60,256 bases of DNA from Candidatus Micrarchaeota archaeon. GTDB lineage: Archaea; Micrarchaeota; Micrarchaeia; Micrarchaeales; CABMGC01. Each line of letters opens with the position of its first letter. Within the stretch, counting starts at the first letter, position 1. Location of the stretch: contig JAJZKU010000004.1 of assembly GCA_021850705.1 (NCBI GenBank), forward strand, positions 1 through 60,256. Direction: 5' to 3'. Shown piece after piece: positions 1 through 60,256 of this stretch. The notes beneath the pieces are model-generated. The model searched no databases. It saw only the letters and a program-made list of their open reading frames with translations, and was not told the origin of the DNA. A program made the translations under genes and the position numbers.

Positions 1-198
1 AAAAGACTTGACAAGGCTCTGCTTCGCTTCCAGCACTGTATACTCATCATCATAGAGTATGTGCTGTAATACCCTGTAGCACCTTTTGCTGTGCTCGTGC
101 CTAGGAGTAAAGTTCTTAGGCAAAAACTGTACCGCTTCTTTTATTGCAGCTTCTATATCCTTCGCATCATACGTGACCGTGTGTGTATCTTCTGGCAT
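1..198 (-). CDS. Hypothetical protein, 5' part only (runs off the window edge)
   Basis: Manual translation MPEDTHTVTYDAKDIEAAIKEAVQF... stays open to base 1; GGTGA RBS just upstream of the ATG at 198. Confidence 0.6.
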   Translation of the reverse strand, partial: MPEDTHTVTYDAKDIEAAIKEAVQFLPKNFTPRHEHSKRCYRVLQHILYDDEYTVLEAKQSLVKSF

Positions 199-310
199 CT
201 GTTCACCCTATCCCCACTATTACATGTACTTCAAATAATATAAACCTGCTTGTGCCAAAGTGGCATTTCAGGTACACCGCTCCAAAACAGCAGAGATCAA
301 GCGATCCTGC

Positions 311-1624
311 TTAAGGTACGAGAAGGTCAGGAGTCCTTGGGAAGAGAACCGCTTCACGTATGTTCTGTATTCCCAGTATCTTCATGGTGAGCCTCTCTAT
401 GCCTATGCTGAAACCTCCATGTGGCGGAGCCCCGTATTTGAAGAATTCGCTGAACCACTTAAGGTTATCGACATTCAAACCTTTGCCCTTTGCCTGTTCT
501 ATTATCTTCTCATACCTGTGCTCCCTCTGCCCTCCGCTGCTTATCTCAAGCCCCTTGTACATGAGGTCTACGCTCCTGGCCCACTGCGGTTCATCGTCAA
601 AGCGCATGACGTAGAATGGCTTTATCGCATAAGGGAACCTGTTTACGAAGAAGAAATCAGAATTATACTTCTCTTTTACATACTTTCCAAGGGCAGCTTC
701 CCCCTGCTTGTTGTAATCTTCTTCCCCTCTTTTTGGTTTGAAGCCCAGCTCCTCAAGAATGTCATAGACTCCTGGGAATTCCAGAACAGGGAAATGCTCC
801 GGTATGCGTATATCAGCTTCAAACATGGCCAGCTCCTCCTTGCATTCATCCAAAACCGTCTTCATTGCGCTCTTTACCAGCCCTTCCTCAAGCTCCATCA
901 CATCCTTCTCATTCTCTATGTACGACATCTCTGCAGCGCATGTCCTGTGCTCTGTAAGGTGCATGGGAGTATTGCTAAGCTCTGCGCGCCAGCTCGGTCC
1001 TATCTCATAGACTCGCTCGAAGCCCGCGACCATCAGAAGCTGCCTGTGCAGCTGCGGATCCTGCCTCAGATATGCATTCTTGCCGAAGTGCTTTAGCTGG
1101 AATACTTCCGAGCCGCCTTCCGAAGAGGCACCCATCAGGCTAGGAGTAAAGGTCTGCATGAACTTCTGCGAATAAAGATACCTCTGCATCCCTTCCATCA
1201 GCTTCGACTGCACCAGGAAGACGGCCGTGTTCTTCTGGTTCCTCAGGTCCAGAGCCCTCCAGCTCAGCCTCTTGTCAACGCTGCTCTCATTCATTCCTTC
1301 AATGTCTATGGGAGAAGGCCCGCTGGTCTTGCTGACTATCTCTATCTTAGTAGGTAAGAGCTCCTTTCCAAGCGATGTCTTTATCTCCTTGGGCACCGTT
1401 CCCTCTACAATCACAAAATCATTTGGCATGAGCTGCTCTGCGACCTTGAGCAGTTCTGGCTCCATGCTGTTCTTCAATATTGTTACCTGGGCAGACCCTG
1501 TTATATCCCTGACCCATACGAAAATGGCGCTCTTGAGATTGTTTACCTTTACTACTCTTCCGCCTACCCTCGCCCTGCTCCCATGTTCCAGCTTCATGTC
1601 CTTTATATACTCTACTCTAAGCAC
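311..1624 (-). CDS. aspS: Aspartate--tRNA ligase, archaeal (probably non-discriminating) type
   Basis: N-terminal OB fold, RALDLR, EGGSEVF, motif 2 WRAELSNTPMHLTE, EISSGGQR, motif 3 GAPPHGGFSIGIERL, FPR. Confidence 0.93.
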   Translation of the reverse strand: MLRVEYIKDMKLEHGSRARVGGRVVKVNNLKSAIFVWVRDITGSAQVTILKNSMEPELLKVAEQLMPNDFVIVEGTVPKEIKTSLGKELLPTKIEIVSKTSGPSPIDIEGMNESSVDKRLSWRALDLRNQKNTAVFLVQSKLMEGMQRYLYSQKFMQTFTPSLMGASSEGGSEVFQLKHFGKNAYLRQDPQLHRQLLMVAGFERVYEIGPSWRAELSNTPMHLTEHRTCAAEMSYIENEKDVMELEEGLVKSAMKTVLDECKEELAMFEADIRIPEHFPVLEFPGVYDILEELGFKPKRGEEDYNKQGEAALGKYVKEKYNSDFFFVNRFPYAIKPFYVMRFDDEPQWARSVDLMYKGLEISSGGQREHRYEKIIEQAKGKGLNVDNLKWFSEFFKYGAPPHGGFSIGIERLTMKILGIQNIREAVLFPRTPDLLVP

Positions 1625-1697
1625 AATATCACTCTGACGTATTGCTTTATACAGGGAATTTTATTAAAACGTTATGTATAATATTAGAGGCGATCTA

Positions 1698-1832
1698 ATG
1701 TGCAAAGTCTGTCAAACTATGATAGGATGCAGTTGCTACTGCAAGGATATATGGCGTGCAGCAGAGTACAACCATACGACTAAGAAGGAGGAGCAGTACT
1801 GCTCAAAGTGCAACCATGCAACTCCATCATGA
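1698..1832 (+). CDS. Small Cys-rich (putative zinc-binding) protein, 44 aa
   Basis: Manual translation MCKVCQTMIGCSCYCKDIWRAAEYNHTTKKEEQYCSKCNHATPS; two CxxC plus CxCxC; GAGG RBS; fills the gap before the Nudix gene. Confidence 0.6.
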   Translation: MCKVCQTMIGCSCYCKDIWRAAEYNHTTKKEEQYCSKCNHATPS

Positions 1833-1847
1833 TATGTGTAGATATTT

Positions 1848-2375
1848 ATGGAATTGAATACTCTTTCCGATTATGAGAGCGCGTATCCGCACCTGCGGAA
1901 AGTAACTCTATGCTATCTTATTGACAAAGAGGGGCTGGTTCTCATAGCAATGAAGAAGAGGGGCTTCGGCGTAGGCAAATGGAACGGAGTAGGTGGCAAG
2001 CTTGCCGAAGGAGAATCAGTCGAAGATGCATTATTGAGAGAGACAAAAGAAGAGATAGCTGTTGATCTCAAGTCATTCAGGAAGACAGGCGTGATAAGAT
2101 TCTACTTTAGCGGAGAGGAGAGTTCCAAGTTTAACCAGGAGGTGCATGTATTCATAGCCGATTCATGGGAGGGCGAACCCAGGGAAAGCGAGGAGATGAA
2201 GCCCAAGTGGGTCCATCCTAAAGACCTTCCTTTGGAAGAGATGTGGCCTGATGACAGGTACTGGCTGAAAGACGCGCTGAATGGCAATTACATCACAGCG
2301 TCCTTTCTCTTCGACGAAAATAGCAATGTCAAGGAGAGTGACATACAGATAAAACCAAAGGCGAATATAGTATGA
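1848..2375 (+). CDS. Nudix hydrolase, MTH1/8-oxo-dGTP diphosphatase-like
   Basis: [16 protein letters not shown], Nudix box [27 protein letters not shown]. Confidence 0.88.
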
Positions 2376-2752
2376 AACTCAACAAACTCACAAAGGAAGA
2401 GGAGAAGGTAATCGTGCACAAAGGGACAGAGCGTCCTTTCTCCGGTGAATATGATGACTTCTACGAAAAGGGCATATATGTCTGCAGGCGCTGCGAAGCT
2501 CCATTATACAAGTCAGATGACAAGTTTGATGCGCACTGCGGCTGGCCGAGCTTCGACCAGGAGATTCCAGGGGCTGTGAAAAGGTTGCCTGATCCTGATG
2601 GGAGAAGGACTGAGATAGAGTGTGCAAGATGCGGAGCGCATCTTGGCCATGTCTTTATTGGAGAAGGGCTTACTCCAAAGAATACAAGATACTGTGTAAA
2701 TTCAATCTCCATGAAGTTTATCCTTGAAGCAAAGGATAAACACAAGGCATGA
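2372..2752 (+). CDS. msrB: Peptide-methionine (R)-S-oxide reductase
   Basis: [41 protein letters not shown]. Confidence 0.95.
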
Positions 2753-2866
2753 TTGGCAAAATGCAGTTATGTCCACTGCATTGATTTAAATAGATACTCT
2801 ACAAATTATGCAGTATCTTATTTCACCAATCGCTTACTGCAAATAATGGACGTTTATGTTGATATA

Positions 2867-4375
2867 ATGGCTGGGAAGAGCGCCAATCCTGCGGCTGAGA
2901 AAAAACCTATTCACGAGAACATAATACTCGGAGTGATACTGATAGCCGTGCTCATGGCGGCAATAGACTCTACCATAGTGCTTCTCGCCTTCCCTGCGAT
3001 TGTAAGCTCGCTCCATTCGAACCTTGCAACGATAATCTGGGTAATACTAATCTACATGCTTGTCAGCGCAGTTGCAACCACGCAGTTCGGAAAGGTCGGG
3101 GACATGTTTGGCAGGAGCAGGGTGTTCATAGCCGGTTTAGTTGTATTCACAATATCATCATTTCTCTGCGGAATAGCTCCAACTGACGTACTGCTCATAG
3201 TATTCAGGGCGATACAGGGGCTAGGCGGGGCGATGATCTCGGCTACAAGCGGAGCGATAATAGCCGATACCTTCGAAAGGCAGAGGATAGGCAGGGCATT
3301 CGGCTTCACAGCAATGGCATATAATGTAGGGGCGATACTTGGCATAGTCCTTGGCGGAGTTATAACCACCTTCATAGGATGGCAGTACATATTCTTCATA
3401 AATGTGCCTATAGGCATAGTTGCATTGATTCTGGGAGTGAAGTACATAAAGGACAAGCAGATCTTCGGAGCTAAGCTTGATATAGCCGGCATGGTGACGC
3501 TGGCTGTCTCTCTTTCCCTGCTTCTTTATGGGGGGATAGGTTTTGCGTCTACAGGAACAAGTCTTATTAACATCGCATCCGTCTTTGCAGGCGTACTGCT
3601 TATTATCGCATTCTATTTCATAGAGAAGAAAGCAGAGAGCCCTACCATACCATTCGACATGTTCGACAACAAGGTATTCAGGAATTCTGTTCTTGCTGCT
3701 CTTCTCCAGGGATTGGGCTTCCTTGGAGTAGTATTCATGCTTATAATGTATATGCAGGGAGTAAGAGGCTTTACGCCATTCTATGCCTCTCTTCTTCTTG
3801 TACCTGGTTATGTAATAAGCGGGATAGTCGCTCCTTATATGGGAAGGCTATCAGACAAGCACGGCGCAAGGATAGTCGCAACTCTTGGAATAGTACTACA
3901 GCTTCTCGGAGTAGTCGTATACCTATTCATAGCGCAGAATACTACGATATACCTGATAATATTAGGTTCATTAATAATGGGCATAGGAGGAGCGATGTTC
4001 TGGCCTGCAAATAGCAGCGCCATAATGGCACATGCTGAACAGAGACGATTCGGAATCGCCTCAGGACTATCAAGGCTCTTCTCTACAATGGGCATGATGG
4101 GCAGCTTCATAGTCGTCTTTGTAGTTGCAGCATTCTCTATCCCACGTGCTCAAGCCTTTGAGATATTCGTAGGAACATCCACAATCTCAGGAAATATAGC
4201 CGGAGCCTTCATCACAGGCATGCGCTACTCATTCGTAGCGATGATAGTTATACTTGCAATAGCCGGTGCGATCTCACTTGTAAGGGGAAAAGAAGACAGA
4301 TCTGCAAGCCATAGTGCAGAACAGCCAAAGTCTAAGAATCCTGAGGATAAGAGAACGAAGTCAGGGCAGAAGTAA
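2867..4375 (+). CDS. MFS transporter, DHA2 (14-TM, EmrB/QacA-like)
   Basis: DSTIV, GKVGDMFGRSR motif A, FRAIQGLGG, IFFINVPIG; start moved from the track's 2753 to ATG 2867. Confidence 0.9.
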   Translation: MAGKSANPAAEKKPIHENIILGVILIAVLMAAIDSTIVLLAFPAIVSSLHSNLATIIWVILIYMLVSAVATTQFGKVGDMFGRSRVFIAGLVVFTISSFLCGIAPTDVLLIVFRAIQGLGGAMISATSGAIIADTFERQRIGRAFGFTAMAYNVGAILGIVLGGVITTFIGWQYIFFINVPIGIVALILGVKYIKDKQIFGAKLDIAGMVTLAVSLSLLLYGGIGFASTGTSLINIASVFAGVLLIIAFYFIEKKAESPTIPFDMFDNKVFRNSVLAALLQGLGFLGVVFMLIMYMQGVRGFTPFYASLLLVPGYVISGIVAPYMGRLSDKHGARIVATLGIVLQLLGVVVYLFIAQNTTIYLIILGSLIMGIGGAMFWPANSSAIMAHAEQRRFGIASGLSRLFSTMGMMGSFIVVFVVAAFSIPRAQAFEIFVGTSTISGNIAGAFITGMRYSFVAMIVILAIAGAISLVRGKEDRSASHSAEQPKSKNPEDKRTKSGQK

Positions 4376-4451
4376 ACGGGAATAAGCCAAGGACTACCTC
4401 CTTCCAACATTTCAGTATAAGGTATTTATTTCTTCTCGATAATAATAAAGC

Positions 4452-4511
4452 ATGGGAGAAGGTACTATCATACTCGGAGCAGGCTGCTTCTGGTGCACTA
4501 AACTACACTAA
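4452..4511 (+). pseudogene. 5' remnant of a msrA gene
   Basis: MGEGTIILGAGCFWCTKLH* contains the MsrA catalytic GCFWC motif and then stops. Confidence 0.7.
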
Positions 4512-4606
4512 ACTGCTGCTTTTGTCTGTGGACATAAGGCAAAAGCCATAGCCCTACTACAATATCATGGTGCTGACTCAATCTATGAATGAATCTGAGA
4601 TAGAGC

Positions 4607-5110
4607 CTACTTTTTAGTGATTATACGAAATATTTGATTCGGCGATAACGACGCATCAATAAAAATTAATCCATTTTCCTTTGCCCTTCTATCGACTGAA
4701 TTTATCCAACCAAAAACAAGTTCCTTCTGGTGCTTGGTCTTGCCGAAGTCATAAGGGCCTGTTCTGGTTTTCAGTCTTTTAGCCAACAACTTCTTGTCTG
4801 CTTTAAGGTAGTATGTTCTATCAAAGAGGTCAAGAACATCAAACTGATTATCTGCACCACCGAATAGATATAATTCACGATTATCTTTTAACAATTTCTT
4901 AAGTTTCCTTACATTCCAGCGCCATCTATGTTCGGACAGCCATTTTTTACTGGCATGTTTCATCATTCGTTTAACATGTCCTCTTTTATCGAGCCATTTA
5001 CCAAGCTCTTCGTCTCCATCAAAAGCAGTCTTGCCTTTCTTTATAAAATAAGCTGTCAGTGTAGTCTTTCCAGTGCCAGGCATGCCAATTACCAGGACGT
5101 GTTTATGCAT
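4607..5110 (-). CDS. P-loop small-molecule kinase (shikimate/nucleotide kinase-like fold)
   Basis: VLVIGMPGTGKTT, FDGD, LAKRLKTR lid, C-terminal IDASLSP. Confidence 0.75.
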   Translation of the reverse strand: MHKHVLVIGMPGTGKTTLTAYFIKKGKTAFDGDEELGKWLDKRGHVKRMMKHASKKWLSEHRWRWNVRKLKKLLKDNRELYLFGGADNQFDVLDLFDRTYYLKADKKLLAKRLKTRTGPYDFGKTKHQKELVFGWINSVDRRAKENGLIFIDASLSPNQIFRIITKK

Positions 5111-5222
5111 AGATTAAATATTTACCACACCTATATAAATACAATCTTACTTTTGACCGATTGATGCAAAAGAATAAGAGTGTTTGATGCCGATATATTA
5201 ATTGTCTTGTAATGTGGTATTG

Positions 5223-5741
5223 ATGTCTAAGTCAATAGTACTCGGTGGCGGTTGTTTTTGGTGTACTCAGGCGATATTTGATATGTTTAAGGGAGTTGTC
5301 AAGACAACGCCTGGATACGCAGGAGGGCATACCAAGAATCCGACATATGAGCAGGTGTGCAGTGGCGATACAGGGCATGCTGAAGTCATAAAGGTAGATT
5401 ACGATCCCGATGTAGCGAGTCTTGATAAGCTGCTGGAGATATTCTTCGCTGCACATGATCCGACATCGGTCAACCAACAAGGCGCAGATGTCGGCTCGCA
5501 GTATCGTTCCATAATACTATACACAGATGAGAAGGACAGGAAAGTGATAGAGGCTTACATAAAGGGCATTGCTGGCAACTTCAAGAAGCCCATTGCAACT
5601 GAGGTCAGGAAGCTGGACTCATTCTATCCATCTGAAGATTACCATAAGGACTACTACAAACTTAACCCTTTTCAGCCTTATTGCATGCTTGTCATCAGGC
5701 CTAAAATTGGAAAGATAAAGAAGGAGTTTGATCTGAAGTGA
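5223..5741 (+). CDS. msrA: Peptide-methionine (S)-S-oxide reductase
   Basis: GGGCFWC, GYAGG, PTYEQVC, GHAEV, HDPT, QGADVGSQYRS, EDYHKDYY. Confidence 0.95.
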   Translation: MSKSIVLGGGCFWCTQAIFDMFKGVVKTTPGYAGGHTKNPTYEQVCSGDTGHAEVIKVDYDPDVASLDKLLEIFFAAHDPTSVNQQGADVGSQYRSIILYTDEKDRKVIEAYIKGIAGNFKKPIATEVRKLDSFYPSEDYHKDYYKLNPFQPYCMLVIRPKIGKIKKEFDLK

Positions 5742-5748
5742 GACCTTA

Positions 5749-6069
5749 TTACTTCCTACCCATTTTTACTGAAGATACTGCATAATGTCCTGTATCGCGT
5801 ATAAGGCGTATTATACGTTTATGGTAGTTGGAAGCGAAGACGAATATGACAAAGACAATAACTGTCATTATCACTATGAGGGTAAGCCCGTAGTTCAGCC
5901 ATTTTATAACAGAGCTTATATTTGAAGAGTAAGCGTGCAATGAGACCAACGTGGCTATTGCTATAGATACGTCTGCAAAAAGCGACACGTATGCAAGCCT
6001 GTCAAGCATGCGCTTGTAGAATTCCGCCTTTTCAAGGCTTTTAAGTTTCTCCTTATTCAGGTCCACCAA
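5749..6069 (-). CDS. Hypothetical membrane protein (2 TM)
   Basis: Two hydrophobic stretches; co-oriented with neighbours. Confidence 0.6.
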   Translation of the reverse strand: MVDLNKEKLKSLEKAEFYKRMLDRLAYVSLFADVSIAIATLVSLHAYSSNISSVIKWLNYGLTLIVIMTVIVFVIFVFASNYHKRIIRLIRDTGHYAVSSVKMGRK

Positions 6070-6107
6070 TTAGATCTCCGGATAGACTTAGATGGAAACA
6101 ATTAAAA

Positions 6108-6731
6108 TCATTTTAGATGGACAAAGTCATTGAAGGTAATGAGCCGCCATCTGCCATCGGCTTGCACATCGCATTCCGTTATGCCTGTATTCTCAGTGCG
6201 CATGAACTTCACAATCCTTTCGAAGCTCTCAGGATCAAGGGAATCTCCGAAGAGACCTACTGCAAGTATCATCCTTATAAGGCCGCTGTGCGTGCACACC
6301 AGCACATGCTCCTCCTTCCTGCCTTCTATATACTTTACAACCTTTTTCCCTCTGTCTATCCTGTCGAATATATTCTCTTCGTCAGAGTAGTGCCATTTTG
6401 GGTCTCCTGAATGTTCTACCATTATCTTCTTTATCTTTAGAGAATAAGCTGAATCATGCTTCTTCCCCTCAACTTCAGATGGATTCTTGAATTCGTTCAG
6501 AAGGCTGGTATAAACAACCGGCCTGTCTATTCTTTTTGATATTATCCTTGCAGTATGCGCCGCACGCTCATACCTGCTTGAAAGTATTACATCTACATCT
6601 ACGCCAACGAATCTCTCTGCTATCGTCTCTACCTGCTTGATTCCTGTCTCAGACAGCTTGGTATCCGGTGGCTGATGTATTCCCTTTCCATTCAGCCTGC
6701 TATGACCATGCCTTACTAAGAATACCTTCAT
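6108..6731 (-). CDS. Histidine phosphatase family protein
   Basis: LVRHG, LSETG, ILSSRYERAAHTA, VLVCTHSG, NTGITE. Confidence 0.88.
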   Translation of the reverse strand: MKVFLVRHGHSRLNGKGIHQPPDTKLSETGIKQVETIAERFVGVDVDVILSSRYERAAHTARIISKRIDRPVVYTSLLNEFKNPSEVEGKKHDSAYSLKIKKIMVEHSGDPKWHYSDEENIFDRIDRGKKVVKYIEGRKEEHVLVCTHSGLIRMILAVGLFGDSLDPESFERIVKFMRTENTGITECDVQADGRWRLITFNDFVHLK

Positions 6732-6782
6732 GATAAGATCACAAGATAATAAAGTTAAAAATGCTTAATAAATGCAATGCAA

Positions 6783-7316
6783 TCAGTAGAGCTCCTTGTT
6801 CTCCAGATGTATCAGTGCCATATGCACGGCCTGCTTTGTATAATCCTTCCTTGTGACTCTGCCATTTGTCAAAAGGCCTATCGCACCCTCTGCAGATCCG
6901 ATCTTCTTATTTTCAGTAAGGCCCAGCTTGTAAAAGGCATCGTTTGCTGTTATCCCAAGCTCATTTATCATATCCGTTACCTTCTTGGGAAACTCGAAAG
7001 CGCATGAAAGGCCAAGGTTGTGCTTCTTCCCATCATATATCGAGCACGCGCAGAAATCCATGCTCCCGCTCTTTGTATGCGGCACCTTCATCAGCCCGGA
7101 TTCTATGCCTATACTGTAATCACAGTCCTTAAATGCAGCTTCAGCCCTATTCACTGCACCCTGAACGGTCTCTTCCAAGGATTTAGGCTGCTCTGAAACT
7201 CCTGTATCAACCGCAATACCCTCCACGTCTGCCTCTTTCAGTACAGGATAATCACCAAGAGCCTCCCTTACTGCCGATACCTTTACCATGTTTGTAGAAG
7301 CCACTACTATCTTCAT
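6783..7316 (-). CDS. yjjX: Inosine/xanthosine triphosphatase (YjjX family)
   Basis: VASTNMVK, GVSEQP, GAVNRA, IGIESGL, GAIGLLTNGRVTR. Confidence 0.85.
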   Translation of the reverse strand: MKIVVASTNMVKVSAVREALGDYPVLKEADVEGIAVDTGVSEQPKSLEETVQGAVNRAEAAFKDCDYSIGIESGLMKVPHTKSGSMDFCACSIYDGKKHNLGLSCAFEFPKKVTDMINELGITANDAFYKLGLTENKKIGSAEGAIGLLTNGRVTRKDYTKQAVHMALIHLENKELY

Positions 7317-7423
7317 ATAATCATCAGAATTTACAGTATTAGCGCAGATTATTATTTGTTATCATACGTCTGAAAACATACGCATATGTTTATAATGTTT
7401 GTCAGAAATTTAATACTGGTTAT

Positions 7424-8224
7424 ATGGATAAGAAACCATTCGTCATAATGGTAGCATCGCAGAAAGGCGGAGTTGGAAAGACTACAGTTGCTATAAACCT
7501 TGCAGCTGCATTGATATATCAGGATTATAAGGTCCTGCTCGTCGATACGGATGTTGACTCATTCAGTATAATGGAACATCTGGGGATACAAGGAGTGGGC
7601 AACGGATTCAAGGAGATAGTGACAGGAAAGGCTGAGATAGAGAATTCACTCTTCGTATACCAGAACATAGATCTTGCAATAATACTCGGTTCTCCTGCAG
7701 ATGAGTCAATGACCTTCAAGCCGGAGCAGCTTGTAAAATTCTATTCGCAGCTTGTAAAGCAGCCCTATGATTTCATAATACTGGATACAAAGCCAGGTAT
7801 GTTCCCAAGCGCGATAGCCAGATACCTTAATGATGTGATAATAGTGTCAACTCCTGATTCTCCATCAATCGCAAGCAGTGCAAAGCTTGCTGCGTACTGC
7901 GAGAAACTCAAAGTCTCGCGCAGGCTTGTAATCAACAGATCAGGGTACAGCAAATTTGAGATGAGCAAGGAGGACACTGAAAAGATGTTCGGAGATGTAG
8001 CTTTTGTCTCTATACCTGAAGACAAGATAGTTCCGGAAAGCCTGTCGAAACAAAAACCTGTCTATCTGATAGACAGGGGTTCGCCTTTCGCTGCTGCTAT
8101 AGACCAGATTGCAAGAGTGTATGGTCTCAAGGCAGGCGACACGGATAACAGTTCTGTAAAGGCCAAGAGGAGAGGCTTCTTCGAGAAGATCGCCTGGTGG
8201 GGCGCAAAAGACGGGAACAAATAA
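7424..8224 (+). CDS. MinD/ParA family ATPase
   Basis: Deviant Walker A QKGGVGKTT, VLLVDTD, IILDTKPG, VINR, IPED; C-terminal amphipathic GFFEKIAWW like a MinD membrane-targeting sequence. Confidence 0.85.
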   Translation: MDKKPFVIMVASQKGGVGKTTVAINLAAALIYQDYKVLLVDTDVDSFSIMEHLGIQGVGNGFKEIVTGKAEIENSLFVYQNIDLAIILGSPADESMTFKPEQLVKFYSQLVKQPYDFIILDTKPGMFPSAIARYLNDVIIVSTPDSPSIASSAKLAAYCEKLKVSRRLVINRSGYSKFEMSKEDTEKMFGDVAFVSIPEDKIVPESLSKQKPVYLIDRGSPFAAAIDQIARVYGLKAGDTDNSSVKAKRRGFFEKIAWWGAKDGNK

Positions 8225-8352
8225 TCCTTATTGCCAATAAGCGAACATTAAATGAATGACAGTAAGACTATTGCCATACTATGAACGTGGTGTAGCTGTA
8301 CATCTGATTCTGCTATTCTTAAAGTAAATCGAGAGAATACTTAACGCAGCCT

Positions 8353-9216
8353 TTAATCAGAGTTGTTTCCTCCACAGCAACCACTGTTACTATTGTTATT
8401 GTCGTCTCCGTTGCCTCCTGTTCCTTTCCAATGCTGGCTGTGAGTGCTCGCTTCATAGTCGCCATGTGAATCTGCGTTGTTATCACAGTTATCATGATGA
8501 TGATCCATGCCTTGGTTATTATTCATATGGTTGTACCACATCCAGGTATTCAACGGTGCAAATACAAAATTACCTCCCCATGTTCCTCTAAACATACTAA
8601 TATATTCGGAATAATTTCCTGTTGAATTACCTGTCCAGTTTCCAGACCACGTTGAGTTTGCAGAGCTTGTATTCCAGTTATTGTAGTTCCAGCTGCCCCA
8701 TCCCCAATAACTCCAGCCCCATCCGTATCCATGGTGCTGGGTATCATTTTCAGTTATGTTGCACTGCTGAATTGTAGTTGTTGGTGCAGTGGTTGAAAGA
8801 GAAGTGGATGATAATGTAGATGTGCTAGATGATGTGGAAGTTGATGAAGTTGAAGTAGATGTGCTTGTAGATGTTGATGAAGTTGAAGTAGACGTGCTAG
8901 TGGAAGTTGAAGTAGATGTGCTTGTCGGAACTGATGTGCTAGTAGATGTGCTTGTAGATGTTGATGAAGTTGAAGTAGACGTGCTAGTGGAAGTTGAAGT
9001 AGATGTGCTTGTCGGAACTGATGTGCTTATGGACGTAGACGTGCTTGTAGAAGAGGAAGTACTTGAAGATGTTGATGAAGTTGAAGTAGACGCTATGCTT
9101 GTCGTGCTGCTGGTACTGGTAATTCCGCTTCCAGGACTAGCATGTACTACGAATGGCAACATCATCATTGCAAAAACTGCAATACCCAGTATAATTCCAA
9201 CCTTACTAACATTCAT
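8353..9216 (-). CDS. Secreted/surface Ser/Thr-rich protein with a W/N/G/H-rich C-terminus
   Basis: Signal peptide ending VHA-S, long Ser/Thr tract, several NxS/T sequons. Confidence 0.75.
   Translation of the reverse strand: MNVSKVGIILGIAVFAMMMLPFVVHASPGSGITSTSSTTSIASTSTSSTSSSTSSSTSTSTSISTSVPTSTSTSTSTSTSTSTSSTSTSTSTSTSVPTSTSTSTSTSTSTSTSSTSTSTSTSTSSTSTSSSTSTLSSTSLSTTAPTTTIQQCNITENDTQHHGYGWGWSYWGWGSWNYNNWNTSSANSTWSGNWTGNSTGNYSEYISMFRGTWGGNFVFAPLNTWMWYNHMNNNQGMDHHHDNCDNNADSHGDYEASTHSQHWKGTGGNGDDNNNSNSGCCGGNNSD
8854..9027. repeat. 87-bp perfect tandem duplication (2 copies) in the Ser/Thr tract
   Basis: 8854-8940 matches 8941-9027 by eye. Confidence 0.8.
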
Positions 9217-9363
9217 ATCTGCACCTAATAATGTTAAGTGCTGTTGTTAAGATATTAAAACGTTGCTGTTATATTAAAGCAATCTAAAACATGCAAGGGA
9301 GATAGATAAACTATTTATTAGTTAGGTTTCTCTATATAGTCATAACAGGATCCGACGATTATC

Positions 9364-10644
9364 ATGTCTTTAATAGGGTTGGCTTTCATATTCATAGCAG
9401 GCATCTCCTTTCTAGGGTTTGCCATAAATGCGCTTTTCGACAAGATAAAGATAACCAGCGTGCTTCCCTTAATGATAATAGGGCTGTTAATCGGCCCGGT
9501 CTTCGGTCTTGTAAACGTAGGCCCAAACAGCATAATAACAGAGCTTAATCCTTACATAACTGCAATAGCCATAGCGTTCGTCCTATTCGATATAGGGATG
9601 AATATGCGCATAAAGACCCTTAGCAAGGTCATATTGGCATCTACCCAGTTTGTCCTTCTTACACAGGTAATAATAGGCGCTTCAGTGGGCATATTTGTAC
9701 ACTATATAATGGGATGGTCATGGCCAATTGCACTAATATTCAGTTTTGCTGTATCTGGACCTAGTTCAATAACAGCACCTACACTTGCAAAAAACATGAA
9801 GGCTCCTGAGAACTTGCGCACCTTTATAGTATACGAAGGAGTGTTCTCCGATATCCTGGAACTTGTGGTTCCATTGGTGCTGATAAGCATATACGTGCTT
9901 CCCAACGTTGCAATAGCCACCGCTCCAGGTCCGTCAATATTCTACCAGCTAATGGGCGCAGCATCCCTTGGTGTGGTCTCGGCTTTATTCTGGCTTTACA
10001 TACTCAACAGATTTCCAGAAGCCAGCAAGAACTACAGCTGGATGCTCACTATAGCCATGGTAATAGCAACATATGGGATATCTGCCCAACTAGGCATCAA
10101 CACTGCTATAGCAGTATTCATATTCGGAATCGTGTTTGCAAACATAGGCTCGATAAACAAGGCGAAAGAAGGAGAGGAAGAGAGCTTTGTCCAGAAGTAC
10201 TTTTCAGTAAATGACTATGTAGATCATACAAGGGAGTACCAGCGCGAGATTGTCTTCTTTGTAAGCACCTTCTTCTTCGTATACATAGGATTGCTTTTCA
10301 GCCTTTCACAAATTACATTAAATATGGTGGGATTGGGAATCGCTGTAACTGCGCTTGTAATTCTATCTAGGATAATAGCCATGCCTATACTTTCCAAGGT
10401 CTTCTCCAAAGATCCTGAGACTCAGAAGATAGAACGCGGCGTGGCATACTTCAATATAGCCAGAGGTCTATCTCCTGCAATCATAGCCATATACATACTT
10501 ACTTCAGGGGTGTACGTGCAGGGATTTACAGATTCTATCTTCATGGTTATACTGATAACAAACCTGATATTCACTGCAGGGGTATTCATCTCATACAAGC
10601 CGATACTGGAAGCTCCTGCAGCTGAAAAAGCCGCTGCTAAATAA
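9364..10644 (+). CDS. Cation:proton antiporter (CPA/NhaP-like)
   Basis: Many TM segments, GLLIGP, LFDIGM, EGVFSD, FFFVYIG, ARGLSPA. Confidence 0.85.
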   Translation: MSLIGLAFIFIAGISFLGFAINALFDKIKITSVLPLMIIGLLIGPVFGLVNVGPNSIITELNPYITAIAIAFVLFDIGMNMRIKTLSKVILASTQFVLLTQVIIGASVGIFVHYIMGWSWPIALIFSFAVSGPSSITAPTLAKNMKAPENLRTFIVYEGVFSDILELVVPLVLISIYVLPNVAIATAPGPSIFYQLMGAASLGVVSALFWLYILNRFPEASKNYSWMLTIAMVIATYGISAQLGINTAIAVFIFGIVFANIGSINKAKEGEEESFVQKYFSVNDYVDHTREYQREIVFFVSTFFFVYIGLLFSLSQITLNMVGLGIAVTALVILSRIIAMPILSKVFSKDPETQKIERGVAYFNIARGLSPAIIAIYILTSGVYVQGFTDSIFMVILITNLIFTAGVFISYKPILEAPAAEKAAAK

Positions 10645-10686
10645 ACTTAAGACTATGTGCTTTTCCTGCAAGAAAAGGTGCAATAG

Positions 10687-11289
10687 ATGCATGAAGTAAA
10701 AGGAGCTAAGATAAAAACAATAGACGGTGTATACGCACCTGCAGAAGACACTATCATCGCCGCAGAGATTCTTCAAAGGAACATAGATGGCAGTAAGCTA
10801 TCTGTAGCAGAGATAGGCACAGGAACAGGAATCCTTGGCATAATTGCTGCCATGGACAAAAGAGTCTCCAATGTCATAATGTCAGACATATCGGAAGAAG
10901 CCCTTCAATGCGCAAAGGAGAATGCAAGATTAAACGGAGTAGAGAAAAAATGCACGTTAATCAAGAGCAATCTTTTCGATAGCATAGAAGGAAATTTCGA
11001 CATAATCATATTCAATCCGCCATATCTGCCAGAGGATGACGAAGTAAGATCGGGAAAGAACTGGTGGTCCGGAGGACCCACTGGCATAGAATTGACAAAG
11101 CTCTTCGTAGAGCAGGCAGAAGCCCACCTAAAAAGCAATGGCATTATAATAACTGTGGAAAGCTCTCTTGCAGACAGCAAAGCCCTGCATGATTTCATAG
11201 ACGCAAAAGGCTTCAGGATCGCAGACTCGGAAAAAGTGCACATCTTTTTCGAGGACATTGTTGCGCTTGCGCTTAAAAGGAAAGGCTAG
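10687..11289 (+). CDS. HemK2/MTQ2-family protein methyltransferase
   Basis: VYAPAEDT, EIGTGTG, SNLF, FNPPYLP, WSGGPTG. Confidence 0.88.
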   Translation: MHEVKGAKIKTIDGVYAPAEDTIIAAEILQRNIDGSKLSVAEIGTGTGILGIIAAMDKRVSNVIMSDISEEALQCAKENARLNGVEKKCTLIKSNLFDSIEGNFDIIIFNPPYLPEDDEVRSGKNWWSGGPTGIELTKLFVEQAEAHLKSNGIIITVESSLADSKALHDFIDAKGFRIADSEKVHIFFEDIVALALKRKG

Positions 11290-12524
11290 TGTATCTTCAA
11301 TACCTTCTTGACCTTTGCCAGCGCATCTATAGCAGCGTCTACATCCTCTCTCTTGTTGTAGATATAGAAGCTCATCCTTGATACGGAATCCTCGTTGAGC
11401 ACCTGATTCACCAGAGGCATCGCACAATGGTGTCCCGCCCTTATCGCTACATTCTCGCTGTCGAATATCTGTGCAACATCGTGAGGGTGCGCCCCGCTTA
11501 CCTTGAAGGATACAGCTCCGCCTCTTCTCTCAATCTGGTCTTCAAGAGGTCCGTAGACTGTAACTCCGACCTCTCTAAGTCTCTTTATCGCATAAACTGT
11601 AAGCTCCTTTTCATGCTCCCTTACATTCTGCATTCCTATCCTGTCAAGATACTCTATGGCAGCCCCGAATCCTATTCCACCCTCTATGTTCGAGGTTCCG
11701 GATTCAAATTTCCATGGAAGTTCATTGTATGAGCAAGAGTCGAAATCAACGCTCTTTATCATGTCCCCTCCTCCAAGGAGCGGTTCCATCTCCTCAAGAA
11801 GCTCCTCCTTGCCGTAAAGGACGCCTATGCCTGCAGGACCGAGCATCTTATGGCTCGAGAAGGCCATGAAATCGCAGTCTATCTTCTTAACGTCTATCGG
11901 CATGTGCGGAACTGCCTGTGCGCCGTCTATTATGACTAATGCTCCTGCGTCATGTGCCATCTTGGTCATCTTCTCCATCTCCGTTATGGTTCCAAGGACA
12001 TTCGACGCTGCTGTGAAAGAGACAATCTTGGGCTTCGCCTCAAGCTTCATCTCAAAGTCTTCCATGTCTATAAGCCTTTTCTTCTCATCAAGGGCTATGT
12101 AATCCATAACCGTATTCTTCCTCTCCTTGAGCATCTGCCATGGAACTATATTGCTGTGGTGCTCCATCTCAGTAAGCAGTATCCCGTCTCCGCCCCTGAG
12201 CTTCCTTCCTGCCCATGAGAGCGCAAGAAGGTTTATCGACTCTGTCGTATTCCTTGTATAGACTATGTTCCTGTAAGAGTCCGCGTTTATCAATTTTGCA
12301 GCAAGCTCCTTAGAGCGTATGTACTCGTCAGTAGCTCTTACCGATATCTTATAGATTCCACGGTGTATGTTGGCGTTGTACTCCCTGTAGTATTGATCTA
12401 TCTTGTCTATCACCTGCTGCGGCTTCTGCGATGTGGAAGCACTATCCAGATAGACCAATCTCTTGCCCTCCCTTTCCTGCGACAGTATCGGGAAATCCTC
12501 TATTATCTTATTAGAATCAAGCAT
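11286..12524 (-). CDS. sufS: Cysteine desulfurase SufS
   Basis: YLDSASTSQKP, EHHSNIVPW, SSHKMLGP (PLP Lys), RAGHHCA. Confidence 0.95.
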   Translation of the reverse strand: MLDSNKIIEDFPILSQEREGKRLVYLDSASTSQKPQQVIDKIDQYYREYNANIHRGIYKISVRATDEYIRSKELAAKLINADSYRNIVYTRNTTESINLLALSWAGRKLRGGDGILLTEMEHHSNIVPWQMLKERKNTVMDYIALDEKKRLIDMEDFEMKLEAKPKIVSFTAASNVLGTITEMEKMTKMAHDAGALVIIDGAQAVPHMPIDVKKIDCDFMAFSSHKMLGPAGIGVLYGKEELLEEMEPLLGGGDMIKSVDFDSCSYNELPWKFESGTSNIEGGIGFGAAIEYLDRIGMQNVREHEKELTVYAIKRLREVGVTVYGPLEDQIERRGGAVSFKVSGAHPHDVAQIFDSENVAIRAGHHCAMPLVNQVLNEDSVSRMSFYIYNKREDVDAAIDALAKVKKVLKIH

Positions 12525-13256
12525 CTACACACCATTCTCGTATCCTTCCTTCTCTATCTTCTTGACAAGTTCATCTCCTCCCTCCATTATTATCCTGCCG
12601 TTTTTCATCACATGTATCTGATCAGGTTTGAGGTATTCAAGGATTCTGCTGTAATGCGTTATAAGGATAACGCCTGCGCCTGTCTCCTTCATGAACCTGC
12701 TTATGTTCTCTGCCACAATCTTAACCGCATCAACGTCAAGGCCCGAATCAGGCTCGTCGAGTATCGCTATCCCTGGCTTCAGTATCTGCATCTGCAGTAT
12801 CTCCACCTTCTTCTTCTCGCCTCCTGAGAAGCCGGCGTTTAGCGATCTGCCAACCAGGTCTTCCTTGAGCTTCAGTCCGGAAGAACGCTCCTTAACCTCA
12901 TTCATGAATTCGCGAACGCTCTTCGTATCCCTCTTCATGGAGTTCCTTGCAGCGTTAAGGAAGTTGAGTATTCCCAGTCCTTCTATCTCCACTGGCTCCT
13001 GGAACTGAAGGAAGAGCCCTAGCTTCGCGCGTTCGTTTGCCGGAAGATCATTTATCTCCTTTCCATTAACAAGAACCTTTCCGCTCTTTATCTTGTAATC
13101 TGGATGGCCCATTATGCCCTTGGCAAGACTGGACTTGCCGCAGCCGTTAGGCCCCATGAGCACATGGAGCTCTCCGCTACTGACATTAAGATCAGTGCCG
13201 TCAACTACCTTATTGCCGCCAATCTCTATACAAACATTTTTTATCTCAAGTTTCAT
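12525..13256 (-). CDS. sufC: Fe-S cluster assembly ATPase SufC
   Basis: MGPNGCGKS, FQEPVEIEG, GFSGGEKKK, LDEPDSGLDVDA, ITHY. Confidence 0.95.
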   Translation of the reverse strand: MKLEIKNVCIEIGGNKVVDGTDLNVSSGELHVLMGPNGCGKSSLAKGIMGHPDYKIKSGKVLVNGKEINDLPANERAKLGLFLQFQEPVEIEGLGILNFLNAARNSMKRDTKSVREFMNEVKERSSGLKLKEDLVGRSLNAGFSGGEKKKVEILQMQILKPGIAILDEPDSGLDVDAVKIVAENISRFMKETGAGVILITHYSRILEYLKPDQIHVMKNGRIIMEGGDELVKKIEKEGYENGV

Positions 13257-13260
13257 ACTC

Positions 13261-14430
13261 TCACCAATTTGCATTCCATACGTTCTTCATGCTTATTCCG
13301 GGAACCTTCCCGAAAGAGCCGCTCTCAGACTTTTCAAGCAGCATCGATGTGGAAAGCTCCCTCGCCAATGGATTTGTTATGCCTGAAAGATATTTAGACA
13401 TGAACGCTCCAACGAAGAGCCTTCTGCTCTCAACGCTGTCTATCCCTCTGGACATTATGTAGAACAGCGCATCCTTGTCTATAGGGGCTGTTGCGGCAGA
13501 GTGCGTTGCCGATACTCCGTCACCGTAGTCGATAGCCATGTCCGGAAGCGCATCTATGTGCGCCGCTTCGCTCAGCAGTATCCCATGCTCTTCTACTCTT
13601 GATATGGCTCCTTTCGCAAGCTTCTCCACCTTCGCATAGCCCTTCAGCATGCACATCGAGCTCCCGTCAAGCACAGCTCCGCTCTCAAGCTTCGCATAGG
13701 TATTGGGCTTGGCATTTGTCATGAATGTATTGATGTCAAACTTCTGGTCAGATGCCCCTACAACTATCTCCTTTGCATCTATTCTGGATCCTTCCTCATT
13801 CGCATAGAACTCATTCTTCATCTTTGTAACCGAGGAGCCGCTATAGACGAAATTCGCCTTAAGCTCAGCCCCTTTGTAGACCTCTGCCTTTGCAAAACCC
13901 ATCATGCATGAGCCGCTTGTCTTGTTGTTGACAAGGCTGAATTCTGCATGTGCATTGCTCTCTACCATGAATTCATGGAGAGGCGCTACAGAATAAATAT
14001 CCTGATCTGCAGAGCAGTAGTACTCGAACATATTGAGCCTCGATCCGGACCCGCATCTGACAAGGATCTGGAATGGCATATGCCCCGAATTTATCGCCAT
14101 TATTCCAATCTTAGCACTCTCATTGTCAGGTATCTCTATGATTATAACATGCTTGGAATTGGCATTTATGTAAGCCGATATTCTGTCTTCGCTTCCATTT
14201 GTCATCTTCCCTTCAATCATGCTGCCAGGAATTTCATCAGCAGAAAACACCTTTACGAATTTACCAGAATTCTTCACTTCAGTATCGGAAACTATCACAT
14301 CAAACTTAGAATCAAGCTGCTTCTCAATCTCTGAAGCGCGCTCCATCACTGAAGGTCCTGACACTATGCTCTTCGGATATTCAAGCTTTAAGCTGTTCCT
14401 GCTGTAAAGCTCGTTAATCTCGTCCGGCAT
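13261..14430 (-). CDS. sufD: Fe-S cluster assembly protein SufD (SufBD family)
   Basis: Beta-helix-type sequence, ATHSAAT, LFYIMSRGI; lies between sufB and sufC. Confidence 0.85.
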   Translation of the reverse strand: MPDEINELYSRNSLKLEYPKSIVSGPSVMERASEIEKQLDSKFDVIVSDTEVKNSGKFVKVFSADEIPGSMIEGKMTNGSEDRISAYINANSKHVIIIEIPDNESAKIGIMAINSGHMPFQILVRCGSGSRLNMFEYYCSADQDIYSVAPLHEFMVESNAHAEFSLVNNKTSGSCMMGFAKAEVYKGAELKANFVYSGSSVTKMKNEFYANEEGSRIDAKEIVVGASDQKFDINTFMTNAKPNTYAKLESGAVLDGSSMCMLKGYAKVEKLAKGAISRVEEHGILLSEAAHIDALPDMAIDYGDGVSATHSAATAPIDKDALFYIMSRGIDSVESRRLFVGAFMSKYLSGITNPLARELSTSMLLEKSESGSFGKVPGISMKNVWNANW

Positions 14431-14488
14431 CTCGGCATAATAACTATGTGCGTTCTTTGCAAATTCATTATAATTCAGAAAAACACCT

Positions 14489-17074
14489 TCAGCCTACTCC
14501 TTTGCTTGTGTCCAGTTTTATCAGTCTCTTCAGTTCAAGCGAGTACTCCATAGGAAGTACCTTTGTAAGATCATCAAGGAAACCAAGCACTATCATCGCT
14601 ACCGCATCATCCTCGCTTATTCCTCTTGACATCAAGTAGAATATCTCATCATTGCTTATCTTCCCTACCTTCGCCTCATGGCTTATCATCGCATCATTCC
14701 TCTCTATATTGTTGTAAGGGAAGGTATTAGTCTTTGCATCGGAATCAAGAAGCAGCGCATCGCATGAGACATGGGATTTGACATTCGCGGCGCTCTTTGT
14801 AACGCGTATCTGTCCACGGAATGTCGTAACTCCGGAGCCTTTAGAAACGCTCTTCGATATTATCTTTGAAGTCGTATTCGGGGCTATGTGGATTATCTTG
14901 CCTCCTGAATCCTGTATCTGCCCCTCTCCTGCTATCGCTATCGAAAGGACCTCTCCCTTTGCTCCCTCTCCGCGCAGGAATATAGATGGATACTTCATGT
15001 TTACTTTGCTGCCTATATTTGCGTCAATCCATTCCACTCTGGCGTCCTGCTCTGCATGCGCTCTCTGCGTTACCAGATTGTATACATTCTTGGACCAGTT
15101 CTGTATCGTTACATACCTTATGTGTGCACCTTTCATCGCTACCATCTCTACCACCGCTGAATGCAGAGAGTCGACAGCGTATACTGGCGCAGTGCAATTG
15201 TGAACCGCAACATTCTCGGCTACATAGCTCTCGTTCTCCTCCACGCTAAAGTTATACACGGGAAGGTTAGTTACCTTTTCACAGCTTATGCTCTTTATCG
15301 GTACAAACGCATAATTGTCAGTTATCTTTGCATAGGAAGAAAGGCTCTTCTCACCGAGCATGTTCAGCATCTGCAGATATTCATACCTGCTAGTCCCTGC
15401 CTTCACCAACGTCCTGAATTCTACCAAGGAGGCAAACTCCTGCAGATACTCGCCACCCACATAAACAACATACATCGTATGCCTGTTCCCAGGCCTTGCC
15501 GCCTTATTCACAGAACCGAATATATTGCATCTTAACAGCATGTCCCTAATCTGTTCAGCCAGTCTCTTCGATATTGTATTCATGCGGAACATTCTCTTGG
15601 TGCCCCAGGAATACTGCTTGTACATGAAGCTGCCATCCCCTCTCCAGAAGCCCTTTATTATCTCGGCCTGTTTTGCAGGATCCTCAAGCATCACCCACTT
15701 CGGCAGACTCTTAGCGCCTGCCCCATGCCCAAACTGTGCGGTAAAGAACTTTGCAGCTATTGTGGAACACAGTATTACGCTTATCCCATTCTTATACTCC
15801 TTCTGTATTATCGGCTTCTTATTGAAGTATCTCTCAAGCAGCGATGCAGTATCCTGTATCAATTCCGTCTCATTCTTATTGAATGTAAACGAGAGATAAT
15901 GCCCGCTTATTACGCTGCCTTCAGAAAGGTAATAGCCGACCAATCTGAAGAAATCCTTGTCAGTTTGCAGCTCAAGATCCGTCCTTACGGAGTCCCATCT
16001 CCTCTTGGATATTATTGTAAAGGTCTTCCGCTCATTAGATACTACCTGCCTGTCTATAGGCATTGCTACATAATCATACTTCTTAAGATCCTTTGCCGGC
16101 ACCCATTCCGTCTTCCACTCAGCATTCTTGTATTCGCTTCGTGTTCTCTTAGAAACGAGAAAAGGATGTTCATCAGTCGCTTTTACCTCACATGTGGAAT
16201 CTCCGAAATATTTCAGAGTGTACATCTCTCCTGTATGGGGTCTTACCTGCGTGTGGTAGACTCTCTTATAAGTGCCGTCGTGTGTAAGGACCATGTCCCC
16301 GACTTTTATCTCCTCTATCCTGACAGGCCCGTTCTCAGTAGTGACCATAGTCCCTGCAACAAAGCAACCTTCTATATACGTAACGTCTGCGCCTTCATCA
16401 GCTATTATGAGCGTGCGCTCGAACTGCCCTGACTTCTGCGCGTTTATCCTGAAATAAGCATTAAGAGGCATAGGCACCTTCACCCCTTTCGGTACGTATA
16501 TGAATGTGCCACCGGACCATGTGGCCGTGTTGAGCGCTGCAAACTTATTGTCAGTAGGAGGTATTATCGTCCCGAAGTACTTCTGCATAAGCTCAGGGTA
16601 CTTCTTTACCGCATTATCAGTATCGGTGAATATTATACCAAGTTTGTCCAGCTCCTCGTTTATATGTGAATAAACTACGCCGCTGTCGAACTGCGCCTCA
16701 GCCCCTGAAAAGAACTTCCTCTCTGCTTCCGGCACGCCCAGCTTGTCGAACGTATTCTTTATGTCTTCAGGCACATCCTCCCACTTGTTGGACTCCTTGC
16801 CCTTGGGCTTTACATAGTAATAGAAATCGCTGAAGTCTATCTTGCTCAGATCAGCTCCCCACTTCGGCATGGGCTTCGATTCGAATATCTTATATCCTGT
16901 CAGCCTCTTCTGGAGCATCCACTCAGGCTCTCCTTTAAGCTCTGATATCTTACGAACCACGCTCTCCGATAAGCCCTTCTCAAAATCCTCGTACTTCACG
17001 TTCTTCTCGCTGAATCCGTAGGCTTCGTTATAATCAAGCTTCTCTACTATCTCTTCCAAACCTTCATTCGACAT
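14489..17074 (-). CDS. sufB: Fe-S cluster assembly protein SufB, intein-containing
   Basis: DNKFAALN, WSGGTFIYVP, GQFERTLII, YIEG/CTAP, LHSAVVE, IQNWS, FYLMSRG; start ATG 17074. Confidence 0.95.
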   Translation of the reverse strand: MSNEGLEEIVEKLDYNEAYGFSEKNVKYEDFEKGLSESVVRKISELKGEPEWMLQKRLTGYKIFESKPMPKWGADLSKIDFSDFYYYVKPKGKESNKWEDVPEDIKNTFDKLGVPEAERKFFSGAEAQFDSGVVYSHINEELDKLGIIFTDTDNAVKKYPELMQKYFGTIIPPTDNKFAALNTATWSGGTFIYVPKGVKVPMPLNAYFRINAQKSGQFERTLIIADEGADVTYIEGCFVAGTMVTTENGPVRIEEIKVGDMVLTHDGTYKRVYHTQVRPHTGEMYTLKYFGDSTCEVKATDEHPFLVSKRTRSEYKNAEWKTEWVPAKDLKKYDYVAMPIDRQVVSNERKTFTIISKRRWDSVRTDLELQTDKDFFRLVGYYLSEGSVISGHYLSFTFNKNETELIQDTASLLERYFNKKPIIQKEYKNGISVILCSTIAAKFFTAQFGHGAGAKSLPKWVMLEDPAKQAEIIKGFWRGDGSFMYKQYSWGTKRMFRMNTISKRLAEQIRDMLLRCNIFGSVNKAARPGNRHTMYVVYVGGEYLQEFASLVEFRTLVKAGTSRYEYLQMLNMLGEKSLSSYAKITDNYAFVPIKSISCEKVTNLPVYNFSVEENESYVAENVAVHNCTAPVYAVDSLHSAVVEMVAMKGAHIRYVTIQNWSKNVYNLVTQRAHAEQDARVEWIDANIGSKVNMKYPSIFLRGEGAKGEVLSIAIAGEGQIQDSGGKIIHIAPNTTSKIISKSVSKGSGVTTFRGQIRVTKSAANVKSHVSCDALLLDSDAKTNTFPYNNIERNDAMISHEAKVGKISNDEIFYLMSRGISEDDAVAMIVLGFLDDLTKVLPMEYSLELKRLIKLDTSKGVG
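15197..16366 (-). mobile_element. Intein (390 aa) with LAGLIDADG homing endonuclease in SufB
   Basis: N-junction YIEG/CFVAGT, block B ATDEHPF, LVGYYLSEGS and IKGFWRGDGS endonuclease motifs, block F VYNFSVE, C-junction VHN/CTAP. Confidence 0.95.
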
Positions 17075-17076
17075 GT

Positions 17077-17427
17077 TCAGCCCTTTGCAACCTTGTCTGC
17101 GTATGAGAATCTGCACTCTGTTTCGGTAAGCGCCCTGCATATGGTGCATATGCACAGCTCGACATAGTGCTCCTTCTTCTGATGTATCATCTCTATGTAA
17201 TAGTTGAACCTCTCATCCTTCATTATCGTCTCCTTTATCTCTGCTATCCTCCCTGAGCTCTTGCCGTTCAGATACTTGCTTACCGCTGCCTGTGCGACTC
17301 CAAGCCTGTCCGCTATGTCCTGCTCCGTCATGTTATACCTTTTCTTAAGCACCGTGGCTATGAAGAGCCTTGCGGCAGGTATTATCTCCCTGTCTGCCTT
17401 TCCATAATCAACATGAATCCCTTCCAT
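17077..17427 (-). CDS. HTH transcriptional regulator with a Cys cluster, first gene of the suf operon
   Basis: IIPAAR...MTEQDIADRLGVAQAAVSKYL HTH; C-terminal CICTIC...C. Confidence 0.8.
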   Translation of the reverse strand: MEGIHVDYGKADREIIPAARLFIATVLKKRYNMTEQDIADRLGVAQAAVSKYLNGKSSGRIAEIKETIMKDERFNYYIEMIHQKKEHYVELCICTICRALTETECRFSYADKVAKG

Positions 17428-17472
17428 ATAACTCAGTTATATTTATGCAAGACAAGGGTTTTTATATATGCT

Positions 17473-18252
17473 CTATCGGTTCCCGCTCTTAAGTACCATA
17501 TTCCATGCGGTATCTGGCCTTTCTCCTATGCTCTTTGAATACCTGCGTGCATACTTTGTATCTTCAGGAATGCACTCAAGGCCATTATTCGTTCCTATTC
17601 TATCCATCTCAAGCAGATCCTCTCCATTTATATCAATGCCATGCTCAGTCTCATTCCTGCTGAGCCATCTGAGCTCATGCATGACGAATCCGGAGCCGCT
17701 TGGGGTGAGCAGCATGTCTATCGAGTTTATCCCTTCTATGCTTTTTCTTACAAGAAGCTGGTCAAGCTTTCTGTCAAGCGCAGTTATATAGCTGCTCCTT
17801 GTCCTGCAGAAGTTCATTATCCTTCTGTAGTTGATATCAGGAAATGGACAGACGAGCAGGTCTGCACCGTATGACTTTGCGATATCCTGTGCAACAAAGG
17901 CGACATCATGCTTGCTCTTCATGCACCTCCTGATAAAGTTGTCTCCGTTAATCCTTTCTATCTTCTTGCACACGACAGCAATCTTTGAGAATCTGGGTGC
18001 ACATGATGCAACGCTTCCTATGACGGAGAACTGGTCAAAGCTGGCAACGCTCTCAACAGCGATATTGGAACCTGAAAGGAAGGCCATAAGGAGAAGCTTG
18101 CCAACATTCTCTGATATTTCTATAACAGAATGCTCCGTTCTATCATCGGGAAAAGCCGATCTTAAACGGACCCTGCCAACATTAAGGCTCTCCAATAGCC
18201 TATCTCTCACCGCATATGTGCCTGCTATCATGTTCAAAGCCTCCATATGCAA
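17473..18252 (-). CDS. Hypothetical protein
   Basis: 259-aa ORF filling the gap; no motif recognised. Confidence 0.55.
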   Translation of the reverse strand: MHMEALNMIAGTYAVRDRLLESLNVGRVRLRSAFPDDRTEHSVIEISENVGKLLLMAFLSGSNIAVESVASFDQFSVIGSVASCAPRFSKIAVVCKKIERINGDNFIRRCMKSKHDVAFVAQDIAKSYGADLLVCPFPDINYRRIMNFCRTRSSYITALDRKLDQLLVRKSIEGINSIDMLLTPSGSGFVMHELRWLSRNETEHGIDINGEDLLEMDRIGTNNGLECIPEDTKYARRYSKSIGERPDTAWNMVLKSGNR

Positions 18253-18384
18253 TATGGTATACTTTTACCTTAATATATGTTTCTATACTTGAATAAAAGA
18301 AACTGGAAAATAGTGCATCTGATTATAGAACCGTTGCTGCTCATATGTATTTATATAATTTATCCGAGATTACCAATAGGATAG

Positions 18385-18726
18385 GTGATATTTATGCCAA
18401 AGAGAGAGCGCGATAACGACAGCATATGGGCAATAAGAAAGCTTATGTCAAAGCCCAATTATGCTGTACTGAAACTGCTTTTAGTCAAATCCCCAAGGAC
18501 GACAAGGGAGCTGTATGTTCTTCTTGGGAAGAAGTTTACAAGGAAGACACTTATAATAACGCTAAGGAGCCTGTCTATGGACCTCAATGTGCTGCAGCCT
18601 ACGCACATAAGGACGGAGAGAGGTTATGACCTCGGATATAACATAAACCCGAAATTGAAGGAGATGATAAAGTCCATAGAGAAGTTCGAGAAGGTCATCG
18701 AGTCGATAACGAACTCAAGGTCCTGA
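18385..18726 (+). CDS. Winged-helix DNA-binding protein (putative)
   Basis: Basic; VLKLL..KSPRTTRELY...TRKTLIITLRSL...GYNI wHTH-like pattern. Confidence 0.55.
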   Translation: MIFMPKRERDNDSIWAIRKLMSKPNYAVLKLLLVKSPRTTRELYVLLGKKFTRKTLIITLRSLSMDLNVLQPTHIRTERGYDLGYNINPKLKEMIKSIEKFEKVIESITNSRS

Positions 18727-18748
18727 TTTTATTCTTTAAAGTGAAATT

Positions 18749-19483
18749 ATGGTAGTGCTAAAGCCGGTCGTGATAAACAAGCCATATGTTCTAACGAGCA
18801 TAGAGAAATCCACCAGAGACGTCACGACATTCAGGTTCGAATCGAAGGAGAAGACAAGTGTCCACTTCATACCTGGCATGTTTGCAATGCTTACCTATAA
18901 AGATCCTGAGAGCGGCAAGTCGATAAGCAGGGCATTTTCTATAGCAAATGCTCCACCATCAGATTACTTCGAGTTCTTCATAGCTATGATAAACGGACAA
19001 CTTACATCAAAGCTTGCAGACGCGAAGGTCAACGACGTATATTACATCTCTGCTCCATACGGGCAGTTCCAGTTCGATATAAATGCAGGGACGAAGTTCC
19101 TCTTCCTTGCAGGAGGAACCGGAGTCGCCCCGTTCTTCTCAATGCTGAGACAGGCGGAGAGCATGGGCAAAAAGCTCGACTGCTCAATGATATACAGCGT
19201 AAAGTATCCTTATGATATAATAGAGAAGGAAGAGATTGCAAAGTTCGAGAGGGATATGGATCTTAAGAACCTTGTCACTGTCACAAGGCCTGCCGAAGGC
19301 GACGGATGGACAGGACAGACTGGCAGGGTGAACGGAGAGATGATCAAGAAGTTCGTACCTGACTTCCTCGACAGAATAACATACATCTGCGGACCTCCGG
19401 CATTTGTGACTGCACTCAAGAACGACATGATAGCTATGGGTGCAAATGACAGGGAGATAAGGGCAGAGATGTGGGGAGAGTAA
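18749..19483 (+). CDS. FAD/NAD(P)-binding ferredoxin reductase-like oxidoreductase
   Basis: FIPGMF, RAFSIA, PYGQF, LAGGTGVAPF, YICGPP. Confidence 0.9.
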   Translation: MVVLKPVVINKPYVLTSIEKSTRDVTTFRFESKEKTSVHFIPGMFAMLTYKDPESGKSISRAFSIANAPPSDYFEFFIAMINGQLTSKLADAKVNDVYYISAPYGQFQFDINAGTKFLFLAGGTGVAPFFSMLRQAESMGKKLDCSMIYSVKYPYDIIEKEEIAKFERDMDLKNLVTVTRPAEGDGWTGQTGRVNGEMIKKFVPDFLDRITYICGPPAFVTALKNDMIAMGANDREIRAEMWGE

Positions 19484-19504
19484 AAGCAATTGCCTCTCTT
19501 TTTA

Positions 19505-22018
19505 TCACTTATTCGCTTTCAGGAACTTTATGTTTGCCTCGATCCTTTCCAGAGTGTCATTCAGTGCCGGCACCGTATCCTTCCTGTAATTATCTTTCTT
19601 TGCAAAGAAGGCTTTCATCTCCTTCATTGTAGCAGCATCAGAGACTACCCTTAGGTTTTCAACATACTTGCGGACCATATGGTCTCCTACCTCGAATCTT
19701 CTGATAACGCTCTTCCAGTTCTTCTTCGTCCAGCTCCATATGAGCGTCTTTCCGACCTGGTTCTCAGAGACGCAGCGCGATATAACATACCTGTCCTGGT
19801 CACGGACATTCTCACTCATGCTGAAGGCCAGCGCATCCATGATTATCTTCTTGTCCTTGAAGATTCCTAAACAGTCCATGTACTCGCTCTTAATTGCGGG
19901 ATCCCTTTCCTTCATGTAGCTTCTCCTGAACCATTCATAGAGCTTTACTGACCCATTCCTTGCAGCTATGCCAAAAACGCTGCTTCTTATTCCAGGGTCT
20001 ATGCTAACTCCTTTGGTCTGGAAATCAGAGAAGATCTTTGTTGCTTTTGCCACAGTCTCCCTGTCGCCTGCATATCCGGCTACGCTTATAGCTGCGCTCC
20101 TCATGATCGTATCTATACTGCTCTCATTCTTTCTTGACTTCCATCCCAGCTTCCTCAAATGATACTTGGAATAGTCTATGCAGATGCTCTCTATTCTCTT
20201 CCTGAGCGCATGCCCTTCAGGGAGCATATCATGCATGAAGAGCATATCTGCCATCATCGAGTTTGCCATCGGGTATTCGCATCCGTCCCTGAATAAATCT
20301 GCGAAGTTCAGGTAATCCCCGACCTTTATGTCCCCTGCCTTTGCAAGCGCAAAGAGGTCGTTTGCCATGCCCCATCCGTCTTCCCAGCCAAGCCTTCCCT
20401 CTTTTACAAGAGTGCCGAGCTTCATCAGCTCCATCTTCTCATAGAAGACCCTGTACAGTCCTCTCTGCCCGTAGTTGAGCTTTATCCAGCCATTCGTGCC
20501 TCTGATCCTCCCTCTCTTCCTGTCAAAGAGCGTCATCATGCTCTTTCCGGATCCTGTGGCATATATTATTGGTATGGGCCATACGGTCTTGTCATTGTTC
20601 TTGAGCGTGCCAAGTATGAACCTTGACTGCTCCATGCTGAAATCGCTGCCTACCTTTACATAAGGATAACCCTTCTGCGTTATCCATGCATTTGCGACTC
20701 TCTTTACCTGCAGCTTCCTTCCTGCAACAGAGTCTATCGCATTCCAAAGGTCATCCCTTACGGAATTTGAGTACATATGCTTTCTCAGATATCTCTGCAG
20801 ACCCTTTCTGAACTTCTCCTTGCCCGTATAATCTTCTACCATTCCAAGTATGCTCCCTCCCTTCCTATAGCTTATATTGTCAAACGCCCTGTCCATATCC
20901 GTCGGATCTTTTACCTCAGCTTCAACAGGGTGGGTGCTCTTTATGCCGTCGGATTCAAGTCCTACATTAACGGTGTCTAGCAGGAACTCCTTGTCCATGT
21001 GGAATTCAGGAAAGACCTCTGCCGTAGCCTTATACGCCATGAATTCCGCAAAGCTCTCATTCAGCCATATGTCGTTCCACCACTTCATCGTGACAAGGTC
21101 GCCGAACCACTGGTGCGCAAGCTCGTGCGCTATCACCATAGCGGTATACTGCTTGTCTGGCGTCGGGCTGTCCTCCTTTACTAAGAGTGTGTGCTCCCTG
21201 AAGGTTATCGCCCCCCAGTTCTCCATTGCAGATGCTGAGAAGTCAGGCACGGCTATGATATCAAGCTTTGGAAGCGGGTACCTTATCCCAAAATACTTCT
21301 CATAAAAAGCGAGCAGCTTTATCGTATACTCCATGGGCAGCTTGAGATACTCCTTGTGCGCAGGGGTCGCGTGCGAGCTTACCGTAACATTCCTGTACTT
21401 TCCGCTCATCGATACATGCTTTAGCACTCCGATGTACAGCAGATATGTTGACATTATAGGGGTTCTCATGAATACAGAGCTCTTCCTTCCGTTCCTTACT
21501 GTCGTGCTCTTTGCAGGCATGTTTGAGATGAGATTGTAATCCTTGTCAGCGCTGAGCGTCAGTTCAAATGCTGCCTTTAGCTCAGGCTCGTCAAAGCACG
21601 GGAACGCCTGCCTTGCATAAAGCGCCTCGAACTGTGTAGTCAGTATATTTACCGCTTTTCCATTCTCCTTGTAGCTGCTCCTGTAGAGCCCTGCCATCTT
21701 CTCCCCGGCTTTGCCCTCAAACCTTATGCATATCTCTACCTTCCCTATCACCTTCCTATCGAGCAAAAGGGTAAGCCTTTGCTTCTTATCGTCAGTTACT
21801 GGTTTTGCAGCTATCCTTGAATTCCTGCTTACCACATATGCTTCCTTTATCTTCAGCATATACGAATTCATCACTATCCTGTCGCTGCTCTCAGTAACCT
21901 TTGCATATATCGATTCGCTTCCGGAGAAGGTGCATCTCTTCATGTCCGCGTCTATGCTCAGCTTATACAGTTCAGGTACGACTCTCCTTCCAAGCCTGTA
22001 ATCCTCGCTCTTGTCCAT
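19505..22018 (-). CDS. M1 family aminopeptidase (PepN / tricorn-interacting factor-like)
   Basis: TQFE, FPCFDEP, SAMENWG, HELAHQWFG...LNESFA (HExxH-x18-E), ISYRKG. Confidence 0.93.
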   Translation of the reverse strand: MDKSEDYRLGRRVVPELYKLSIDADMKRCTFSGSESIYAKVTESSDRIVMNSYMLKIKEAYVVSRNSRIAAKPVTDDKKQRLTLLLDRKVIGKVEICIRFEGKAGEKMAGLYRSSYKENGKAVNILTTQFEALYARQAFPCFDEPELKAAFELTLSADKDYNLISNMPAKSTTVRNGRKSSVFMRTPIMSTYLLYIGVLKHVSMSGKYRNVTVSSHATPAHKEYLKLPMEYTIKLLAFYEKYFGIRYPLPKLDIIAVPDFSASAMENWGAITFREHTLLVKEDSPTPDKQYTAMVIAHELAHQWFGDLVTMKWWNDIWLNESFAEFMAYKATAEVFPEFHMDKEFLLDTVNVGLESDGIKSTHPVEAEVKDPTDMDRAFDNISYRKGGSILGMVEDYTGKEKFRKGLQRYLRKHMYSNSVRDDLWNAIDSVAGRKLQVKRVANAWITQKGYPYVKVGSDFSMEQSRFILGTLKNNDKTVWPIPIIYATGSGKSMMTLFDRKRGRIRGTNGWIKLNYGQRGLYRVFYEKMELMKLGTLVKEGRLGWEDGWGMANDLFALAKAGDIKVGDYLNFADLFRDGCEYPMANSMMADMLFMHDMLPEGHALRKRIESICIDYSKYHLRKLGWKSRKNESSIDTIMRSAAISVAGYAGDRETVAKATKIFSDFQTKGVSIDPGIRSSVFGIAARNGSVKLYEWFRRSYMKERDPAIKSEYMDCLGIFKDKKIIMDALAFSMSENVRDQDRYVISRCVSENQVGKTLIWSWTKKNWKSVIRRFEVGDHMVRKYVENLRVVSDAATMKEMKAFFAKKDNYRKDTVPALNDTLERIEANIKFLKANK

Positions 22019-22030
22019 GCCAAACCCTGT

Positions 22031-22486
22031 CTATTCCAAAGAGGACAAGGCCTCAAGTATCTCGTCTTCATGGCCCTTTGGATTTACCTTCTCGAAAACC
22101 TTCGCTATCTTTCCCTTCTTGTCTATTATGTACGTATTCCTCAGCGTTCCCATCCCGAAGATCCCCCTGTCTCCATAGGCGCCGTATGCCTTTATCGTCT
22201 TTGACTCAGGATCAGAGAGCAGCAGGAATTCAAGCCCGTACTTGCTGCAGAACTTGTCATGCGACTTAAGATCATCCTTGCTCACCCCGACTATCTCTGC
22301 ACCCTTCTTCCTTATCTCCTCGAGCTTCTTGTTGAAGCCCTTTGCCTCTATAGTGCATCCCGGAGTGTCATCCTTAGGATAGAAGTACAGTACAAGATAT
22401 CTGCCCTTGAACTCGCTAAGCGTGTGTTCCTTTCCGTCAGATCCCTTTAGCCTGAAATCAGGCGCCTTTGAATTAACCTCAACCAT
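22031..22486 (-). CDS. bcp: Peroxiredoxin Bcp/PrxQ
   Basis: YFYPKDDTPGCTIEA, second Cys in HDKFC. Confidence 0.92.
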   Translation of the reverse strand: MVEVNSKAPDFRLKGSDGKEHTLSEFKGRYLVLYFYPKDDTPGCTIEAKGFNKKLEEIRKKGAEIVGVSKDDLKSHDKFCSKYGLEFLLLSDPESKTIKAYGAYGDRGIFGMGTLRNTYIIDKKGKIAKVFEKVNPKGHEDEILEALSSLE

Positions 22487-22594
22487 ATTATCATATAAGA
22501 GTTAAGCAATAGATTATAAATTCGTTCTGTACATTTCTGATTACATATTCTCAACATGCTCCTTATCGGATCATGCAGCAGTCTGGTAGATATT

Positions 22595-23269
22595 ATGCAA
22601 ATAAGAATTCCATTCATTCAAAAGAAGAAGGGCTACAAGGTTACAATCACAAGCATCAGCCTAAGGTTCATGGGAGCAGTTCATGGAATACCTGGCATAA
22701 CCTCTGAGAAGCAGGTCTTCTATGTAAACATACCCTTCCAGAACAAGATGGGTTCAAACCTGCTGCCTGATGACCTTAAGGGACCGAGCATGAAGATAAA
22801 GGATATCAAGGTGGGCATGCCCTTCAAGCTTCTTGAAGTCAGCCCGCAGCTTCCTGCTGAGATACCATTCATGACAAAGACCGTATTCAGGCTTAAGGTG
22901 GAGGGTCCTGCTGTCAACTATGAAGGGCCGATGAGCATAACGATGAACGATGAGCCTGCGGAGAACATAGGCCTCAACATAAGGGCCATAGCGTTATCAA
23001 AGGGAGAGCAGAGGGTTGAGCTGCAGAATTCCTCAATGCGCCTCTCGCTGCAGAAGGGGCAGATCTTCAAGACAGAGCTGCAGATGTACAACGTCCTGAA
23101 GTACAATGACAAGATATCAAAGGTAAGGGTAGCACCTCCGTTTACAGTAGAGTCTACGGATCCTGCATTCCCGACAACTGTGGACAAGAAGGACAGCTAC
23201 GTGATGAAGATATACATAAGGGCTCCAGATTCAAACTACACCGGTGACTTAGATATAATTGTCGAATAG
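22595..23269 (+). CDS. Hypothetical protein with two tandem beta-rich domains
   Basis: Halves share a V..PF......P..P...L....P..NY.G...I pattern. Confidence 0.65.
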   Translation: MQIRIPFIQKKKGYKVTITSISLRFMGAVHGIPGITSEKQVFYVNIPFQNKMGSNLLPDDLKGPSMKIKDIKVGMPFKLLEVSPQLPAEIPFMTKTVFRLKVEGPAVNYEGPMSITMNDEPAENIGLNIRAIALSKGEQRVELQNSSMRLSLQKGQIFKTELQMYNVLKYNDKISKVRVAPPFTVESTDPAFPTTVDKKDSYVMKIYIRAPDSNYTGDLDIIVE

Positions 23270-23340
23270 AAGGAAGCTGCCCGGTGCAGCTGCACTAATG
23301 CTCCATATCAGAATAAATTAGTCAATTTATTATAACTAAT

Positions 23341-23886
23341 TTATCTCAAAAACATGAGCCAGTATAGCAGTCCATCCCTTGTTGTCAGATCAAATATCTT
23401 TCCGCTCTTAAGCCTCTTTTCTATCTCATCAGCCTTGAACTGTACGGTCTCCATCAGCTCATCCTCATCAAGCTTCTTCTTGCTTTTAGTCAGTCCATTT
23501 GCAACTAAAACACTGTTTCCTGCATCAGAGGACCACGGAGTTATCGCACCGGTATAGAGAAACTTAACGCTCTTTGCAGTATAACCTATCTCCTCCTCCG
23601 TCTCTCTCCGCGCCGCCTTCACTATGCTCTCCCCTTTCTCAACGTGCCCTCCAGGCAGTTCATATATGAAACCGCTCCTGCTGAAACCTGAGCCTCGCAT
23701 TGCAGGCCTGTACTGCCTTACCAGCAGAACGGTATCCTTATCGAGCAGCGGCAGTACGGTGACTGTATACGGCCCTTTAATTCTCCTGAACTGCTTCTCT
23801 ATCAGCCTGCCCTCTACTCTGTCAACCACCTTTACGTACTCCTCCTTCCTGTAAACCTTCTTCTCAGAAAGCCTCTTGCTGTCCAT
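23341..23886 (-). CDS. Nudix hydrolase, ADP-ribose pyrophosphatase-like
   Basis: LVRQYRP, YELPGGHVEKGE, AARRETEEEIGY, LDEDE. Confidence 0.85.
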   Translation of the reverse strand: MDSKRLSEKKVYRKEEYVKVVDRVEGRLIEKQFRRIKGPYTVTVLPLLDKDTVLLVRQYRPAMRGSGFSRSGFIYELPGGHVEKGESIVKAARRETEEEIGYTAKSVKFLYTGAITPWSSDAGNSVLVANGLTKSKKKLDEDELMETVQFKADEIEKRLKSGKIFDLTTRDGLLYWLMFLR

Positions 23887-23992
23887 GCATTATAATCGAA
23901 ACCAAAATTATTAACCGCTATGCTGTCTACGTCAAACGTGGATAATATTTGCCTAATCCAGTGTAATCAATAATCCTGCCCACTAAAAAAGT

Positions 23993-24634
23993 TCACATCT
24001 TAAAGTATTCAGGATATTTTCGTATGAGTTGTTTTGCCGTCTGCTTATGAAAATCAAACAACTCCTGTTTCTTATTCAAAGCGTCAATTGCCTTCTGATA
24101 AATTCCGAGATCATCCATATATTTTATGTCTAATCTCTTGCACAATCCAAATATCTTACTGTTTGCAGATTCCATTTCCTTCTTATTTTTTACAATTACC
24201 TCTACTTCAAAATAATTTCCAAAATGTTTTATGTAGCCCAATTCAAATTGGATATTATTATACCTATAAATGTATTTTTTCTGCGCCTGTACGTAAGCTT
24301 TATGGAAGCCCAGGACTTTTAAAAAATCTACTGCTTCATCAAACTGATCATTTAGCATCTTAAAGGATATCTCTTTCCTTCCTCCTCCAACTTCTTCTTC
24401 AAATGAGCCATATTTTAACACAATCTCCATCTCTCCATTATCGAGTCTTACGCGTACATCTATATCATCATACTTTTGATTTGGACTCTCCTTAATTGCC
24501 TTTGGGCAGAGATAAATCAAGGATAATCTATCCATTTTTCTAATAAACTTCCCATTTTTATCCATAAATTTCTTAAGACGGCTGAACTCTCTAGTACTCA
24601 GTCTGCCTCTATACTCAACTTCAATATTTGGCAT
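23993..24634 (-). CDS. CYTH domain protein (triphosphate tunnel fold)
   Basis: IEVEYR (ExE), DVRVR, VLKYG, RKEI, LGF, YFEVE; start ATG 24634. Confidence 0.8.
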   Translation of the reverse strand: MPNIEVEYRGRLSTREFSRLKKFMDKNGKFIRKMDRLSLIYLCPKAIKESPNQKYDDIDVRVRLDNGEMEIVLKYGSFEEEVGGGRKEISFKMLNDQFDEAVDFLKVLGFHKAYVQAQKKYIYRYNNIQFELGYIKHFGNYFEVEVIVKNKKEMESANSKIFGLCKRLDIKYMDDLGIYQKAIDALNKKQELFDFHKQTAKQLIRKYPEYFKM

Positions 24635-24738
24635 ATGATCATACTTTGCTGGTTTTGAGGATCTCTCTATCTGTACAAAAGATATTACCATATCATGTGG
24701 TGATCAAACTCTATTGCTGCAGCCATTTTACCCCATTC

Positions 24739-25398
24739 TTATTTATCCAGACTATATATTATTTCATTTATCCTGCGGAAATCCGATGCTTGATGACCAA
24801 GTTTATCCCCATTATACGAAATTACATGCATCCCCAAGGCCATCGCTCCTTCAAGTTCATCAAGGTCATGGCCTACAAAGACGGTCTCTGCAGGACCAAC
24901 ATTAAACGCATTCATCACTGTTTCATAAGCTTCCCTGTCAGGCTTTTTATGACCTATCTCACATGATACAAATGCCCTGTCAAATATTCCTCCCAATCCA
25001 ATAATGCCCATTATGAGCTCTCTTATGGAAGCAGGATGCCCACTATCAGACAGCACTGCCAGCCTGTAGCCCTTCATTTTAAGGTCTTTCAAATATTTTC
25101 CCTCATCCTTTTCCATAAGCCTTGCATAATTAAATGACTCCCTGTCAAACGCTTCATACTCTCCAATCAGCTCTGGCCGAATGCCTATTCTGGATATATA
25201 CTCCTTATGTGCCTGTAACATGGTTATCTTACCAACCATAACTGCCTCGCCAAATTCCTTCCATATACTGCCAAGCTCCTGCGGGTCAGTCTTGCTGTTC
25301 TTCTTTACAAATTCAGTAAGTTTCATACTGAAATACTTCATCTGTTCTTCAGCGCTGTAAAGCACATGCTCTGCATCAAAGATAACAAGCTTTATCAT
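24739..25398 (-). CDS. HAD-family hydrolase
   Basis: VIFDAEHV, AVLSD, KKPD, FVGHDLDELEGA. Confidence 0.85.
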   Translation of the reverse strand: MIKLVIFDAEHVLYSAEEQMKYFSMKLTEFVKKNSKTDPQELGSIWKEFGEAVMVGKITMLQAHKEYISRIGIRPELIGEYEAFDRESFNYARLMEKDEGKYLKDLKMKGYRLAVLSDSGHPASIRELIMGIIGLGGIFDRAFVSCEIGHKKPDREAYETVMNAFNVGPAETVFVGHDLDELEGAMALGMHVISYNGDKLGHQASDFRRINEIIYSLDK

Positions 25399-25512
25399 AA
25401 AAATCCCCAATTATTATGTTAAGCCATACAAATAACTTATACTTATTCTTTATTATAATCCTTTGCTTATAAGTAACTTATAATTAATATCAATGAGTCT
25501 TTCCAAGTCATA

Positions 25513-26016
25513 CTACTCGGAAAATTTGTCCAGATTACGAACAATTTCATCAACAATCTGAAGAGCATTTCTCCCGGCAGTATCTATATTTATCCCGTAA
25601 TCAAATTCTGATACCAGTTCAAAAACGTCTTTTGTAGCCTGTTCTCCCAGTCCATCATTTCTAGATTTATCCCTTTCTATGCATGCCTTCAGGTCTGCCT
25701 TTAATGTAAATACCATGTGGCTGAAATCCAACTTTGATATAATATCCTCTATCTGTTCCTTATGATAAAAATTACCATCTAGAATGAGATTGTTGCCACT
25801 TTCTAGCTTCTCCCTGAATTCAGGCAACATTATTTCATCTGCTTTCAGAAACTTCTGCAAGGGTATCCATTTATCTCCTGGCATATAATCCAATCCTAGC
25901 TTATCCATTATAATATCGAAATTAACTACATCAGCATTAATCTTTTCAGCTAGCAGTTTGCTTACTGTGCTCTTCCCTACTCCTGCAGGTCCTCTTATTA
26001 TCACATAGTAACTCAT
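25513..26016 (-). CDS. P-loop small-molecule kinase (AAA_33-like)
   Basis: IIRGPAGVGKST, LILDGNF, CIERDKSR. Confidence 0.8.
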   Translation of the reverse strand: MSYYVIIRGPAGVGKSTVSKLLAEKINADVVNFDIIMDKLGLDYMPGDKWIPLQKFLKADEIMLPEFREKLESGNNLILDGNFYHKEQIEDIISKLDFSHMVFTLKADLKACIERDKSRNDGLGEQATKDVFELVSEFDYGINIDTAGRNALQIVDEIVRNLDKFSE

Positions 26017-26219
26017 GCGAACCGCCCGAATCAGATCAAATATGACGTTCCTAATCCTTCTAAACTCTAATAATCAGAAGCGCTTATATCTTTCCAGTAA
26101 GACATATTTACATTACTAAAACTCCTTATTAATTCCTTATGCAGAGCTTCTCTCGCACGAATAACATGAACATTCCCAGAAATAGCAATTACTGAATTAT
26201 GCTTTTTATCAGTAAACAT

Positions 26220-26657
26220 TCATACTTTATGCCGTGCAGCTATATCTCTCCATTCAAGTATGTCCTTTTTATCATCCAGCATATTTTCTGGAAGTGCATA
26301 TATGTTAAACCATCTGTATTCATCTGACTCATCATTGAGCACTATTTTCGTATTAATATCAATAGAAGTTGCATAGAAATGCATCAGGTATTCGTTAGGT
26401 TCTGATTCTGGAACCTTTCGCACATATACTGGTACCAGATCCTCCTGCTTCAGGTCTACGCCTATCTCTTCTCTGGCTTCCCTTATGCATGCCTGAACAG
26501 GGGTCTCATCAGGTTCAACAGAACCTCCTATGTTACCCCATCCTCCTTTATCTTCCCATTCTTTGTTATGCCTGCGCTTAAGCATGAGTATCTTTAGGTA
26601 CTCGCTGTCAAATACGCAAACAAAAGCTCCTGACCACATATAATTACCAACATACAA
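26220..26657 (-). CDS. Nudix hydrolase
   Basis: WGNIGGSVEPDETPVQACIREAREEIG, LNDESDEYRWF. Confidence 0.85.
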   Translation of the reverse strand: MYVGNYMWSGAFVCVFDSEYLKILMLKRRHNKEWEDKGGWGNIGGSVEPDETPVQACIREAREEIGVDLKQEDLVPVYVRKVPESEPNEYLMHFYATSIDINTKIVLNDESDEYRWFNIYALPENMLDDKKDILEWRDIAARHKV

Positions 26658-26717
26658 ACCTTAGATAAGCCCTGTAATCAAATCCTTTGCCTATATTAAA
26701 TATAACCTTAATTCTTA

Positions 26718-27356
26718 TTACAAACCTTTGCCTATGAGCGACTTAGAATCCATATCCACGAGTCTTTCCCAATCTGTATTACCTCCTTCCTTTAATCTTT
26801 CCTTTATGATCAGGTAACCAAGCGCATAACCAGACCACAATGCAAACTCCTTATCATCTGGACTTATGAATAATCTATTGTAAAGGTCAACACTGTTATC
26901 ATCCAGCCTATCTGTTATCTTCTGCCAGACCTCTTTTGCCTGATCCATATTCAACGCTGTCGACCACGGTCTTACCTTGCCTGTTGCAGCTTCTTCAAAG
27001 CACTGTGCAAGGCCTTCAAATGCAATCCCTGCCCCTATGCCACTGCGTTCTCTTCCAGACATTCTCTGGAATCTTACAGCGTGGTTGTATTCATGGGCAA
27101 TTGTTTGGGCAACAAAATCTCTCCAAGAATGCGCTCCTGTATTTATACTTATGGATATTACAAAATCGTTTCTTGTGAATCCAAAGACACCATCCATCCT
27201 ATCTCTTATAAAAGTGTCCTCATTGGTTGACAGAATAACTGCAATATCATTTCTGCTAATAAGCAGCTTTTCTGACTTTGCCATGCCTTCCTTTACCAAG
27301 GAAACCGCATCCTCTAACTCCTTCTCATAAGTAACAAGTACCTTGAAATTACTCAT
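26718..27356 (-). CDS. Zn-dependent protease, DUF2268-like
   Basis: AHEYNH, EGLAQCFE, WSGYALGY; start probably ATG 27356. Confidence 0.8.
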   Translation of the reverse strand: MSNFKVLVTYEKELEDAVSLVKEGMAKSEKLLISRNDIAVILSTNEDTFIRDRMDGVFGFTRNDFVISISINTGAHSWRDFVAQTIAHEYNHAVRFQRMSGRERSGIGAGIAFEGLAQCFEEAATGKVRPWSTALNMDQAKEVWQKITDRLDDNSVDLYNRLFISPDDKEFALWSGYALGYLIIKERLKEGGNTDWERLVDMDSKSLIGKGL

Positions 27357-27369
27357 CTCTAGCTGTTCA

Positions 27370-27972
27370 AACCCTAATCTTCTTCCCTCATTGCCCATAA
27401 AACCGCGATTAACTATGTTTATTAATACCTAGAATCTGTTCAGGCATTATTTTTATATAAAAACTCACTTGCCTTTGTTACGGCCTCTTGTCCTCCCTGG
27501 AAATGCAGCAGTTCCTTGGCTCTTTCCAGATTAGCCCATTCATATGCCGTATGTTCATCAGAAAGGACAGGATCAGTATCGCATCTTGCCAGAAAGAGTA
27601 TAATCTTGCGGTGAACACCTTCTGGATTTATATACGTATTCTCATTGCGGAAACCTTCGACAGGCTTTAACTTCTCTATATCAATCTCCGTTTCCTCCTT
27701 AAGTTCGCGTATTGCAGTTGTGAGTTCATCTGTATCTTCCGGTTTGACATGCCCCTTCGGAAAGTCCCATACTCCATCAATAGCCTTTTTCATAACCAGA
27801 AAATTACCCTTACTGTTAACCAGAATAAATCCAATTGACGTGTCGTAGTTCTCCATTAATTCACTTATAATCATATTTTAATAACGAAGTTATGTAAATA
27901 CCATGTTTCTGGACTCATTTGGGCAATGTAGTGATAACCAGAGCATATCTAGATAACCCTAATCTTCTTCCC
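27370..27972. repeat. 18-bp direct repeat AACCCTAATCTTCTTCCC at 27370-27387 and 27955-27972
   Basis: Exact match read by eye; the two copies bracket the Nudix gene 27440-27874. Confidence 0.7.
27440..27874 (-). CDS. Nudix hydrolase, Ap4A hydrolase-like
   Basis: WDFPKGHV, TAIRELKEET, LSDEHTAYEW. Confidence 0.85.
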   Translation of the reverse strand: MIISELMENYDTSIGFILVNSKGNFLVMKKAIDGVWDFPKGHVKPEDTDELTTAIRELKEETEIDIEKLKPVEGFRNENTYINPEGVHRKIILFLARCDTDPVLSDEHTAYEWANLERAKELLHFQGGQEAVTKASEFLYKNNA

Positions 27973-28007
27973 ACACTATACTTATCTTATTAATATTAAT
28001 AAGCCAT

Positions 28008-28265
28008 TCATTTCCTATACCTGTAATAACTAACTGCAGTTCCGCAGCTTCCTGAAGAGACCTCAGATATGGACTTTGCAAGTTCCTTCTGCTCCTCCAA
28101 GGAGCCGATCCTTGCCCTTACTATGAAGCCATAGTCCCCTTCGGTAAGCAGTACCTCATCCACACTATCAAATCCTGCAAACCTCTTTGCTAGCTCGTCC
28201 GCGTTCGTATTCTCCTTTGGCCTCACAAAGAACAATCTGTGAAGCTTCGCTATTTTCTTTGCCAT
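28008..28265 (-). CDS. Small Lrp/AsnC ligand-binding (RAM)-like domain protein
   Basis: VDEVLLTEGDYGFIVR pattern; no HTH; GGTGG RBS. Confidence 0.6.
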   Translation of the reverse strand: MAKKIAKLHRLFFVRPKENTNADELAKRFAGFDSVDEVLLTEGDYGFIVRARIGSLEEQKELAKSISEVSSGSCGTAVSYYRYRK

Positions 28266-28322
28266 TTTAACCCACCAAGGTTAAGTGTAACTGCAGCTAA
28301 GCGTGATATATTGTAAAAAGAA

Positions 28323-28410
28323 GTAGATGAGATGGAGTTATGTAGGGTTGGGTTGGGAAAAAAGAATTCGACCATATAAATGGTTCATTCTTCGTATCCA
28401 TCTCATCCAC
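28323..28410 (-). promoter_or_regulatory. Long stem-loop in the leader of the 28008-28265 gene
   Basis: GTGGATGAGATGGA pairs with TCCATCTCATCTAC (one G-U); inner AAGAAT/ATTCTT and ACCAT/ATGGT stems. Confidence 0.55.
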
Positions 28411-28629
28411 CTGTCCATACATATGAATATCCTTTTATTTATTAATGAGCTCAATACGTGCCTGTATTGATAGATATTTCTAAATATAATCCTTATCTAT
28501 CCTATATTGGCTCTAACATCATAATGCTTGATATGTGCTTTACCCATATAATCCCCTGCTCCACTCACAAAACAATAAAAAAGTGCAACTTTAAATATCA
28601 GGCATTATACATATAATATTGGTGGAGTT

Positions 28630-30045
28630 GTGCCTAAAAGACTTCCAGATGACATAGACAGGGCTGTACGGACTATACGGAAGGAGTATGGCCATTACGT
28701 CCAGGCAAAATTCATGCATGGGAAGTACAGGCTCTTTGAGGCAACAAGTATCTACGATCCTGAAAAGAAGAAACCCAAGAAGGTCACACGATACCTGGGG
28801 TGGCTTACAGAGAGCGGACAGCTGATACCTGCCAGGCACAATGATTTGAAGACAAAGATCTTCAACAAACTTGAGGAGGATACTGAAAAGAAGATAAAGG
28901 AACTGGAAGAATCACTGAAGGAAGCGGAGAAGAAGAGTTACGAAGAAGGGATAAGGAAGAAGAATACAGAAAAACATGAACGCGACATTCTAAGGGCACT
29001 CTCAATGAATGCAAGGATAACCGTTCCAGAACTTGCGAAGATAACAGGACTCGGCAACACTGCAGTTAACTACCATCTGAGAAACCTAGAAAGACGATAC
29101 GACATAAAGTACCTATTGGAAATAGACATAGAAAAATTCGGATACATAAATTACATAGCCTTTGTAAAGTTCAAGGATAAAAGGCCGACATACGAGGAGA
29201 TGAAGAGTCAGCTTGAAGCAATCCCATACGTCCAGGTAGCAATGACAACAAAGGGAATTTATGATATGGTCATTTTCCTAGTAGTAGAAGCAAACAGTGA
29301 TGCAAGATCATCACTATACGATTTAATTAGCTTCGCATTCCCCTCTTATAATGTCGATTGGACAATGACTCCTGCATATTTCGGTGGTTTTGGGTTTATC
29401 CCATTAAGAGACCAATTCTTCGAGATTCTTAAAGAAAAGGTGTGGACAAGAACAAAGGAAAAACCAAGACCTGTACATGATGAAATAACAGAGATAGAAT
29501 ACAAAGTGCTAAGAGCAATGAATGATAATGCAGCAGCAGATTTTACATCTATAGATAAAGAGATAGGAGCAGATACTGGCAGATCAAATTATGCGTTCCA
29601 CCAGCTTATTAAAAGAGGGATAATAAAAAGAGCTACTATAAATATGCAAAATATTAACTCTAAATTTGATGTGATGTTCTTACTTAGCCATGAAAATTAT
29701 AATGAATGGGCTCCATATAGAGAAAAGTTACTTATAGAAATAATAGAAGAAAAAAGTCATCACGATACTTACTCATTTACTTGTGATACAATGTCTCCAA
29801 GAGGCGTATTGCTAATCACACACATCAAAAAAAATGAAAATCCAGAAGAAAAAGTTGAAAAACTATCAAATAAAATAAAAGGTATGTGTTTTAACACATT
29901 GATAATAACAAATCAAGTGCTTGGATTAACAAATAATAGATTATATGATAAAACTCAGTCGAGACAATACGAAGTACTAATATCTGGATATAACTATACT
30001 CCAGAAAAGATACATAGTATACTCGAACACGAAAATCGTGATTAA
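28630..30045 (+). CDS. Tandem Lrp/AsnC-type regulator with an extra transposase-like N-terminal domain
   Basis: ILRALSMNARITVPELAKITG HTH, TKGIYDM RAM domain, second HTH VLRAMNDNA...LIKRGIIK; N-terminus FEATSIYDPEKKKPKKVTRYLG. Confidence 0.75.
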   Translation: MPKRLPDDIDRAVRTIRKEYGHYVQAKFMHGKYRLFEATSIYDPEKKKPKKVTRYLGWLTESGQLIPARHNDLKTKIFNKLEEDTEKKIKELEESLKEAEKKSYEEGIRKKNTEKHERDILRALSMNARITVPELAKITGLGNTAVNYHLRNLERRYDIKYLLEIDIEKFGYINYIAFVKFKDKRPTYEEMKSQLEAIPYVQVAMTTKGIYDMVIFLVVEANSDARSSLYDLISFAFPSYNVDWTMTPAYFGGFGFIPLRDQFFEILKEKVWTRTKEKPRPVHDEITEIEYKVLRAMNDNAAADFTSIDKEIGADTGRSNYAFHQLIKRGIIKRATINMQNINSKFDVMFLLSHENYNEWAPYREKLLIEIIEEKSHHDTYSFTCDTMSPRGVLLITHIKKNENPEEKVEKLSNKIKGMCFNTLIITNQVLGLTNNRLYDKTQSRQYEVLISGYNYTPEKIHSILEHENRD

Positions 30046-30080
30046 CTACTACTTCCTCCTCCGCCAGGTCCTCCTAACAT
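30042..30080 (-). CDS. Putative 12-aa Gly/Ser micro-peptide MLGGPGGGGSSS
   Basis: AGGTGA RBS just before the ATG and a TTTAAA box about 30 nt upstream; GC-rich codons in AT-rich surroundings. Confidence 0.4.
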   Translation of the reverse strand: MLGGPGGGGSSS

Positions 30081-30281
30081 ATTTTCACCTAAATGAAAGT
30101 ATTTTCAAATCTTTAAAAACCATGCTGCTATCAAAATATATCCATGTATAACCACGTCAATCAACGATTGAGCAGGTTGCTAATTTATAAACCTGCCTTT
30201 AATCTGCCTAATTGTTAACGACGGACATACGATAACTATTTATATGTGGAAATGCACATCAAATAGTAAGGTATGTAGCTC

Positions 30282-31151
30282 TTGACCAGAGAGCTTCACA
30301 GGGTTGGTATAGTGGTAGAAAGAGTAGCAACAGGGATAAAAGGATTCGACCAGCTAGTAGAAGGGGGATTCCCAAAAAGGTCATCAATACTTATAACAGG
30401 TCCTCCTGGAAGTGGCAAATCTATATTCTCAATGCAGTATATATATAACGGAGCAATGAATGGGGAGAATGGAGTTTACGTTTATATGGACTCTGCCCTA
30501 GACATTTTAAAAACGCAGGCTAAGCAATTCGGAATGGACTTTGAAAAGCTGGAGCAGGAAGGAAAGGTAACATTTATACATGTGCCTTTGACCAAGAGGA
30601 AATTCGACCTTTTCTATAATATAGAAGATTCAGTTAAGAAAATAAGTGCACAGAGGCTAGTTTTCGATAGCCTGCCAACCTTTGTAATAAACATGGACCT
30701 GTTTACAGTACCTGCTGCATATTCTGGAGCTGCAGCATCAACGGTAACCACTACAAGAGATCTGATAGCTACAAACAGCAGTGCACTTGCAGCTTCTCCT
30801 AAACAAGATAGTGATAAAATTGTGTATCAGGGCGACCAGGAAAAAAGAATTGTAAGTATAACCATAGATCAGCTGAGAAAACTTGAAACCACTAACCTTA
30901 TAGCAACGTTTGGAAACGAAGAGCTCAACAAAGTCACTATGGATGGTATAAGTGAATATGCGTGTGATGGAGTTATAGCTATGAATATCCAACACATAGC
31001 AAAGAAAACAGTAAGAAGTATAACGATTAAAAAAATGCGCAATACTAAACAGGAGCTGGATGACTTTTTACTAAACATATCCGAAAAAGGCCTGAGCGTA
31101 GAGAAAGAAAGCGTATTTGAAGGTTCCAAAATATCCGGAATCAACGAATAG
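30282..31151 (+). CDS. KaiC/GvpD/RAD55-family single-domain ATPase
   Basis: RVATGIKGFDQLVEGGFP, GPPGSGKS, RLVFDS, EYACDGVI, IKKMRNT; true start may be GTG 30312. Confidence 0.88.
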   Translation: MTRELHRVGIVVERVATGIKGFDQLVEGGFPKRSSILITGPPGSGKSIFSMQYIYNGAMNGENGVYVYMDSALDILKTQAKQFGMDFEKLEQEGKVTFIHVPLTKRKFDLFYNIEDSVKKISAQRLVFDSLPTFVINMDLFTVPAAYSGAAASTVTTTRDLIATNSSALAASPKQDSDKIVYQGDQEKRIVSITIDQLRKLETTNLIATFGNEELNKVTMDGISEYACDGVIAMNIQHIAKKTVRSITIKKMRNTKQELDDFLLNISEKGLSVEKESVFEGSKISGINE

Positions 31152-31156
31152 ATGCT

Positions 31157-32755
31157 ATGATGGTAGAAAAAATAGATAATTTAATAGGAGGACAGCCGAT
31201 TAATCTTGGCAAGGCTTATTTTACAGTGGAAAGTCCATTTTACAAAGATCTTAAAGTATCGATTGCAGATTCAAGTCAACTTGACATATCTATTGCTTTA
31301 TCTAAGATAAAAAACGCATGGGAAGATTGCCAAAAATTAAGTTTTAATGAAAGAGCAGATATAGTAGAAAAAGCCGCTTCAAAACTGAAGTTTACAGAAG
31401 ATGAAATAAACTCTATAGTAAAAATGCTAGGCATGCCCAAAAAATATGTTTCAATGCAGATAAACCAGATAATAGCGATAATGCAGACATTTAGAGAAAC
31501 AGTGTCTAAAAGGTACGGTTTTATAGATGAAAAGATAGGAACAAATTTCATAGAAAATGACAACTTTCATAAAATAGAATTCAGAATTCCTAAAAAAGGT
31601 TTCATCTACGCTGTTACTCCTGGAAATGACCCAAGAGTAACCTCTGTTGTATTAACTATACTTGCCCTGCTTGGCATACCTGGAATAATTAAACCTAGCA
31701 AAAACGATTATATAATCCCTATAAAAGTTGCAAAAGCAATAGTCGATGCCGGATATCCGAAAAATGGTTTAACAATATTATTCTTAAATTCAGAAAACCC
31801 TAAGTCAAAGGAATATAATTTCAGGATATGCGATGCATCCATGGCGATATGGCCGTTCGGAGACGAAAATACTGTAGACAACCTTTTAAGGATAGAAAAG
31901 CATGATGTATTCGATATAGAAAAATTCCTAAGTGACAAAAAAATAAATAACCTGAAAAACAACTTTCCAGAATTTTTAGCTGAATTGGAGAAAAGCAAAA
32001 ATTACATCGATACATATATGCTTACACAGACTATAGATCATTTTGCATCAAAACTTGTCCTTAGGCATGCATCTGGTAGATGTGCAGGAGTACTGGACGA
32101 AGATTTTGATCTGAATCTTGCAGCTAAGATGGCAATAGAATCGTCTATGGCATATCCGATAGGCTGTAATTCTATGAAATCATTATTTGTTGTAGAATCA
32201 GTATTCGACAAATTTGTGAACATACTTAAACAAGAGGTTATCAAGCTTGACAAGAAGACTTCAGACCCACTAAATCCAGATACCGAAGTTGGTTATGTTG
32301 ATAAAGAAATAGTCAACTTCATAGAAAAAAGAGTAGAGGAACTTAAGTTGCTACAGCAGGTATCAATATTGCATGGGGGTAAAAAGATAAGTCCGGTCCA
32401 ACTTACTCCTCTTATCGTCTCAACAAATGATCTAAACTCTGAATTATTGATAAACGAGATATCTGGGTATATATTATGCTTAACTAAAGTTAAATCGTTC
32501 CAAGAAGGCATATCAGAGATAAACAGATTATCTAAGAATTCGCCAAAACTGGCCATAAGCTATTTCACTAATAGCACTACTAACATGAAACACTATGTTA
32601 ATGCGCATCATGTAAAGATAAACCACGTTACTACAGACCTAGACGGGATAGTTCATGAAGGCAACGATTATATAATGCAACTTACGAGACCATATATGGT
32701 GCATCTGAACAAAGAACATACTAAAAATCATCCGTATAGGAAGGTGGCGAACTAA
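31157..32755 (+). CDS. Aldehyde dehydrogenase-superfamily protein, LuxC-like acyl reductase
   Basis: TPGNDP, IIKPS, WPFGDENTV, catalytic GCNS, DPLNPDTEVG, NEISG; ALDH ELGG motif replaced by HASG. Confidence 0.7.
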   Translation: MMVEKIDNLIGGQPINLGKAYFTVESPFYKDLKVSIADSSQLDISIALSKIKNAWEDCQKLSFNERADIVEKAASKLKFTEDEINSIVKMLGMPKKYVSMQINQIIAIMQTFRETVSKRYGFIDEKIGTNFIENDNFHKIEFRIPKKGFIYAVTPGNDPRVTSVVLTILALLGIPGIIKPSKNDYIIPIKVAKAIVDAGYPKNGLTILFLNSENPKSKEYNFRICDASMAIWPFGDENTVDNLLRIEKHDVFDIEKFLSDKKINNLKNNFPEFLAELEKSKNYIDTYMLTQTIDHFASKLVLRHASGRCAGVLDEDFDLNLAAKMAIESSMAYPIGCNSMKSLFVVESVFDKFVNILKQEVIKLDKKTSDPLNPDTEVGYVDKEIVNFIEKRVEELKLLQQVSILHGGKKISPVQLTPLIVSTNDLNSELLINEISGYILCLTKVKSFQEGISEINRLSKNSPKLAISYFTNSTTNMKHYVNAHHVKINHVTTDLDGIVHEGNDYIMQLTRPYMVHLNKEHTKNHPYRKVAN

Positions 32756-33231
32756 TGCACAAAAAAGCAGAAGAATTAATGTTTGCAGATCTTCTCCGTT
32801 TCAGAGAAGACGGTAGAATAGACCTTTTTAACAACGCTGCTTTCTTACTTCCAAGTGAATTCATACTAAAAATGGAAGAGCATCTTTCTCCGGAAGAAAT
32901 TTACGTATTAGCTAAAAAAATACCCTTGCCTATTATAAAAATATTATCTGATAGGGAGATGAAGGAACTAGAAAGATTGGATTTCCTATTACAACTTGCA
33001 GAGGTTTTAGGAATGGGCAGCATCAGCGTTCCAAATTTCGATCAGAATAACGCGGCGCATCAAGTAATAATAACAAATACTAATCCAAATAAGGTATCAT
33101 GCCATCATACTAGGGGATATCTGGCCTCAATATTCTCAGATGCCTTAAAAAAGAACTTTGAATGCGAAGAAAACCAATGTGTCTCAAGAGGCGCAGACAG
33201 CTGCAAATTCACTATATCTGTTAAAGGCTAG
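32755..33231 (+). CDS. V4R (4-vinyl reductase) domain protein
   Basis: GRIDLFN, LGMG, CHHTRGYLASIFS, ECEENQCVSRGADSCKF. Confidence 0.85.
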   Translation: MHKKAEELMFADLLRFREDGRIDLFNNAAFLLPSEFILKMEEHLSPEEIYVLAKKIPLPIIKILSDREMKELERLDFLLQLAEVLGMGSISVPNFDQNNAAHQVIITNTNPNKVSCHHTRGYLASIFSDALKKNFECEENQCVSRGADSCKFTISVKG

Positions 33232-34409
33232 CCTATACAGCAACCTGCTGATATTATATCATTAGGATTATCTATGCGGCTGATATCTGATATAACCTTA
33301 CTTTTAAGACCGCATTCACATTCAGACTCATTCTTAATCGTTGTTGCTTCGTCTCCAGGCGCATATCTTATATACACCGTGCCCTCACGAGCAATTGTAG
33401 TATAAATTAACAGTCCCTTTTCTCCTTTTTTTGCAGGTACTATAACGCCATCCTCCTCTTTTACTACTTCTACATAATGGGGCCCGTTAAACACGTGTAA
33501 TGCGTTGAACTGGCATACCTTATTACTTTCTATGGAACTGATATTCCCTCCTTGAGGTATGGCCTCTGAGGAACCTAAGAAGCTAGCAATGGGTTTTCTG
33601 AAAGCTTTTGACCAGTTTACAACTTCATCTATTACATTATAACCTGCTAATGCAATCTTATCAATATTGTTTTCTATAACATCATGCCCTGCTTCTACCA
33701 AGGAAAGGAAACTTGTTCCTCCTCCTTTAGATACCTTATCTCCTTCTGTGATGGGCCCTTGTGAAGTTATTAATGAATTTATCTTATACTGTTTAATAGT
33801 CTCTATAACATCATCTGAAGAATCTGTAGAACGTCTAGGTATGTATGTTGCACCAATCTTCAATATCGCTTCTTTTAGTTCTTCACCGCCCTTATGCGTC
33901 GGATTATAAGTACACATTATTCTATCATTCTCGTTAAAACCTGCGTATGCAAGAACACGAGCAAGCCCTGCACTTTCTATCTCCCTATCAAGCGGAGTGA
34001 TGAACGTTGGAGTCGCAGTCCCTTTTGTTCCTCCTGATTTATATACTTGATAATTAGATTTAATGCCGCTTGGCAATAACATATAAGGATCTGTCAGTAT
34101 CTTATCCCTAAATCCGACACCACTTGACGTTGAATCTTTAACAAGAATTGGTACAGAACTAAAATCTTCAAACGAATCAATCTTCGGGATGTTTTTGTAT
34201 GCGTTTTTATAAACAGGTATCTTATTTATTGCGCGATCAAGGCTGAACCTTAAGAAAGGTAAAAGAGCCTCTTCTAATTCTCCCTTATTTAACAGTTCCC
34301 AGGAAGAGTTTTGCCATATACTCGTAGGTATCTCCAGTGGAGACAGATACTTTCCATTACGGACATCTTCTTGAAACTCTTTAAATTCTTCATCTATTTT
34401 TAATTGCAT
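33228..34409 (-). CDS. Adenylate-forming enzyme, PaaK/LuxE-like
   Basis: VPILVKD, KSGGTKG, LGSSE, HYVEVV, GLLIYTT, IRYAPGD, CECG; ends GCCIG shortly after the hinge Arg. Confidence 0.75.
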   Translation of the reverse strand: MQLKIDEEFKEFQEDVRNGKYLSPLEIPTSIWQNSSWELLNKGELEEALLPFLRFSLDRAINKIPVYKNAYKNIPKIDSFEDFSSVPILVKDSTSSGVGFRDKILTDPYMLLPSGIKSNYQVYKSGGTKGTATPTFITPLDREIESAGLARVLAYAGFNENDRIMCTYNPTHKGGEELKEAILKIGATYIPRRSTDSSDDVIETIKQYKINSLITSQGPITEGDKVSKGGGTSFLSLVEAGHDVIENNIDKIALAGYNVIDEVVNWSKAFRKPIASFLGSSEAIPQGGNISSIESNKVCQFNALHVFNGPHYVEVVKEEDGVIVPAKKGEKGLLIYTTIAREGTVYIRYAPGDEATTIKNESECECGLKSKVISDISRIDNPNDIISAGCCIG

Positions 34410-34432
34410 AAAATCCCTATAATTACTATATG

Positions 34433-35803
34433 CTATTTCTTGCTTGTAAGAAGTCTACTGTAAAATACAAATATGTTATTTGTTAGATGGTGACAGCTTG
34501 CCAAATCCCCTTCTTTAGAACCTATCTCTCCAGAAGTAGTAAACCCTACGATGTTGGCGCCTCGAAATCCTTGCTTAAGCTTCTTTAAGTCTTCTGGAAA
34601 TTGCTCCTTCATAACGTTTTTACGAGTAAGGCAGGAGGTTAAAAGTATTAAGCTAGGTTGATTAGTCTCTTCAGTATATTGTTGTATATTAGTAACTATC
34701 TCGTCAGTAGCGCTGAATAAATTTTTAGGATCTCCATCCATCAAGAATATAGGTGCCCCCTCTATAACTGGTGCAGGATATGCCAGACTCTCGTTATCGG
34801 GTCCTGTAGGAACACCTCCTCCTCTTACTATTATGTTACCTAATGTATCTACCATTCCTATGGGCCATCTTTGAGTAATTCCGAGTGTCATCGCACTGTC
34901 TACAAACTCCTTTTTACTCATCTTAAGTTTTTTAGAGTACCAGTCAACAGGCTTCTGTCCGGATATCTCATCAACTACATATCCGCCAAGCGATGTCTTA
35001 CTAACTACATCTAAAGATCCTGTTTTCTTGGCACCATGTGCCATGGAATATCCATAAAGCATGCTGGTAACAGTAAACATGATTATCAAACCATCTTTGT
35101 AGACTTTACCAGAATGGAGCGAATATATGTCATATTTATTCATTATGTTTTCTAAAGAGGTTTCAAAGCTTCCTCCCCATATTGGTACCTGCCTGCCAAC
35201 AGTATCAGATATGCCTAAAATAATCTTATCCTCTTCTCCCATCTTAGGCAATTTGAACCCGTTAACAAAAACATGGATATAATAAGGTGGTACCTTTACA
35301 ATGCCCCTAATATCTCCGCTCTTCAGTCTAAGTGCTTGCATATAAGGGTCAACGTAATTATCAATCGATAATTTTGTTAATGCCTCTTTAGACACCTTCT
35401 TGGCAACTCCGAAAGAATCTTCGGAAGCACCATCTGCAGAAGCAATACCAACATGTAAGAAATCAGACTGTATACTTGCTACAACAACTCCTTTGTCAAG
35501 GACCTTATTATCGTATATTACGCTTCCTCCTAAACCTCCAACAAACTCAGTATTCTTTAAGACCTCCTTTAAACCTTTAGTCAGTTCATATGGGTCGTAA
35601 TTTCCAGAGAAAAATACATAACTAACAGTGGGATCCTTCCCATTAAGTTTAGACAATGCCTGCTGTGCAGCCTCCTTTGCCGCCAGATATGCATTAGCAT
35701 TAACAGACATTCCACTTCCAACTAACATTGTTGTATTTTCAGAACTCTTTATATCTTGCAGTTTCCCCCATTTAGTTACCAACCCATCTTCCATATAATT
35801 CAC
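34433..35803 (-). CDS. FIST (N and C) sensory domain protein
   Basis: VGSGMS, AAKEAAQQAL, PIWGG, VDEISGQKP, SCLTR, GFTTSGEIG, HHLT. Confidence 0.85.
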   Translation of the reverse strand: MNYMEDGLVTKWGKLQDIKSSENTTMLVGSGMSVNANAYLAAKEAAQQALSKLNGKDPTVSYVFFSGNYDPYELTKGLKEVLKNTEFVGGLGGSVIYDNKVLDKGVVVASIQSDFLHVGIASADGASEDSFGVAKKVSKEALTKLSIDNYVDPYMQALRLKSGDIRGIVKVPPYYIHVFVNGFKLPKMGEEDKIILGISDTVGRQVPIWGGSFETSLENIMNKYDIYSLHSGKVYKDGLIIMFTVTSMLYGYSMAHGAKKTGSLDVVSKTSLGGYVVDEISGQKPVDWYSKKLKMSKKEFVDSAMTLGITQRWPIGMVDTLGNIIVRGGGVPTGPDNESLAYPAPVIEGAPIFLMDGDPKNLFSATDEIVTNIQQYTEETNQPSLILLTSCLTRKNVMKEQFPEDLKKLKQGFRGANIVGFTTSGEIGSKEGDLASCHHLTNNIFVFYSRLLTSKK

Positions 35804-36234
35804 CCTAACTTACTGAGCCCTTTTTTACCAGAAGGAACGATTGACCTTTCAACCTTCTTTATCTCAATCGATTCAACCAACATAGGTCGTAAACGGCTCG
35901 GTATTGTTTTGTTAAGCGTCTCTTCAAGTGAGCTCTTGAATTGTTCTGCATTCTCCTTTTCCTTAAAATGCCCTATTAACGTAATAGGAGTGCCTATAAG
36001 AAGTTCAAGCAAACCATCTTTCATAATTAGCCTATGGAAAAATCTTGTTTCTAAGAAATCAGCTCCAAGATAAACAGACTCATATTTTAATGAAGATTCA
36101 AGATCTAAAATGAATTGCTTTAAGTTTCCAATGGCTATCTCCTCCTGCCTTGTTAAGATATTCTCTCTTTCTAATTTAAATGGTAAAATCCCACTAAAAT
36201 CTACAAGAACTACATCGTATGACTCTTTAATCAT
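35800..36234 (-). CDS. Hypothetical protein
   Basis: 144-aa ORF overlapping the FIST gene start; first gene of the minus-strand operon. Confidence 0.65.
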   Translation of the reverse strand: MIKESYDVVLVDFSGILPFKLERENILTRQEEIAIGNLKQFILDLESSLKYESVYLGADFLETRFFHRLIMKDGLLELLIGTPITLIGHFKEKENAEQFKSSLEETLNKTIPSRLRPMLVESIEIKKVERSIVPSGKKGLSKLG

Positions 36235-36325
36235 AATATCCCTATATTACTAATTTACTACTAACTTATATGAGTAATATATGCTCTATAAATCTTTCGT
36301 AAAGGCTTAAAGACAGATTAAATGG

Positions 36326-36844
36326 TCACACTGATATTTTCTCCTTGTTTTTCTTGTACCAGTCAAAGAGAAGCAGGAAGGTAGGCACAAACCTTTCCCC
36401 GTTCCTTATCTTCATCTCTATCTCTTCAATCGTATAACACTCCTGTGATCCTGCATCTTCATGCAAACGCGGCTTCCTGTCAGACCTTGTAATATAAAGT
36501 CTGACAAACTCATTCTTGGTATCAGGTCCTAAAGGAAGATCATAACAGGGCTTCAGCTCAAGGCCTTCTATTCCAAGCTCTTCGAGCGCTTCCCTGCGTG
36601 CAGCCTCATCATAACTCTCACCCTTACTCACATGGCCTGCGGCAGACGAGTCATAAAAACCAGGATGCGTATCCACGCTCTGTCCCCTTCTCTCTATCCA
36701 TAACCTTCCATCTGAATCAAGCATGAATATATGCACAGCTCTATGGAGCTTGTCTGTTTTGTGAACCCCTTTCCTCGGAGTCTCCCCGATTACCCTGTTA
36801 TTCTCATCTACCACATCAACCATTTCAACCTGTTCGGCTTCCAT
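36326..36844 (-). CDS. Nudix hydrolase, IPP isomerase type 1 / YfcD-like
   Basis: VDVVDENN, LHRAVHIF, DSSAAGHVSKGESYDEAARREALEELGI. Confidence 0.8.
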   Translation of the reverse strand: MEAEQVEMVDVVDENNRVIGETPRKGVHKTDKLHRAVHIFMLDSDGRLWIERRGQSVDTHPGFYDSSAAGHVSKGESYDEAARREALEELGIEGLELKPCYDLPLGPDTKNEFVRLYITRSDRKPRLHEDAGSQECYTIEEIEMKIRNGERFVPTFLLLFDWYKKNKEKISV

Positions 36845-36906
36845 TCATATCACCATAATCGCGTTTTATACATCTTACAAAGTTTTCAATATAACTAAAT
36901 ATTGGA

Positions 36907-37695
36907 CTATCCTCCTCCGCTGCTGTAGTCCTTCAGCAGTGTGTAGAATATCTTCCTTGAAACGAAGATAACGACTAATGATAGCAACAGTGCTGCAGCT
37001 ACTGCAGTAGGGCCGATCATGCCGAAAAGTGCTTCTGCAGGATAGTAGTATGCTATTCCTATTGGCATTGCAAGGGTGAATATCAGCTGCCCAAGTACTC
37101 CATAAACGCTTAATGGGTATGTACCTGCATTGCTGAGCATGCTCTCCATATTATTTATGAATTGCCCGCTCTTGAACAAACGATAAGAGAGAATGGACAT
37201 CATCACGAAGAACATCAGGAACGCAGCAGTGCCTGTGATGAAGAGCAATGCAAAGTAAACTAACTGCATTGCGGTTATGCCGAGATGCATTGCCGAATAG
37301 ATAAACAAAGCAAGTCCAGACATGAAACCTGCGGAGTCCCAGACCATGCCGAAGCCGCCAGAGATTATCGTAAGGTAGCCGTAGGGCTTCGTGAACCACA
37401 TGTCCATGTTCCCTCTCCTAAGCCTCTGTGCCACATCCCACGGGGCTATCATATAATCTACGAACCCGAACATCATTGATGTAATGCTGGACAGTGCAAG
37501 CACCTGGAAGTAGGACCATCCTGGTATGCCGCTCGATACTGTGTAAATAACAGTTATCGCCACTATGCTGTTTAAGATCACGAGTAAATCAGCAAATAAC
37601 CATATGAAAGCCTGCCATCTGTATATAAGGAAGCTCTTCCATGCCATCTTCTGCACGTTGATCAAAAAACTTAGATTATCTATGAATCTGCTCAT
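36907..37695 (-). CDS. ABC-2 type transporter permease (DUF990-like)
   Basis: About 6 TM; GWSY, G.MD....KP, YPLSVY, YYPA, C-terminal YSSGGG. Confidence 0.85.
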   Translation of the reverse strand: MSRFIDNLSFLINVQKMAWKSFLIYRWQAFIWLFADLLVILNSIVAITVIYTVSSGIPGWSYFQVLALSSITSMMFGFVDYMIAPWDVAQRLRRGNMDMWFTKPYGYLTIISGGFGMVWDSAGFMSGLALFIYSAMHLGITAMQLVYFALLFITGTAAFLMFFVMMSILSYRLFKSGQFINNMESMLSNAGTYPLSVYGVLGQLIFTLAMPIGIAYYYPAEALFGMIGPTAVAAALLLSLVVIFVSRKIFYTLLKDYSSGGG

Positions 37696-38499
37696 CTAAC
37701 CACCTACGGATGTAATATTCTTCTTTACTCTTTTCCACCAGAAGAACGCAAAGATGCCTAGTACTATGGCCCAAACTGTACCTACCAGTAACCCATTGAC
37801 TATGGCAGCAGGCGTGGCAGTCCCAAGAAATATTGATACTGGGAGATAGCCCATGTCCTGAAATGGCAGTGCATATACTATGTTGGAAAGATACTGGGGA
37901 AACATGCTTAGCGGCACCGTTCCTCCTGCTACGATGTATACAAGTATGCCTATCATATACCTTAACCCATAAACACGGGTCACAAATAGGGCAAGCGTTC
38001 CTATAAGGAAGCTGATTATGCCAAATACTGCGAAACCTACTGCAAGGGTGAGCAGTGCCAATGCTATGCTATATACGGTTATTGGAATATGCGCCACGAG
38101 CACAGCTATCAGCAGCAGTGGCAGCGAGAAGGTGGCAACTCCCACCATCATATTGCTAACAGATGCAATAAACAGATGCATCACATAATTTACAGGCCTT
38201 ATGATTATAGCAGTTATTGTCCCTTCAAGCACATCATTCTGAATGTAATAGGCGATGTTTGATTCAGCTATAGCATAGAAAGCGACGAAAAGGAAGAAAT
38301 ATGCGTATATGCCTTGCAACGTGAATCCTCCAATCTGTTTTGCTCCTGAGCTTTCAAAGAGTACTGTCCATACAAATATCATAAGCAGCGCGTAACCTAT
38401 GCTGAAGACCATTTCCAGTAAGAAGTCTGTCTTGTAATAAAAGACATCCTTCAGGTCTATCTTAAGCATGCCTATATACGGCTCCAGGTATCTATTCAT
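37696..38499 (-). CDS. ABC-2 type transporter permease (DUF990-like)
   Basis: IGGFTL, EGTITAIIIRPV, GGTVPLSMFP, LPFQ, C-terminal SVGG. Confidence 0.85.
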   Translation of the reverse strand: MNRYLEPYIGMLKIDLKDVFYYKTDFLLEMVFSIGYALLMIFVWTVLFESSGAKQIGGFTLQGIYAYFFLFVAFYAIAESNIAYYIQNDVLEGTITAIIIRPVNYVMHLFIASVSNMMVGVATFSLPLLLIAVLVAHIPITVYSIALALLTLAVGFAVFGIISFLIGTLALFVTRVYGLRYMIGILVYIVAGGTVPLSMFPQYLSNIVYALPFQDMGYLPVSIFLGTATPAAIVNGLLVGTVWAIVLGIFAFFWWKRVKKNITSVGG

Positions 38500-38505
38500 C
38501 TTCTA

Positions 38506-39489
38506 TCACTGCTTATCCATCTTCTTGTACAGCTTTGAGAGTACGAAGTTCAGCCCAGGCTCATATACCTTGTAATCAATGACATTGTCGCCCGAGAGCA
38601 TGCCTATGAATCCTTTGCTCTTCAATATCTTCCTGTTAACCTCCAGCTTTACGAAGTTGTCCGAACTCTCCAATATCTTTCCATACTTCCTGAATTCAGC
38701 TCCTGATGAGCTCCTAAGCTCAAGGTCTATCATGCGCTTGTCTCCAAAGAGATGCTCAAGCTTACTCCTAGGCCCGTCAAAGACCAGCCTGCCCTTGTTT
38801 ATGAGAATTACCTTCTCGGCCATGGTTATGTCTTCAACCAGATGCGTTGTTATCACGAAGGTCGTATTGTACCTCTTCTGCATGCTCAGGATCATGGAAC
38901 GGAGCGCAGTCTTTGAAGGCAGATCCACGCCTATCGTGGGCTCGTCAAGGAAGACTATCTTGGGCATATGCAGCACAGAGGCTACGAAGTTGCACTTCAT
39001 CTGCTCTCCAAGAGAGAGCGTCCTTACCGGCCTCCTGTACACCTTCTTCAGGTCCAGCATCTCCAGCAGCTCCTCCAGACGCTTCCTGTACTCCTTCTCA
39101 GGTATCCTATATATCGAGCGTATGAAGTCAAAGGTGTCTATTGCAGGCAGGTTCCAGTAGAGCTGCCCATGCGCTCCCAATACCACTCCTATCTGCGAAG
39201 CTATCCTTATCCTGTTCTCCCACGGGTCCACTCCCATTATCCTGACGCTTCCGCTGTCTGGGTGCAGTATCCCTGTCATTGTCTTTATCAGCGTGGACTT
39301 CCCGCTTCCGTTCCTTCCCAGCAGTGCCACTATCTCTCCCTCATTCACAGAGAAGCTCAGGCCGTCAAGGGCCGTCTTGTTGTAGCTCTTGCGTATCAGC
39401 TTCGCCAAAAAGCCGCCGTTCTTCCTGTGTTCATGGGTTCTGAACCTCTTCTTCACATCCTTTACTTCTATTATCTTCTCCATAAGCAT
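38506..39489 (-). CDS. ABC transporter ATP-binding protein
   Basis: GRNGSGKST, LSLGEQM, FLDEPTIGVD, TTH. Confidence 0.92.
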   Translation of the reverse strand: MLMEKIIEVKDVKKRFRTHEHRKNGGFLAKLIRKSYNKTALDGLSFSVNEGEIVALLGRNGSGKSTLIKTMTGILHPDSGSVRIMGVDPWENRIRIASQIGVVLGAHGQLYWNLPAIDTFDFIRSIYRIPEKEYRKRLEELLEMLDLKKVYRRPVRTLSLGEQMKCNFVASVLHMPKIVFLDEPTIGVDLPSKTALRSMILSMQKRYNTTFVITTHLVEDITMAEKVILINKGRLVFDGPRSKLEHLFGDKRMIDLELRSSSGAEFRKYGKILESSDNFVKLEVNRKILKSKGFIGMLSGDNVIDYKVYEPGLNFVLSKLYKKMDKQ

Positions 39490-39730
39490 GAATTTGGGAT
39501 ATCCCTTGCCGTATAACGATAAACATCATTGACGCTCCGCAGTCTTTAAAGAGTACAAGAAGAAGATCGTTTGATAGGACTGTTGCTGCGCTAGTAGGTT
39601 TGCCATTACAGATACAGCATTTCGCGCATATCAAACACCGTTGAATAACCTTAGACATTGATGATTTATATACTTTTCTGTCTTTCCCGATTCATATTTT
39701 AAAGTAAAACTCTATATACCTGCGTATCAT

Positions 39731-40219
39731 AATTAATTTGTGGAGAAATGGTACGGCAAAATACCTCTGGAGAGGTGCACAAAAAACCAGCAGATAATAA
39801 ACAAAAATACACCTTCACCTTCAAATCTGGAGACAGTGTAAGAATAAAATGAGATTCATTCTGGAGAGAGAGGGAGAAGACAGCCGAGATATGGGACATT
39901 TTATGCTCGAACTGCAGGTCAAAGGTACTTCTGTACCAGAAAGACGGGAGGGGCAAGCTACACCGGTGTTATCTCAACAGGATACTCGACCCTCCATCAT
40001 ATGCAGAGTTGCAGGATAATGTAAAAATAACAAAGGAAAACATGCCTGTTTTAATATGCAGAAAATGCCAACAAACCATCGGTTATCCAATGATGCACAG
40101 AGAAGGAAGGCTTGCCTACTTCCTGCTTAATGGTAAATGGACAAAGCAGAAAAGTGATATAATTGGAAGATAATTGAAGGAAATCTAAATAACGCATTCT
40201 GGCCTCATTGTTTAAGGAG
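39731..40219. repeat. 489-bp direct repeat, copy 1
   Basis: Matches 44487-44975 (offset 4756); 6 substitutions seen by eye. Confidence 0.93.
39748..40173 (+). pseudogene. Nonsense-disrupted copy of the Zn-ribbon gene at 44504-44929
   Basis: Codon 35 CGG (Arg) is TGA at 39850-39852. Confidence 0.88.
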
Positions 40220-40373
40220 AGGCAAAGAAGAGATTATGATACGAGAAATGAGTGCCTAAACACAACACAATGTTACTAGAATTAAGTGCATATGCGCATC
40301 GCACTTATATTATTAAAAAGATCTTTAGAAACAATCTTATATGAAAAATGATTAAGAATGAAGATGTATTGAT

Positions 40374-41573
40374 ATGAAAAAAATGCCTCTTGAGTATAAA
40401 TTTTTTATATTTTACAATACACTCTCAGTTCTGGACATGTATTTTGCCCACTGGAACAGAGTTCCTAGTCTAAACGTTGAAAAACTGCGAAAAGAGTATA
40501 CTAAAGCAGTAAAAAATTCTAAGAACAGATACGAGTTTTTTCTTGTTATGTCCAGCATGATGGCAAGGCTAAGAAACAGGCATACCTGGTACACTGACAG
40601 AAAAATATGGCAGGATTACGGTATGGGGGTGGGATTCAATGCCATATATCACGATAAACTTAGAAAGTGGATAATCACATCAAGCGAAAACCGTAAGCTC
40701 CCTATAGGCAGTGTGATAACAAAAGTAAATGGCATCTCTACTAATAAATTTTTTAACAGCAAGAAAAAATATATCCCTGCTTCAAACGAACGTGCTGCCA
40801 GAAACAACTTATTCTCTTTTGGCCCATATTTACCAAAATCTATGGATATAGAACTAAACAATAAGACCAAGGTTCATATAAACAGAACCAAATTCACCAA
40901 CACTCCCAAAGAACATACTTCCTGCAAGGTATTCAAAAATAAGATCGGCTATATTAAAATACCGAGTTTTACCGGACATAAATTCGAAAAAGCAGCCTTG
41001 AATTGCTTGAATAAAATGAATGGACTTCGTACCATCATAATAGATCTGAGAGATAATGATGGTGGAAGTACACCTTGGAATCTGCTAAAAAAACTTATAA
41101 ATAAGAAATGGGAAAGCCCAGTGTATTTTGAAGTGGTAACTCCAACTGCGCTTGAGAGGCAGCATTCAAATATCAACAAGTATAGCCAAAATGGTTACTA
41201 TATTGATAAAAATAGGATATACAAGAAAAATAATTATGTTTATACTTCATGGAAAGATGCATTCAAGGGAAAACTCATAATATTAACAAACGAATCAACC
41301 TTATCTGCTGCCGAGGACTTTTTGATACCGTTAAAATATTATAAAAGAGCAATAATAATTGGCAGTAGAACTAATGGCAGCGATGGGGATGTGTTTTTTC
41401 ACGATCTTGACAAAGATATCTTTATAGGCGTAGGGTGCGCTTCTGTCAGATTCCCAGATGGTAAAAGAATTGAAGGATTTGGTATATCTCCAGACATAGA
41501 AGTATATCCAAAGCTAACAGATATTAGAAGTAAAACAGACGTTGTCTTAAAAAGAGCCTTGGAAATGGCATAA
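40374..41573 (+). CDS. S41-family peptidase (tail-specific protease-like)
   Basis: IGYIKIPSF, IIDLRDNDGG, TLSAAEDF, IIGSRTNG, EGFGISPDI; no obvious signal peptide. Confidence 0.88.
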   Translation: MKKMPLEYKFFIFYNTLSVLDMYFAHWNRVPSLNVEKLRKEYTKAVKNSKNRYEFFLVMSSMMARLRNRHTWYTDRKIWQDYGMGVGFNAIYHDKLRKWIITSSENRKLPIGSVITKVNGISTNKFFNSKKKYIPASNERAARNNLFSFGPYLPKSMDIELNNKTKVHINRTKFTNTPKEHTSCKVFKNKIGYIKIPSFTGHKFEKAALNCLNKMNGLRTIIIDLRDNDGGSTPWNLLKKLINKKWESPVYFEVVTPTALERQHSNINKYSQNGYYIDKNRIYKKNNYVYTSWKDAFKGKLIILTNESTLSAAEDFLIPLKYYKRAIIIGSRTNGSDGDVFFHDLDKDIFIGVGCASVRFPDGKRIEGFGISPDIEVYPKLTDIRSKTDVVLKRALEMA

Positions 41574-41637
41574 TGCCATTTAATTCATAATGCCGATTAA
41601 GGATGGACACGCATAACAAGCAGTATTGTTGGTAAAA

Positions 41638-42252
41638 ATGCCCTTATCAAGAAAAACACCAGACAAACAGATCGCTAAGCTTTCAATAAATATATCATCT
41701 ATGCCTAAAGAAGCCATAGATGAGATTTGGTTTAGGGCAGGGATAATATACAAAGATCCTGAGGATAACAATGCATTGCCTGATAATGTTATAATGCAGA
41801 TTAAAAAATCCGAAAGTACTGCCTATCCGATTGTTGAAAAACTGTGTTTGGAAAAAGGTAAGGCCACAGTTGAAAAATTAGCAGATCAGGTAGAAAGATT
41901 AGATTATATAGGAAATGCTGGAATTAGCAGAAAGATACTGTCCCGTAAAACCTTCACAAATCTTTCAAGCGAGACGATAACAAAGAAGGAGCTGGCAGAT
42001 ATGGCTAAAAGAATACGCAATCTGCCTGAAAAGAAGATAGACGAGTTATGGGCTTCCCTTGGATTCATATATACAAATAAAGGGAATAACAAGGCTATGT
42101 CAAATACCACTATCAGACTCATAAAGAAGTCAAAAGAAAACGCAGAATACGAAACTCTTAGCTTCTTTGATGAAACCCATATAAATGATATAATAAAAGA
42201 GTTGCAAAGAATCCAGAACTCAATAAAGAAGAACAGTCCAAAGAAATCTTAA
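41638..42252 (+). CDS. Hypothetical protein with an internal duplication
   Basis: Two copies of LSRKT...P...IDE.W...G.IY....N.A......I..IKKS. Confidence 0.7.
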   Translation: MPLSRKTPDKQIAKLSINISSMPKEAIDEIWFRAGIIYKDPEDNNALPDNVIMQIKKSESTAYPIVEKLCLEKGKATVEKLADQVERLDYIGNAGISRKILSRKTFTNLSSETITKKELADMAKRIRNLPEKKIDELWASLGFIYTNKGNNKAMSNTTIRLIKKSKENAEYETLSFFDETHINDIIKELQRIQNSIKKNSPKKS

Positions 42253-42354
42253 ACAGCCTATCAATTTTGTATTCAGTCTCCTCATCTGAAGATTGCAACA
42301 TAATTAACATTAATGATTAAGACAATTACTATGATAACATTAAAGATAGTCTAT

Positions 42355-42567
42355 CTACTTCCTTCTTACTGATGCCAGCTCCTTAATTTCTCCACTCTTA
42401 AATGCTCTGGCTATCTGATTAAATTCAGACACAGTCATATTTGCTTTATTTCCTGCTCTATCAATCAGACTTACAGTTTGCTTCTGTTCGTCTAAAACAA
42501 ACTTAGGACAGTTGTCCCCAACTTTAGATCCTTCCTTTCCATCTACGTCGTATATCATTTTTTCCAT
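42355..42567 (-). CDS. Small protein, DUF397-like / DUF6879 partner
   Basis: SKVGDNCP motif, C-terminal EFNQIARAFKSGEI; AGGTGG RBS. Confidence 0.6.
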   Translation of the reverse strand: MEKMIYDVDGKEGSKVGDNCPKFVLDEQKQTVSLIDRAGNKANMTVSEFNQIARAFKSGEIKELASVRRK

Positions 42568-42590
42568 ATTTCCACCTAAATAAGTATTAC

Positions 42591-43160
42591 TTAACCTAAA
42601 TTAATATCATTATCCCTCAAAAACTTCTGCATTGGTATTCCAATATGCAATAGCTTATCTTTTAGTTCCAAATATCTTGATACTTCTGAATATCTTTTTA
42701 TTGGATTACTTCTAGACAAAAGATGACCTTCTGAATCATAGTTCATAAGCATTACAGTACTAGAATCAAACATCCAATAATCACTAAAACCTTTTATTAA
42801 ATCTGATACATTCTTTCGTTCAATAAATAGAAACTTTTCACCTTTCTGTTCTGCAAATAAGGACCCATACTTAATTCCAAATTTAATATAATCACTCATC
42901 GGCAAGTCAAGTACTTGTATATCCACTATAGATACTCCCCTTTTGACTGTCTGCTCAGCCTTAGACAGCCATTCATTAAATCCAGACACTTCTTTAAAAA
43001 CATCTACTGGCTTACCTTGCTTGTATTTGTTAAATGCTCCAATTTCATAGTCTATGCTATAAATATTTAAAAGTTCTAATCTAAAAATCTCAACTTTCGC
43101 TTCAGACCACAAATCGCTGAATGTTTTAACAGAATTGACTCTAGGTTTTACCTTCTCCAT
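42591..43160 (-). CDS. DUF6879-like protein
   Basis: IFRLELLNIYSIDYE, MSDYIKF, GEKFLFI, DYWMFDSSTVMLMNYDSEG. Confidence 0.7.
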   Translation of the reverse strand: MEKVKPRVNSVKTFSDLWSEAKVEIFRLELLNIYSIDYEIGAFNKYKQGKPVDVFKEVSGFNEWLSKAEQTVKRGVSIVDIQVLDLPMSDYIKFGIKYGSLFAEQKGEKFLFIERKNVSDLIKGFSDYWMFDSSTVMLMNYDSEGHLLSRSNPIKRYSEVSRYLELKDKLLHIGIPMQKFLRDNDINLG

Positions 43161-43180
43161 AAAAATATTGAGCCACTATA

Positions 43181-44254
43181 TTATTTATATGTTACGAATT
43201 TAATCGGTTTTTTACTGATTGCTTCCATTTCACATCTCCATTTTACGTAACTGTTTGTATTAAATGGCCACATTCCAGTTATCAACTCCGTCAACATACA
43301 TTGCTCTACATACGGATACTCATTATGCCATGCTTTTTTTAGGAATTCAGGTCCTGTCTCATTAAGGCAAACGCCATCTTTAAAATTACAAAAATACACT
43401 GCATCAAAATATCCTGTCGTATCACATACTACAGAATAATCTGAAGTAACTTGCCCTTCACTTTTAGAACCAATTACTTTGTAAAGAAAAGGCAATAATG
43501 ACATTTTATGATGATTTTCATTTGGTATAATTACTTCTGCATAAAATAGAAATATTCGCTTATCTGGATTTTGTACACACATTCTAAAACCCTTTATTAT
43601 GCCCTTTTCAACCAATTTATTAATTGCATATATTACCCTCATTTTGGATACTCCTGTTGCTGCTGCCAACTCTCCTAATCTTATTCTGGAATTATCAAGC
43701 AATTTTGTCAATATTAATTTTTCCACTTTATTTATACGCTCAACTTTGGCCCTTGTAATTAACGTACTCTTCACTGGCATGAATCCTTCAACCATATCAT
43801 TAAGCGTCACGGTCTTTACCCTTGGCTTATAAAAAGACAAGCCAACTCTAAACGCAAATTCCCAATGCTTATATTTAACATAGTCCATCCCCACTATATG
43901 TATAATAAGATCAAAATCTCCTGTTGCAAGATATGCGTTCTGAACAAACGGATCTTTCCCAAGGACCTTCTTTAAAAGAGCTATATCGGGAACTCTTTCC
44001 TGAAACTTTATTGCAATTATTCTAGGCTCTGAGAAACCAAGAAGGTTTGTATCTACGTCTAATGTATACTTAAGATTATACTTCTCTTCACACTCCTTAA
44101 GGCATTTGGAAAGCGTATGGTGGGATATTCCTAGCTTGCGCTCAAGCTCCTTTATGGAAACCCTTGAATTAAGGTAAAGCTCCTTAAGCAGTTCATGAGG
44201 AAGTTTTTCCTCTATTCTCTTCCTCTGATAAGATGATGCTGACATGTTATACAC
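43181..44254 (-). CDS. Tandem Lrp/AsnC-type regulator (paralog of 28630-30045)
   Basis: LYLNSRVSIKELERKLG, ATGDFDL, LLDNSRIRLGELA, LVEKGIIKGF, TTGYFD. Confidence 0.82.
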   Translation of the reverse strand: MYNMSASSYQRKRIEEKLPHELLKELYLNSRVSIKELERKLGISHHTLSKCLKECEEKYNLKYTLDVDTNLLGFSEPRIIAIKFQERVPDIALLKKVLGKDPFVQNAYLATGDFDLIIHIVGMDYVKYKHWEFAFRVGLSFYKPRVKTVTLNDMVEGFMPVKSTLITRAKVERINKVEKLILTKLLDNSRIRLGELAAATGVSKMRVIYAINKLVEKGIIKGFRMCVQNPDKRIFLFYAEVIIPNENHHKMSLLPFLYKVIGSKSEGQVTSDYSVVCDTTGYFDAVYFCNFKDGVCLNETGPEFLKKAWHNEYPYVEQCMLTELITGMWPFNTNSYVKWRCEMEAISKKPIKFVTYK

Positions 44255-44390
44255 AAAATTAAACTATTTGTTATATTATTTTAAATTATAATACAATATA
44301 TTACAAATTATATAATATTTTATGCTATATATTTTATTTCTTGCAATAAGTATTTAAATCATGCATGTGCAAGCCTGTACTGGTGGTGAA

Positions 44391-44492
44391 ATGGCGGGCA
44401 TGCAAGCTGTAAAGAAAATTGATCAGTGCATGCTAGTTAAAACCCTATCCAACCCAGCTGCTGGATTTTCCAGCAGCTTTATGCTAAATTAA
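44391..44492 (+). CDS. Putative 33-aa leader ORF
   Basis: GGTGGTGA RBS; MAGMQAVKKIDQCMLVKTLSNPAAGFSSSFMLN; TATTTAAA box upstream. Confidence 0.3.
   Translation: MAGMQAVKKIDQCMLVKTLSNPAAGFSSSFMLN
44456..44480 (+). terminator. Perfect 10-bp hairpin followed by a short T run
   Basis: AGCTGCTGGA-TTT-TCCAGCAGCT-TT immediately before repeat copy 2. Confidence 0.45.
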
Positions 44493-44975
44493 TTTGTGGA
44501 GAAATGGTACGGCAAAATACCTCCGGAGAGGTGCACAAAAAACCAGCAGATAATAAACAAAAATACACATTCACCTTCAAATCTGGAGACAGTGTAAGAA
44601 TAAAACGGGATTCATTCTGGAGAGAGAGGGAAAAGACAGCCGAGATGTGGGACATTTTATGCTCGAACTGCAGGTCAAAGGTACTTCTGTACCAGAAAGA
44701 CGGGAGGGGCAAGCTACACCGGTGTTATCTCAACAGGATACTCGACCCTCCATCATATGCAGAGTTGCAGGATAATGTAAAAATAACAAAGGAAAACATG
44801 CCTGTTTTAATATGCAGAAAATGCCAACAAACCATCGGTTATCCAATGATGCACAGAGAAGGAAGGCTTGCCTACTTCCTGCTTAATGGTAAATGGACAA
44901 AGCAGAAAAGTGATATAATTGGAAGATAATTGAAGGAAATCTAAATAACGCATTCTGGCCTCATTGTTTAAGGAG
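44487..44975. repeat. 489-bp direct repeat, copy 2
   Basis: Matches 39731-40219. Confidence 0.93.
44504..44929 (+). CDS. Zn-ribbon hypothetical protein
   Basis: CSNC and CRKC pairs, LYQKDGRGKLHRCYLNRI. Confidence 0.8.
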   Translation: MVRQNTSGEVHKKPADNKQKYTFTFKSGDSVRIKRDSFWREREKTAEMWDILCSNCRSKVLLYQKDGRGKLHRCYLNRILDPPSYAELQDNVKITKENMPVLICRKCQQTIGYPMMHREGRLAYFLLNGKWTKQKSDIIGR

Positions 44976-45018
44976 GTGAAAGCATGAATAAACATTTATT
45001 AAAAAAGAGCTAAACTAT

Positions 45019-47046
45019 ATGGTTGGAGATGAACATAATAACAATAATCTAGGTGGTTTATTGCGATCTGAAAATTATATATATTTTAGAAATACTGAAG
45101 AACCGCGCATTGATGATTTAGGTGGAAAGGGATATGGGCTTGCTAAGTTACAAAATGCAGGGTTCAACGTTCCAAAATTTTTTATAATCACGACTTCTGC
45201 ATTAGAAAAATTATTAGAGTCAAATAACTCTTCTTTGGACAACTTATATAAGTACAAAGAAGACTTCTCCTCTAAGATAATGGGGATGAAGTTTCCAGAC
45301 GACCTTAGATCAAGTATAATTGGCACATATAAAGATATGTTCGGCAATGAACCGGTTGCAGTAAGAAGTTCTGCCACAATAGAAGATACGGAAAAAGATA
45401 GCATGGCAGGCAGGTTCGAGACTATTCTTAATGCAAATGAGAGCAATATGCTAGACTCGGTTAAAAAAGTGTATTGTTCATTGGTAAAAATCTGTAAAGA
45501 TTCTGGAATAAAATCTTCAATGGCGGTAGTTGTACAAAAACAAGTTTTTCCAAAGAAAAGCGGCGTTGCGTTTGTTGATAACGAGAAAACAGTTATAAAT
45601 GCAGTAATAGGCCACCCAGGTCTTTTAGTATCCGGAATGGAAAGCGGTGATACCTGCGTTATAGATAACGGCGGGAAATACTCTTCGATATATAAGCCAC
45701 AAAAAAGATTAACTATAAATGGGGATAATACAGAAGATATTCCTAAAATAATATCAACAAAACAAAAAATATCCAAATTCGAGGCTATAGAAATTGCAAG
45801 CACCTCAAAAAAGGTAATGGAGTCATTAGGAAAGCCTCAGGATATAGAATGGTGTTTTGCTAATAACGAATTATTCATACTTCAAGCTAGACCTATAACC
45901 AAGACAGTAGATATTCCAAAGGGCTCTTCTTCTATAGGTCTACTGCCAGTATCTATCGGGATAGCAGAGGGCATTCCATGGTCAAAAGTTGACCAGATAC
46001 CTGAAAATGATGTTATACTAACTGTTCCTTATCTAGAATTGAGCGATGCGGATAAGTTAGTGAATAATCCAAACATAAAAGGGATCATAACAGAATTTGG
46101 AGGCATGTTGTCACACGAAGCAATACTTGCAAGAGAAAAAGGCATACCATATCTGGCAGGTTTCAGAAGTCCTTCAGCAATACTGGCTGGTGTATCGCAT
46201 TTAAAATTAGATACCCAGAAAATAAGCATAATTGCAGACGGTAAAGAGATGATAATATCGGAACCAGAAAGTTACATGTGGCTAGACAAGAATTTTGATA
46301 ATCTCCACAATATACTGTACAAAAATAACGATTACGGCCTGCTGGTAAGAAATATTGGCAGATTTATCATAGTATACCGGGATATTAAAACAAAAGAGGA
46401 TATGGAAAACGTTGAACACGCAATAAAAGATTGCAATGCCTTCGGTAACGATTTTATATTGGTATTTGAGACAAACGATAGAACCTTAACAGCTATGCGC
46501 ATGCTAAATATAAATCCTCTAAATTCTGAACCATTGATATATTCAAATCTAAAGAGCATGGAGAAAGCCGTAAGCGAGTTTAATGTTGAACTATTAAACA
46601 AAGCATATTCAAAATCTAAAAGTGATTTCTTTTCATGTGCAGAACAATCTATAAAAGACTATGAATTATATAAAGGCAGTAAAACCGATGAGAATCTTAA
46701 AAAAGTATCTAAATCAGTATTGATGGCAGAAGGTGCTTACAGGGCGATAAGATCGATGACTGATTATTATGAGTATTCGTTGGGAAACCTTATAACAAAA
46801 AATGAGGGAAGACTAATAACCGACATTGAATTGTACAAACTAAAAACCAAATACGAAGAAAAGTACCCTAATATAAAAGAAACAAGTCTAAAGCTACAGG
46901 AAATATTAGAAGACGTTGACAGATCACAATATACTAATGCTGGCAATCAGTCATCATATACTGATATTGCTAAAAATGTTTTAAGCGATTTACAGAAAAA
47001 ACTAAGTGAAGATAAATTCAAACGCACAATATTATATCTGGACTAG
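45019..47046 (+). CDS. PEP-utilizer-type dikinase (ATP-grasp + phospho-His swivel + unrecognised C-terminal domain)
   Basis: LGGKG, VAVRSSATIED, SMAGRFET, MAVVVQ, PQDIEW, LQARPIT, GGMLSHEAILAREKGIP. Confidence 0.85.
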   Translation: MVGDEHNNNNLGGLLRSENYIYFRNTEEPRIDDLGGKGYGLAKLQNAGFNVPKFFIITTSALEKLLESNNSSLDNLYKYKEDFSSKIMGMKFPDDLRSSIIGTYKDMFGNEPVAVRSSATIEDTEKDSMAGRFETILNANESNMLDSVKKVYCSLVKICKDSGIKSSMAVVVQKQVFPKKSGVAFVDNEKTVINAVIGHPGLLVSGMESGDTCVIDNGGKYSSIYKPQKRLTINGDNTEDIPKIISTKQKISKFEAIEIASTSKKVMESLGKPQDIEWCFANNELFILQARPITKTVDIPKGSSSIGLLPVSIGIAEGIPWSKVDQIPENDVILTVPYLELSDADKLVNNPNIKGIITEFGGMLSHEAILAREKGIPYLAGFRSPSAILAGVSHLKLDTQKISIIADGKEMIISEPESYMWLDKNFDNLHNILYKNNDYGLLVRNIGRFIIVYRDIKTKEDMENVEHAIKDCNAFGNDFILVFETNDRTLTAMRMLNINPLNSEPLIYSNLKSMEKAVSEFNVELLNKAYSKSKSDFFSCAEQSIKDYELYKGSKTDENLKKVSKSVLMAEGAYRAIRSMTDYYEYSLGNLITKNEGRLITDIELYKLKTKYEEKYPNIKETSLKLQEILEDVDRSQYTNAGNQSSYTDIAKNVLSDLQKKLSEDKFKRTILYLD

Positions 47047-47183
47047 CTACTAATAAATTTATCAACTAAGAATAATCTATATATCGCATTGAATATTTTA
47101 TCAATGACACATCAAGATATCAAGCTATAGAGGGTGCTGGCTAGTAAGAACTGAATCTGTATAGAATTTAGAAGGTAATATCT

Positions 47184-49292
47184 ATGGGCATATCATATTC
47201 AAGAAGTTTTATATCGATAAAAAATGATTACAAGTCAAAAGAATTATTAGTAAATACAGATGAAATCGGGGGCAAGAGTAGTTCTTTACTTATCCTGTCT
47301 GAAAGATTCAATGTTCCTAGTGGGATAATACTCACCACTGGCACCTTTGATGAATATCTAGAACAAAACGGACTATTAAAAATTCTCGAGAAGAATCAAA
47401 AGGGAAAGAGTAAACTGAAAGATCTGAACAAGGCACTGTCAAATTCTGCAATACCTGAAATCACACTCAAAAGCCTTGAAAGGAGATTAGATGAATTGGG
47501 AATGATTGGGCATCCTCTTATAGTAAGAAGTTCAGCAACAGCTGAAGACTCTGAGACAGCCAGTTTTGCAGGAAGGTTCAGAACGGTAATAAACGTAAAC
47601 GGGATAGAACAAGTGGCAAAAGCAATAAAGGAAGTGTATGACTCTGCATACAGTCCAGAAGTGATATCCTACTGCCATGAAGTCGGCATTCCTCTTAAGA
47701 AGATAAAAATGGCAGTGGTAATCCAGAAACTTATTATTGGCAGTTATTCAGGAGTTATGTTTACGCGGGATCCTGTAAATCTTGCAGACAAGACAATAAT
47801 AGAAGCAATATCTGGACTTAATGAGGGCATGGTCTCAGGAAAGATAACCCCAAGCAGATTTGTGTTTGACAACAAGGACCACAGAATAGAGTCTTCGGAT
47901 TATGTTCTGCAGAACAAGATCTTTGTGCCTGACGCTAATTGTGGCACTAGAATATCGGATCTCAATTCAGGTTCAGTCAGGAGGCTTCCAAAGGCTATTC
48001 TGTATAAGCTTGCAGAGATGGGTCTTGAGATAGAAAAAACCTTTGGATTACCTCAAGATATAGAATGGACTGTAAAAGACGGAAAAATATACATACTCCA
48101 GAGCAGGAGCATAACTACAGGAAGGAAAAATACAGCCACAAACGCGGTCACAAGCAATTCTGGAACGGCACTAATAGGCTATCCTGCATCGGCAGGAATG
48201 GCCTCAGGTAAGATAAAGAAGATAAGCGGTCCAGGTGAGAATATACCTAAGGGCATAGTGCTTGCATTGGATGTTCTCGATACCGACTACTCAACAGAAT
48301 CAGTTAAGGGTGTAAAGGCCATAGTGACACAGGATGGAGGAGTATTATCACATGCTGCCATAGTGGCAAGAGAGCTTGGAATACCATGTGTTGTGGGGGT
48401 AGAAGGCATAATGGAAAAGGTAAAGGATGGTAATAAGGTAGTGGTTGACGGGACTAACGGCGTAGTATACATGAACAGCATCTCTTCAGGAATCAGTACC
48501 GAGCGAAGAATTGATTACAGTTATCTATATGATTTTGACAGAATGTTAAAACTTGGCAAAAAGGACATATACTATGAAGAATTCGATGACAGGGTTATAT
48601 ACTACTCATATCCTGAACTTGGCAAAAATGATCTTAAAAAGTTATTCGGAAAAGCGTACCGTGAAGGCAAGGATATTAAGAGAGGCGGTGCTCCGAAGAA
48701 TTACATATGCCATAGGTATTACGAATATAAGCAGAACATGATACTTAACAGACTTACAGAGTCTGCAATAGGAGCAGCAAGATCATGCAAACCTGAACTT
48801 ATTGAAAAAGTGTCTAAAAACCTTCTAAAAGAGGCCACCAAGTGCATGAGTCAGTACGATAAAATTCCAGGGGAAGGAAGGAAAGCCTATCTGGAAAGGC
48901 TGTCAAAGCTCCTTCATGCAGAATGGTGCTATACCTTAGTAAATGAACTAATATGCGAAGGATATGGGATAACCTCATTGCAGAGAAAGCTGAATCCTAT
49001 CCTGAGCCCAATGGGAAAGGACATAAGCTATTTCCTTGATGCGGTTGACTCAAATGGCAATATTTATGTTAAAGGGCTAAGTGCAGGGCAGAGAGAGGCG
49101 CTTAACGATGCAGTTAAATACTACAGGAAACTCAAAGAGTGGCGTCTTGGATCATATCCCAAATTCAGATCAGTAGGGGCCACAGGTTCGGATTTCGAAG
49201 ATAAGTTCAAAAAGACCATATCAAAACTTTCAAAGGATGGTCAAAGCAGGGATAGGATCATGGAAGAAGCCACGCGATATATAAATCGCTAA
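47184..49292 (+). CDS. PEP-utilizer-type dikinase paralog
   Basis: IGGKS, IVRSSATAED, SFAGRF, SGVMFTRDP, PQDIEW, LQSRSIT, GGVLSHAAIVARELGIP, VVVDGTNG. Confidence 0.88.
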   Translation: MGISYSRSFISIKNDYKSKELLVNTDEIGGKSSSLLILSERFNVPSGIILTTGTFDEYLEQNGLLKILEKNQKGKSKLKDLNKALSNSAIPEITLKSLERRLDELGMIGHPLIVRSSATAEDSETASFAGRFRTVINVNGIEQVAKAIKEVYDSAYSPEVISYCHEVGIPLKKIKMAVVIQKLIIGSYSGVMFTRDPVNLADKTIIEAISGLNEGMVSGKITPSRFVFDNKDHRIESSDYVLQNKIFVPDANCGTRISDLNSGSVRRLPKAILYKLAEMGLEIEKTFGLPQDIEWTVKDGKIYILQSRSITTGRKNTATNAVTSNSGTALIGYPASAGMASGKIKKISGPGENIPKGIVLALDVLDTDYSTESVKGVKAIVTQDGGVLSHAAIVARELGIPCVVGVEGIMEKVKDGNKVVVDGTNGVVYMNSISSGISTERRIDYSYLYDFDRMLKLGKKDIYYEEFDDRVIYYSYPELGKNDLKKLFGKAYREGKDIKRGGAPKNYICHRYYEYKQNMILNRLTESAIGAARSCKPELIEKVSKNLLKEATKCMSQYDKIPGEGRKAYLERLSKLLHAEWCYTLVNELICEGYGITSLQRKLNPILSPMGKDISYFLDAVDSNGNIYVKGLSAGQREALNDAVKYYRKLKEWRLGSYPKFRSVGATGSDFEDKFKKTISKLSKDGQSRDRIMEEATRYINR

Positions 49293-49460
49293 TCAGACGT
49301 AGAAAATTACTATACAGGCCCTGCACCAGTATAATGTCTTTGCATGTATGCAAAAGGCTAAAATAACTTATACATGAATAATAATCGGGGATACGGCTCC
49401 ATCGTATGGGCACTATTTAGCATCAATTATAACTGATGATTCTAAAAAGAGTAAAACCTG

Positions 49461-50090
49461 ATGAGTATGTATAAACACATAATCTTCGCCTTAGGAGGAG
49501 TCTTCCTTAATCTCATGGGTCAGCATTCAGGAGTGCCAAAACAGCTTTCAGAGGCACTTTCCATACCTGAAAGTGATGCAGAAAGGCTATGGAAAGAGAA
49601 CAGGGAGAAGCTCCTTACGGGAAAAGAGTCGCCAAAACAGTTTCTGGACCGTGTTGTTAAGGTAGTTTATGGCAATGCTGACATGGACGAAGTTCATTCA
49701 AGATGGAAGGCAAGTGACAGAGTGAGAGAAGATCAGATAAACTGGCAGCTTGTTGATTATGTGGAACAGCTAAAAAAGAGCGGCTACCTGATACACATGC
49801 TTACTGACACTATCGATTTAAGCAGGAAGACGGATCCAATTGTGAAGGAAATAGACAGTCATTTCCATAATGTCTTCAAATCCTATGAAGAAGGGATAAA
49901 GAAGCCTGATAAAGAAGCTTTCATCAATGCGCTCAAGAAGATCAAAGCCGAGCCTGATGAGTGCGTTTTTGTAGATGATTATGAATCAAATGTAAAAGCA
50001 GCAAGCGAACTTGGGATTACCGCAGTGCAGTTCACCACTACAGAAAACCTCAAGGAAAGTTTTGAAGAACTAGGGATAAAAATATCATAA
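49461..50090 (+). CDS. HAD-family protein (motif I Asp replaced by Ala)
   Basis: IIFALGGV, KKPD, VFVDDYESNVKAA. Confidence 0.8.
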   Translation: MSMYKHIIFALGGVFLNLMGQHSGVPKQLSEALSIPESDAERLWKENREKLLTGKESPKQFLDRVVKVVYGNADMDEVHSRWKASDRVREDQINWQLVDYVEQLKKSGYLIHMLTDTIDLSRKTDPIVKEIDSHFHNVFKSYEEGIKKPDKEAFINALKKIKAEPDECVFVDDYESNVKAASELGITAVQFTTTENLKESFEELGIKIS

Positions 50091-50194
50091 ACATGTTCAA
50101 TTAGAGAAAAATAAAGTAATGGAAACATACCATGCAAAATAACATGATCCGTATGCAAATGTTTTAGAATGGCTTAAAGCCTAATGTGGGGGAA

Positions 50195-50788
50195 ATGATA
50201 AAATTAATACTCTTTGATATGGGCGGAATAATAAACAACAACACGAGTGGAGGTTATATTGACTATCTTTGCAAGGTTTCTGGGAAGAACAAAGATGAGG
50301 TGGTAAGAGTTGTAAAACCAATTACAACAAAGCTCTCAATATCTGCAATAAGTCTTCAAGAGGCAGAAAGATTAATTGCAGAAGGACTGAGTGTAGAAAT
50401 TGGGCAAATCAAGTTCCTAGAATATTATAAAGAACATCTAAAAATAAACGATCAAAACGTGGAGTTTATCCGATTGCTTAAAAAGAAATACAAGTTGGCC
50501 AGTTTAACAAACAATGAGGAAAACAGATACAGGTATGCAGTATCACAGCTTGGCAACAATTTTTTTGATTTTGAATTCCCTTCATCAAGAATGCATTATA
50601 GGAAACCTGATAAGCGTGTATACGAGTTCGTAAAAGAAGAAACAGGATTTGAGTATAACGAGATGCTCTTCATAGAAGATACTGATGAAAACCTTTCAGT
50701 AGCAAGAGAGCTAGGAATTAACACTATACTATTTGACAATCTTTATGGCATGAAGAAGGATATGCGAAAGCTTGGGATAAAAGTATGA
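50195..50788 (+). CDS. HAD-family phosphatase
   Basis: ILFDMGG, SLTNN, RKPD, LFIEDTDENL. Confidence 0.85.
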   Translation: MIKLILFDMGGIINNNTSGGYIDYLCKVSGKNKDEVVRVVKPITTKLSISAISLQEAERLIAEGLSVEIGQIKFLEYYKEHLKINDQNVEFIRLLKKKYKLASLTNNEENRYRYAVSQLGNNFFDFEFPSSRMHYRKPDKRVYEFVKEETGFEYNEMLFIEDTDENLSVARELGINTILFDNLYGMKKDMRKLGIKV

Positions 50789-50942
50789 TGATGTGCTGTT
50801 GCAAAACACATGGCTATGAAAGTAACGGCAAAACTGATTGAATTAGGATATAAAGACACTAAGGACGAATAACAACTGCCAAGAAGCTTGGAAAACAGTA
50901 AAGTTAATTATACACCTTGTATTTATTACTAATAACAATGGT

Positions 50943-51545
50943 GTGGTCATTAGGAAAGCCGATATAATATTCGCAACATCAAACAAGGGAAAGGTAGAGT
51001 TAGCCAACGAGAGGCTCAACAGGTACGGCATTAATATAACTCAGCAAACCGCTTCGGTTCAGGAAATACAATCCATTGATGTGGAAGAGGTGGCCCTGCA
51101 TAAGGCAAGACAGCTTGAAGGGATAATAAAAAAGCCCTTTTTCGTAGAGGATTCGGGTCTTTACATAGACAAGCTTAACGGTTTCCCAGGAGCGCTGCTG
51201 AAGCCTGTAATGGATACTATAAAGGATGATCATCTGCTGAAGATGCTATCAGGAGAAGAAAACAGGTCTGCATGTATAAAGAGCGTGCTGGCATATTACG
51301 ATCCTGTATCAAATACTGAAAAGCTCTTTATCGGAATCTACAAAGGCAGGATCTCAGAGGAGGAACGCGGAAATGATACGCGAGGCTGGAAAGTTTCACG
51401 CATATTCATACCTGATAACTTTGAGAAAACACTGGCAGAGATGGACGATGATGACTGGGCCAGAACTCTGGAAGAATCAAGGAAGGATGACCATTTCTAT
51501 AAGTTCGGGGAATGGTTCTCAAAAAATAACCAAGTGCCGATATGA
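50943..51545 (+). CDS. Ham1/ITPase-family NTP pyrophosphatase (divergent)
   Basis: FATSNKGK, EIQS, VEDSGLYI, GFPG, KTLAEM. Confidence 0.85.
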   Translation: MVIRKADIIFATSNKGKVELANERLNRYGINITQQTASVQEIQSIDVEEVALHKARQLEGIIKKPFFVEDSGLYIDKLNGFPGALLKPVMDTIKDDHLLKMLSGEENRSACIKSVLAYYDPVSNTEKLFIGIYKGRISEEERGNDTRGWKVSRIFIPDNFEKTLAEMDDDDWARTLEESRKDDHFYKFGEWFSKNNQVPI

Positions 51546-52123
51546 AAATAACATTCATAACTACGAATAATGTAAAGTTCAACATCGCCTGTGATGTACT
51601 ATCCAGATACGGGATAACTGTGGAGCAGCGCAAGATGGAGCTTTCTGAACTGAAGACCATTAATTTAGACGATGTTGTAATGGACAAGGCAAAGCAGGTT
51701 GCCAAGACCTTCAAAGAGAATTTTATTGTGGATGATTCCGGTCTTTACATTGACGCTTTGGCAGATTTTCCAGGTGCTCTCTTCAAACCAACCATATATA
51801 CGCTTGGAGAAGAGAAATTCCTCAGGCTGATGAACGGTGAAAAAAACCGCAGAGCACGTTTTGTAAGCGAATTGATCTTCTATAATTCTAAAACCAATGA
51901 ATTCTCTCTTATTCCGACTATCATGACCGGGACAATTGTTGATACAGTTAGCACTGGAACCAGGCGTGTGGGCTACTCTTTAGAGAGAATATTTGTGCCA
52001 GACAGAGAGAAAAAGCCAATCGCAGAGATGGATGATAAAGAATGGGAGGCGTTATACTCCAGGACAAAGACTAAATTACACTATGAAGAACTTGGCAGGA
52101 AACTGAGCTCTGATAAAGGTTAA
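51542..52123 (+). CDS. Ham1/ITPase-family NTP pyrophosphatase (divergent), second copy
   Basis: FITTNNVK, VDDSGLYI, DFPG, RIFVP, IAEM; start overlaps the upstream stop (ATGA). Confidence 0.85.
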   Translation: MKITFITTNNVKFNIACDVLSRYGITVEQRKMELSELKTINLDDVVMDKAKQVAKTFKENFIVDDSGLYIDALADFPGALFKPTIYTLGEEKFLRLMNGEKNRRARFVSELIFYNSKTNEFSLIPTIMTGTIVDTVSTGTRRVGYSLERIFVPDREKKPIAEMDDKEWEALYSRTKTKLHYEELGRKLSSDKG

Positions 52124-52154
52124 TACTATTAAAAAATAAATAGGAAGATTTAAG

Positions 52155-52760
52155 ATGGCCGAAGAAATCGAACTAAAATTCCTAATAAGCGATTATCACA
52201 AGGTATTCCATAGAATACTCTCTATCGGAGAACATGAAAAAACTGCATACGAATTAACGGTTATGTATGATAACGATAAGAAAACTTTATACAAAGAAGA
52301 TTCAAGGTTAAGGCTAAGGAAGATTATCGATTTAAAAGATGACAGAGAATCTTGCGAACTGAGTTATAAAAAACCTAAAACCAGGGAAGGAATAAAGATA
52401 GAAGAGGAAATAGAAGTAGAAACTTCTTCATTTAAAGATTCCGAAGAAATATTAGCCAGGTTGGGTTATCGCAGTGTCAGCAGCTACGAAAGGATAAGAG
52501 ATACCTTTAGGGTAAACACCTGCAAAGTCACCCTAGACAATTTCCCATTTGGTTATATTTTAGAGATAGAAGGAGACGAAGAAAATATTAAAAATGTAGC
52601 TAAAAGGTTAAACTTCAACCTAAAGGATAACACTACGAAATCCTGCGACGATATATATGCGGAGATATGCAAAACAAATCACAAAGAGGCAAAAAAAGAT
52701 ATTCTATTTGAAGGTTTATCATTACAAAACCTAAAAAGGCAGCATAAAACGCAATCCTGA
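52155..52760 (+). CDS. CYTH domain protein (class IV adenylate cyclase-like)
   Basis: EIELKF, RLRLR, SYKKP, EEIE, YERIR, LEIEG. Confidence 0.85.
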   Translation: MAEEIELKFLISDYHKVFHRILSIGEHEKTAYELTVMYDNDKKTLYKEDSRLRLRKIIDLKDDRESCELSYKKPKTREGIKIEEEIEVETSSFKDSEEILARLGYRSVSSYERIRDTFRVNTCKVTLDNFPFGYILEIEGDEENIKNVAKRLNFNLKDNTTKSCDDIYAEICKTNHKEAKKDILFEGLSLQNLKRQHKTQS

Positions 52761-52787
52761 TTAAATATATGTAAATGTAAGAAATGT

Positions 52788-53567
52788 ATGGTGAAACAAA
52801 TGGGAAATAAGATATCAAAGCACTTCTTTTCAAAATACAAATCTGAAGAGAGCAAGGAATACAAAAAAGACATAACGGCAAAAGTCCGTTTCATAAATAA
52901 TGCCAACAAACGCTTCCTAAAAGGCAGGGGAAGGAAGATGCTCGATGTTGGATTCGGAAATGCACCTTTGATACCATATCTGGGCAGTAAGTATGAGATA
53001 TCAGGAGTAGACATAAGCAAGGAGAATGTGGCAAAGGCAAGGAAAAACTATCCTAAACTAAAGTTCTTCAAGGCAGACATGCGAAACTTTAGGACAAACG
53101 GCAAGTATGACATAATAATATCTGTATGCGCGATTGATCACGGTGATGGCTTAAGGAAGGGACTGGGAAAGACGATCAAAAGCATGGCAAAACACCTGAA
53201 TGAGAGGGGCATTATACTGTTCGACACTCCTCTATCATTAGACAGCTGGCAGAGAGAGTCTTCATTCGAGTGCGATGGCAGGCTGATAGGCGAGAGAGGC
53301 ACAAAGTACTGTTTTGTGAATCACAGGCAATGCGGCAAGCAAAAAGGTTCAGGCTCTACCTATTCTGTCTCGATAAAAGCAAACGGCAAAGGCATATCAG
53401 TTGAGACTAGCGATATATTTCCTGCAAAATACCTTGTAGGGGTGGATCAGGTAAAGGCAATTGCAAAGAAAAATGGATTCAGGGCATATGTCTATGATGG
53501 TTGGGAAGCCAAAAGCCCAAAGAGCGGCAAATTCACCAAAGACCCTGTCTTCATACTGGCAAGATGA
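52788..53567 (+). CDS. Class I SAM-dependent methyltransferase
   Basis: MLDVGFGNA, GVDIS, KADMRNF, YDIII, HLNERGIILFD. Confidence 0.85.
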   Translation: MVKQMGNKISKHFFSKYKSEESKEYKKDITAKVRFINNANKRFLKGRGRKMLDVGFGNAPLIPYLGSKYEISGVDISKENVAKARKNYPKLKFFKADMRNFRTNGKYDIIISVCAIDHGDGLRKGLGKTIKSMAKHLNERGIILFDTPLSLDSWQRESSFECDGRLIGERGTKYCFVNHRQCGKQKGSGSTYSVSIKANGKGISVETSDIFPAKYLVGVDQVKAIAKKNGFRAYVYDGWEAKSPKSGKFTKDPVFILAR

Positions 53568-53678
53568 AATGCCTGTTTAATAAGCGCACTTGCGGCTAAG
53601 CAGCAGTGCAATCTCCAATATCGCTATGGAATATGGCAAACTCTTTAAATCCAACATGAGAATAAGGAGTGTGATGTT

Positions 53679-54572
53679 TTGAACTATCTGGTAGCTGTGC
53701 CGGTTGACAAGAGCCTGGCGGAATTCATAGGCAAGAAGGGTGGAGAGAACGGGATAACCTTCTACAACAGGAAAGCGGATGAGAATGTGATAGTGGCGCT
53801 CTTCCCTACGAATGCGCAGGAGAAGTTCTACGGCTTTGTGGAGAGCATGCTGCTCGCGGACCAGATAGTGATAAGCACTGCAAATGTTGACAGATTACTT
53901 GGAGAGGCGCTGATAACGGCAGAGCTGCTTGGAAAACATCTGATAATAACAGAGGAGAATGACATAAAGGCGCTTCTTGCAGGAACGGGCATAAAGGACT
54001 TTGAATTCTCCTCAAAGGAGCAGCTGCTGGAGAAGATAGCTGCATACAAGGGAAAGGACCAGGGTACAGGAGTGCGCATAGACATAGACCAGGCATTCCC
54101 TGTAAAGGGCATAGGCTCAGTGGCGCTTGGCATAGTGACAAGGGGCACCGTGAAGGTGCATGACAAGCTCATCCATAGCTCCGGAAAGGAGGTGGAGATA
54201 AAGTCAATACAGTCCCAGGATGTGGACCAGAAAGAGGCTTCAAGGGGCACGCGGGTAGGGATAGCGATGAAGGGCATAGACTCGGATGAGATGGCAAAGG
54301 GAGACATACTGTGCAATACGAGAATACCAAAGGTAAAGTCCCTAACTCTCTCAATGAAGAAGAGCGCCTTTGTGGCAGAGGAGCTAAAGGAAGGTGGCAG
54401 GTATATGATAGCAGCAAATTTCTCACACTCTATAGCATTCCTTGACAATCCAAAGGAGATGCGCTTCACGCTCGAGAAGCCGCTTGCAATTGAAAAAGGT
54501 CAGCAGGTTGCTGTATCAAGGGAGCAGCAGCCAAGGGTATTCGCAAGCGGAACGGTACTGGGAGTGGAATGA
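53679..54572 (+). CDS. SelB-like / EF-Tu-related protein with degenerate G domain
   Basis: IGKKG...ITFYN, IDQAFPVKGIGSVALG, IKSIQSQD, RVGIAMKG. Confidence 0.8.
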   Translation: MNYLVAVPVDKSLAEFIGKKGGENGITFYNRKADENVIVALFPTNAQEKFYGFVESMLLADQIVISTANVDRLLGEALITAELLGKHLIITEENDIKALLAGTGIKDFEFSSKEQLLEKIAAYKGKDQGTGVRIDIDQAFPVKGIGSVALGIVTRGTVKVHDKLIHSSGKEVEIKSIQSQDVDQKEASRGTRVGIAMKGIDSDEMAKGDILCNTRIPKVKSLTLSMKKSAFVAEELKEGGRYMIAANFSHSIAFLDNPKEMRFTLEKPLAIEKGQQVAVSREQQPRVFASGTVLGVE

Positions 54573-54633
54573 GCTCCTCCATACTATCTGAGCCAACTTA
54601 CAGGATATAATCAAGGCAACAAGGTGCATAAAG

Positions 54634-55722
54634 ATGCAGGTAAAATCCTTCCATTTTGCAGGAAAAGAGACCAAGATACCAATAGGATATGACATAATGC
54701 AGGATCTGGGGAAGATGATAGCTGAGCATGATCCTTACAGGATAGTGATAGTAACAGATACGAATGTGAAGAACCTCTATGGCGATTCGGTAAAGAAGAA
54801 GATAGAGAGCCATGGCATAGAGTGCAAGCTCATCGATTTCCATCCTGGAGAGTTCCAGAAAGCGCGTGAAGTGAAGGACAGGGTGCTTGATGAGATGCTG
54901 GGTTTTGCAACAGCCGACAGCGGGGTAGTCGGCCTTGGAGGGGGCATAGTGCTCGATGTTGCAGGATATGCCGCATGCGAATACTTCCGTGAGAAGCTCA
55001 AGTTCTTCGCCGTACCTACTACTCTAATGGCTGCGCATGATGCTGCGATAGGTGCAAAGAATGCGCTAAACTCCCGTTTCGCAAAACACTCATACGGTGT
55101 CTACTACGCGCCTGAATTTGTCTTTGTGGATGCCAAAGCACTCCAATCCCTTAATCAGAGGGAGACGAGGAACGGGCTGATAGAGAGCATAAAGCATGCG
55201 ATGGCACAGGACCTTGGCTTTCTCGACTACCTGCTCTCCCTTCCAGACGATCTGAAGCTCTCAAAGGAGCAGCTGCTCAAGGTCATTGAGCGTACAATAG
55301 ACCTCAAGCTGGAATGCATGGCAGGGGATGAGTATGAGATGTTCAATCCTGTATTGCACCTCGGGCACACTCTCGGTCATCAGATAGAATTCCATTCTAA
55401 TTTCCAACTTACTCACGGAGAGGCGCTCTCCTTGGGAATAAGAGCGGAAGCCTCTCTTTCAAATAAGCTGGGCATGCTCTCCCAGGATGATGTAAAAAGG
55501 ATATACTCTGTCTTTGAAAGAATCGGTGCACCTGCAAAATTGCCCAATCCTTCAAGCGAACTGTTCTCAAGTATCATAGACAGTCTTAAGTACGACAACA
55601 AAAGGACAAGGAGGGGGACACCCTTCTTCCTTCTAAAGAAGCTTGGAGCTCCGCCTGTCCTTGTGAATGAGGATGAGATTCCAAGGGAGCAGATACTCAG
55701 CTGTCTGAACTCCATATGCTGA
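54634..55722 (+). CDS. aroB: 3-dehydroquinate synthase family (sugar-phosphate cyclase)
   Basis: VTDTNV, GEFQK, LGGGIVLD, VPTTLMA, GHTLGH, HGEA, DNKR. Confidence 0.75.
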   Translation: MQVKSFHFAGKETKIPIGYDIMQDLGKMIAEHDPYRIVIVTDTNVKNLYGDSVKKKIESHGIECKLIDFHPGEFQKAREVKDRVLDEMLGFATADSGVVGLGGGIVLDVAGYAACEYFREKLKFFAVPTTLMAAHDAAIGAKNALNSRFAKHSYGVYYAPEFVFVDAKALQSLNQRETRNGLIESIKHAMAQDLGFLDYLLSLPDDLKLSKEQLLKVIERTIDLKLECMAGDEYEMFNPVLHLGHTLGHQIEFHSNFQLTHGEALSLGIRAEASLSNKLGMLSQDDVKRIYSVFERIGAPAKLPNPSSELFSSIIDSLKYDNKRTRRGTPFFLLKKLGAPPVLVNEDEIPREQILSCLNSIC

Positions 55723-55785
55723 TTCATGAATTAAAGAAAGAGATTATACTAACCTTATCCTGACAAATTAATAAAATACTGGAAT

Positions 55786-56160
55786 TCATACTATAGAAAC
55801 TTTGAATTCAGGAAACAGCTTCTTTATTTCCTTAAAGTCTTTATCCATTGTAAATAATCTGATCTTGTTTGCCATTGCAGAAGCGGCTATGTAAACATCA
55901 TTTTCATTTACCGTTTTGCCTGCCTTTCTAAGTTTTACAAAAATTTCAGATGCCTTTAATATTATGGGATTGGAGAAATTGATAGTTTCAAAAGCTCCTT
56001 CCAAAAGAAGTTTCTGCTCTTCTGGATTTTTCTTGTATCTTATGTACTCATATATGCTCAACACGTTTATATGGCACTCATTTTCAAGAATTTGTTTGTC
56101 CCCATCTCTATCAAAGATGTCTATTAGTATGCTTGTATCTAAAATAACTTTCTCGGCCAT
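55786..56160 (-). CDS. vapC: PIN-domain toxin
   Basis: ILDTSILID, YE, NDVYIAASA, LFTMDKDF. Confidence 0.9.
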   Translation of the reverse strand: MAEKVILDTSILIDIFDRDGDKQILENECHINVLSIYEYIRYKKNPEEQKLLLEGAFETINFSNPIILKASEIFVKLRKAGKTVNENDVYIAASAMANKIRLFTMDKDFKEIKKLFPEFKVSIV

Positions 56161-56378
56161 CCATACACCTTCCTATCTTTCAAAAGCTCTTCTAACGTAA
56201 CCTTATTCTCTTTTTTATTTGCCTCAAGCAGCCTTTTCATAGAAAGCTGCTTTAATAATCTCTTATAATTAACGATAAGTTTATCCACCGCATCATCCAT
56301 ATTCCTAGTCTCAAGCTCCTCCTTTAGCTTCAATAATTCATCGTATGTTTCATTTGATATTGCTATTGTCTTTACCAT
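56139..56378 (-). CDS. vapB: Antitoxin, archaeal VapB-like
   Basis: MVKTIAISNETYDELLKLK; overlaps the vapC start. Confidence 0.8.
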   Translation of the reverse strand: MVKTIAISNETYDELLKLKEELETRNMDDAVDKLIVNYKRLLKQLSMKRLLEANKKENKVTLEELLKDRKVYGWPRKLF

Positions 56379-56458
56379 AGTATCGATTATCTATAGAATT
56401 ATAAGTTTATAAATTATTACTTTTCCTGCTTGCCTTCCAAGTATAAGCTTTATATATC

Positions 56459-56484
56459 TAATGTATTATAATGTCATAACATTA
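56459..56484. promoter_or_regulatory. Putative operator: TAATGT direct repeat plus TAATGT-N4-ACATTA inverted repeat
   Basis: Lies between a TTTATATA box and the RHH gene start. Confidence 0.4.
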
Positions 56485-56500
56485 CAATATATGTGATAAG

Positions 56501-56728
56501 ATGGCAAAGACTGCAGGATTGAAGAGGAAGTACACTACAATAACCATACCAACTCCGTTATTCAACAAGCTAAAAGGGAAGATAAAGGAGACGGGGTTTT
56601 CCTCGGTCTCTGACTGTGTCACCTACATACTGAGAGAGACGATAATAGAGATGGAGAGCAACGATTCACAGGCGAAGAAGAACAATGCCGTGATTGAGAA
56701 GCTGAAGGCTCTCGGATATACAATGTGA
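56501..56728 (+). CDS. Ribbon-helix-helix (CopG-like) regulator
   Basis: YTTITIP..LF.K....I..TGFSSVSD.V.YILRE; C-terminal EKLKALGY. Confidence 0.85.
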   Translation: MAKTAGLKRKYTTITIPTPLFNKLKGKIKETGFSSVSDCVTYILRETIIEMESNDSQAKKNNAVIEKLKALGYTM

Positions 56729-56732
56729 TCTT

Positions 56733-57017
56733 ATGAAGAATGGAATAAAGGAGATAAGCGATAAACTCTGGGACAGTCCTGATGAGAAGAACTGGAAGCT
56801 GCTCTCAGGCTCGCTCAAGAAGGCAGGGATAGCATACTACAAGACGGTATACAACAAGGGCAAGCTGAAGAACACGCAGGACCTGAAGAAGTCTTATGTG
56901 GAGCTGTATGACAGGAAAGCAGCGTTTGTAACAAAGGTCCCATTGTTCATGAAGAAAGGTAAGGAGCTCAGGGGAGCTACAATCTACCTGAAAGGGCTGC
57001 AGATAAACAATAAGTGA
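56733..57017 (+). CDS. Hypothetical protein
   Basis: 94-aa ORF tightly packed between the RHH gene and cysD. Confidence 0.6.
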   Translation: MKNGIKEISDKLWDSPDEKNWKLLSGSLKKAGIAYYKTVYNKGKLKNTQDLKKSYVELYDRKAAFVTKVPLFMKKGKELRGATIYLKGLQINNK

Positions 57018-57026
57018 AGTGGTATC

Positions 57027-57815
57027 ATGATAAAGCAGGACATAAAATCTTTGGAAGAGAGGAGCATATATATAATGCGCGAGGCGAAGTCGAACTTCAA
57101 GAACGTAGCTGCGCTATGGAGCATGGGAAAGGACAGCACGACCATGCTCGCGCTGGCAAGGAAGGCCTTTCACGGCAAGGTTCCCTTCCCTGTGATACAC
57201 ATAGACAACGGCATTGATTTTCCCGAGACCTACCAGTTCAGGGATGATCTGGCAAAGAAGTGGAAGCTGGACCTTATAGTCGGCAATAGCATAATCAAGC
57301 CCGAGATGTCAGGTTATGCCTGCTGCGGAGCAAACAAGACTGTGGCTCTCAAGAAGATACTTAAGGAGTATGGCTTTGATGCACTTATAGTCTCGATAAG
57401 GAGGGACGAGCACGGTATAAGGGCAAAGGAGCGCGTCTTCAGCCCGAGGAACAAGGACTTCAAGTGGAACTACAAGAACCAGGCTGCAGAGCTGTGGGAC
57501 AACTACTCGTCAAACGATGATTCAGACGGCCATATAAGGGTACATCCCCTGCTCGATTGGAACGAGGTTGACATATGGAACTACATAAAGAAGGAGAAGG
57601 TTCCTATGAACCCGTTGTACTTCTCAAGGGACGGATACAGGTACAGGAGCCTCGGCTGCACCCACTGCACAACCCCTGTAAAATCAAAAGCAAAGAATCT
57701 TGACCAGATCATAAAGGAGCTCGAAGCAACAGACACTGAAGAGCGTGCCGGAAGGGACCAGGATAAGGAAAAGGCATACGTCATGGAAAAGTTAAGGGCA
57801 TTGGGATATTTATAG
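57027..57815 (+). CDS. cysD: Sulfate adenylyltransferase subunit 2
   Basis: WSMGKDS, FPVIHID, RRDEHGIRAKERVFS, RVHPLLDW, YRSLGC, ERAGR. Confidence 0.92.
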   Translation: MIKQDIKSLEERSIYIMREAKSNFKNVAALWSMGKDSTTMLALARKAFHGKVPFPVIHIDNGIDFPETYQFRDDLAKKWKLDLIVGNSIIKPEMSGYACCGANKTVALKKILKEYGFDALIVSIRRDEHGIRAKERVFSPRNKDFKWNYKNQAAELWDNYSSNDDSDGHIRVHPLLDWNEVDIWNYIKKEKVPMNPLYFSRDGYRYRSLGCTHCTTPVKSKAKNLDQIIKELEATDTEERAGRDQDKEKAYVMEKLRALGYL

Positions 57816-57822
57816 TGATATT

Positions 57823-58644
57823 TTGGCTAAGCAATCCAAAGAATGGATAAGAAAACGAGTCGAATCGAGGAAAGGTTACCATCCAACAGAAGAGACATTA
57901 AGAAAACAGAGCGAGGCCAAGAAAGGATCTAAAAATCCAATGTATGGAAAACCTAGAAGCCAGGAAGCGATACAAAAATTTATTGTTACTAGAGCTGGAT
58001 ATAAGCATTCTAATGAAACACGTCAGAAGATCAGGGAAGCAAGACTCAGATTTTATAAGGAACATCCTGAAGCAATTCCAAAAGGCGAAAAAAATCCAAT
58101 GTATGGAACAATCAGTGTTTGGCGTGACAAACACCTTCCAGAAAAAATAAGATTAAAAATTAGTCAACAGCGAAAAGGCAAATATAACGGATCGGATAAC
58201 CCTTTCTTTGGAAAGAGGCATACTGAACATACAAGAGAAATAATGAAAGACAAATGGAAACACAGATCTTTCAAGGAAAAAGATAATAAGCTAGAATTAA
58301 GATTTCAGAAAGAGCTAAAAATAAGAAATATTATTTTTCAGAAACAAGCAGAGATTCTTGGAAGGCCAGACATTTTTATACAACCAAACATCTGTATATT
58401 TGTAGATGGTTGTTACTGGCATGGTTGTAAATGCAAATTCAATCCAGAATGGAGTGGCGAACATGCAGAATACATAAAGAGTAGGATGAAACATGATATT
58501 GAAGTAAACCAAAAACTTCATGAGGCAGGCTATGTTGTACTCAGATTCTGGGAACACGAAATTCTTGGAGATATCAATTCATGCATTTCAAAAATAAATT
58601 CCTATTATAAAATTGAAGATGGTAGAAAATATGATAGTAAATAG
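57823..58644 (+). mobile_element. Free-standing putative homing endonuclease gene (NUMOD3 repeats + Vsr-like nuclease)
   Basis: Repeated GSKNPMYGK / GEKNPMYG / DNPFFGKRHT and HSNETRQKI; GRPDIF, IFVDGCYWHG, VLRFWEHE; AT-rich relative to the cys genes. Confidence 0.8.
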
Positions 58645-59860
58645 GGTAACTCTCCTCGGTAACAAGGATCACGGCAAGTCGACTCTGATCGGCAGCCTTC
58701 TGATAAGCACGGGTTCGGTATCTGAACAGAGGATAAACGATGCGAAGAAGACCAGCAAGAAGCTGGGCAGGCAGTTCGAACCAGGTTACATACTCGACAG
58801 CTTCCAGGAGGAGCGGGAAAACGAGATGACAATAGATACTACAAGGGCGCAGGTCAAGTACAAGGATACGGGTTTTGAATTCATAGACGTTCCAGGACAT
58901 GAAGAGCTGATGAAGAACATGCTCAGCGGAGCTTCATATGCGGATTTTGCCCTTCTGATAGTCTCCGCGAAGAAGGACGAAGGGATAACGGAGCAGACCA
59001 AGAGGCATCTATTCGTTGCAAAGTTGATGGGCATAAACAGGATAATCGTAGCCGTGAACAAACTTGACACGGTAGGCTATGGCAAAGATCGTTTTGATGA
59101 GATAAAAACAGGCATAACCGATTACCTGCAAAGGATAGGCTTCGATGCAGAGTCAATCAGCTTCGTGCCGGTCTCCGCGTACAATTCCGAGAATCTGGTA
59201 AGAAGATCCAAGAGCATGAAGTGGTACAAGGGGAACAGCCTGATAGACACGCTTGTAGAATTATCGCATTCAAGGAAGAGGAGCAATGGCAAGGAGCTGC
59301 TTATCCTTCTTCAGGGAACTTCCGAGGATGACAGAAAATCAGTCTTCGGAAAGGTACTATCAGGAGAACTGAGAAAAGGGGAGAGGATAAAGATACTCCC
59401 TGACGGCAAGGAAGCAGATGTAAAGCAGATCTTCGTAAGCGGAAGAAAGCGTTCAAAGGCAACATTCGGCAATGTCGTTACACTGGAGCTGAACAGGGAG
59501 ATAGGGAATGGTGTAAAGGGATCGGTGGCATGCACCAACACGAAAGCATGCAGGGTAGAGAGCTCCGCAGATGCCCTATTCTTCGATACAAGGCCGCTCA
59601 AAGGCAGATTATCGATAAAGATGAACAGTGTAGAGATACCGTGCAGGAAGGTAGTGATCGACAGAACCGTGGATATAGCTACAGGAAACATAAAGAATAA
59701 TGGCAGCATAAAGCCACTGCAGGCAGCATACATCAGGCTGACATTCCCAAGGGATATAGCATTCGAGGACTTCGAAAAGATACCGGAACTGGGAAGGTTT
59801 GTCCTCTATTCCGATAAGAAGTTCGCAGGAATAGGGGTCATAAAGGACCAGTCTCGTTAA
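58631..59860 (+). CDS. cysN: Sulfate adenylyltransferase subunit 1 (EF-1alpha-like GTPase)
   Basis: GNKDHGKST, EERENEMTID, DVPGH, NKLD, PVSA, LGRFVL; follows cysD. Confidence 0.85.
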   Translation: MIVNRVTLLGNKDHGKSTLIGSLLISTGSVSEQRINDAKKTSKKLGRQFEPGYILDSFQEERENEMTIDTTRAQVKYKDTGFEFIDVPGHEELMKNMLSGASYADFALLIVSAKKDEGITEQTKRHLFVAKLMGINRIIVAVNKLDTVGYGKDRFDEIKTGITDYLQRIGFDAESISFVPVSAYNSENLVRRSKSMKWYKGNSLIDTLVELSHSRKRSNGKELLILLQGTSEDDRKSVFGKVLSGELRKGERIKILPDGKEADVKQIFVSGRKRSKATFGNVVTLELNREIGNGVKGSVACTNTKACRVESSADALFFDTRPLKGRLSIKMNSVEIPCRKVVIDRTVDIATGNIKNNGSIKPLQAAYIRLTFPRDIAFEDFEKIPELGRFVLYSDKKFAGIGVIKDQSR

Positions 59861-59887
59861 CAAATTCCATTAGCATAATCAATAAAT

Positions 59888-60256
59888 TCAGGAATACTCC
59901 TTCCACATCTTCCAGAATGTCCTGCGCATGCTCTCCACCGAATCCTTATCGTGCATTATCTCTATTATCTCGACATTCCTGCGCATTCCCCTATAGGTCA
60001 GGTTTGCAGAGCCCGAGATGGCCTCATCTTCAGAGATGTACATTTTAGCATGGACAAACCTCTTCGGAATTACCAATGAGATGTTCCTGTTGCCAGTTAC
60101 AGATGCAAAGTACCCTATAATGAGAGTCAGTGCAACTGCAAGGAGAGCATATGCATAAAGACCGTAAAGAATCCCTATGTACAGCTCAACAGCTGAGAGC
60201 AGGATTGCAAGGAGGAAGCGCAGGATTGAGAATCTCTTCCCAAGAATCTTTATCGC
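59888..60256 (-). CDS. PLD-superfamily protein with TM segments (3' part; starts beyond the window)
   Basis: Frame open from 60256; hydrophobic helices then HAKMYISED...GSANLT...NVE. Confidence 0.75.
   Translation of the reverse strand, partial: AIKILGKRFSILRFLLAILLSAVELYIGILYGLYAYALLAVALTLIIGYFASVTGNRNISLVIPKRFVHAKMYISEDEAISGSANLTYRGMRRNVEIIEIMHDKDSVESMRRTFWKMWKEYS

What the first reader, a model, noticed from the sequence alone, without database searches (positions are those of the whole stretch)
30282..36234. Candidate undescribed signal-synthesis and sensing locus: LuxC-like + LuxE-like enzymes interleaved with KaiC, V4R and FIST genes
Seen: two convergent, tightly packed AT-rich operons, [KaiC-like, ALDH-fold, V4R] and [hypothetical, FIST, adenylate-forming], whose stop codons overlap at 33228-33231. 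Each operon holds one enzyme and one ligand-binding sensor domain. Established: LuxE activates an acid and carries it on a near-C-terminal Cys, and LuxC (ALDH fold) reduces it to an aldehyde; V4R and FIST are small-ligand sensory domains; archaeal KaiC-like ATPases are proposed signalling hubs. Inference: an acid-to-aldehyde (or acyl) producing unit without luciferase in the window, wired to a KaiC-type switch. It could be a quorum-like or host-sensing circuit in a small-genome archaeon.
Basis: partly seen in the sequence, partly recalled or inferred. Interest (0 to 1): 0.88.

Follow-up and report, generated by a model that had tools for sequence, protein, structure and literature searches.

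The report
LuxCE-like acid reductase with sensor genes
A small-genome archaeon carries a rare but widely conserved gene cluster whose core is probably a two-protein machine that turns an acid into an aldehyde in the way the bacterial light-organ enzymes LuxE and LuxC do, yet built from different ancestors and accompanied by four regulatory or sensor proteins.

Summary
The six ORFs are real and at the stated coordinates. Four are clear family members: KaiC-like ATPase, ALDH fold, V4R and FIST. The "adenylate-forming" gene is a PaaK-like enzyme. It lacks the C-terminal subdomain and ends in a short tail with an invariant Gly-Cys. The ALDH keeps its catalytic Cys and Asn but never has the general-base Glu.

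Neither enzyme matches the Pfam LuxE or LuxC profiles, so this is analogy, not membership.

The refutation test fails. In 55 related loci the ALDH lies just downstream of the adenylating gene in 51; the other 4 are cut by contig ends. All six families co-occur in 13 loci, all from DPANN-type archaea. Bacterial loci keep only the enzyme pair, often with aminotransferases and an M14 peptidase.

The window's two-convergent-operon layout is a local inversion seen in no other locus. The cluster is rare: 6 of 401 genomes of the phylum, and none of 40 close relatives.

Best reading: a CoA-independent carboxylate-to-aldehyde reductase, convergent on LuxCE, acting on a polar or amino-acid-derived acid, under an archaeal FIST/V4R/KaiC control layer. 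Nothing supports the quorum or host-signal idea. Substrate and reaction direction remain unknown.

The parts
30282..31151 (+). Single-domain KaiC-like P-loop ATPase (289 aa, Walker A GPPGSGKS), first gene of the + operon
   Evidence: Pfam PF06745 4.1e-48. NCBIfam KaiC_arch_4 7.9e-30, below its cut-off. A KaiC-like gene lies in 16 of 55 related loci.
31157..32755 (+). ALDH-fold enzyme (532 aa), the proposed thioester reductase. It has catalytic Cys337, Asn157 and cofactor-site Glu434, with His304 at the general-base Glu position and a ~50-aa insertion shared with the four most similar archaeal orthologues in A2 (L002, L003, L005; record titles name Micrarchaeota)
   Evidence: Pfam Aldedh 2.1e-29. 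PDB alignments place His304 opposite the ELGG Glu. In 15 orthologues: Cys 15/15, Asn 14/15, Glu434 14/15, and His 13, Phe 1, Tyr 1 at position 304. It follows the adenylating gene in 51 of 55 loci.
32755..33231 (+). Stand-alone V4R protein (158 aa) with a Cys-rich C-terminal half; presumed small-ligand or redox sensor
   Evidence: Pfam V4R 1.1e-10. NCBIfam MsvR C-terminal part 1.7e-6, below cut-off. A V4R gene lies in 19 of 55 loci.
33228..34409 (-). PaaK-like adenylate-forming enzyme (393 aa) without the C-terminal subdomain, ending ...R378-x10-G389-C390-C-I-G; the proposed acyl-protein synthetase
   Evidence: No Pfam hit. NCBIfam PaaK and F390 hits cover only profile positions ~5-320 of 427-445. 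AF2 model has pLDDT 86.6, with a low-confidence tail. Foldseek top hits are PaaK-family structures, TM 0.70. C390 is invariant in 33 sequences, and all 48 complete ORFs have Cys at -4.
34433..35803 (-). Stand-alone FIST_N + FIST_C protein (456 aa) immediately upstream of the adenylating gene; presumed ligand sensor or regulator
   Evidence: Pfam FIST 5.5e-19 and FIST_C 1.6e-14. Present in 30 of 55 loci, always beside the adenylating gene or separated from it by one gene. The Altiarchaeales orthologue in L007 carries an N-terminal winged HTH. Cys391 is invariant.
35800..36234 (-). Conserved 144-aa alpha/beta protein of unknown family, first gene of the - operon
   Evidence: No Pfam, NCBIfam or PADLOC family. 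Ten orthologues share 16 invariant residues. AF2 model pLDDT 81. Fold matches are only middling: AdoMetDC-like and Med18/20-like, Z 8-9. Present in 22 of 55 loci.
28630..30045 (+). 471-aa protein with two winged-HTH regions, upstream of the KaiC gene; possible transcription regulator of the cluster
   Evidence: Pfam HTH_24 2.9e-11 plus a weak TrmB hit. Homologues lie next to the KaiC gene in L003 and L005, and a few kb upstream of the 144-aa protein gene in L002.

Best explanation
The locus is a conserved accessory module. Its enzymatic core is a two-protein, CoA-independent carboxylic-acid reductase that works like LuxE/LuxC but evolved separately. Step 1 (inferred): the PaaK-derived enzyme adenylates a carboxylic acid. 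Step 2 (inferred from architecture): having no C-terminal subdomain, it moves the acyl group onto the invariant Cys of its own flexible C-terminal tail. Step 3 (inferred): the tail delivers the acyl group to the catalytic Cys of the ALDH-fold partner. That partner cannot readily hydrolyse the thioester because the general-base Glu is missing, so it reduces the thioester with NAD(P)H and releases an aldehyde. In other lineages an aminotransferase or an SDR encoded inside or next to the pair takes the aldehyde onward, so the acid is probably polar or amino-acid-derived rather than a fatty acid. FIST (fused to an HTH in one lineage), V4R, the KaiC-like ATPase and the 144-aa protein are an archaea-specific control layer on the pair. 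What is shown: gene content, residue conservation, fold and gene neighbourhoods. What is not shown: chemistry, substrate, direction and any regulation.
For: Adenylating enzyme. It has the PaaK fold (Foldseek 4r1l E 3.8e-18, TM 0.70; PaaK1 2y27). The sequence matches stop at about profile position 320 of 427-445, so the C-terminal subdomain is absent. The last ~20 residues are low-confidence in the model (block pLDDT 58 and 65). They carry an invariant G389-C390, and all 48 complete orthologous ORFs have Cys at -4. The LuxC-LuxE cryo-EM paper describes LuxE in the same terms: no C-terminal subdomain, and a ~20-aa motif TRxxKGCxLS whose Cys is acylated and swings to LuxC (PMC9157457, passages).

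ALDH. Cys337 is kept in 15/15, Asn157 in 14/15 and the cofactor-site Glu434 in 14/15. The general-base position is His in 13, Phe in 1 and Tyr in 1, never Glu. The same paper attributes LuxC's lack of hydrolysis to loss of the Glu/Asn residues (section 8).

Coupling. The ALDH is directly or nearly directly downstream on the same strand in 51 of 55 related loci, across DPANN archaea, Chloroflexi, Ignavibacteriales, Nitrospirae and Parachlamydiales. The 4 misses are contig ends. ORFs overlap in L039: ANL/ALDH/aminotransferase.

Downstream steps. Class I/II aminotransferase genes occur in 13 loci and a class IV aminotransferase in 4, lying between ANL and ALDH in L028-L030. SDRs lie between FIST and ANL in L040 and L041. 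An ALDH-fold thioester reductase followed by a transaminase has a biochemical precedent in TabE/TabA (preprint 10.1101/2025.08.11.669332, passages).

Complex prediction. Weak support only: median score 0.50, best of 3 controls 0.00. The mark was reached by 58 of 80 solved complexes and 2 of 110 mismatched pairs, but scores of 0.60 or under came from only 7 of those 80 and from both mismatches. Runs agree in at least 90% of contacts, and partner pLDDT is at least 81.

Regulatory layer. The FIST orthologue in L007 carries an N-terminal winged HTH. All six families co-occur in 13 of 55 loci, and in 11 of the 19 loci with at least 4 kb on both sides.
Against: No LuxE or LuxC profile match at E <= 10. 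No LuxE chain was found in the PDB with profile A1 at E <= 10. LuxC is not among the 60 best rows shown for profile A2 (188 sequences matched at the 1e-5 cut-off, which would hide a weaker match). The analogy therefore rests on architecture alone.

The ALDH is more canonical than LuxC: it keeps the oxyanion Asn and the second Glu, and the His that replaces the general base could in principle still activate water.

The adjacent aminotransferases are class I/II and class IV, not the class III enzymes that usually aminate aldehydes. They may therefore make the acid substrate rather than use the aldehyde.

The complex prediction is only a weak pass. No fused ANL-ALDH or FIST-ANL protein was found among longer proteins, though that search is weak evidence. 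There is no biochemical or expression evidence. In this window the pair is split over two operons and lacks the membrane gene that its nearest relatives place between them.
Confidence: 0.5

Rival explanations
1. An ordinary CoA-dependent pair. The short ligase still makes an acyl-CoA, and the ALDH is a CoA-acylating aldehyde dehydrogenase or acyl-CoA reductase. The tail Cys would be structural or metal-binding, not an acyl carrier.
For: The closest sequence and fold relatives are CoA ligases (PaaK, BT_0428, HCL). ALDHs without the general-base Glu include CoA-acylating enzymes (recalled, not from a call). The preprint read reports that LuxC itself accepts acyl-CoA in vitro. Other conserved cysteines (C299, C364, C366) suggest a metal site to which the tail Cys could belong.
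Against: In PaaK-type ligases the thioester-forming conformation and the CoA contacts depend on the C-terminal subdomain (stated for the family in PMC9157457). That subdomain is missing in every member. An invariant Gly-Cys 4-6 residues from a low-confidence C-terminus in 48 of 48 ORFs is what a swinging carrier arm looks like.
Confidence: 0.15
2. The reverse direction, for energy conservation. The ALDH oxidises an aldehyde to an acyl-thioester and hands it to the tail Cys. The adenylating enzyme then runs backwards (acyl-S-Cys + AMP + PPi -> acid + ATP), giving substrate-level phosphorylation from amino-acid-derived aldehydes.
For: The ALDH keeps Asn157, Glu434 and the other cofactor-site residues that align with canonical ALDHs, so it resembles oxidative ALDHs more than LuxC does. 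Aminotransferases of classes I/II and IV next to the pair fit an amino acid -> 2-oxoacid -> aldehyde -> acid catabolic route. The host has a very small genome (647 kb in 24 contigs, 79% complete), where an extra ATP-yielding step would matter.
Against: No 2-oxoacid decarboxylase was seen in the loci. AMP-forming ligases running in reverse are rare and need high PPi (recalled).
Confidence: 0.12
3. One reading: the aldehyde or acyl product is a diffusible signal (quorum-like or host-directed). FIST and V4R are its receptors, and KaiC is the switch.
For: Three or four putative sensor or switch proteins are kept with the enzymes in 13 loci. The nearest relatives carry a polytopic membrane protein between the two enzymes that could export a product. 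A human FIST domain binds aldehydes covalently through a Cys (PMC13316043, passages), and the FIST proteins here have an invariant Cys391.
Against: Bacterial loci keep the enzyme pair with none of the sensors (6 of the 19 long loci). The HTH-FIST fusion fits plain operon regulation by substrate or product. The window itself lacks the membrane gene. No output machinery or second-cell logic is visible. The equivalence of Cys391 with the human FIST Cys was not tested.
Confidence: 0.1
4. The short ligase is an amide- or ester-forming enzyme of a small-molecule biosynthetic pathway (like ClxA, NatL2 or EhpF), and the ALDH acts on a different intermediate.
For: ClxA, NatL2, AjiA1 and the C-domain-less EhpF are among the structural and profile matches. 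More distant tail-Cys relatives are fused to O-methyltransferases, a natural-product hallmark (P0144 and P0164).
Against: Those enzymes, apart from EhpF, keep the C-terminal subdomain. The strict ANL->ALDH adjacency in 51 of 55 loci and the weak-pass complex prediction argue for direct hand-over. No other biosynthetic genes recur in the loci.
Confidence: 0.08

Closest known systems
LuxE/LuxC fatty-acid reductase of luminous bacteria (Pfam PF04443 / PF05893; cryo-EM complex, PMC9157457)
   Same: An adenylate-forming enzyme related to PaaK that lacks the C-terminal subdomain and ends in a ~20-residue tail with a conserved Gly-Cys. Its partner has the ALDH fold, keeps a catalytic Cys and has lost the hydrolytic general base. 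The two genes are neighbours.
   Different: No detectable sequence match to either Pfam family or, for LuxE, to a solved chain. The ALDH still keeps the oxyanion Asn and a second Glu that LuxC lacks. There are no luxD, luxAB or luxG genes. The neighbours are FIST, V4R, KaiC, aminotransferases and SDRs. The tail motif is R-x9-11-GC-x2-4 at the very end, not TRxxKGCxLS.
Phenylacetate-CoA ligase PaaK family (PaaK1 2Y27, BT_0428 4R1L) and coenzyme F390 synthetase
   Same: Best sequence and fold relatives of the 393-aa protein. They share the P-loop-like SGGTxG, the GSSEA, the YxPGD and the CxCG motifs.
   Different: All scores are far below the family cut-offs (57 against 700 bits). The whole C-terminal subdomain is missing and is replaced by the Cys tail.
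EhpF (3HGU/3HGV/3L2K), a C-domain-less ANL of phenazine antibiotic synthesis
   Same: A natural adenylate-forming enzyme of ~350 aa. The chains are 346-369 aa against ~430 for PaaK; that it lacks the C-terminal subdomain is recalled, not from a call.
   Different: A weak match only (E 0.013 with the profile; TM 0.54-0.58). No ALDH partner or tail Cys is known to me (recalled).
TabE/TabA of tambjamine BE-18591 synthesis, and carboxylic-acid reductases (CAR) followed by transaminases
   Same: The same logic: activated acyl thioester -> aldehyde by an ALDH-fold or reductase enzyme -> amine by an aminotransferase (preprint passages).
   Different: TabE takes acyl-ACP and needs no ATP. CARs are single A-PCP-R polypeptides with an SDR-type reductase (recalled). 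The aminotransferases here are class I/II or class IV, not class III.
Archaeal KaiC-like ATPase neighbourhoods proposed as signalling hubs (Makarova, Galperin and Koonin 2017, mBio; recalled, paper not held)
   Same: A single-domain KaiC-like ATPase encoded with small sensor-domain proteins.
   Different: I could not check whether this particular FIST/V4R/ANL/ALDH neighbourhood is listed there.

Membership tests
LuxE acyl-protein synthetase (PF04443) | Match to the family profile | tested here: not met
   No PF04443 hit at E <= 10. Profile A1 against all PDB chains lists only PaaK-like ligases, EhpF and a lactate oxidase at E <= 10.
LuxE acyl-protein synthetase (PF04443) | PaaK-like N-terminal domain without the C-terminal subdomain | tested here: met
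   Matches end at about position 320 of PaaK profiles of 427-445 positions. The 393-aa model aligns to PaaK-family chains at TM 0.70. All ~100 homologues are ~390-425 aa.
LuxE acyl-protein synthetase (PF04443) | Short C-terminal motif with a conserved Cys that carries the acyl group | tested here: inconclusive
   The conserved Gly-Cys tail is present in 33/33 sequences and in 48/48 complete ORFs. Acylation of the Cys cannot be tested with these tools.
LuxC acyl-CoA reductase (PF05893) | Match to the family profile | tested here: not met
   Only PF00171 and DUF1487 hit at E <= 10.
LuxC acyl-CoA reductase (PF05893) | ALDH fold with a catalytic Cys but without the two Glu and the Asn used for hydrolysis (PMC9157457 section 8) | tested here: not met
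   Cys337 is kept in 15/15 and the general-base Glu is replaced by His, Phe or Tyr in 15/15. However, Asn157 (14/15) and Glu434 (14/15) are retained, so the criterion is only partly met.
Aldehyde dehydrogenase superfamily (PF00171) | Profile match above the gathering score, with catalytic Cys and oxyanion Asn | tested here: met
   102.9 bits against a cut-off of 23. Cys337 and Asn157 align with canonical ALDHs.
Hydrolytic (acid-forming) ALDH | General-base Glu in the ELGG motif | tested here: not met
   The motif reads R-H-A-S-G. His304 aligns with the Glu in two PDB alignments. The position is never Glu in 15 orthologues.
Phenylacetate-CoA ligase PaaK / F390 synthetase (NCBIfam equivalogs) | Score above the curated cut-off, and the two-domain architecture | tested here: not met
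   57.4 against 700, 39.6 against 458.7 and 36 against 646 bits. No AMP-binding_C domain.
KaiC-like ATPase (PF06745) | Profile match above the cut-off, with Walker A | tested here: met
   164.2 bits against 26.6. GPPGSGKS is present in the sequence. The protein has a single domain, so it is not a circadian KaiC: the equivalog scores are 118.7 against 408 and 71.1 against 546.
V4R domain (PF02830) | Profile match above the cut-off | tested here: met
   41.9 bits against 31.
FIST (PF08495 + PF10442) | Both FIST_N and FIST_C above the cut-off | tested here: met
   69.2 against 23.2 and 54.6 against 28.5 bits.
NosP nitric-oxide sensor (NF041558) | Score above the curated cut-off | tested here: not met
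   36.7 bits against 450.
Known anti-phage defence systems (PADLOC) | Any component model matched | tested here: not met
   Only a weak P-loop hit for KaiC (mad8, 3.4e-6) and HTH hits for the 471-aa protein. Nothing for ALDH, V4R, ANL, FIST or the 144-aa protein.

The most novel reading that the evidence does not exclude
DPANN archaea and several bacterial phyla carry a second, independently evolved LuxCE-type reductase: a PaaK-derived acyl-protein synthetase with a swinging C-terminal Cys, plus a canonical-lineage ALDH turned reductase. It belongs to a much larger unrecognised class of tail-Cys, C-domain-less adenylating enzymes. In the archaeal version the reactive aldehyde product is sensed covalently by the invariant Cys of the FIST protein. 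FIST, together with V4R, the KaiC-like ATPase and the 144-aa protein, would form a feedback switch on aldehyde production. That would be the first assigned ligand class and output for an archaeal FIST/KaiC module.
Probability: 0.15. Interest if true: 0.8.

Novelty: new variant of a known kind. Interest (0 to 1): 0.6.

Why it matters
If the mechanism holds, CoA-independent acid-to-aldehyde reduction by an acyl-protein synthetase plus an ALDH-fold reductase is not a peculiarity of bioluminescence. It would be a recurrent solution that arose at least twice, and a compact ATP/NAD(P)H-dependent carboxylate reductase would be of interest to biocatalysis.

The study also exposes a wider set of short adenylating enzymes ending in R...GC, which current profiles leave unnamed. 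Of the 150 best representative hits, 56 have this ending.

For archaeal biology, it gives a concrete and testable enzymatic partner for a FIST protein, a V4R protein and a KaiC-like ATPase. No ligand or output is known for any of these in DPANN archaea. The module sits in organisms with about 0.8-Mb genomes, where every retained accessory cluster is likely to matter.

Tried and rejected
Defence system: rejected. PADLOC gives nothing beyond generic P-loop and HTH hits.

Membership in LuxE or LuxC: rejected on profile searches.

Fusion proteins: a search for proteins of 689-2000 aa related to the adenylating enzyme found none. The tool itself calls this weak evidence. More distant tail-Cys relatives fused to O-methyltransferases exist.

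A FIST-V4R fusion was suspected because single-linkage clustering merged the two families. Direct comparison showed no similarity, so I make no such claim. The small ~95-aa gene upstream of FIST, seen in 11 loci by tblastn, is not detectably the HTH that is fused in L007.

The 144-aa protein: no Pfam, NCBIfam, PADLOC or Atlas lead. Foldseek gives weak AdoMetDC-like matches (2iii, E 2.7e-4, TM 0.48). VIA-align gives a best Z of 8.8 (Mediator Med18/20) and 8.4 (AdoMetDC), which the tool rates as middling. No function is assigned.

The ~320-aa gene between ANL and ALDH in the nearest relatives: it is not an aminotransferase. It is a 7-9-segment membrane protein by hydropathy, has no Pfam match at E <= 10 that means anything, and was not found in the window's own genome, which is 79% complete.

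Expression: no RNA holder was listed for the stretch.

Literature: no paper in the held library contains three or more of FIST, phenylacetate-CoA ligase, aldehyde dehydrogenase, V4R and DPANN. Searches for LuxE-like or LuxC-like homologues found nothing about this family. The first FIST/KaiC/V4R search was swamped by 'fistula'. The Makarova 2017 KaiC paper is not held, so what I say about it is recalled. Supplements were closed, including Figs S1 and S2 of PMC9157457 with the LuxE and LuxC alignments, and they may bear on the motif comparison.

My first ORF picker missed the adenylating gene in L019, L025 and L054. The L019 frame is in fact open. For counts I therefore used tblastn.

The 55 loci were not de-replicated. 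L008/L027, L016/L048 and L017/L050/L051 show identical gene lengths and may be the same organisms.

Full report
OBSERVATION. KaiC-like (30282-31151), ALDH-fold (31157-32755) and V4R (32755-33231) lie on the + strand. On the - strand are a 144-aa protein (36234-35800), FIST (35803-34433) and a 393-aa enzyme (34409-33228). Genes are packed tightly, with gaps of 5 and 23 nt and overlaps of 1 and 4 nt. The two convergent stop codons overlap at 33228-33231. GC is 0.36-0.38 here, against 0.42-0.48 in most of the first 24 kb. Pfam confirms KaiC (4.1e-48), Aldedh (2.1e-29), V4R (1.1e-10), FIST_N (5.5e-19) and FIST_C (1.6e-14). The 393-aa and 144-aa proteins have no Pfam family.

THE TWO ENZYMES. The 393-aa protein is adenylate-forming. 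NCBIfam gives weak PaaK, DVU_1553-type AMP-ligase and F390-synthetase matches that cover only about positions 5-320 of profiles 427-445 long. The PDB sequence search finds only PaaK-type ligases. An AlphaFold2 model (pLDDT 86.6, pTM 0.88) superposes on PaaK-family structures (4r1l, E 3.8e-18, TM 0.70). The C-terminal subdomain that all canonical ANL enzymes use for the thioester half-reaction is absent. In its place is a tail of about 20 residues with low model confidence. The tail carries an invariant Arg378 and an invariant Gly389-Cys390, four residues from the end. All 48 complete orthologous ORFs in the fetched loci have Cys at position -4.

The ALDH keeps the catalytic Cys (15/15 orthologues), the oxyanion Asn (14/15) and the cofactor-site Glu434 (14/15). 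At the position of the general-base Glu of the ELGG motif it has His (13), Phe (1) or Tyr (1), never Glu.

The LuxC-LuxE cryo-EM paper describes LuxE in the same terms. It reports under 18% identity to acyl-CoA synthetases, no C-terminal subdomain, and a roughly 20-residue motif TRxxKGCxLS whose Cys is acylated and must swing to the LuxC Cys. It explains LuxC's lack of hydrolysis by the absence of the ALDH Glu/Asn residues (PMC9157457; passages and section 8).

Neither protein matches the Pfam LuxE or LuxC profiles, even at E <= 10. No LuxE chain appears in the PDB search with profile A1 at E <= 10, and LuxC is not among the 60 best rows shown for profile A2. The resemblance is therefore one of architecture. 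It most simply reflects convergence from PaaK-like and classical ALDH ancestors.

CO-OCCURRENCE. The adenylating enzyme has about 100 homologues in 5.8 billion clustered proteins. All are about 390-425 aa. Where named, they come from Diapherotrites, Woesearchaeota, Aenigmarchaeota, Norongarragalinales and a Parachlamydiales bacterium. I fetched 18 loci from species genomes and 37 from metagenomes.

By tblastn, the ALDH orthologue lies downstream on the same strand in 51 of the 55 loci. In the other four (L004, L044, L052, L055) the contig ends within 1.4 kb. FIST occurs in 30 loci, the 144-aa protein in 22, V4R in 19 and KaiC in 16. All six families occur together in 13. Of the 19 loci with at least 4 kb on both sides, 11 have all six and 6 have only the enzyme pair. 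Five of those six carry bacterial record titles (Chloroflexi, Ignavibacteriales, Parachlamydiales); the sixth, L036, is an untitled metagenome contig. The loci were not de-replicated, and a few are probably the same organism.

The two-convergent-operon layout is peculiar to this window, however. In the closest relatives the order is 144-aa protein, FIST, ANL, membrane protein, ALDH and V4R on one strand, with KaiC opposite. The window therefore shows an inversion of the ALDH-V4R block and loss of the membrane gene, which was not found in the 79%-complete genome.

WHAT THE NEIGHBOURS SAY.
- Class I/II aminotransferase genes sit beside the pair in 13 loci, both archaeal and bacterial. In L039 ANL, ALDH and the aminotransferase overlap as one operon.
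- A class IV aminotransferase lies between ANL and ALDH in L028-L030.
- Short-chain dehydrogenases, or a 526-aa protein with an SDR-like N-terminus, lie between FIST and ANL in eight loci.
- An M14 carboxypeptidase precedes ANL in nine bacterial-type loci, with a PRK-like kinase and an SHMT-GcvT fusion nearby.

This pattern suggests a metabolic route around an amino-acid-related acid. The aldehyde could be aminated or reduced onward, as in the ALDH-fold reductase plus transaminase pair TabE/TabA (preprint), or the acid could be made by transamination. It is not what one expects of a dedicated signal synthase.

The FIST orthologue in the Altiarchaeales locus L007 has an N-terminal winged HTH. 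That supports FIST as a ligand-responsive regulator of the operon. The FIST proteins share an invariant Cys391. A human FIST domain binds aldehydes through a Cys as a hemithioacetal (PMC13316043, passages). This is a lead for product sensing, but I did not test whether the two residues are equivalent.

PHYSICAL COUPLING. One complex prediction (ALDH alignment plus ANL alignment) gave weak support. The median score was 0.50 (runs 0.58, 0.50, 0.50), and the best of three controls scored 0.00. The mark was reached by 58 of 80 solved complexes and 2 of 110 mismatched pairs, but scores of 0.60 or under came from only 7 of the 80 and from both mismatches. Runs agreed in at least 90% of contacts, and partner pLDDT was at least 81. 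A LuxC-LuxE complex has been solved, so some memory effect cannot be excluded, although no sequence likeness to it is detectable.

DISTRIBUTION. The gene was not found in 40 close relatives: 6 of the same genus, 18 of the same family and 16 of the same order. It is present in 6 of 401 sampled genomes of the phylum, G000 included, and in 0 of 82 other genomes of its family. Only 38 representative clusters out of 1.84 billion reach E <= 1e-30 with the family profile; 192 reach 1e-10 and 1905 reach 1e-3. So this is a rare, patchily distributed accessory module.

Among the 150 best representatives, 56 have a Gly-Cys within their last 12 residues (41 of the 61 that are 330-430 aa long). Two of these are O-methyltransferase fusions. 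The 'tail-Cys, C-domain-less ANL' design is therefore much wider than this family, and current profiles do not name it.

Near-identical DNA recurs in mine-drainage and mine-tailings metagenomes. Thirteen runs hold at least half of the sampled words, 7 of them possibly the source sample. No RNA run was listed.

VERDICT. The enzymatic part of the interpretation (LuxE-like activation on a near-C-terminal Cys, LuxC-like reduction) is the best-supported mechanism, and I rate it at about 0.5. It holds as analogy, not as family membership. The reaction direction, the substrate and the use of CoA remain open, and each is a named rival. The sensor, KaiC and 144-aa genes are real, conserved archaeal companions, and they probably regulate the pair. 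The quorum or host-signal idea has no support beyond their presence. I class the finding as a new variant of a known kind, with interest 0.6.

Noticed in passing
window 31157-34409 compared with L002-L006, L021, L022: The window is the only one of 56 loci where the adenylating gene and the ALDH are not co-directional. Relative to its closest relatives, the ALDH-V4R block is inverted and the ~320-aa membrane-protein gene between the two enzymes is missing.
   Followed up: partly
L003:11188-12144 and orthologues in L002, L004, L005, L006, L022: A polytopic membrane protein (7-9 hydrophobic segments, no Pfam family) is inserted between the adenylating gene and the ALDH in the Micrarchaeota-type loci. 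It could be a transporter for substrate or product.
   Followed up: partly
L007:4825-6348: The FIST protein of the Altiarchaeales locus has an N-terminal winged helix-turn-helix (HTH_24, 2.8e-6), which would make it a one-component regulator.
   Followed up: partly
proteins P0125, P0135, P0136, P0142-P0145, P0164 and others: A broad, unnamed set of 350-420-aa adenylating enzymes ends in R-x(8-12)-G-C-x(2-5). Two (P0144, P0164) are fused to an N-terminal O-methyltransferase. A second group of 450-490 aa ends in ...GSCAxDALxL.
   Followed up: partly
L004:12381-12563: In this Micrarchaeota contig the gene after the membrane protein is the start of a second copy of the adenylating enzyme (70% identical over 61 residues) rather than the ALDH. 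The contig ends there.
   Followed up: no
L030:12375-13937 and L034:6739-8277: A second, longer FIST paralogue (512-520 aa, with an unassigned ~130-aa N-terminal extension) follows the V4R gene in two loci.
   Followed up: no
window 26718-28265 and 36326-36844: The cluster is flanked by two NUDIX hydrolase genes (27440-27874 -, 36326-36844 -), a DUF2268 Zn-protease-like gene (26718-27398 -) and an 85-aa stand-alone Lrp/AsnC ligand-binding-domain gene (28008-28265 -; weak, 1.4e-4). The 85-aa and 226-aa genes also lie near the cluster in L004.
   Followed up: no
window 36907-39489: An ABC-2-type transporter (two PF06182 permeases and an ABC ATPase) lies two genes from the 144-aa protein gene on the same strand. 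It was not seen as a conserved neighbour elsewhere.
   Followed up: no
window 24000-36000 and 40000-48000: There are two stretches of lower GC (0.33-0.39) within a window that is otherwise 0.42-0.48. The cluster lies in the first. This fits with its absence from 40 relatives and suggests acquired DNA.
   Followed up: no
window 30282-31151: The KaiC-like protein has a ~45-residue Ala/Ser/Thr-rich low-complexity insertion (about residues 143-190) that splits the Pfam match into two stretches.
   Followed up: no

Follow-up and report, generated by a model that had tools for sequence, protein, structure and literature searches.

Eight neighbouring genes for phosphate-handling enzymes and a methyltransferase lie on one strand of a small archaeal genome, and their arrangement raises the question of whether they form a single pathway or were collected separately. 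The genome, of about 0.65 Mb, belongs to a member of the Micrarchaeota (DPANN), a symbiotic archaeon found in acid mine waters. In DPANN archaea genomes are tiny, and the cells live on host-derived metabolites. The whole stretch of DNA that we analysed, 60,256 nucleotides long, is called the window here. An earlier reading of the sequence alone had proposed a pathway that makes, salvages or detoxifies a non-canonical nucleotide or phosphorylated metabolite, and had named the accretion of unrelated cassettes as the alternative.

The gene cluster

The cluster consists of the following genes (E-values are from Pfam).

44504-44929, plus strand: zn141, 141 aa, the ninth gene of the cluster, with two CxxC motifs
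45019-47046, plus strand: dikinase DK1, 675 aa (PPDK_N 1.7e-47, PEP-utilizers 1.1e-11)
47184-49292, plus strand: dikinase DK2, 702 aa (PPDK_N 6.4e-64, PEP-utilizers 9.3e-21)
49461-50090, plus strand: HAD1, 209 aa, HAD-IA phosphatase-like (Hydrolase 8.7e-13)
50186-50788, plus strand: HAD2, 200 aa, HAD-IA phosphatase (Hydrolase 1.4e-12)
50943-51545, plus strand: Ham1a, 200 aa (Ham1p_like 3.9e-34)
51542-52123, plus strand: Ham1b, 193 aa (Ham1p_like 6.4e-24)
52155-52760, plus strand: CYTH / triphosphate tunnel metalloenzyme, 201 aa (CYTH 4e-10)
52788-53567, plus strand: class I SAM-dependent methyltransferase (MT), 259 aa (Methyltransf_25 4.3e-10)

The eight genes from DK1 to MT are as the sequence-only reading had described them, all on the plus strand, and the families and general chemistry that it assigned (phospho-His kinases, phosphatases, NTP/triphosphate hydrolases) were correct. 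Its description of the first six genes as adjacent divergent paralogue pairs was confirmed, with 29-36% identity and unequal GC: DK1 and DK2 share 31% identity over 410 aa, in the N-terminal two domains only, HAD1 and HAD2 29% over 117 aa, and Ham1a and Ham1b 36% over 189 aa. Judged by sequence, the pairs are old and are not tandem duplicates. Our analysis goes beyond the earlier reading at three points, namely zn141 as a ninth gene, an Ala in place of Asp in HAD1, and dikinases that have no barrel. Ham1a and Ham1b overlap by 4 bp and are followed by gaps of 31 bp (to CYTH) and 27 bp (to MT), while gaps of 95-168 bp separate DK1, DK2, HAD1, HAD2 and Ham1a.

The cluster is part of a variable low-GC island

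39490-53678, no strand assigned: variable low-GC island between an ABC-transporter ATPase gene (end 39489) and an EF-Tu-domain-2 gene (start 53679)

The eight-gene cluster is the right-hand part of this island of about 14 kb. In G003, a genome of the same genus, we found an empty site with about 0.5 kb between the same two flanking genes; the ATPase match reaches position 5449 of contig L073 and the EF-Tu-domain match starts at 6009. The GC content of the island genes is 0.31-0.43, compared with a genome ORF mean of 0.444 and 0.48-0.50 in the flanks. It also changes from gene to gene, with DK1 (0.345), HAD2 (0.348) and CYTH (0.340) on the low side and DK2 (0.404), HAD1 (0.413), Ham1a (0.434) and MT (0.424) on the higher side, and this mosaic indicates separate origins. 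The cluster was seen again on contigs of public sequencing runs, among them X12 and X13, two runs without a flag as possible source of the window assembly.

Four genomes of the genus carry the island, and the order and content of its genes differ in each.

Window genome: zn141-DK1-DK2-HAD1-HAD2-Ham1a-Ham1b-CYTH-MT
G001: HAD2-180aa-HAD1-transglutaminase-Ham1a-Ham1b-CYTH-zn141-MT-AbiE
G002: DK2-HAD2-CYTH-like-transglutaminase-Ham1a-Ham1b-MT-AbiE
G006: Ham1a-HAD1-CYTH-NUDIX-zn141-182aa-Ham1b-MT

Ham1a, Ham1b and MT are common to all four, always with at least one HAD and at least one CYTH-type gene, and zn141 is present in three. The dikinases are optional: G006 has the hydrolase set with no dikinase in its island, and the DK2-HAD2 neighbourhood is retained in G002. 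Since the hydrolase and MT set recurs in four of four genomes despite the shuffling, a looser functional link among the hydrolases remains plausible. Recurrence through four rearrangements could mean selection for co-location, and thus a real functional unit. However, the island genomes are close kin, so that the recurrence may equally reflect shared ancestry. The hot spot also gathers toxin-antitoxin genes (AbiE, Fic, PIN), and a role in conflict fits this observation as well as simple accretion does.

Dikinases with replaced acceptor domains

DK1 consists of an ATP-grasp domain (residues 33-296), a His domain (330-398, with His366 encoded at 46114-46116) and a C-terminal domain (about 400-675). 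The corresponding domains of DK2 are at 26-322, 355-426 (His390, codon 48351-48353) and 440-702. An ATP-grasp domain followed by a central phospho-His swivel domain is also the order in PpsA (PDB 8a8e, 2ols), and a profile of 18 dikinases matched 8a8e with an E-value of 3.4e-112. In all 18 aligned sequences GGK, RSS, ED, the E of a QDIEW-type motif, LQxR and SH (the catalytic Ser-His) are invariant.

In contrast to PpsA, the TIM barrel is replaced by a domain of about 265 aa which is distinct in the two proteins. We detected no homology between the C-terminal domains of DK1 and DK2 (hhalign probability 1.3%), and neither has a Pfam or PDB match by sequence. The domain of DK2, with a conserved CEGY motif, had 17 matches at E<=1e-3 among 1.84 billion representatives and occurs in 11 of 401 genomes of the phylum; for the domain of DK1 a word-based search found three proteins only, all of the same architecture. 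The PEP/pyruvate barrel (PF02896) is absent from DK1 and DK2 in Pfam searches and was not found anywhere in the window genome (G000, 79% complete). This barrel (PEP-utilizers_C) was also not found in any of five relatives that hold a DK2-type gene, and it is missing in 29 of 36 relatives without DK2.

Assignment as PEP synthase was rejected at the equivalog level, with TIGR01418 scores of 130 (DK1) and 250 bits (DK2) against a cut-off of 739.75 and no PF02896. Rifampin phosphotransferase (Rph) was rejected too: NF041857 gave 135.5 bits for DK1 and 216.1 for DK2, far below its cut-off of 999, and the His domain is central. Rph has its His domain at the C-terminus, separated from the ATP-grasp domain by the rifampin-binding domain. 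The dikinase profile matched Rph (PDB 5fbs) at 1.7e-103, the C-terminal domains had no sequence match to a rifampin-binding domain, and an Atlas lead to the fourth Rph domain (Rph_4th, score 0.89) was below the tool's own threshold. Alternative-acceptor dikinases (Rph, PigC/RedH, hydroxyphenylethanone kinase, glucan water dikinase) have the same ATP-grasp and His-swivel chemistry and a hydroxyl acceptor other than pyruvate. Each island dikinase would transfer the ATP beta-phosphate to its own swivel His (His366 in DK1, His390 in DK2) and would then hand it to a hydroxyl acceptor that its C-terminal domain binds and that differs between the two enzymes.

We scanned ORFs at 11 loci with dikinase relatives outside the genus, and at none of them did these include a HAD, Ham1 or CYTH gene. 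Three of these loci directly adjoin genes for radical-SAM/SPASM (peptide) maturases, and the remaining ones adjoin restriction-modification, primase, TCA-cycle or thymidylate-synthase genes. The dikinases show no tie to the hydrolases at these loci and are best taken as accessory enzymes in their own right.

Ham1a and Ham1b have remodelled base-recognition motifs

By motif and profile, Ham1a and Ham1b are divergent Ham1-type NTP pyrophosphatases. Their Pfam Ham1 scores are 118.6 and 85.3 bits, respectively, against a cut-off of 22.5, while the TIGR00042 equivalog was not reached (127.9 and 94.9 against 145.35), nor was the NF011396 cut-off. Both resemble archaeal Ham1/ITPase proteins: Ham1a matches Mj0226 (PDB 1b78/2mjp; 7.2e-32 for 1b78), Ham1b matches PH1917 (1v7r; 5.2e-22), and the catalytic T/N/K, E, K, D-S/G and FPG residues are present in both. 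Across 12 aligned sequences T12, N14, K17 and D70 do not vary, and E41 and K54 are almost invariant.

The GFGxD loop and the SHR motif of Ham1 are base-recognition motifs. The island proteins differ from the archaeal enzymes in both, and there are two copies. The GFGxD loop has a 2-residue insertion in nine of nine sequences of the divergent subfamily, in which SHR is replaced by an xxxHY-type segment. No SHR remnant was seen in six Ham1a-type sequences, and at least Ham1b of the window retains the Arg (LYSR vs LSHR). Canonical Ham1 proteins of Micrarchaeota keep both motifs in three of three cases, and we found no canonical copy in this genus. Because the base-reading motifs are replaced, ITP and XTP are probably not the substrates of Ham1a and Ham1b.

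One of the two HAD proteins has lost its nucleophile

Motif I of HAD1 reads FALGG, where Ala10 (gcc, 49488-49490) replaces the nucleophile Asp. In G001 and G006 the orthologous motif is FDFGG, and the G001 codon is gat. Contigs of runs X2, X12 and X13 cover the gcc site without differences. With this replacement HAD1 is probably catalytically dead. HAD2 has an intact motif I (FDMGG) with the nucleophile Asp. Among solved structures HAD2 is closest to the HAD-IA v3 domain of drimenol synthase and to the N-terminal phosphatase of soluble epoxide hydrolase. The substrates of the nearest solved HAD relatives are isoprenoid or lipid phosphates and sugar phosphates and not nucleotides.

CYTH, methyltransferase and zn141

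CYTH scores 40.3 bits against a Pfam cut-off of 23.2 and has an N-terminal EIELK (ExExK) at residues 4-8. Its best solved relative is the Saci_0718 triphosphate tunnel metalloenzyme (PDB 7ns8; E 2.6e-7 over residues 4-150), which shares ExExK, although the similarity is low. Class IV adenylate cyclase CyaB was rejected as an identity, as TIGR00318 gave 47.2 bits, below its cut-off of 57.95.

The best solved relative of MT is an N,N-dimethyltransferase (3bxo, E 2.8e-7), and homologues occur in 16 of 401 genomes of the phylum. Beyond the near relatives, none of nine MT loci has an adjacent Ham1, HAD or CYTH gene; at one of them a canonical Ham1 is 10.3 kb away.

In zn141 the two CxxC pairs (C53/C56 and C104/C107) are about 50 residues apart. 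G001 (88%) and G006 (68%) have orthologues within the island, and G010 has one next to MT. All matches to known folds were sub-threshold: Yippee-Mis18 in three of three members (best E 0.022), RIG-I_C-RD (0.011) and YPEL5 in the PDB (0.26). One Atlas match was labelled 'putative Yippee' (score 0.88). The protein may have a beta-tent (Yippee/RIG-I-CTD-like) zinc fold.

Hydrolases are numerous and clustered in this genome

The genome has 13 NUDIX, 3 CYTH, 9 HAD (PF00702) and 2 Ham1 matches, together 27 in 0.65 Mb. Five of them are inside the 8,549-bp stretch of the eight genes, which is a clustering above chance (P = 0.0069 for a segment with at least five matches, 20,000 random placements), and 12 are on this contig, which makes up 9.3% of the genome. 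Each of the three CYTH genes has a HAD, NUDIX or Ham1 match no more than about 0.2 kb away, and a second cluster of the house-cleaning type is at 23.3-27.9 kb of the window. Relatives have 2-15 NUDIX matches each. Despite its small size of about 0.65 Mb, the genome devotes at least 27 genes to these four families and keeps them in variable islands. Such a load suggests that nucleotide-pool hygiene or nucleotide-based conflict is a major and little-studied pressure on symbionts of this kind.

What the island may do

The island genes look like independently collected accessory genes, not one conserved pathway. We give a probability of about 0.55 to an accreted island in which hydrolases for nucleotide house-cleaning and salvage have come together with unrelated kinases. 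Genes whose enzymes act on phosphoesters and phosphoanhydrides would have accumulated singly in a recombination-prone accessory island, and the hydrolases would most likely be a loose sanitation and salvage set for the nucleotide pool of an organism living on scavenged nucleotides. Ham1a and Ham1b would split a non-canonical (d)NTP of some kind into (d)NMP and PPi, CYTH would hydrolyse a triphosphate, and HAD2 would strip a monophosphate, with HAD1 probably inactive in this genome; MT and the Yippee-like zn141 would travel with them. Cassette accretion, offered earlier as the alternative, fits the neighbours at the outside loci, the changes in order and content, the empty site and the mosaic GC. 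Besides the recurrence of the hydrolase and MT set, other observations count against the accreted island: the tight, operon-like packing of Ham1a-Ham1b-CYTH-MT, the DK2-HAD2 adjacency in G002, and the non-nucleotide substrates of the HAD relatives.

A concrete form of the pathway that was originally proposed would have a dikinase phosphorylate a nucleoside-like acceptor, Ham1, CYTH and HAD trim or recycle the phosphates, and MT modify the base or sugar. The common orientation of all genes with tight packing of the last four, the hydrolase and MT set in all four island genomes (zn141 in three), DK2 held next to HAD2 in G002 and the above-chance clustering of hydrolases all agree with it, and the apparent remodelling of both Ham1 base pockets is what an unusual nucleotide would lead one to expect. 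However, synteny speaks against one pathway: neither the 11 dikinase loci nor the nine MT loci elsewhere have the expected neighbours, G006 has the hydrolases with no island dikinase, the genes are shuffled within the genus, and G003 has an empty site. The wide gaps from DK1 through Ham1a, the mosaic GC and the probable inactivation of HAD1 here (Ala10) point the same way. What stood of the proposal is the recurring hydrolase sub-module, and a single pathway is unlikely. It is even less credible, and in our view very improbable, that DK2 is an enzyme of central metabolism, the PEP synthase of the lineage, making PEP from pyruvate with a replaced C-terminal domain and unrelated to its neighbours. 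Its domain order is that of PpsA over residues 26-440, no barrel was found in G000 or the five DK2-holding relatives, and DK2 relatives lie near genes for citrate synthase (G026), NUDIX-isocitrate dehydrogenase-aconitase (G150), malic enzyme (G187) and aldehyde dehydrogenase (G337). Yet barrels are missing from 29 of 36 relatives without DK2 as well, so the two patterns are not complementary; the C-terminal domain has no PF02896 or solved-structure match by sequence and occurs in only 11 of 401 genomes, and the PEP_synth score of 250 bits is far from 739.75.

A defence or counter-defence locus is another reading, to which we give little credence. Here the Ham1 pair, CYTH, HAD and zn141 would sense or destroy virus-made or signalling nucleotides, with dikinases and toxin-antitoxin genes as cargo. 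AbiE, Fic and PIN genes at the hot spot in sister genomes are consistent with this, as are dikinase relatives beside DpnII restriction-modification, Fic, PIN, AbiEii and integrase genes, the presence or absence of the island within one genus, and the weak likeness of zn141 to the RIG-I C-terminal domain. Ham1a also matches KomB (PDB 8zsg, E 1.4e-20), a Ham1-like protein reported to be an immune sensor of the Kongming system (KomA deaminase, KomB, KomC SIR2). However, a scan of 37 window ORFs revealed neither a SIR2 nor a deaminase partner, and Ham1a is far closer to the housekeeping archaeal Ham1 (1b78, E 7e-32). Both Ham1 proteins retain their catalytic residues, which suits enzymes better than pure sensors. 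PADLOC had no match for the dikinases, HADs, Ham1s, CYTH or zn141; seven of the eight genes had none, and MT had only a generic methyltransferase-domain match. No relatives were found in viral contigs, and a position within a variable region says little by itself. A more specific version, which we also doubt, is that the recurring core (Ham1a, Ham1b, CYTH, HAD, MT, zn141) would be a dedicated DPANN system recognising, destroying or signalling via a modified nucleotide, either scavenged from host RNA or made by an archaeal virus, with the dikinases as add-ons to the same conflict that phosphorylate an acceptor of nucleoside-like or peptide nature.

Under the preferred reading of an accreted island, co-oriented and thematically similar genes in a rearrangement hot spot should not be taken for a pathway. 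Two targets for enzymology stand out, namely the PpsA-type dikinase pair with its pyruvate barrel replaced by rare domains, and the Ham1 subfamily that has kept its catalytic core and lost the motifs reading hypoxanthine and xanthine.

The left part of the island

39731-40219, plus strand: direct repeat, copy 1 (about 489 bp), with an interrupted zn141 copy at 39748-40173
40374-44254, no strand assigned: segment enclosed by the repeats (S41 peptidase, 208-aa ORF, DUF6879, double wHTH; Pfam)
40374-41573, plus strand: S41 peptidase (Pfam)
41626-42252, plus strand: 208-aa ORF, within the repeat-enclosed segment
42591-43160, minus strand: DUF6879 gene (Pfam)
43181-44254, minus strand: double wHTH regulator (Pfam)
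44487-44975, plus strand: direct repeat, copy 2, with the intact zn141

The two repeat copies differ at six positions, and in the alignment their identity extends to about 40219/44975. The zn141 copy in the first repeat is broken by an in-frame TGA at 39850-39852, which leaves a 34-aa stub followed by the remainder in the same frame. The wHTH-DUF6879 pair also adjoins an MT homologue in G073 (57% and 41% identity).

Gene content of the cluster

Eight forward-strand ORFs were found between positions 45019 and 53567 of the window, in agreement with the eight co-oriented genes of the sequence-only reading. Pfam also agreed with its family assignments for all eight: two proteins with PPDK_N and PEP-utilizers domains (the dikinases DK1, 675 aa, and DK2, 702 aa), two HAD hydrolases (HAD1 and HAD2), two Ham1 NTP pyrophosphatases (Ham1a and Ham1b), one CYTH triphosphate tunnel metalloenzyme and one class I methyltransferase (MT). 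The divergent paralogue pairs that had been noted are distant paralogues. DK1 and DK2 share 31% identity, confined to the first 410 residues, HAD1 and HAD2 share 29% over 117 residues, and Ham1a and Ham1b 36% over 189 residues.

The genome to which the window belongs, as contig C11, measures 646,820 bp in 24 contigs (79% complete) and encodes archaeal markers such as KaiC, V4R and EF-1-alpha-type factors. Genome-wide we counted 27 hydrolase matches (NUDIX 13, HAD PF00702 9, CYTH 3, Ham1 2). Five of them lie inside the 8,549-bp cluster, and a stretch of this kind with at least five had P = 0.0069 in 20,000 random placements. The contig as a whole, 9.3% of the genome, carries 12 of the 27. Thirteen NUDIX matches are many for a 0.65-Mb genome; relatives have 2-15 each. 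The unpublished genome G038 enters the genome-wide tallies, among them those for Ham1, NUDIX and the PEP/pyruvate barrel, as one row only. The genome's third CYTH gene adjoins a NUDIX gene on another contig, and a second co-oriented cluster lies in the window itself:

23341-27874, - strand: NUDIX (NudE-like), CYTH, HAD, AAA_33 P-loop kinase, NUDIX, DUF2268 and NUDIX genes

Most genes of this second cluster have low GC, and its DUF2268 gene encodes a predicted Zn protease.

A variable island around the cluster

In G003, a member of the same genus (88% complete), about 0.5 kb separates the ABC-transporter ATPase gene from the EF-Tu-domain gene, whereas in the window this interval spans 14.2 kb. 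Ham1 was not found in G003, G004 or G005. Because every comparison genome is an incomplete MAG, a gene not found there is not necessarily absent. The island is present in three further genus members, with a different arrangement in each:

G002: DK2, HAD2, CYTH-like, transglutaminase, Ham1a, Ham1b, MT, AbiE; without DK1, HAD1 and zn141 (a 141-aa, putatively Yippee-like zinc protein)
G001: HAD2, 180-aa protein, HAD1, transglutaminase, Ham1a, Ham1b, CYTH, zn141, MT, AbiE; the contig begins inside HAD2
G006: Ham1a, HAD1, CYTH, NUDIX, zn141, 182-aa protein, Ham1b, MT; without a dikinase

Gene GC within the cluster is a mosaic. CYTH (0.340), DK1 (0.345) and HAD2 (0.348) are low, and DK2 (0.404), Ham1b (0.405), HAD1 (0.413), MT (0.424) and Ham1a (0.434) are higher; the genome ORF mean is 0.444 and the island flanks have 0.48-0.50. 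A repeat and a gene pair lie upstream of the cluster genes, within the island:

39731-40219 and 44487-44975: direct repeat of 489 bp with 6 differences, with a whole zn141 gene in each copy
42591-44254, - strand: double wHTH regulator and DUF6879 pair

An in-frame TGA (39850-39852) interrupts the zn141 gene of the 39731-40219 copy. Between the two repeat copies lies a 4.3-kb segment with an S41 peptidase, a 208-aa ORF, DUF6879 and the double wHTH regulator. The wHTH-DUF6879 pair recurs in G073, a genome of another family (locus L064, 5966-7607), with 57% and 41% identity, and possibly represents a small module that is mobile or regulatory.

Ham1a, Ham1b and MT occur in all four island-bearing genomes, each with at least one HAD gene and one CYTH-type gene, and zn141 in three of the four. 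As the four are closely related, their sharing of these genes supports a function only weakly. Beyond these genomes and a near-identical fragment in G010, we collected nine loci of MT relatives (~25-33% identity). None of the nine has Ham1, HAD or CYTH directly beside the MT relative, which speaks against the single pathway proposed from the sequence alone. One locus has a canonical Ham1 10.3 kb off, two have NUDIX nearby, and in the G073 locus the MT homologue directly follows the wHTH-DUF6879 pair resembling that of the window. The zn141 protein has two CxxC pairs, and its resemblance to Yippee/Mis18 and to the C-terminal domain of RIG-I stays below threshold.

The hydrolases

Ham1a and Ham1b are members of a divergent Ham1 subfamily, which also occurs singly in other genera (G012 and G033). 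Across an alignment of 12 Ham1 sequences, Thr, Asn, Lys and Asp of the catalytic core never vary, while Glu41 and Lys54 are almost invariant. The GFGxD loop and the SHR motif of Ham1 read the purine base. The loop carries a 2-residue insertion in all nine members of the divergent subfamily, which is without the canonical SHR, although Arg is retained in at least the window's Ham1b. Canonical Micrarchaeota Ham1 proteins (3/3), in contrast, retain both elements. Ham1a and Ham1b both score under the NCBIfam equivalog cut-offs. Canonical Ham1 was not found in the genomes of this genus (64-89% complete), nor were Ham1a relatives in the viral-contig scan. A full-text literature search returned nothing on Ham1 in DPANN and, in the excerpts it covered, nothing on topic on Nudix or nucleotides in Micrarchaeota.

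The CYTH protein has the ExExK motif; among proteins of solved structure, the Sulfolobus TTM Saci_0718 is closest to it. The nucleophile Asp is present in HAD2. HAD1 has Ala (gcc) at the position of the orthologues' Asp (gat), and the same is seen in contigs of three metagenome runs. The nearest solved HAD relatives have isoprenoid, lipid or sugar phosphates as substrates and not nucleotides, so a nucleotidase role for these proteins is putative.

The dikinases

DK1 and DK2 follow the domain order of PpsA, with the ATP-grasp domain and then the central His-swivel. The hallmark residues are all invariant in an alignment of 18 relatives, including the catalytic His (His366 in DK1, His390 in DK2). 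The PEP/pyruvate barrel PF02896 was not found in either protein or anywhere in the window genome (79% complete). Its position in PpsA is taken in DK2 by a 263-residue C-terminal domain, predicted to bind the phosphate acceptor. Among 1.84 billion representative proteins, the DK2 acceptor domain (440-702) gave 17 matches at E<=1e-3, and 11 of these proteins (675-735 aa) have the same architecture as DK2. It was present in 11 of 401 sampled phylum genomes, all from two families of one order. A word-based search for the C-terminal domain of DK1 (400-675) turned up three proteins only. Neither domain has a PDB sequence match, and there is no detectable homology between the two (hhalign probability 1.3%). 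The only fold hint was a 0.89 match to the "Rph fourth domain" (Rph_4th) in Atlas, a feature-matching resource, under that resource's own level for anything beyond a lead.

The metagenome-contig scan with alignment A2 gave 80 pattern matches, none confirmed, and the viral-contig scan did not find the DK2 acceptor domain. A scan of the genome-contig collection gave four loci only, three of them already in the examined set. A dikinase split into three adjacent genes was seen in G006, outside its island:

L041, 7727-10225 (G006 contig C30): His-swivel domain (118 aa), unassigned protein (321 aa) and ATP-grasp domain (306 aa)

Comparing the 321-aa middle protein with each of the two acceptor domains gave hhalign probabilities of 0.2% and 0.1%, again with no detectable homology.

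We annotated 11 loci of dikinase relatives, all outside the orthologous locus. In one set, the 74 of 120 listed ORFs nearest the dikinase gene were scanned, and in the other all 52 ORFs within ~6.5 kb. Among these ORFs no HAD, Ham1 or CYTH neighbour was found in any of the 11 loci, again contrary to the single-pathway claim, and a NUDIX gene lies within ~4 kb in two (G032 and G150). In three loci a gene of the radical-SAM/SPASM peptide-maturase type immediately precedes the dikinase:

L014, 7262-11529; L016, 7349-11148; L018, 8218-11393: radical-SAM/SPASM gene and dikinase (G026, G037, G040)

In G026 a spermidine-synthase-like gene comes after the dikinase. This adjacency suggests a role in peptide or small-molecule modification for some dikinases; a full-text search found no literature linking PEP-utilizing enzymes, radical SAM and RiPP. 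Other loci adjoin DpnII restriction-modification, Fic/PIN/AbiEii, primase, thymidylate synthase-DHFR, helicase or TCA-cycle/malic-enzyme genes. Across the loci scanned, the dikinases show no tie to neighbouring genes.

Interpretation

Our preferred reading, at a rough probability of 0.55, is that accessory genes accreted in a hot spot, with the hydrolases serving nucleotide-pool sanitation or salvage and the dikinases acting as independent kinases for unknown acceptors. A single pathway uniting the cluster genes appears improbable, since synteny is lacking, the dikinases are optional and GC composition is mosaic. We likewise consider a defence locus unlikely. The island lies beside toxin-antitoxin genes, and there is a precedent in the Ham1-like KomB (PDB 8zsg); however, PADLOC and PHROGs matches were generic only, partner genes were not found among the window ORFs scanned, and the viral-contig scans gave no viral relatives.

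That DK2 is a replacement PEP synthase is very doubtful. The barrel is also missing in 29 of 36 relatives without DK2, so the pattern, which is not complementary, lends this idea no support.

Assembly variants and island flank

Mine-drainage and mine-tailings metagenome runs carry the stretch in their contigs, among them X12 and X13, whose studies bear no flag as a possible source of the assembly. Contig joints were seen in X2 (44490 to 50154) and X12 (44522 to 53200, and 49813 to 50132). They may be coexisting rearranged variants, with the X2 joint and the first X12 joint leaving out part of the cluster. We draw no conclusion from them because the shorter side of each measures 30-47 nt and these two joints touch the 489-bp repeat. 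Contigs with 6 differences from 44487 onward, present in all four runs, were considered as another strain and rejected, as they are the repeat copy at 39731.

Two genes of the elongation-factor type lie at and beyond the island flank:

53679-54572: EF-Tu domain 2 protein (SelB-like), 297 aa, at the island flank, with no GTPase domain match
58613-59860: EF-1-alpha-like GTPase, 415 aa, 4 kb downstream of the 297-aa gene

The 415-aa gene is preceded by a PAPS-reductase-domain gene and a NUMOD3/Vsr endonuclease-like gene.
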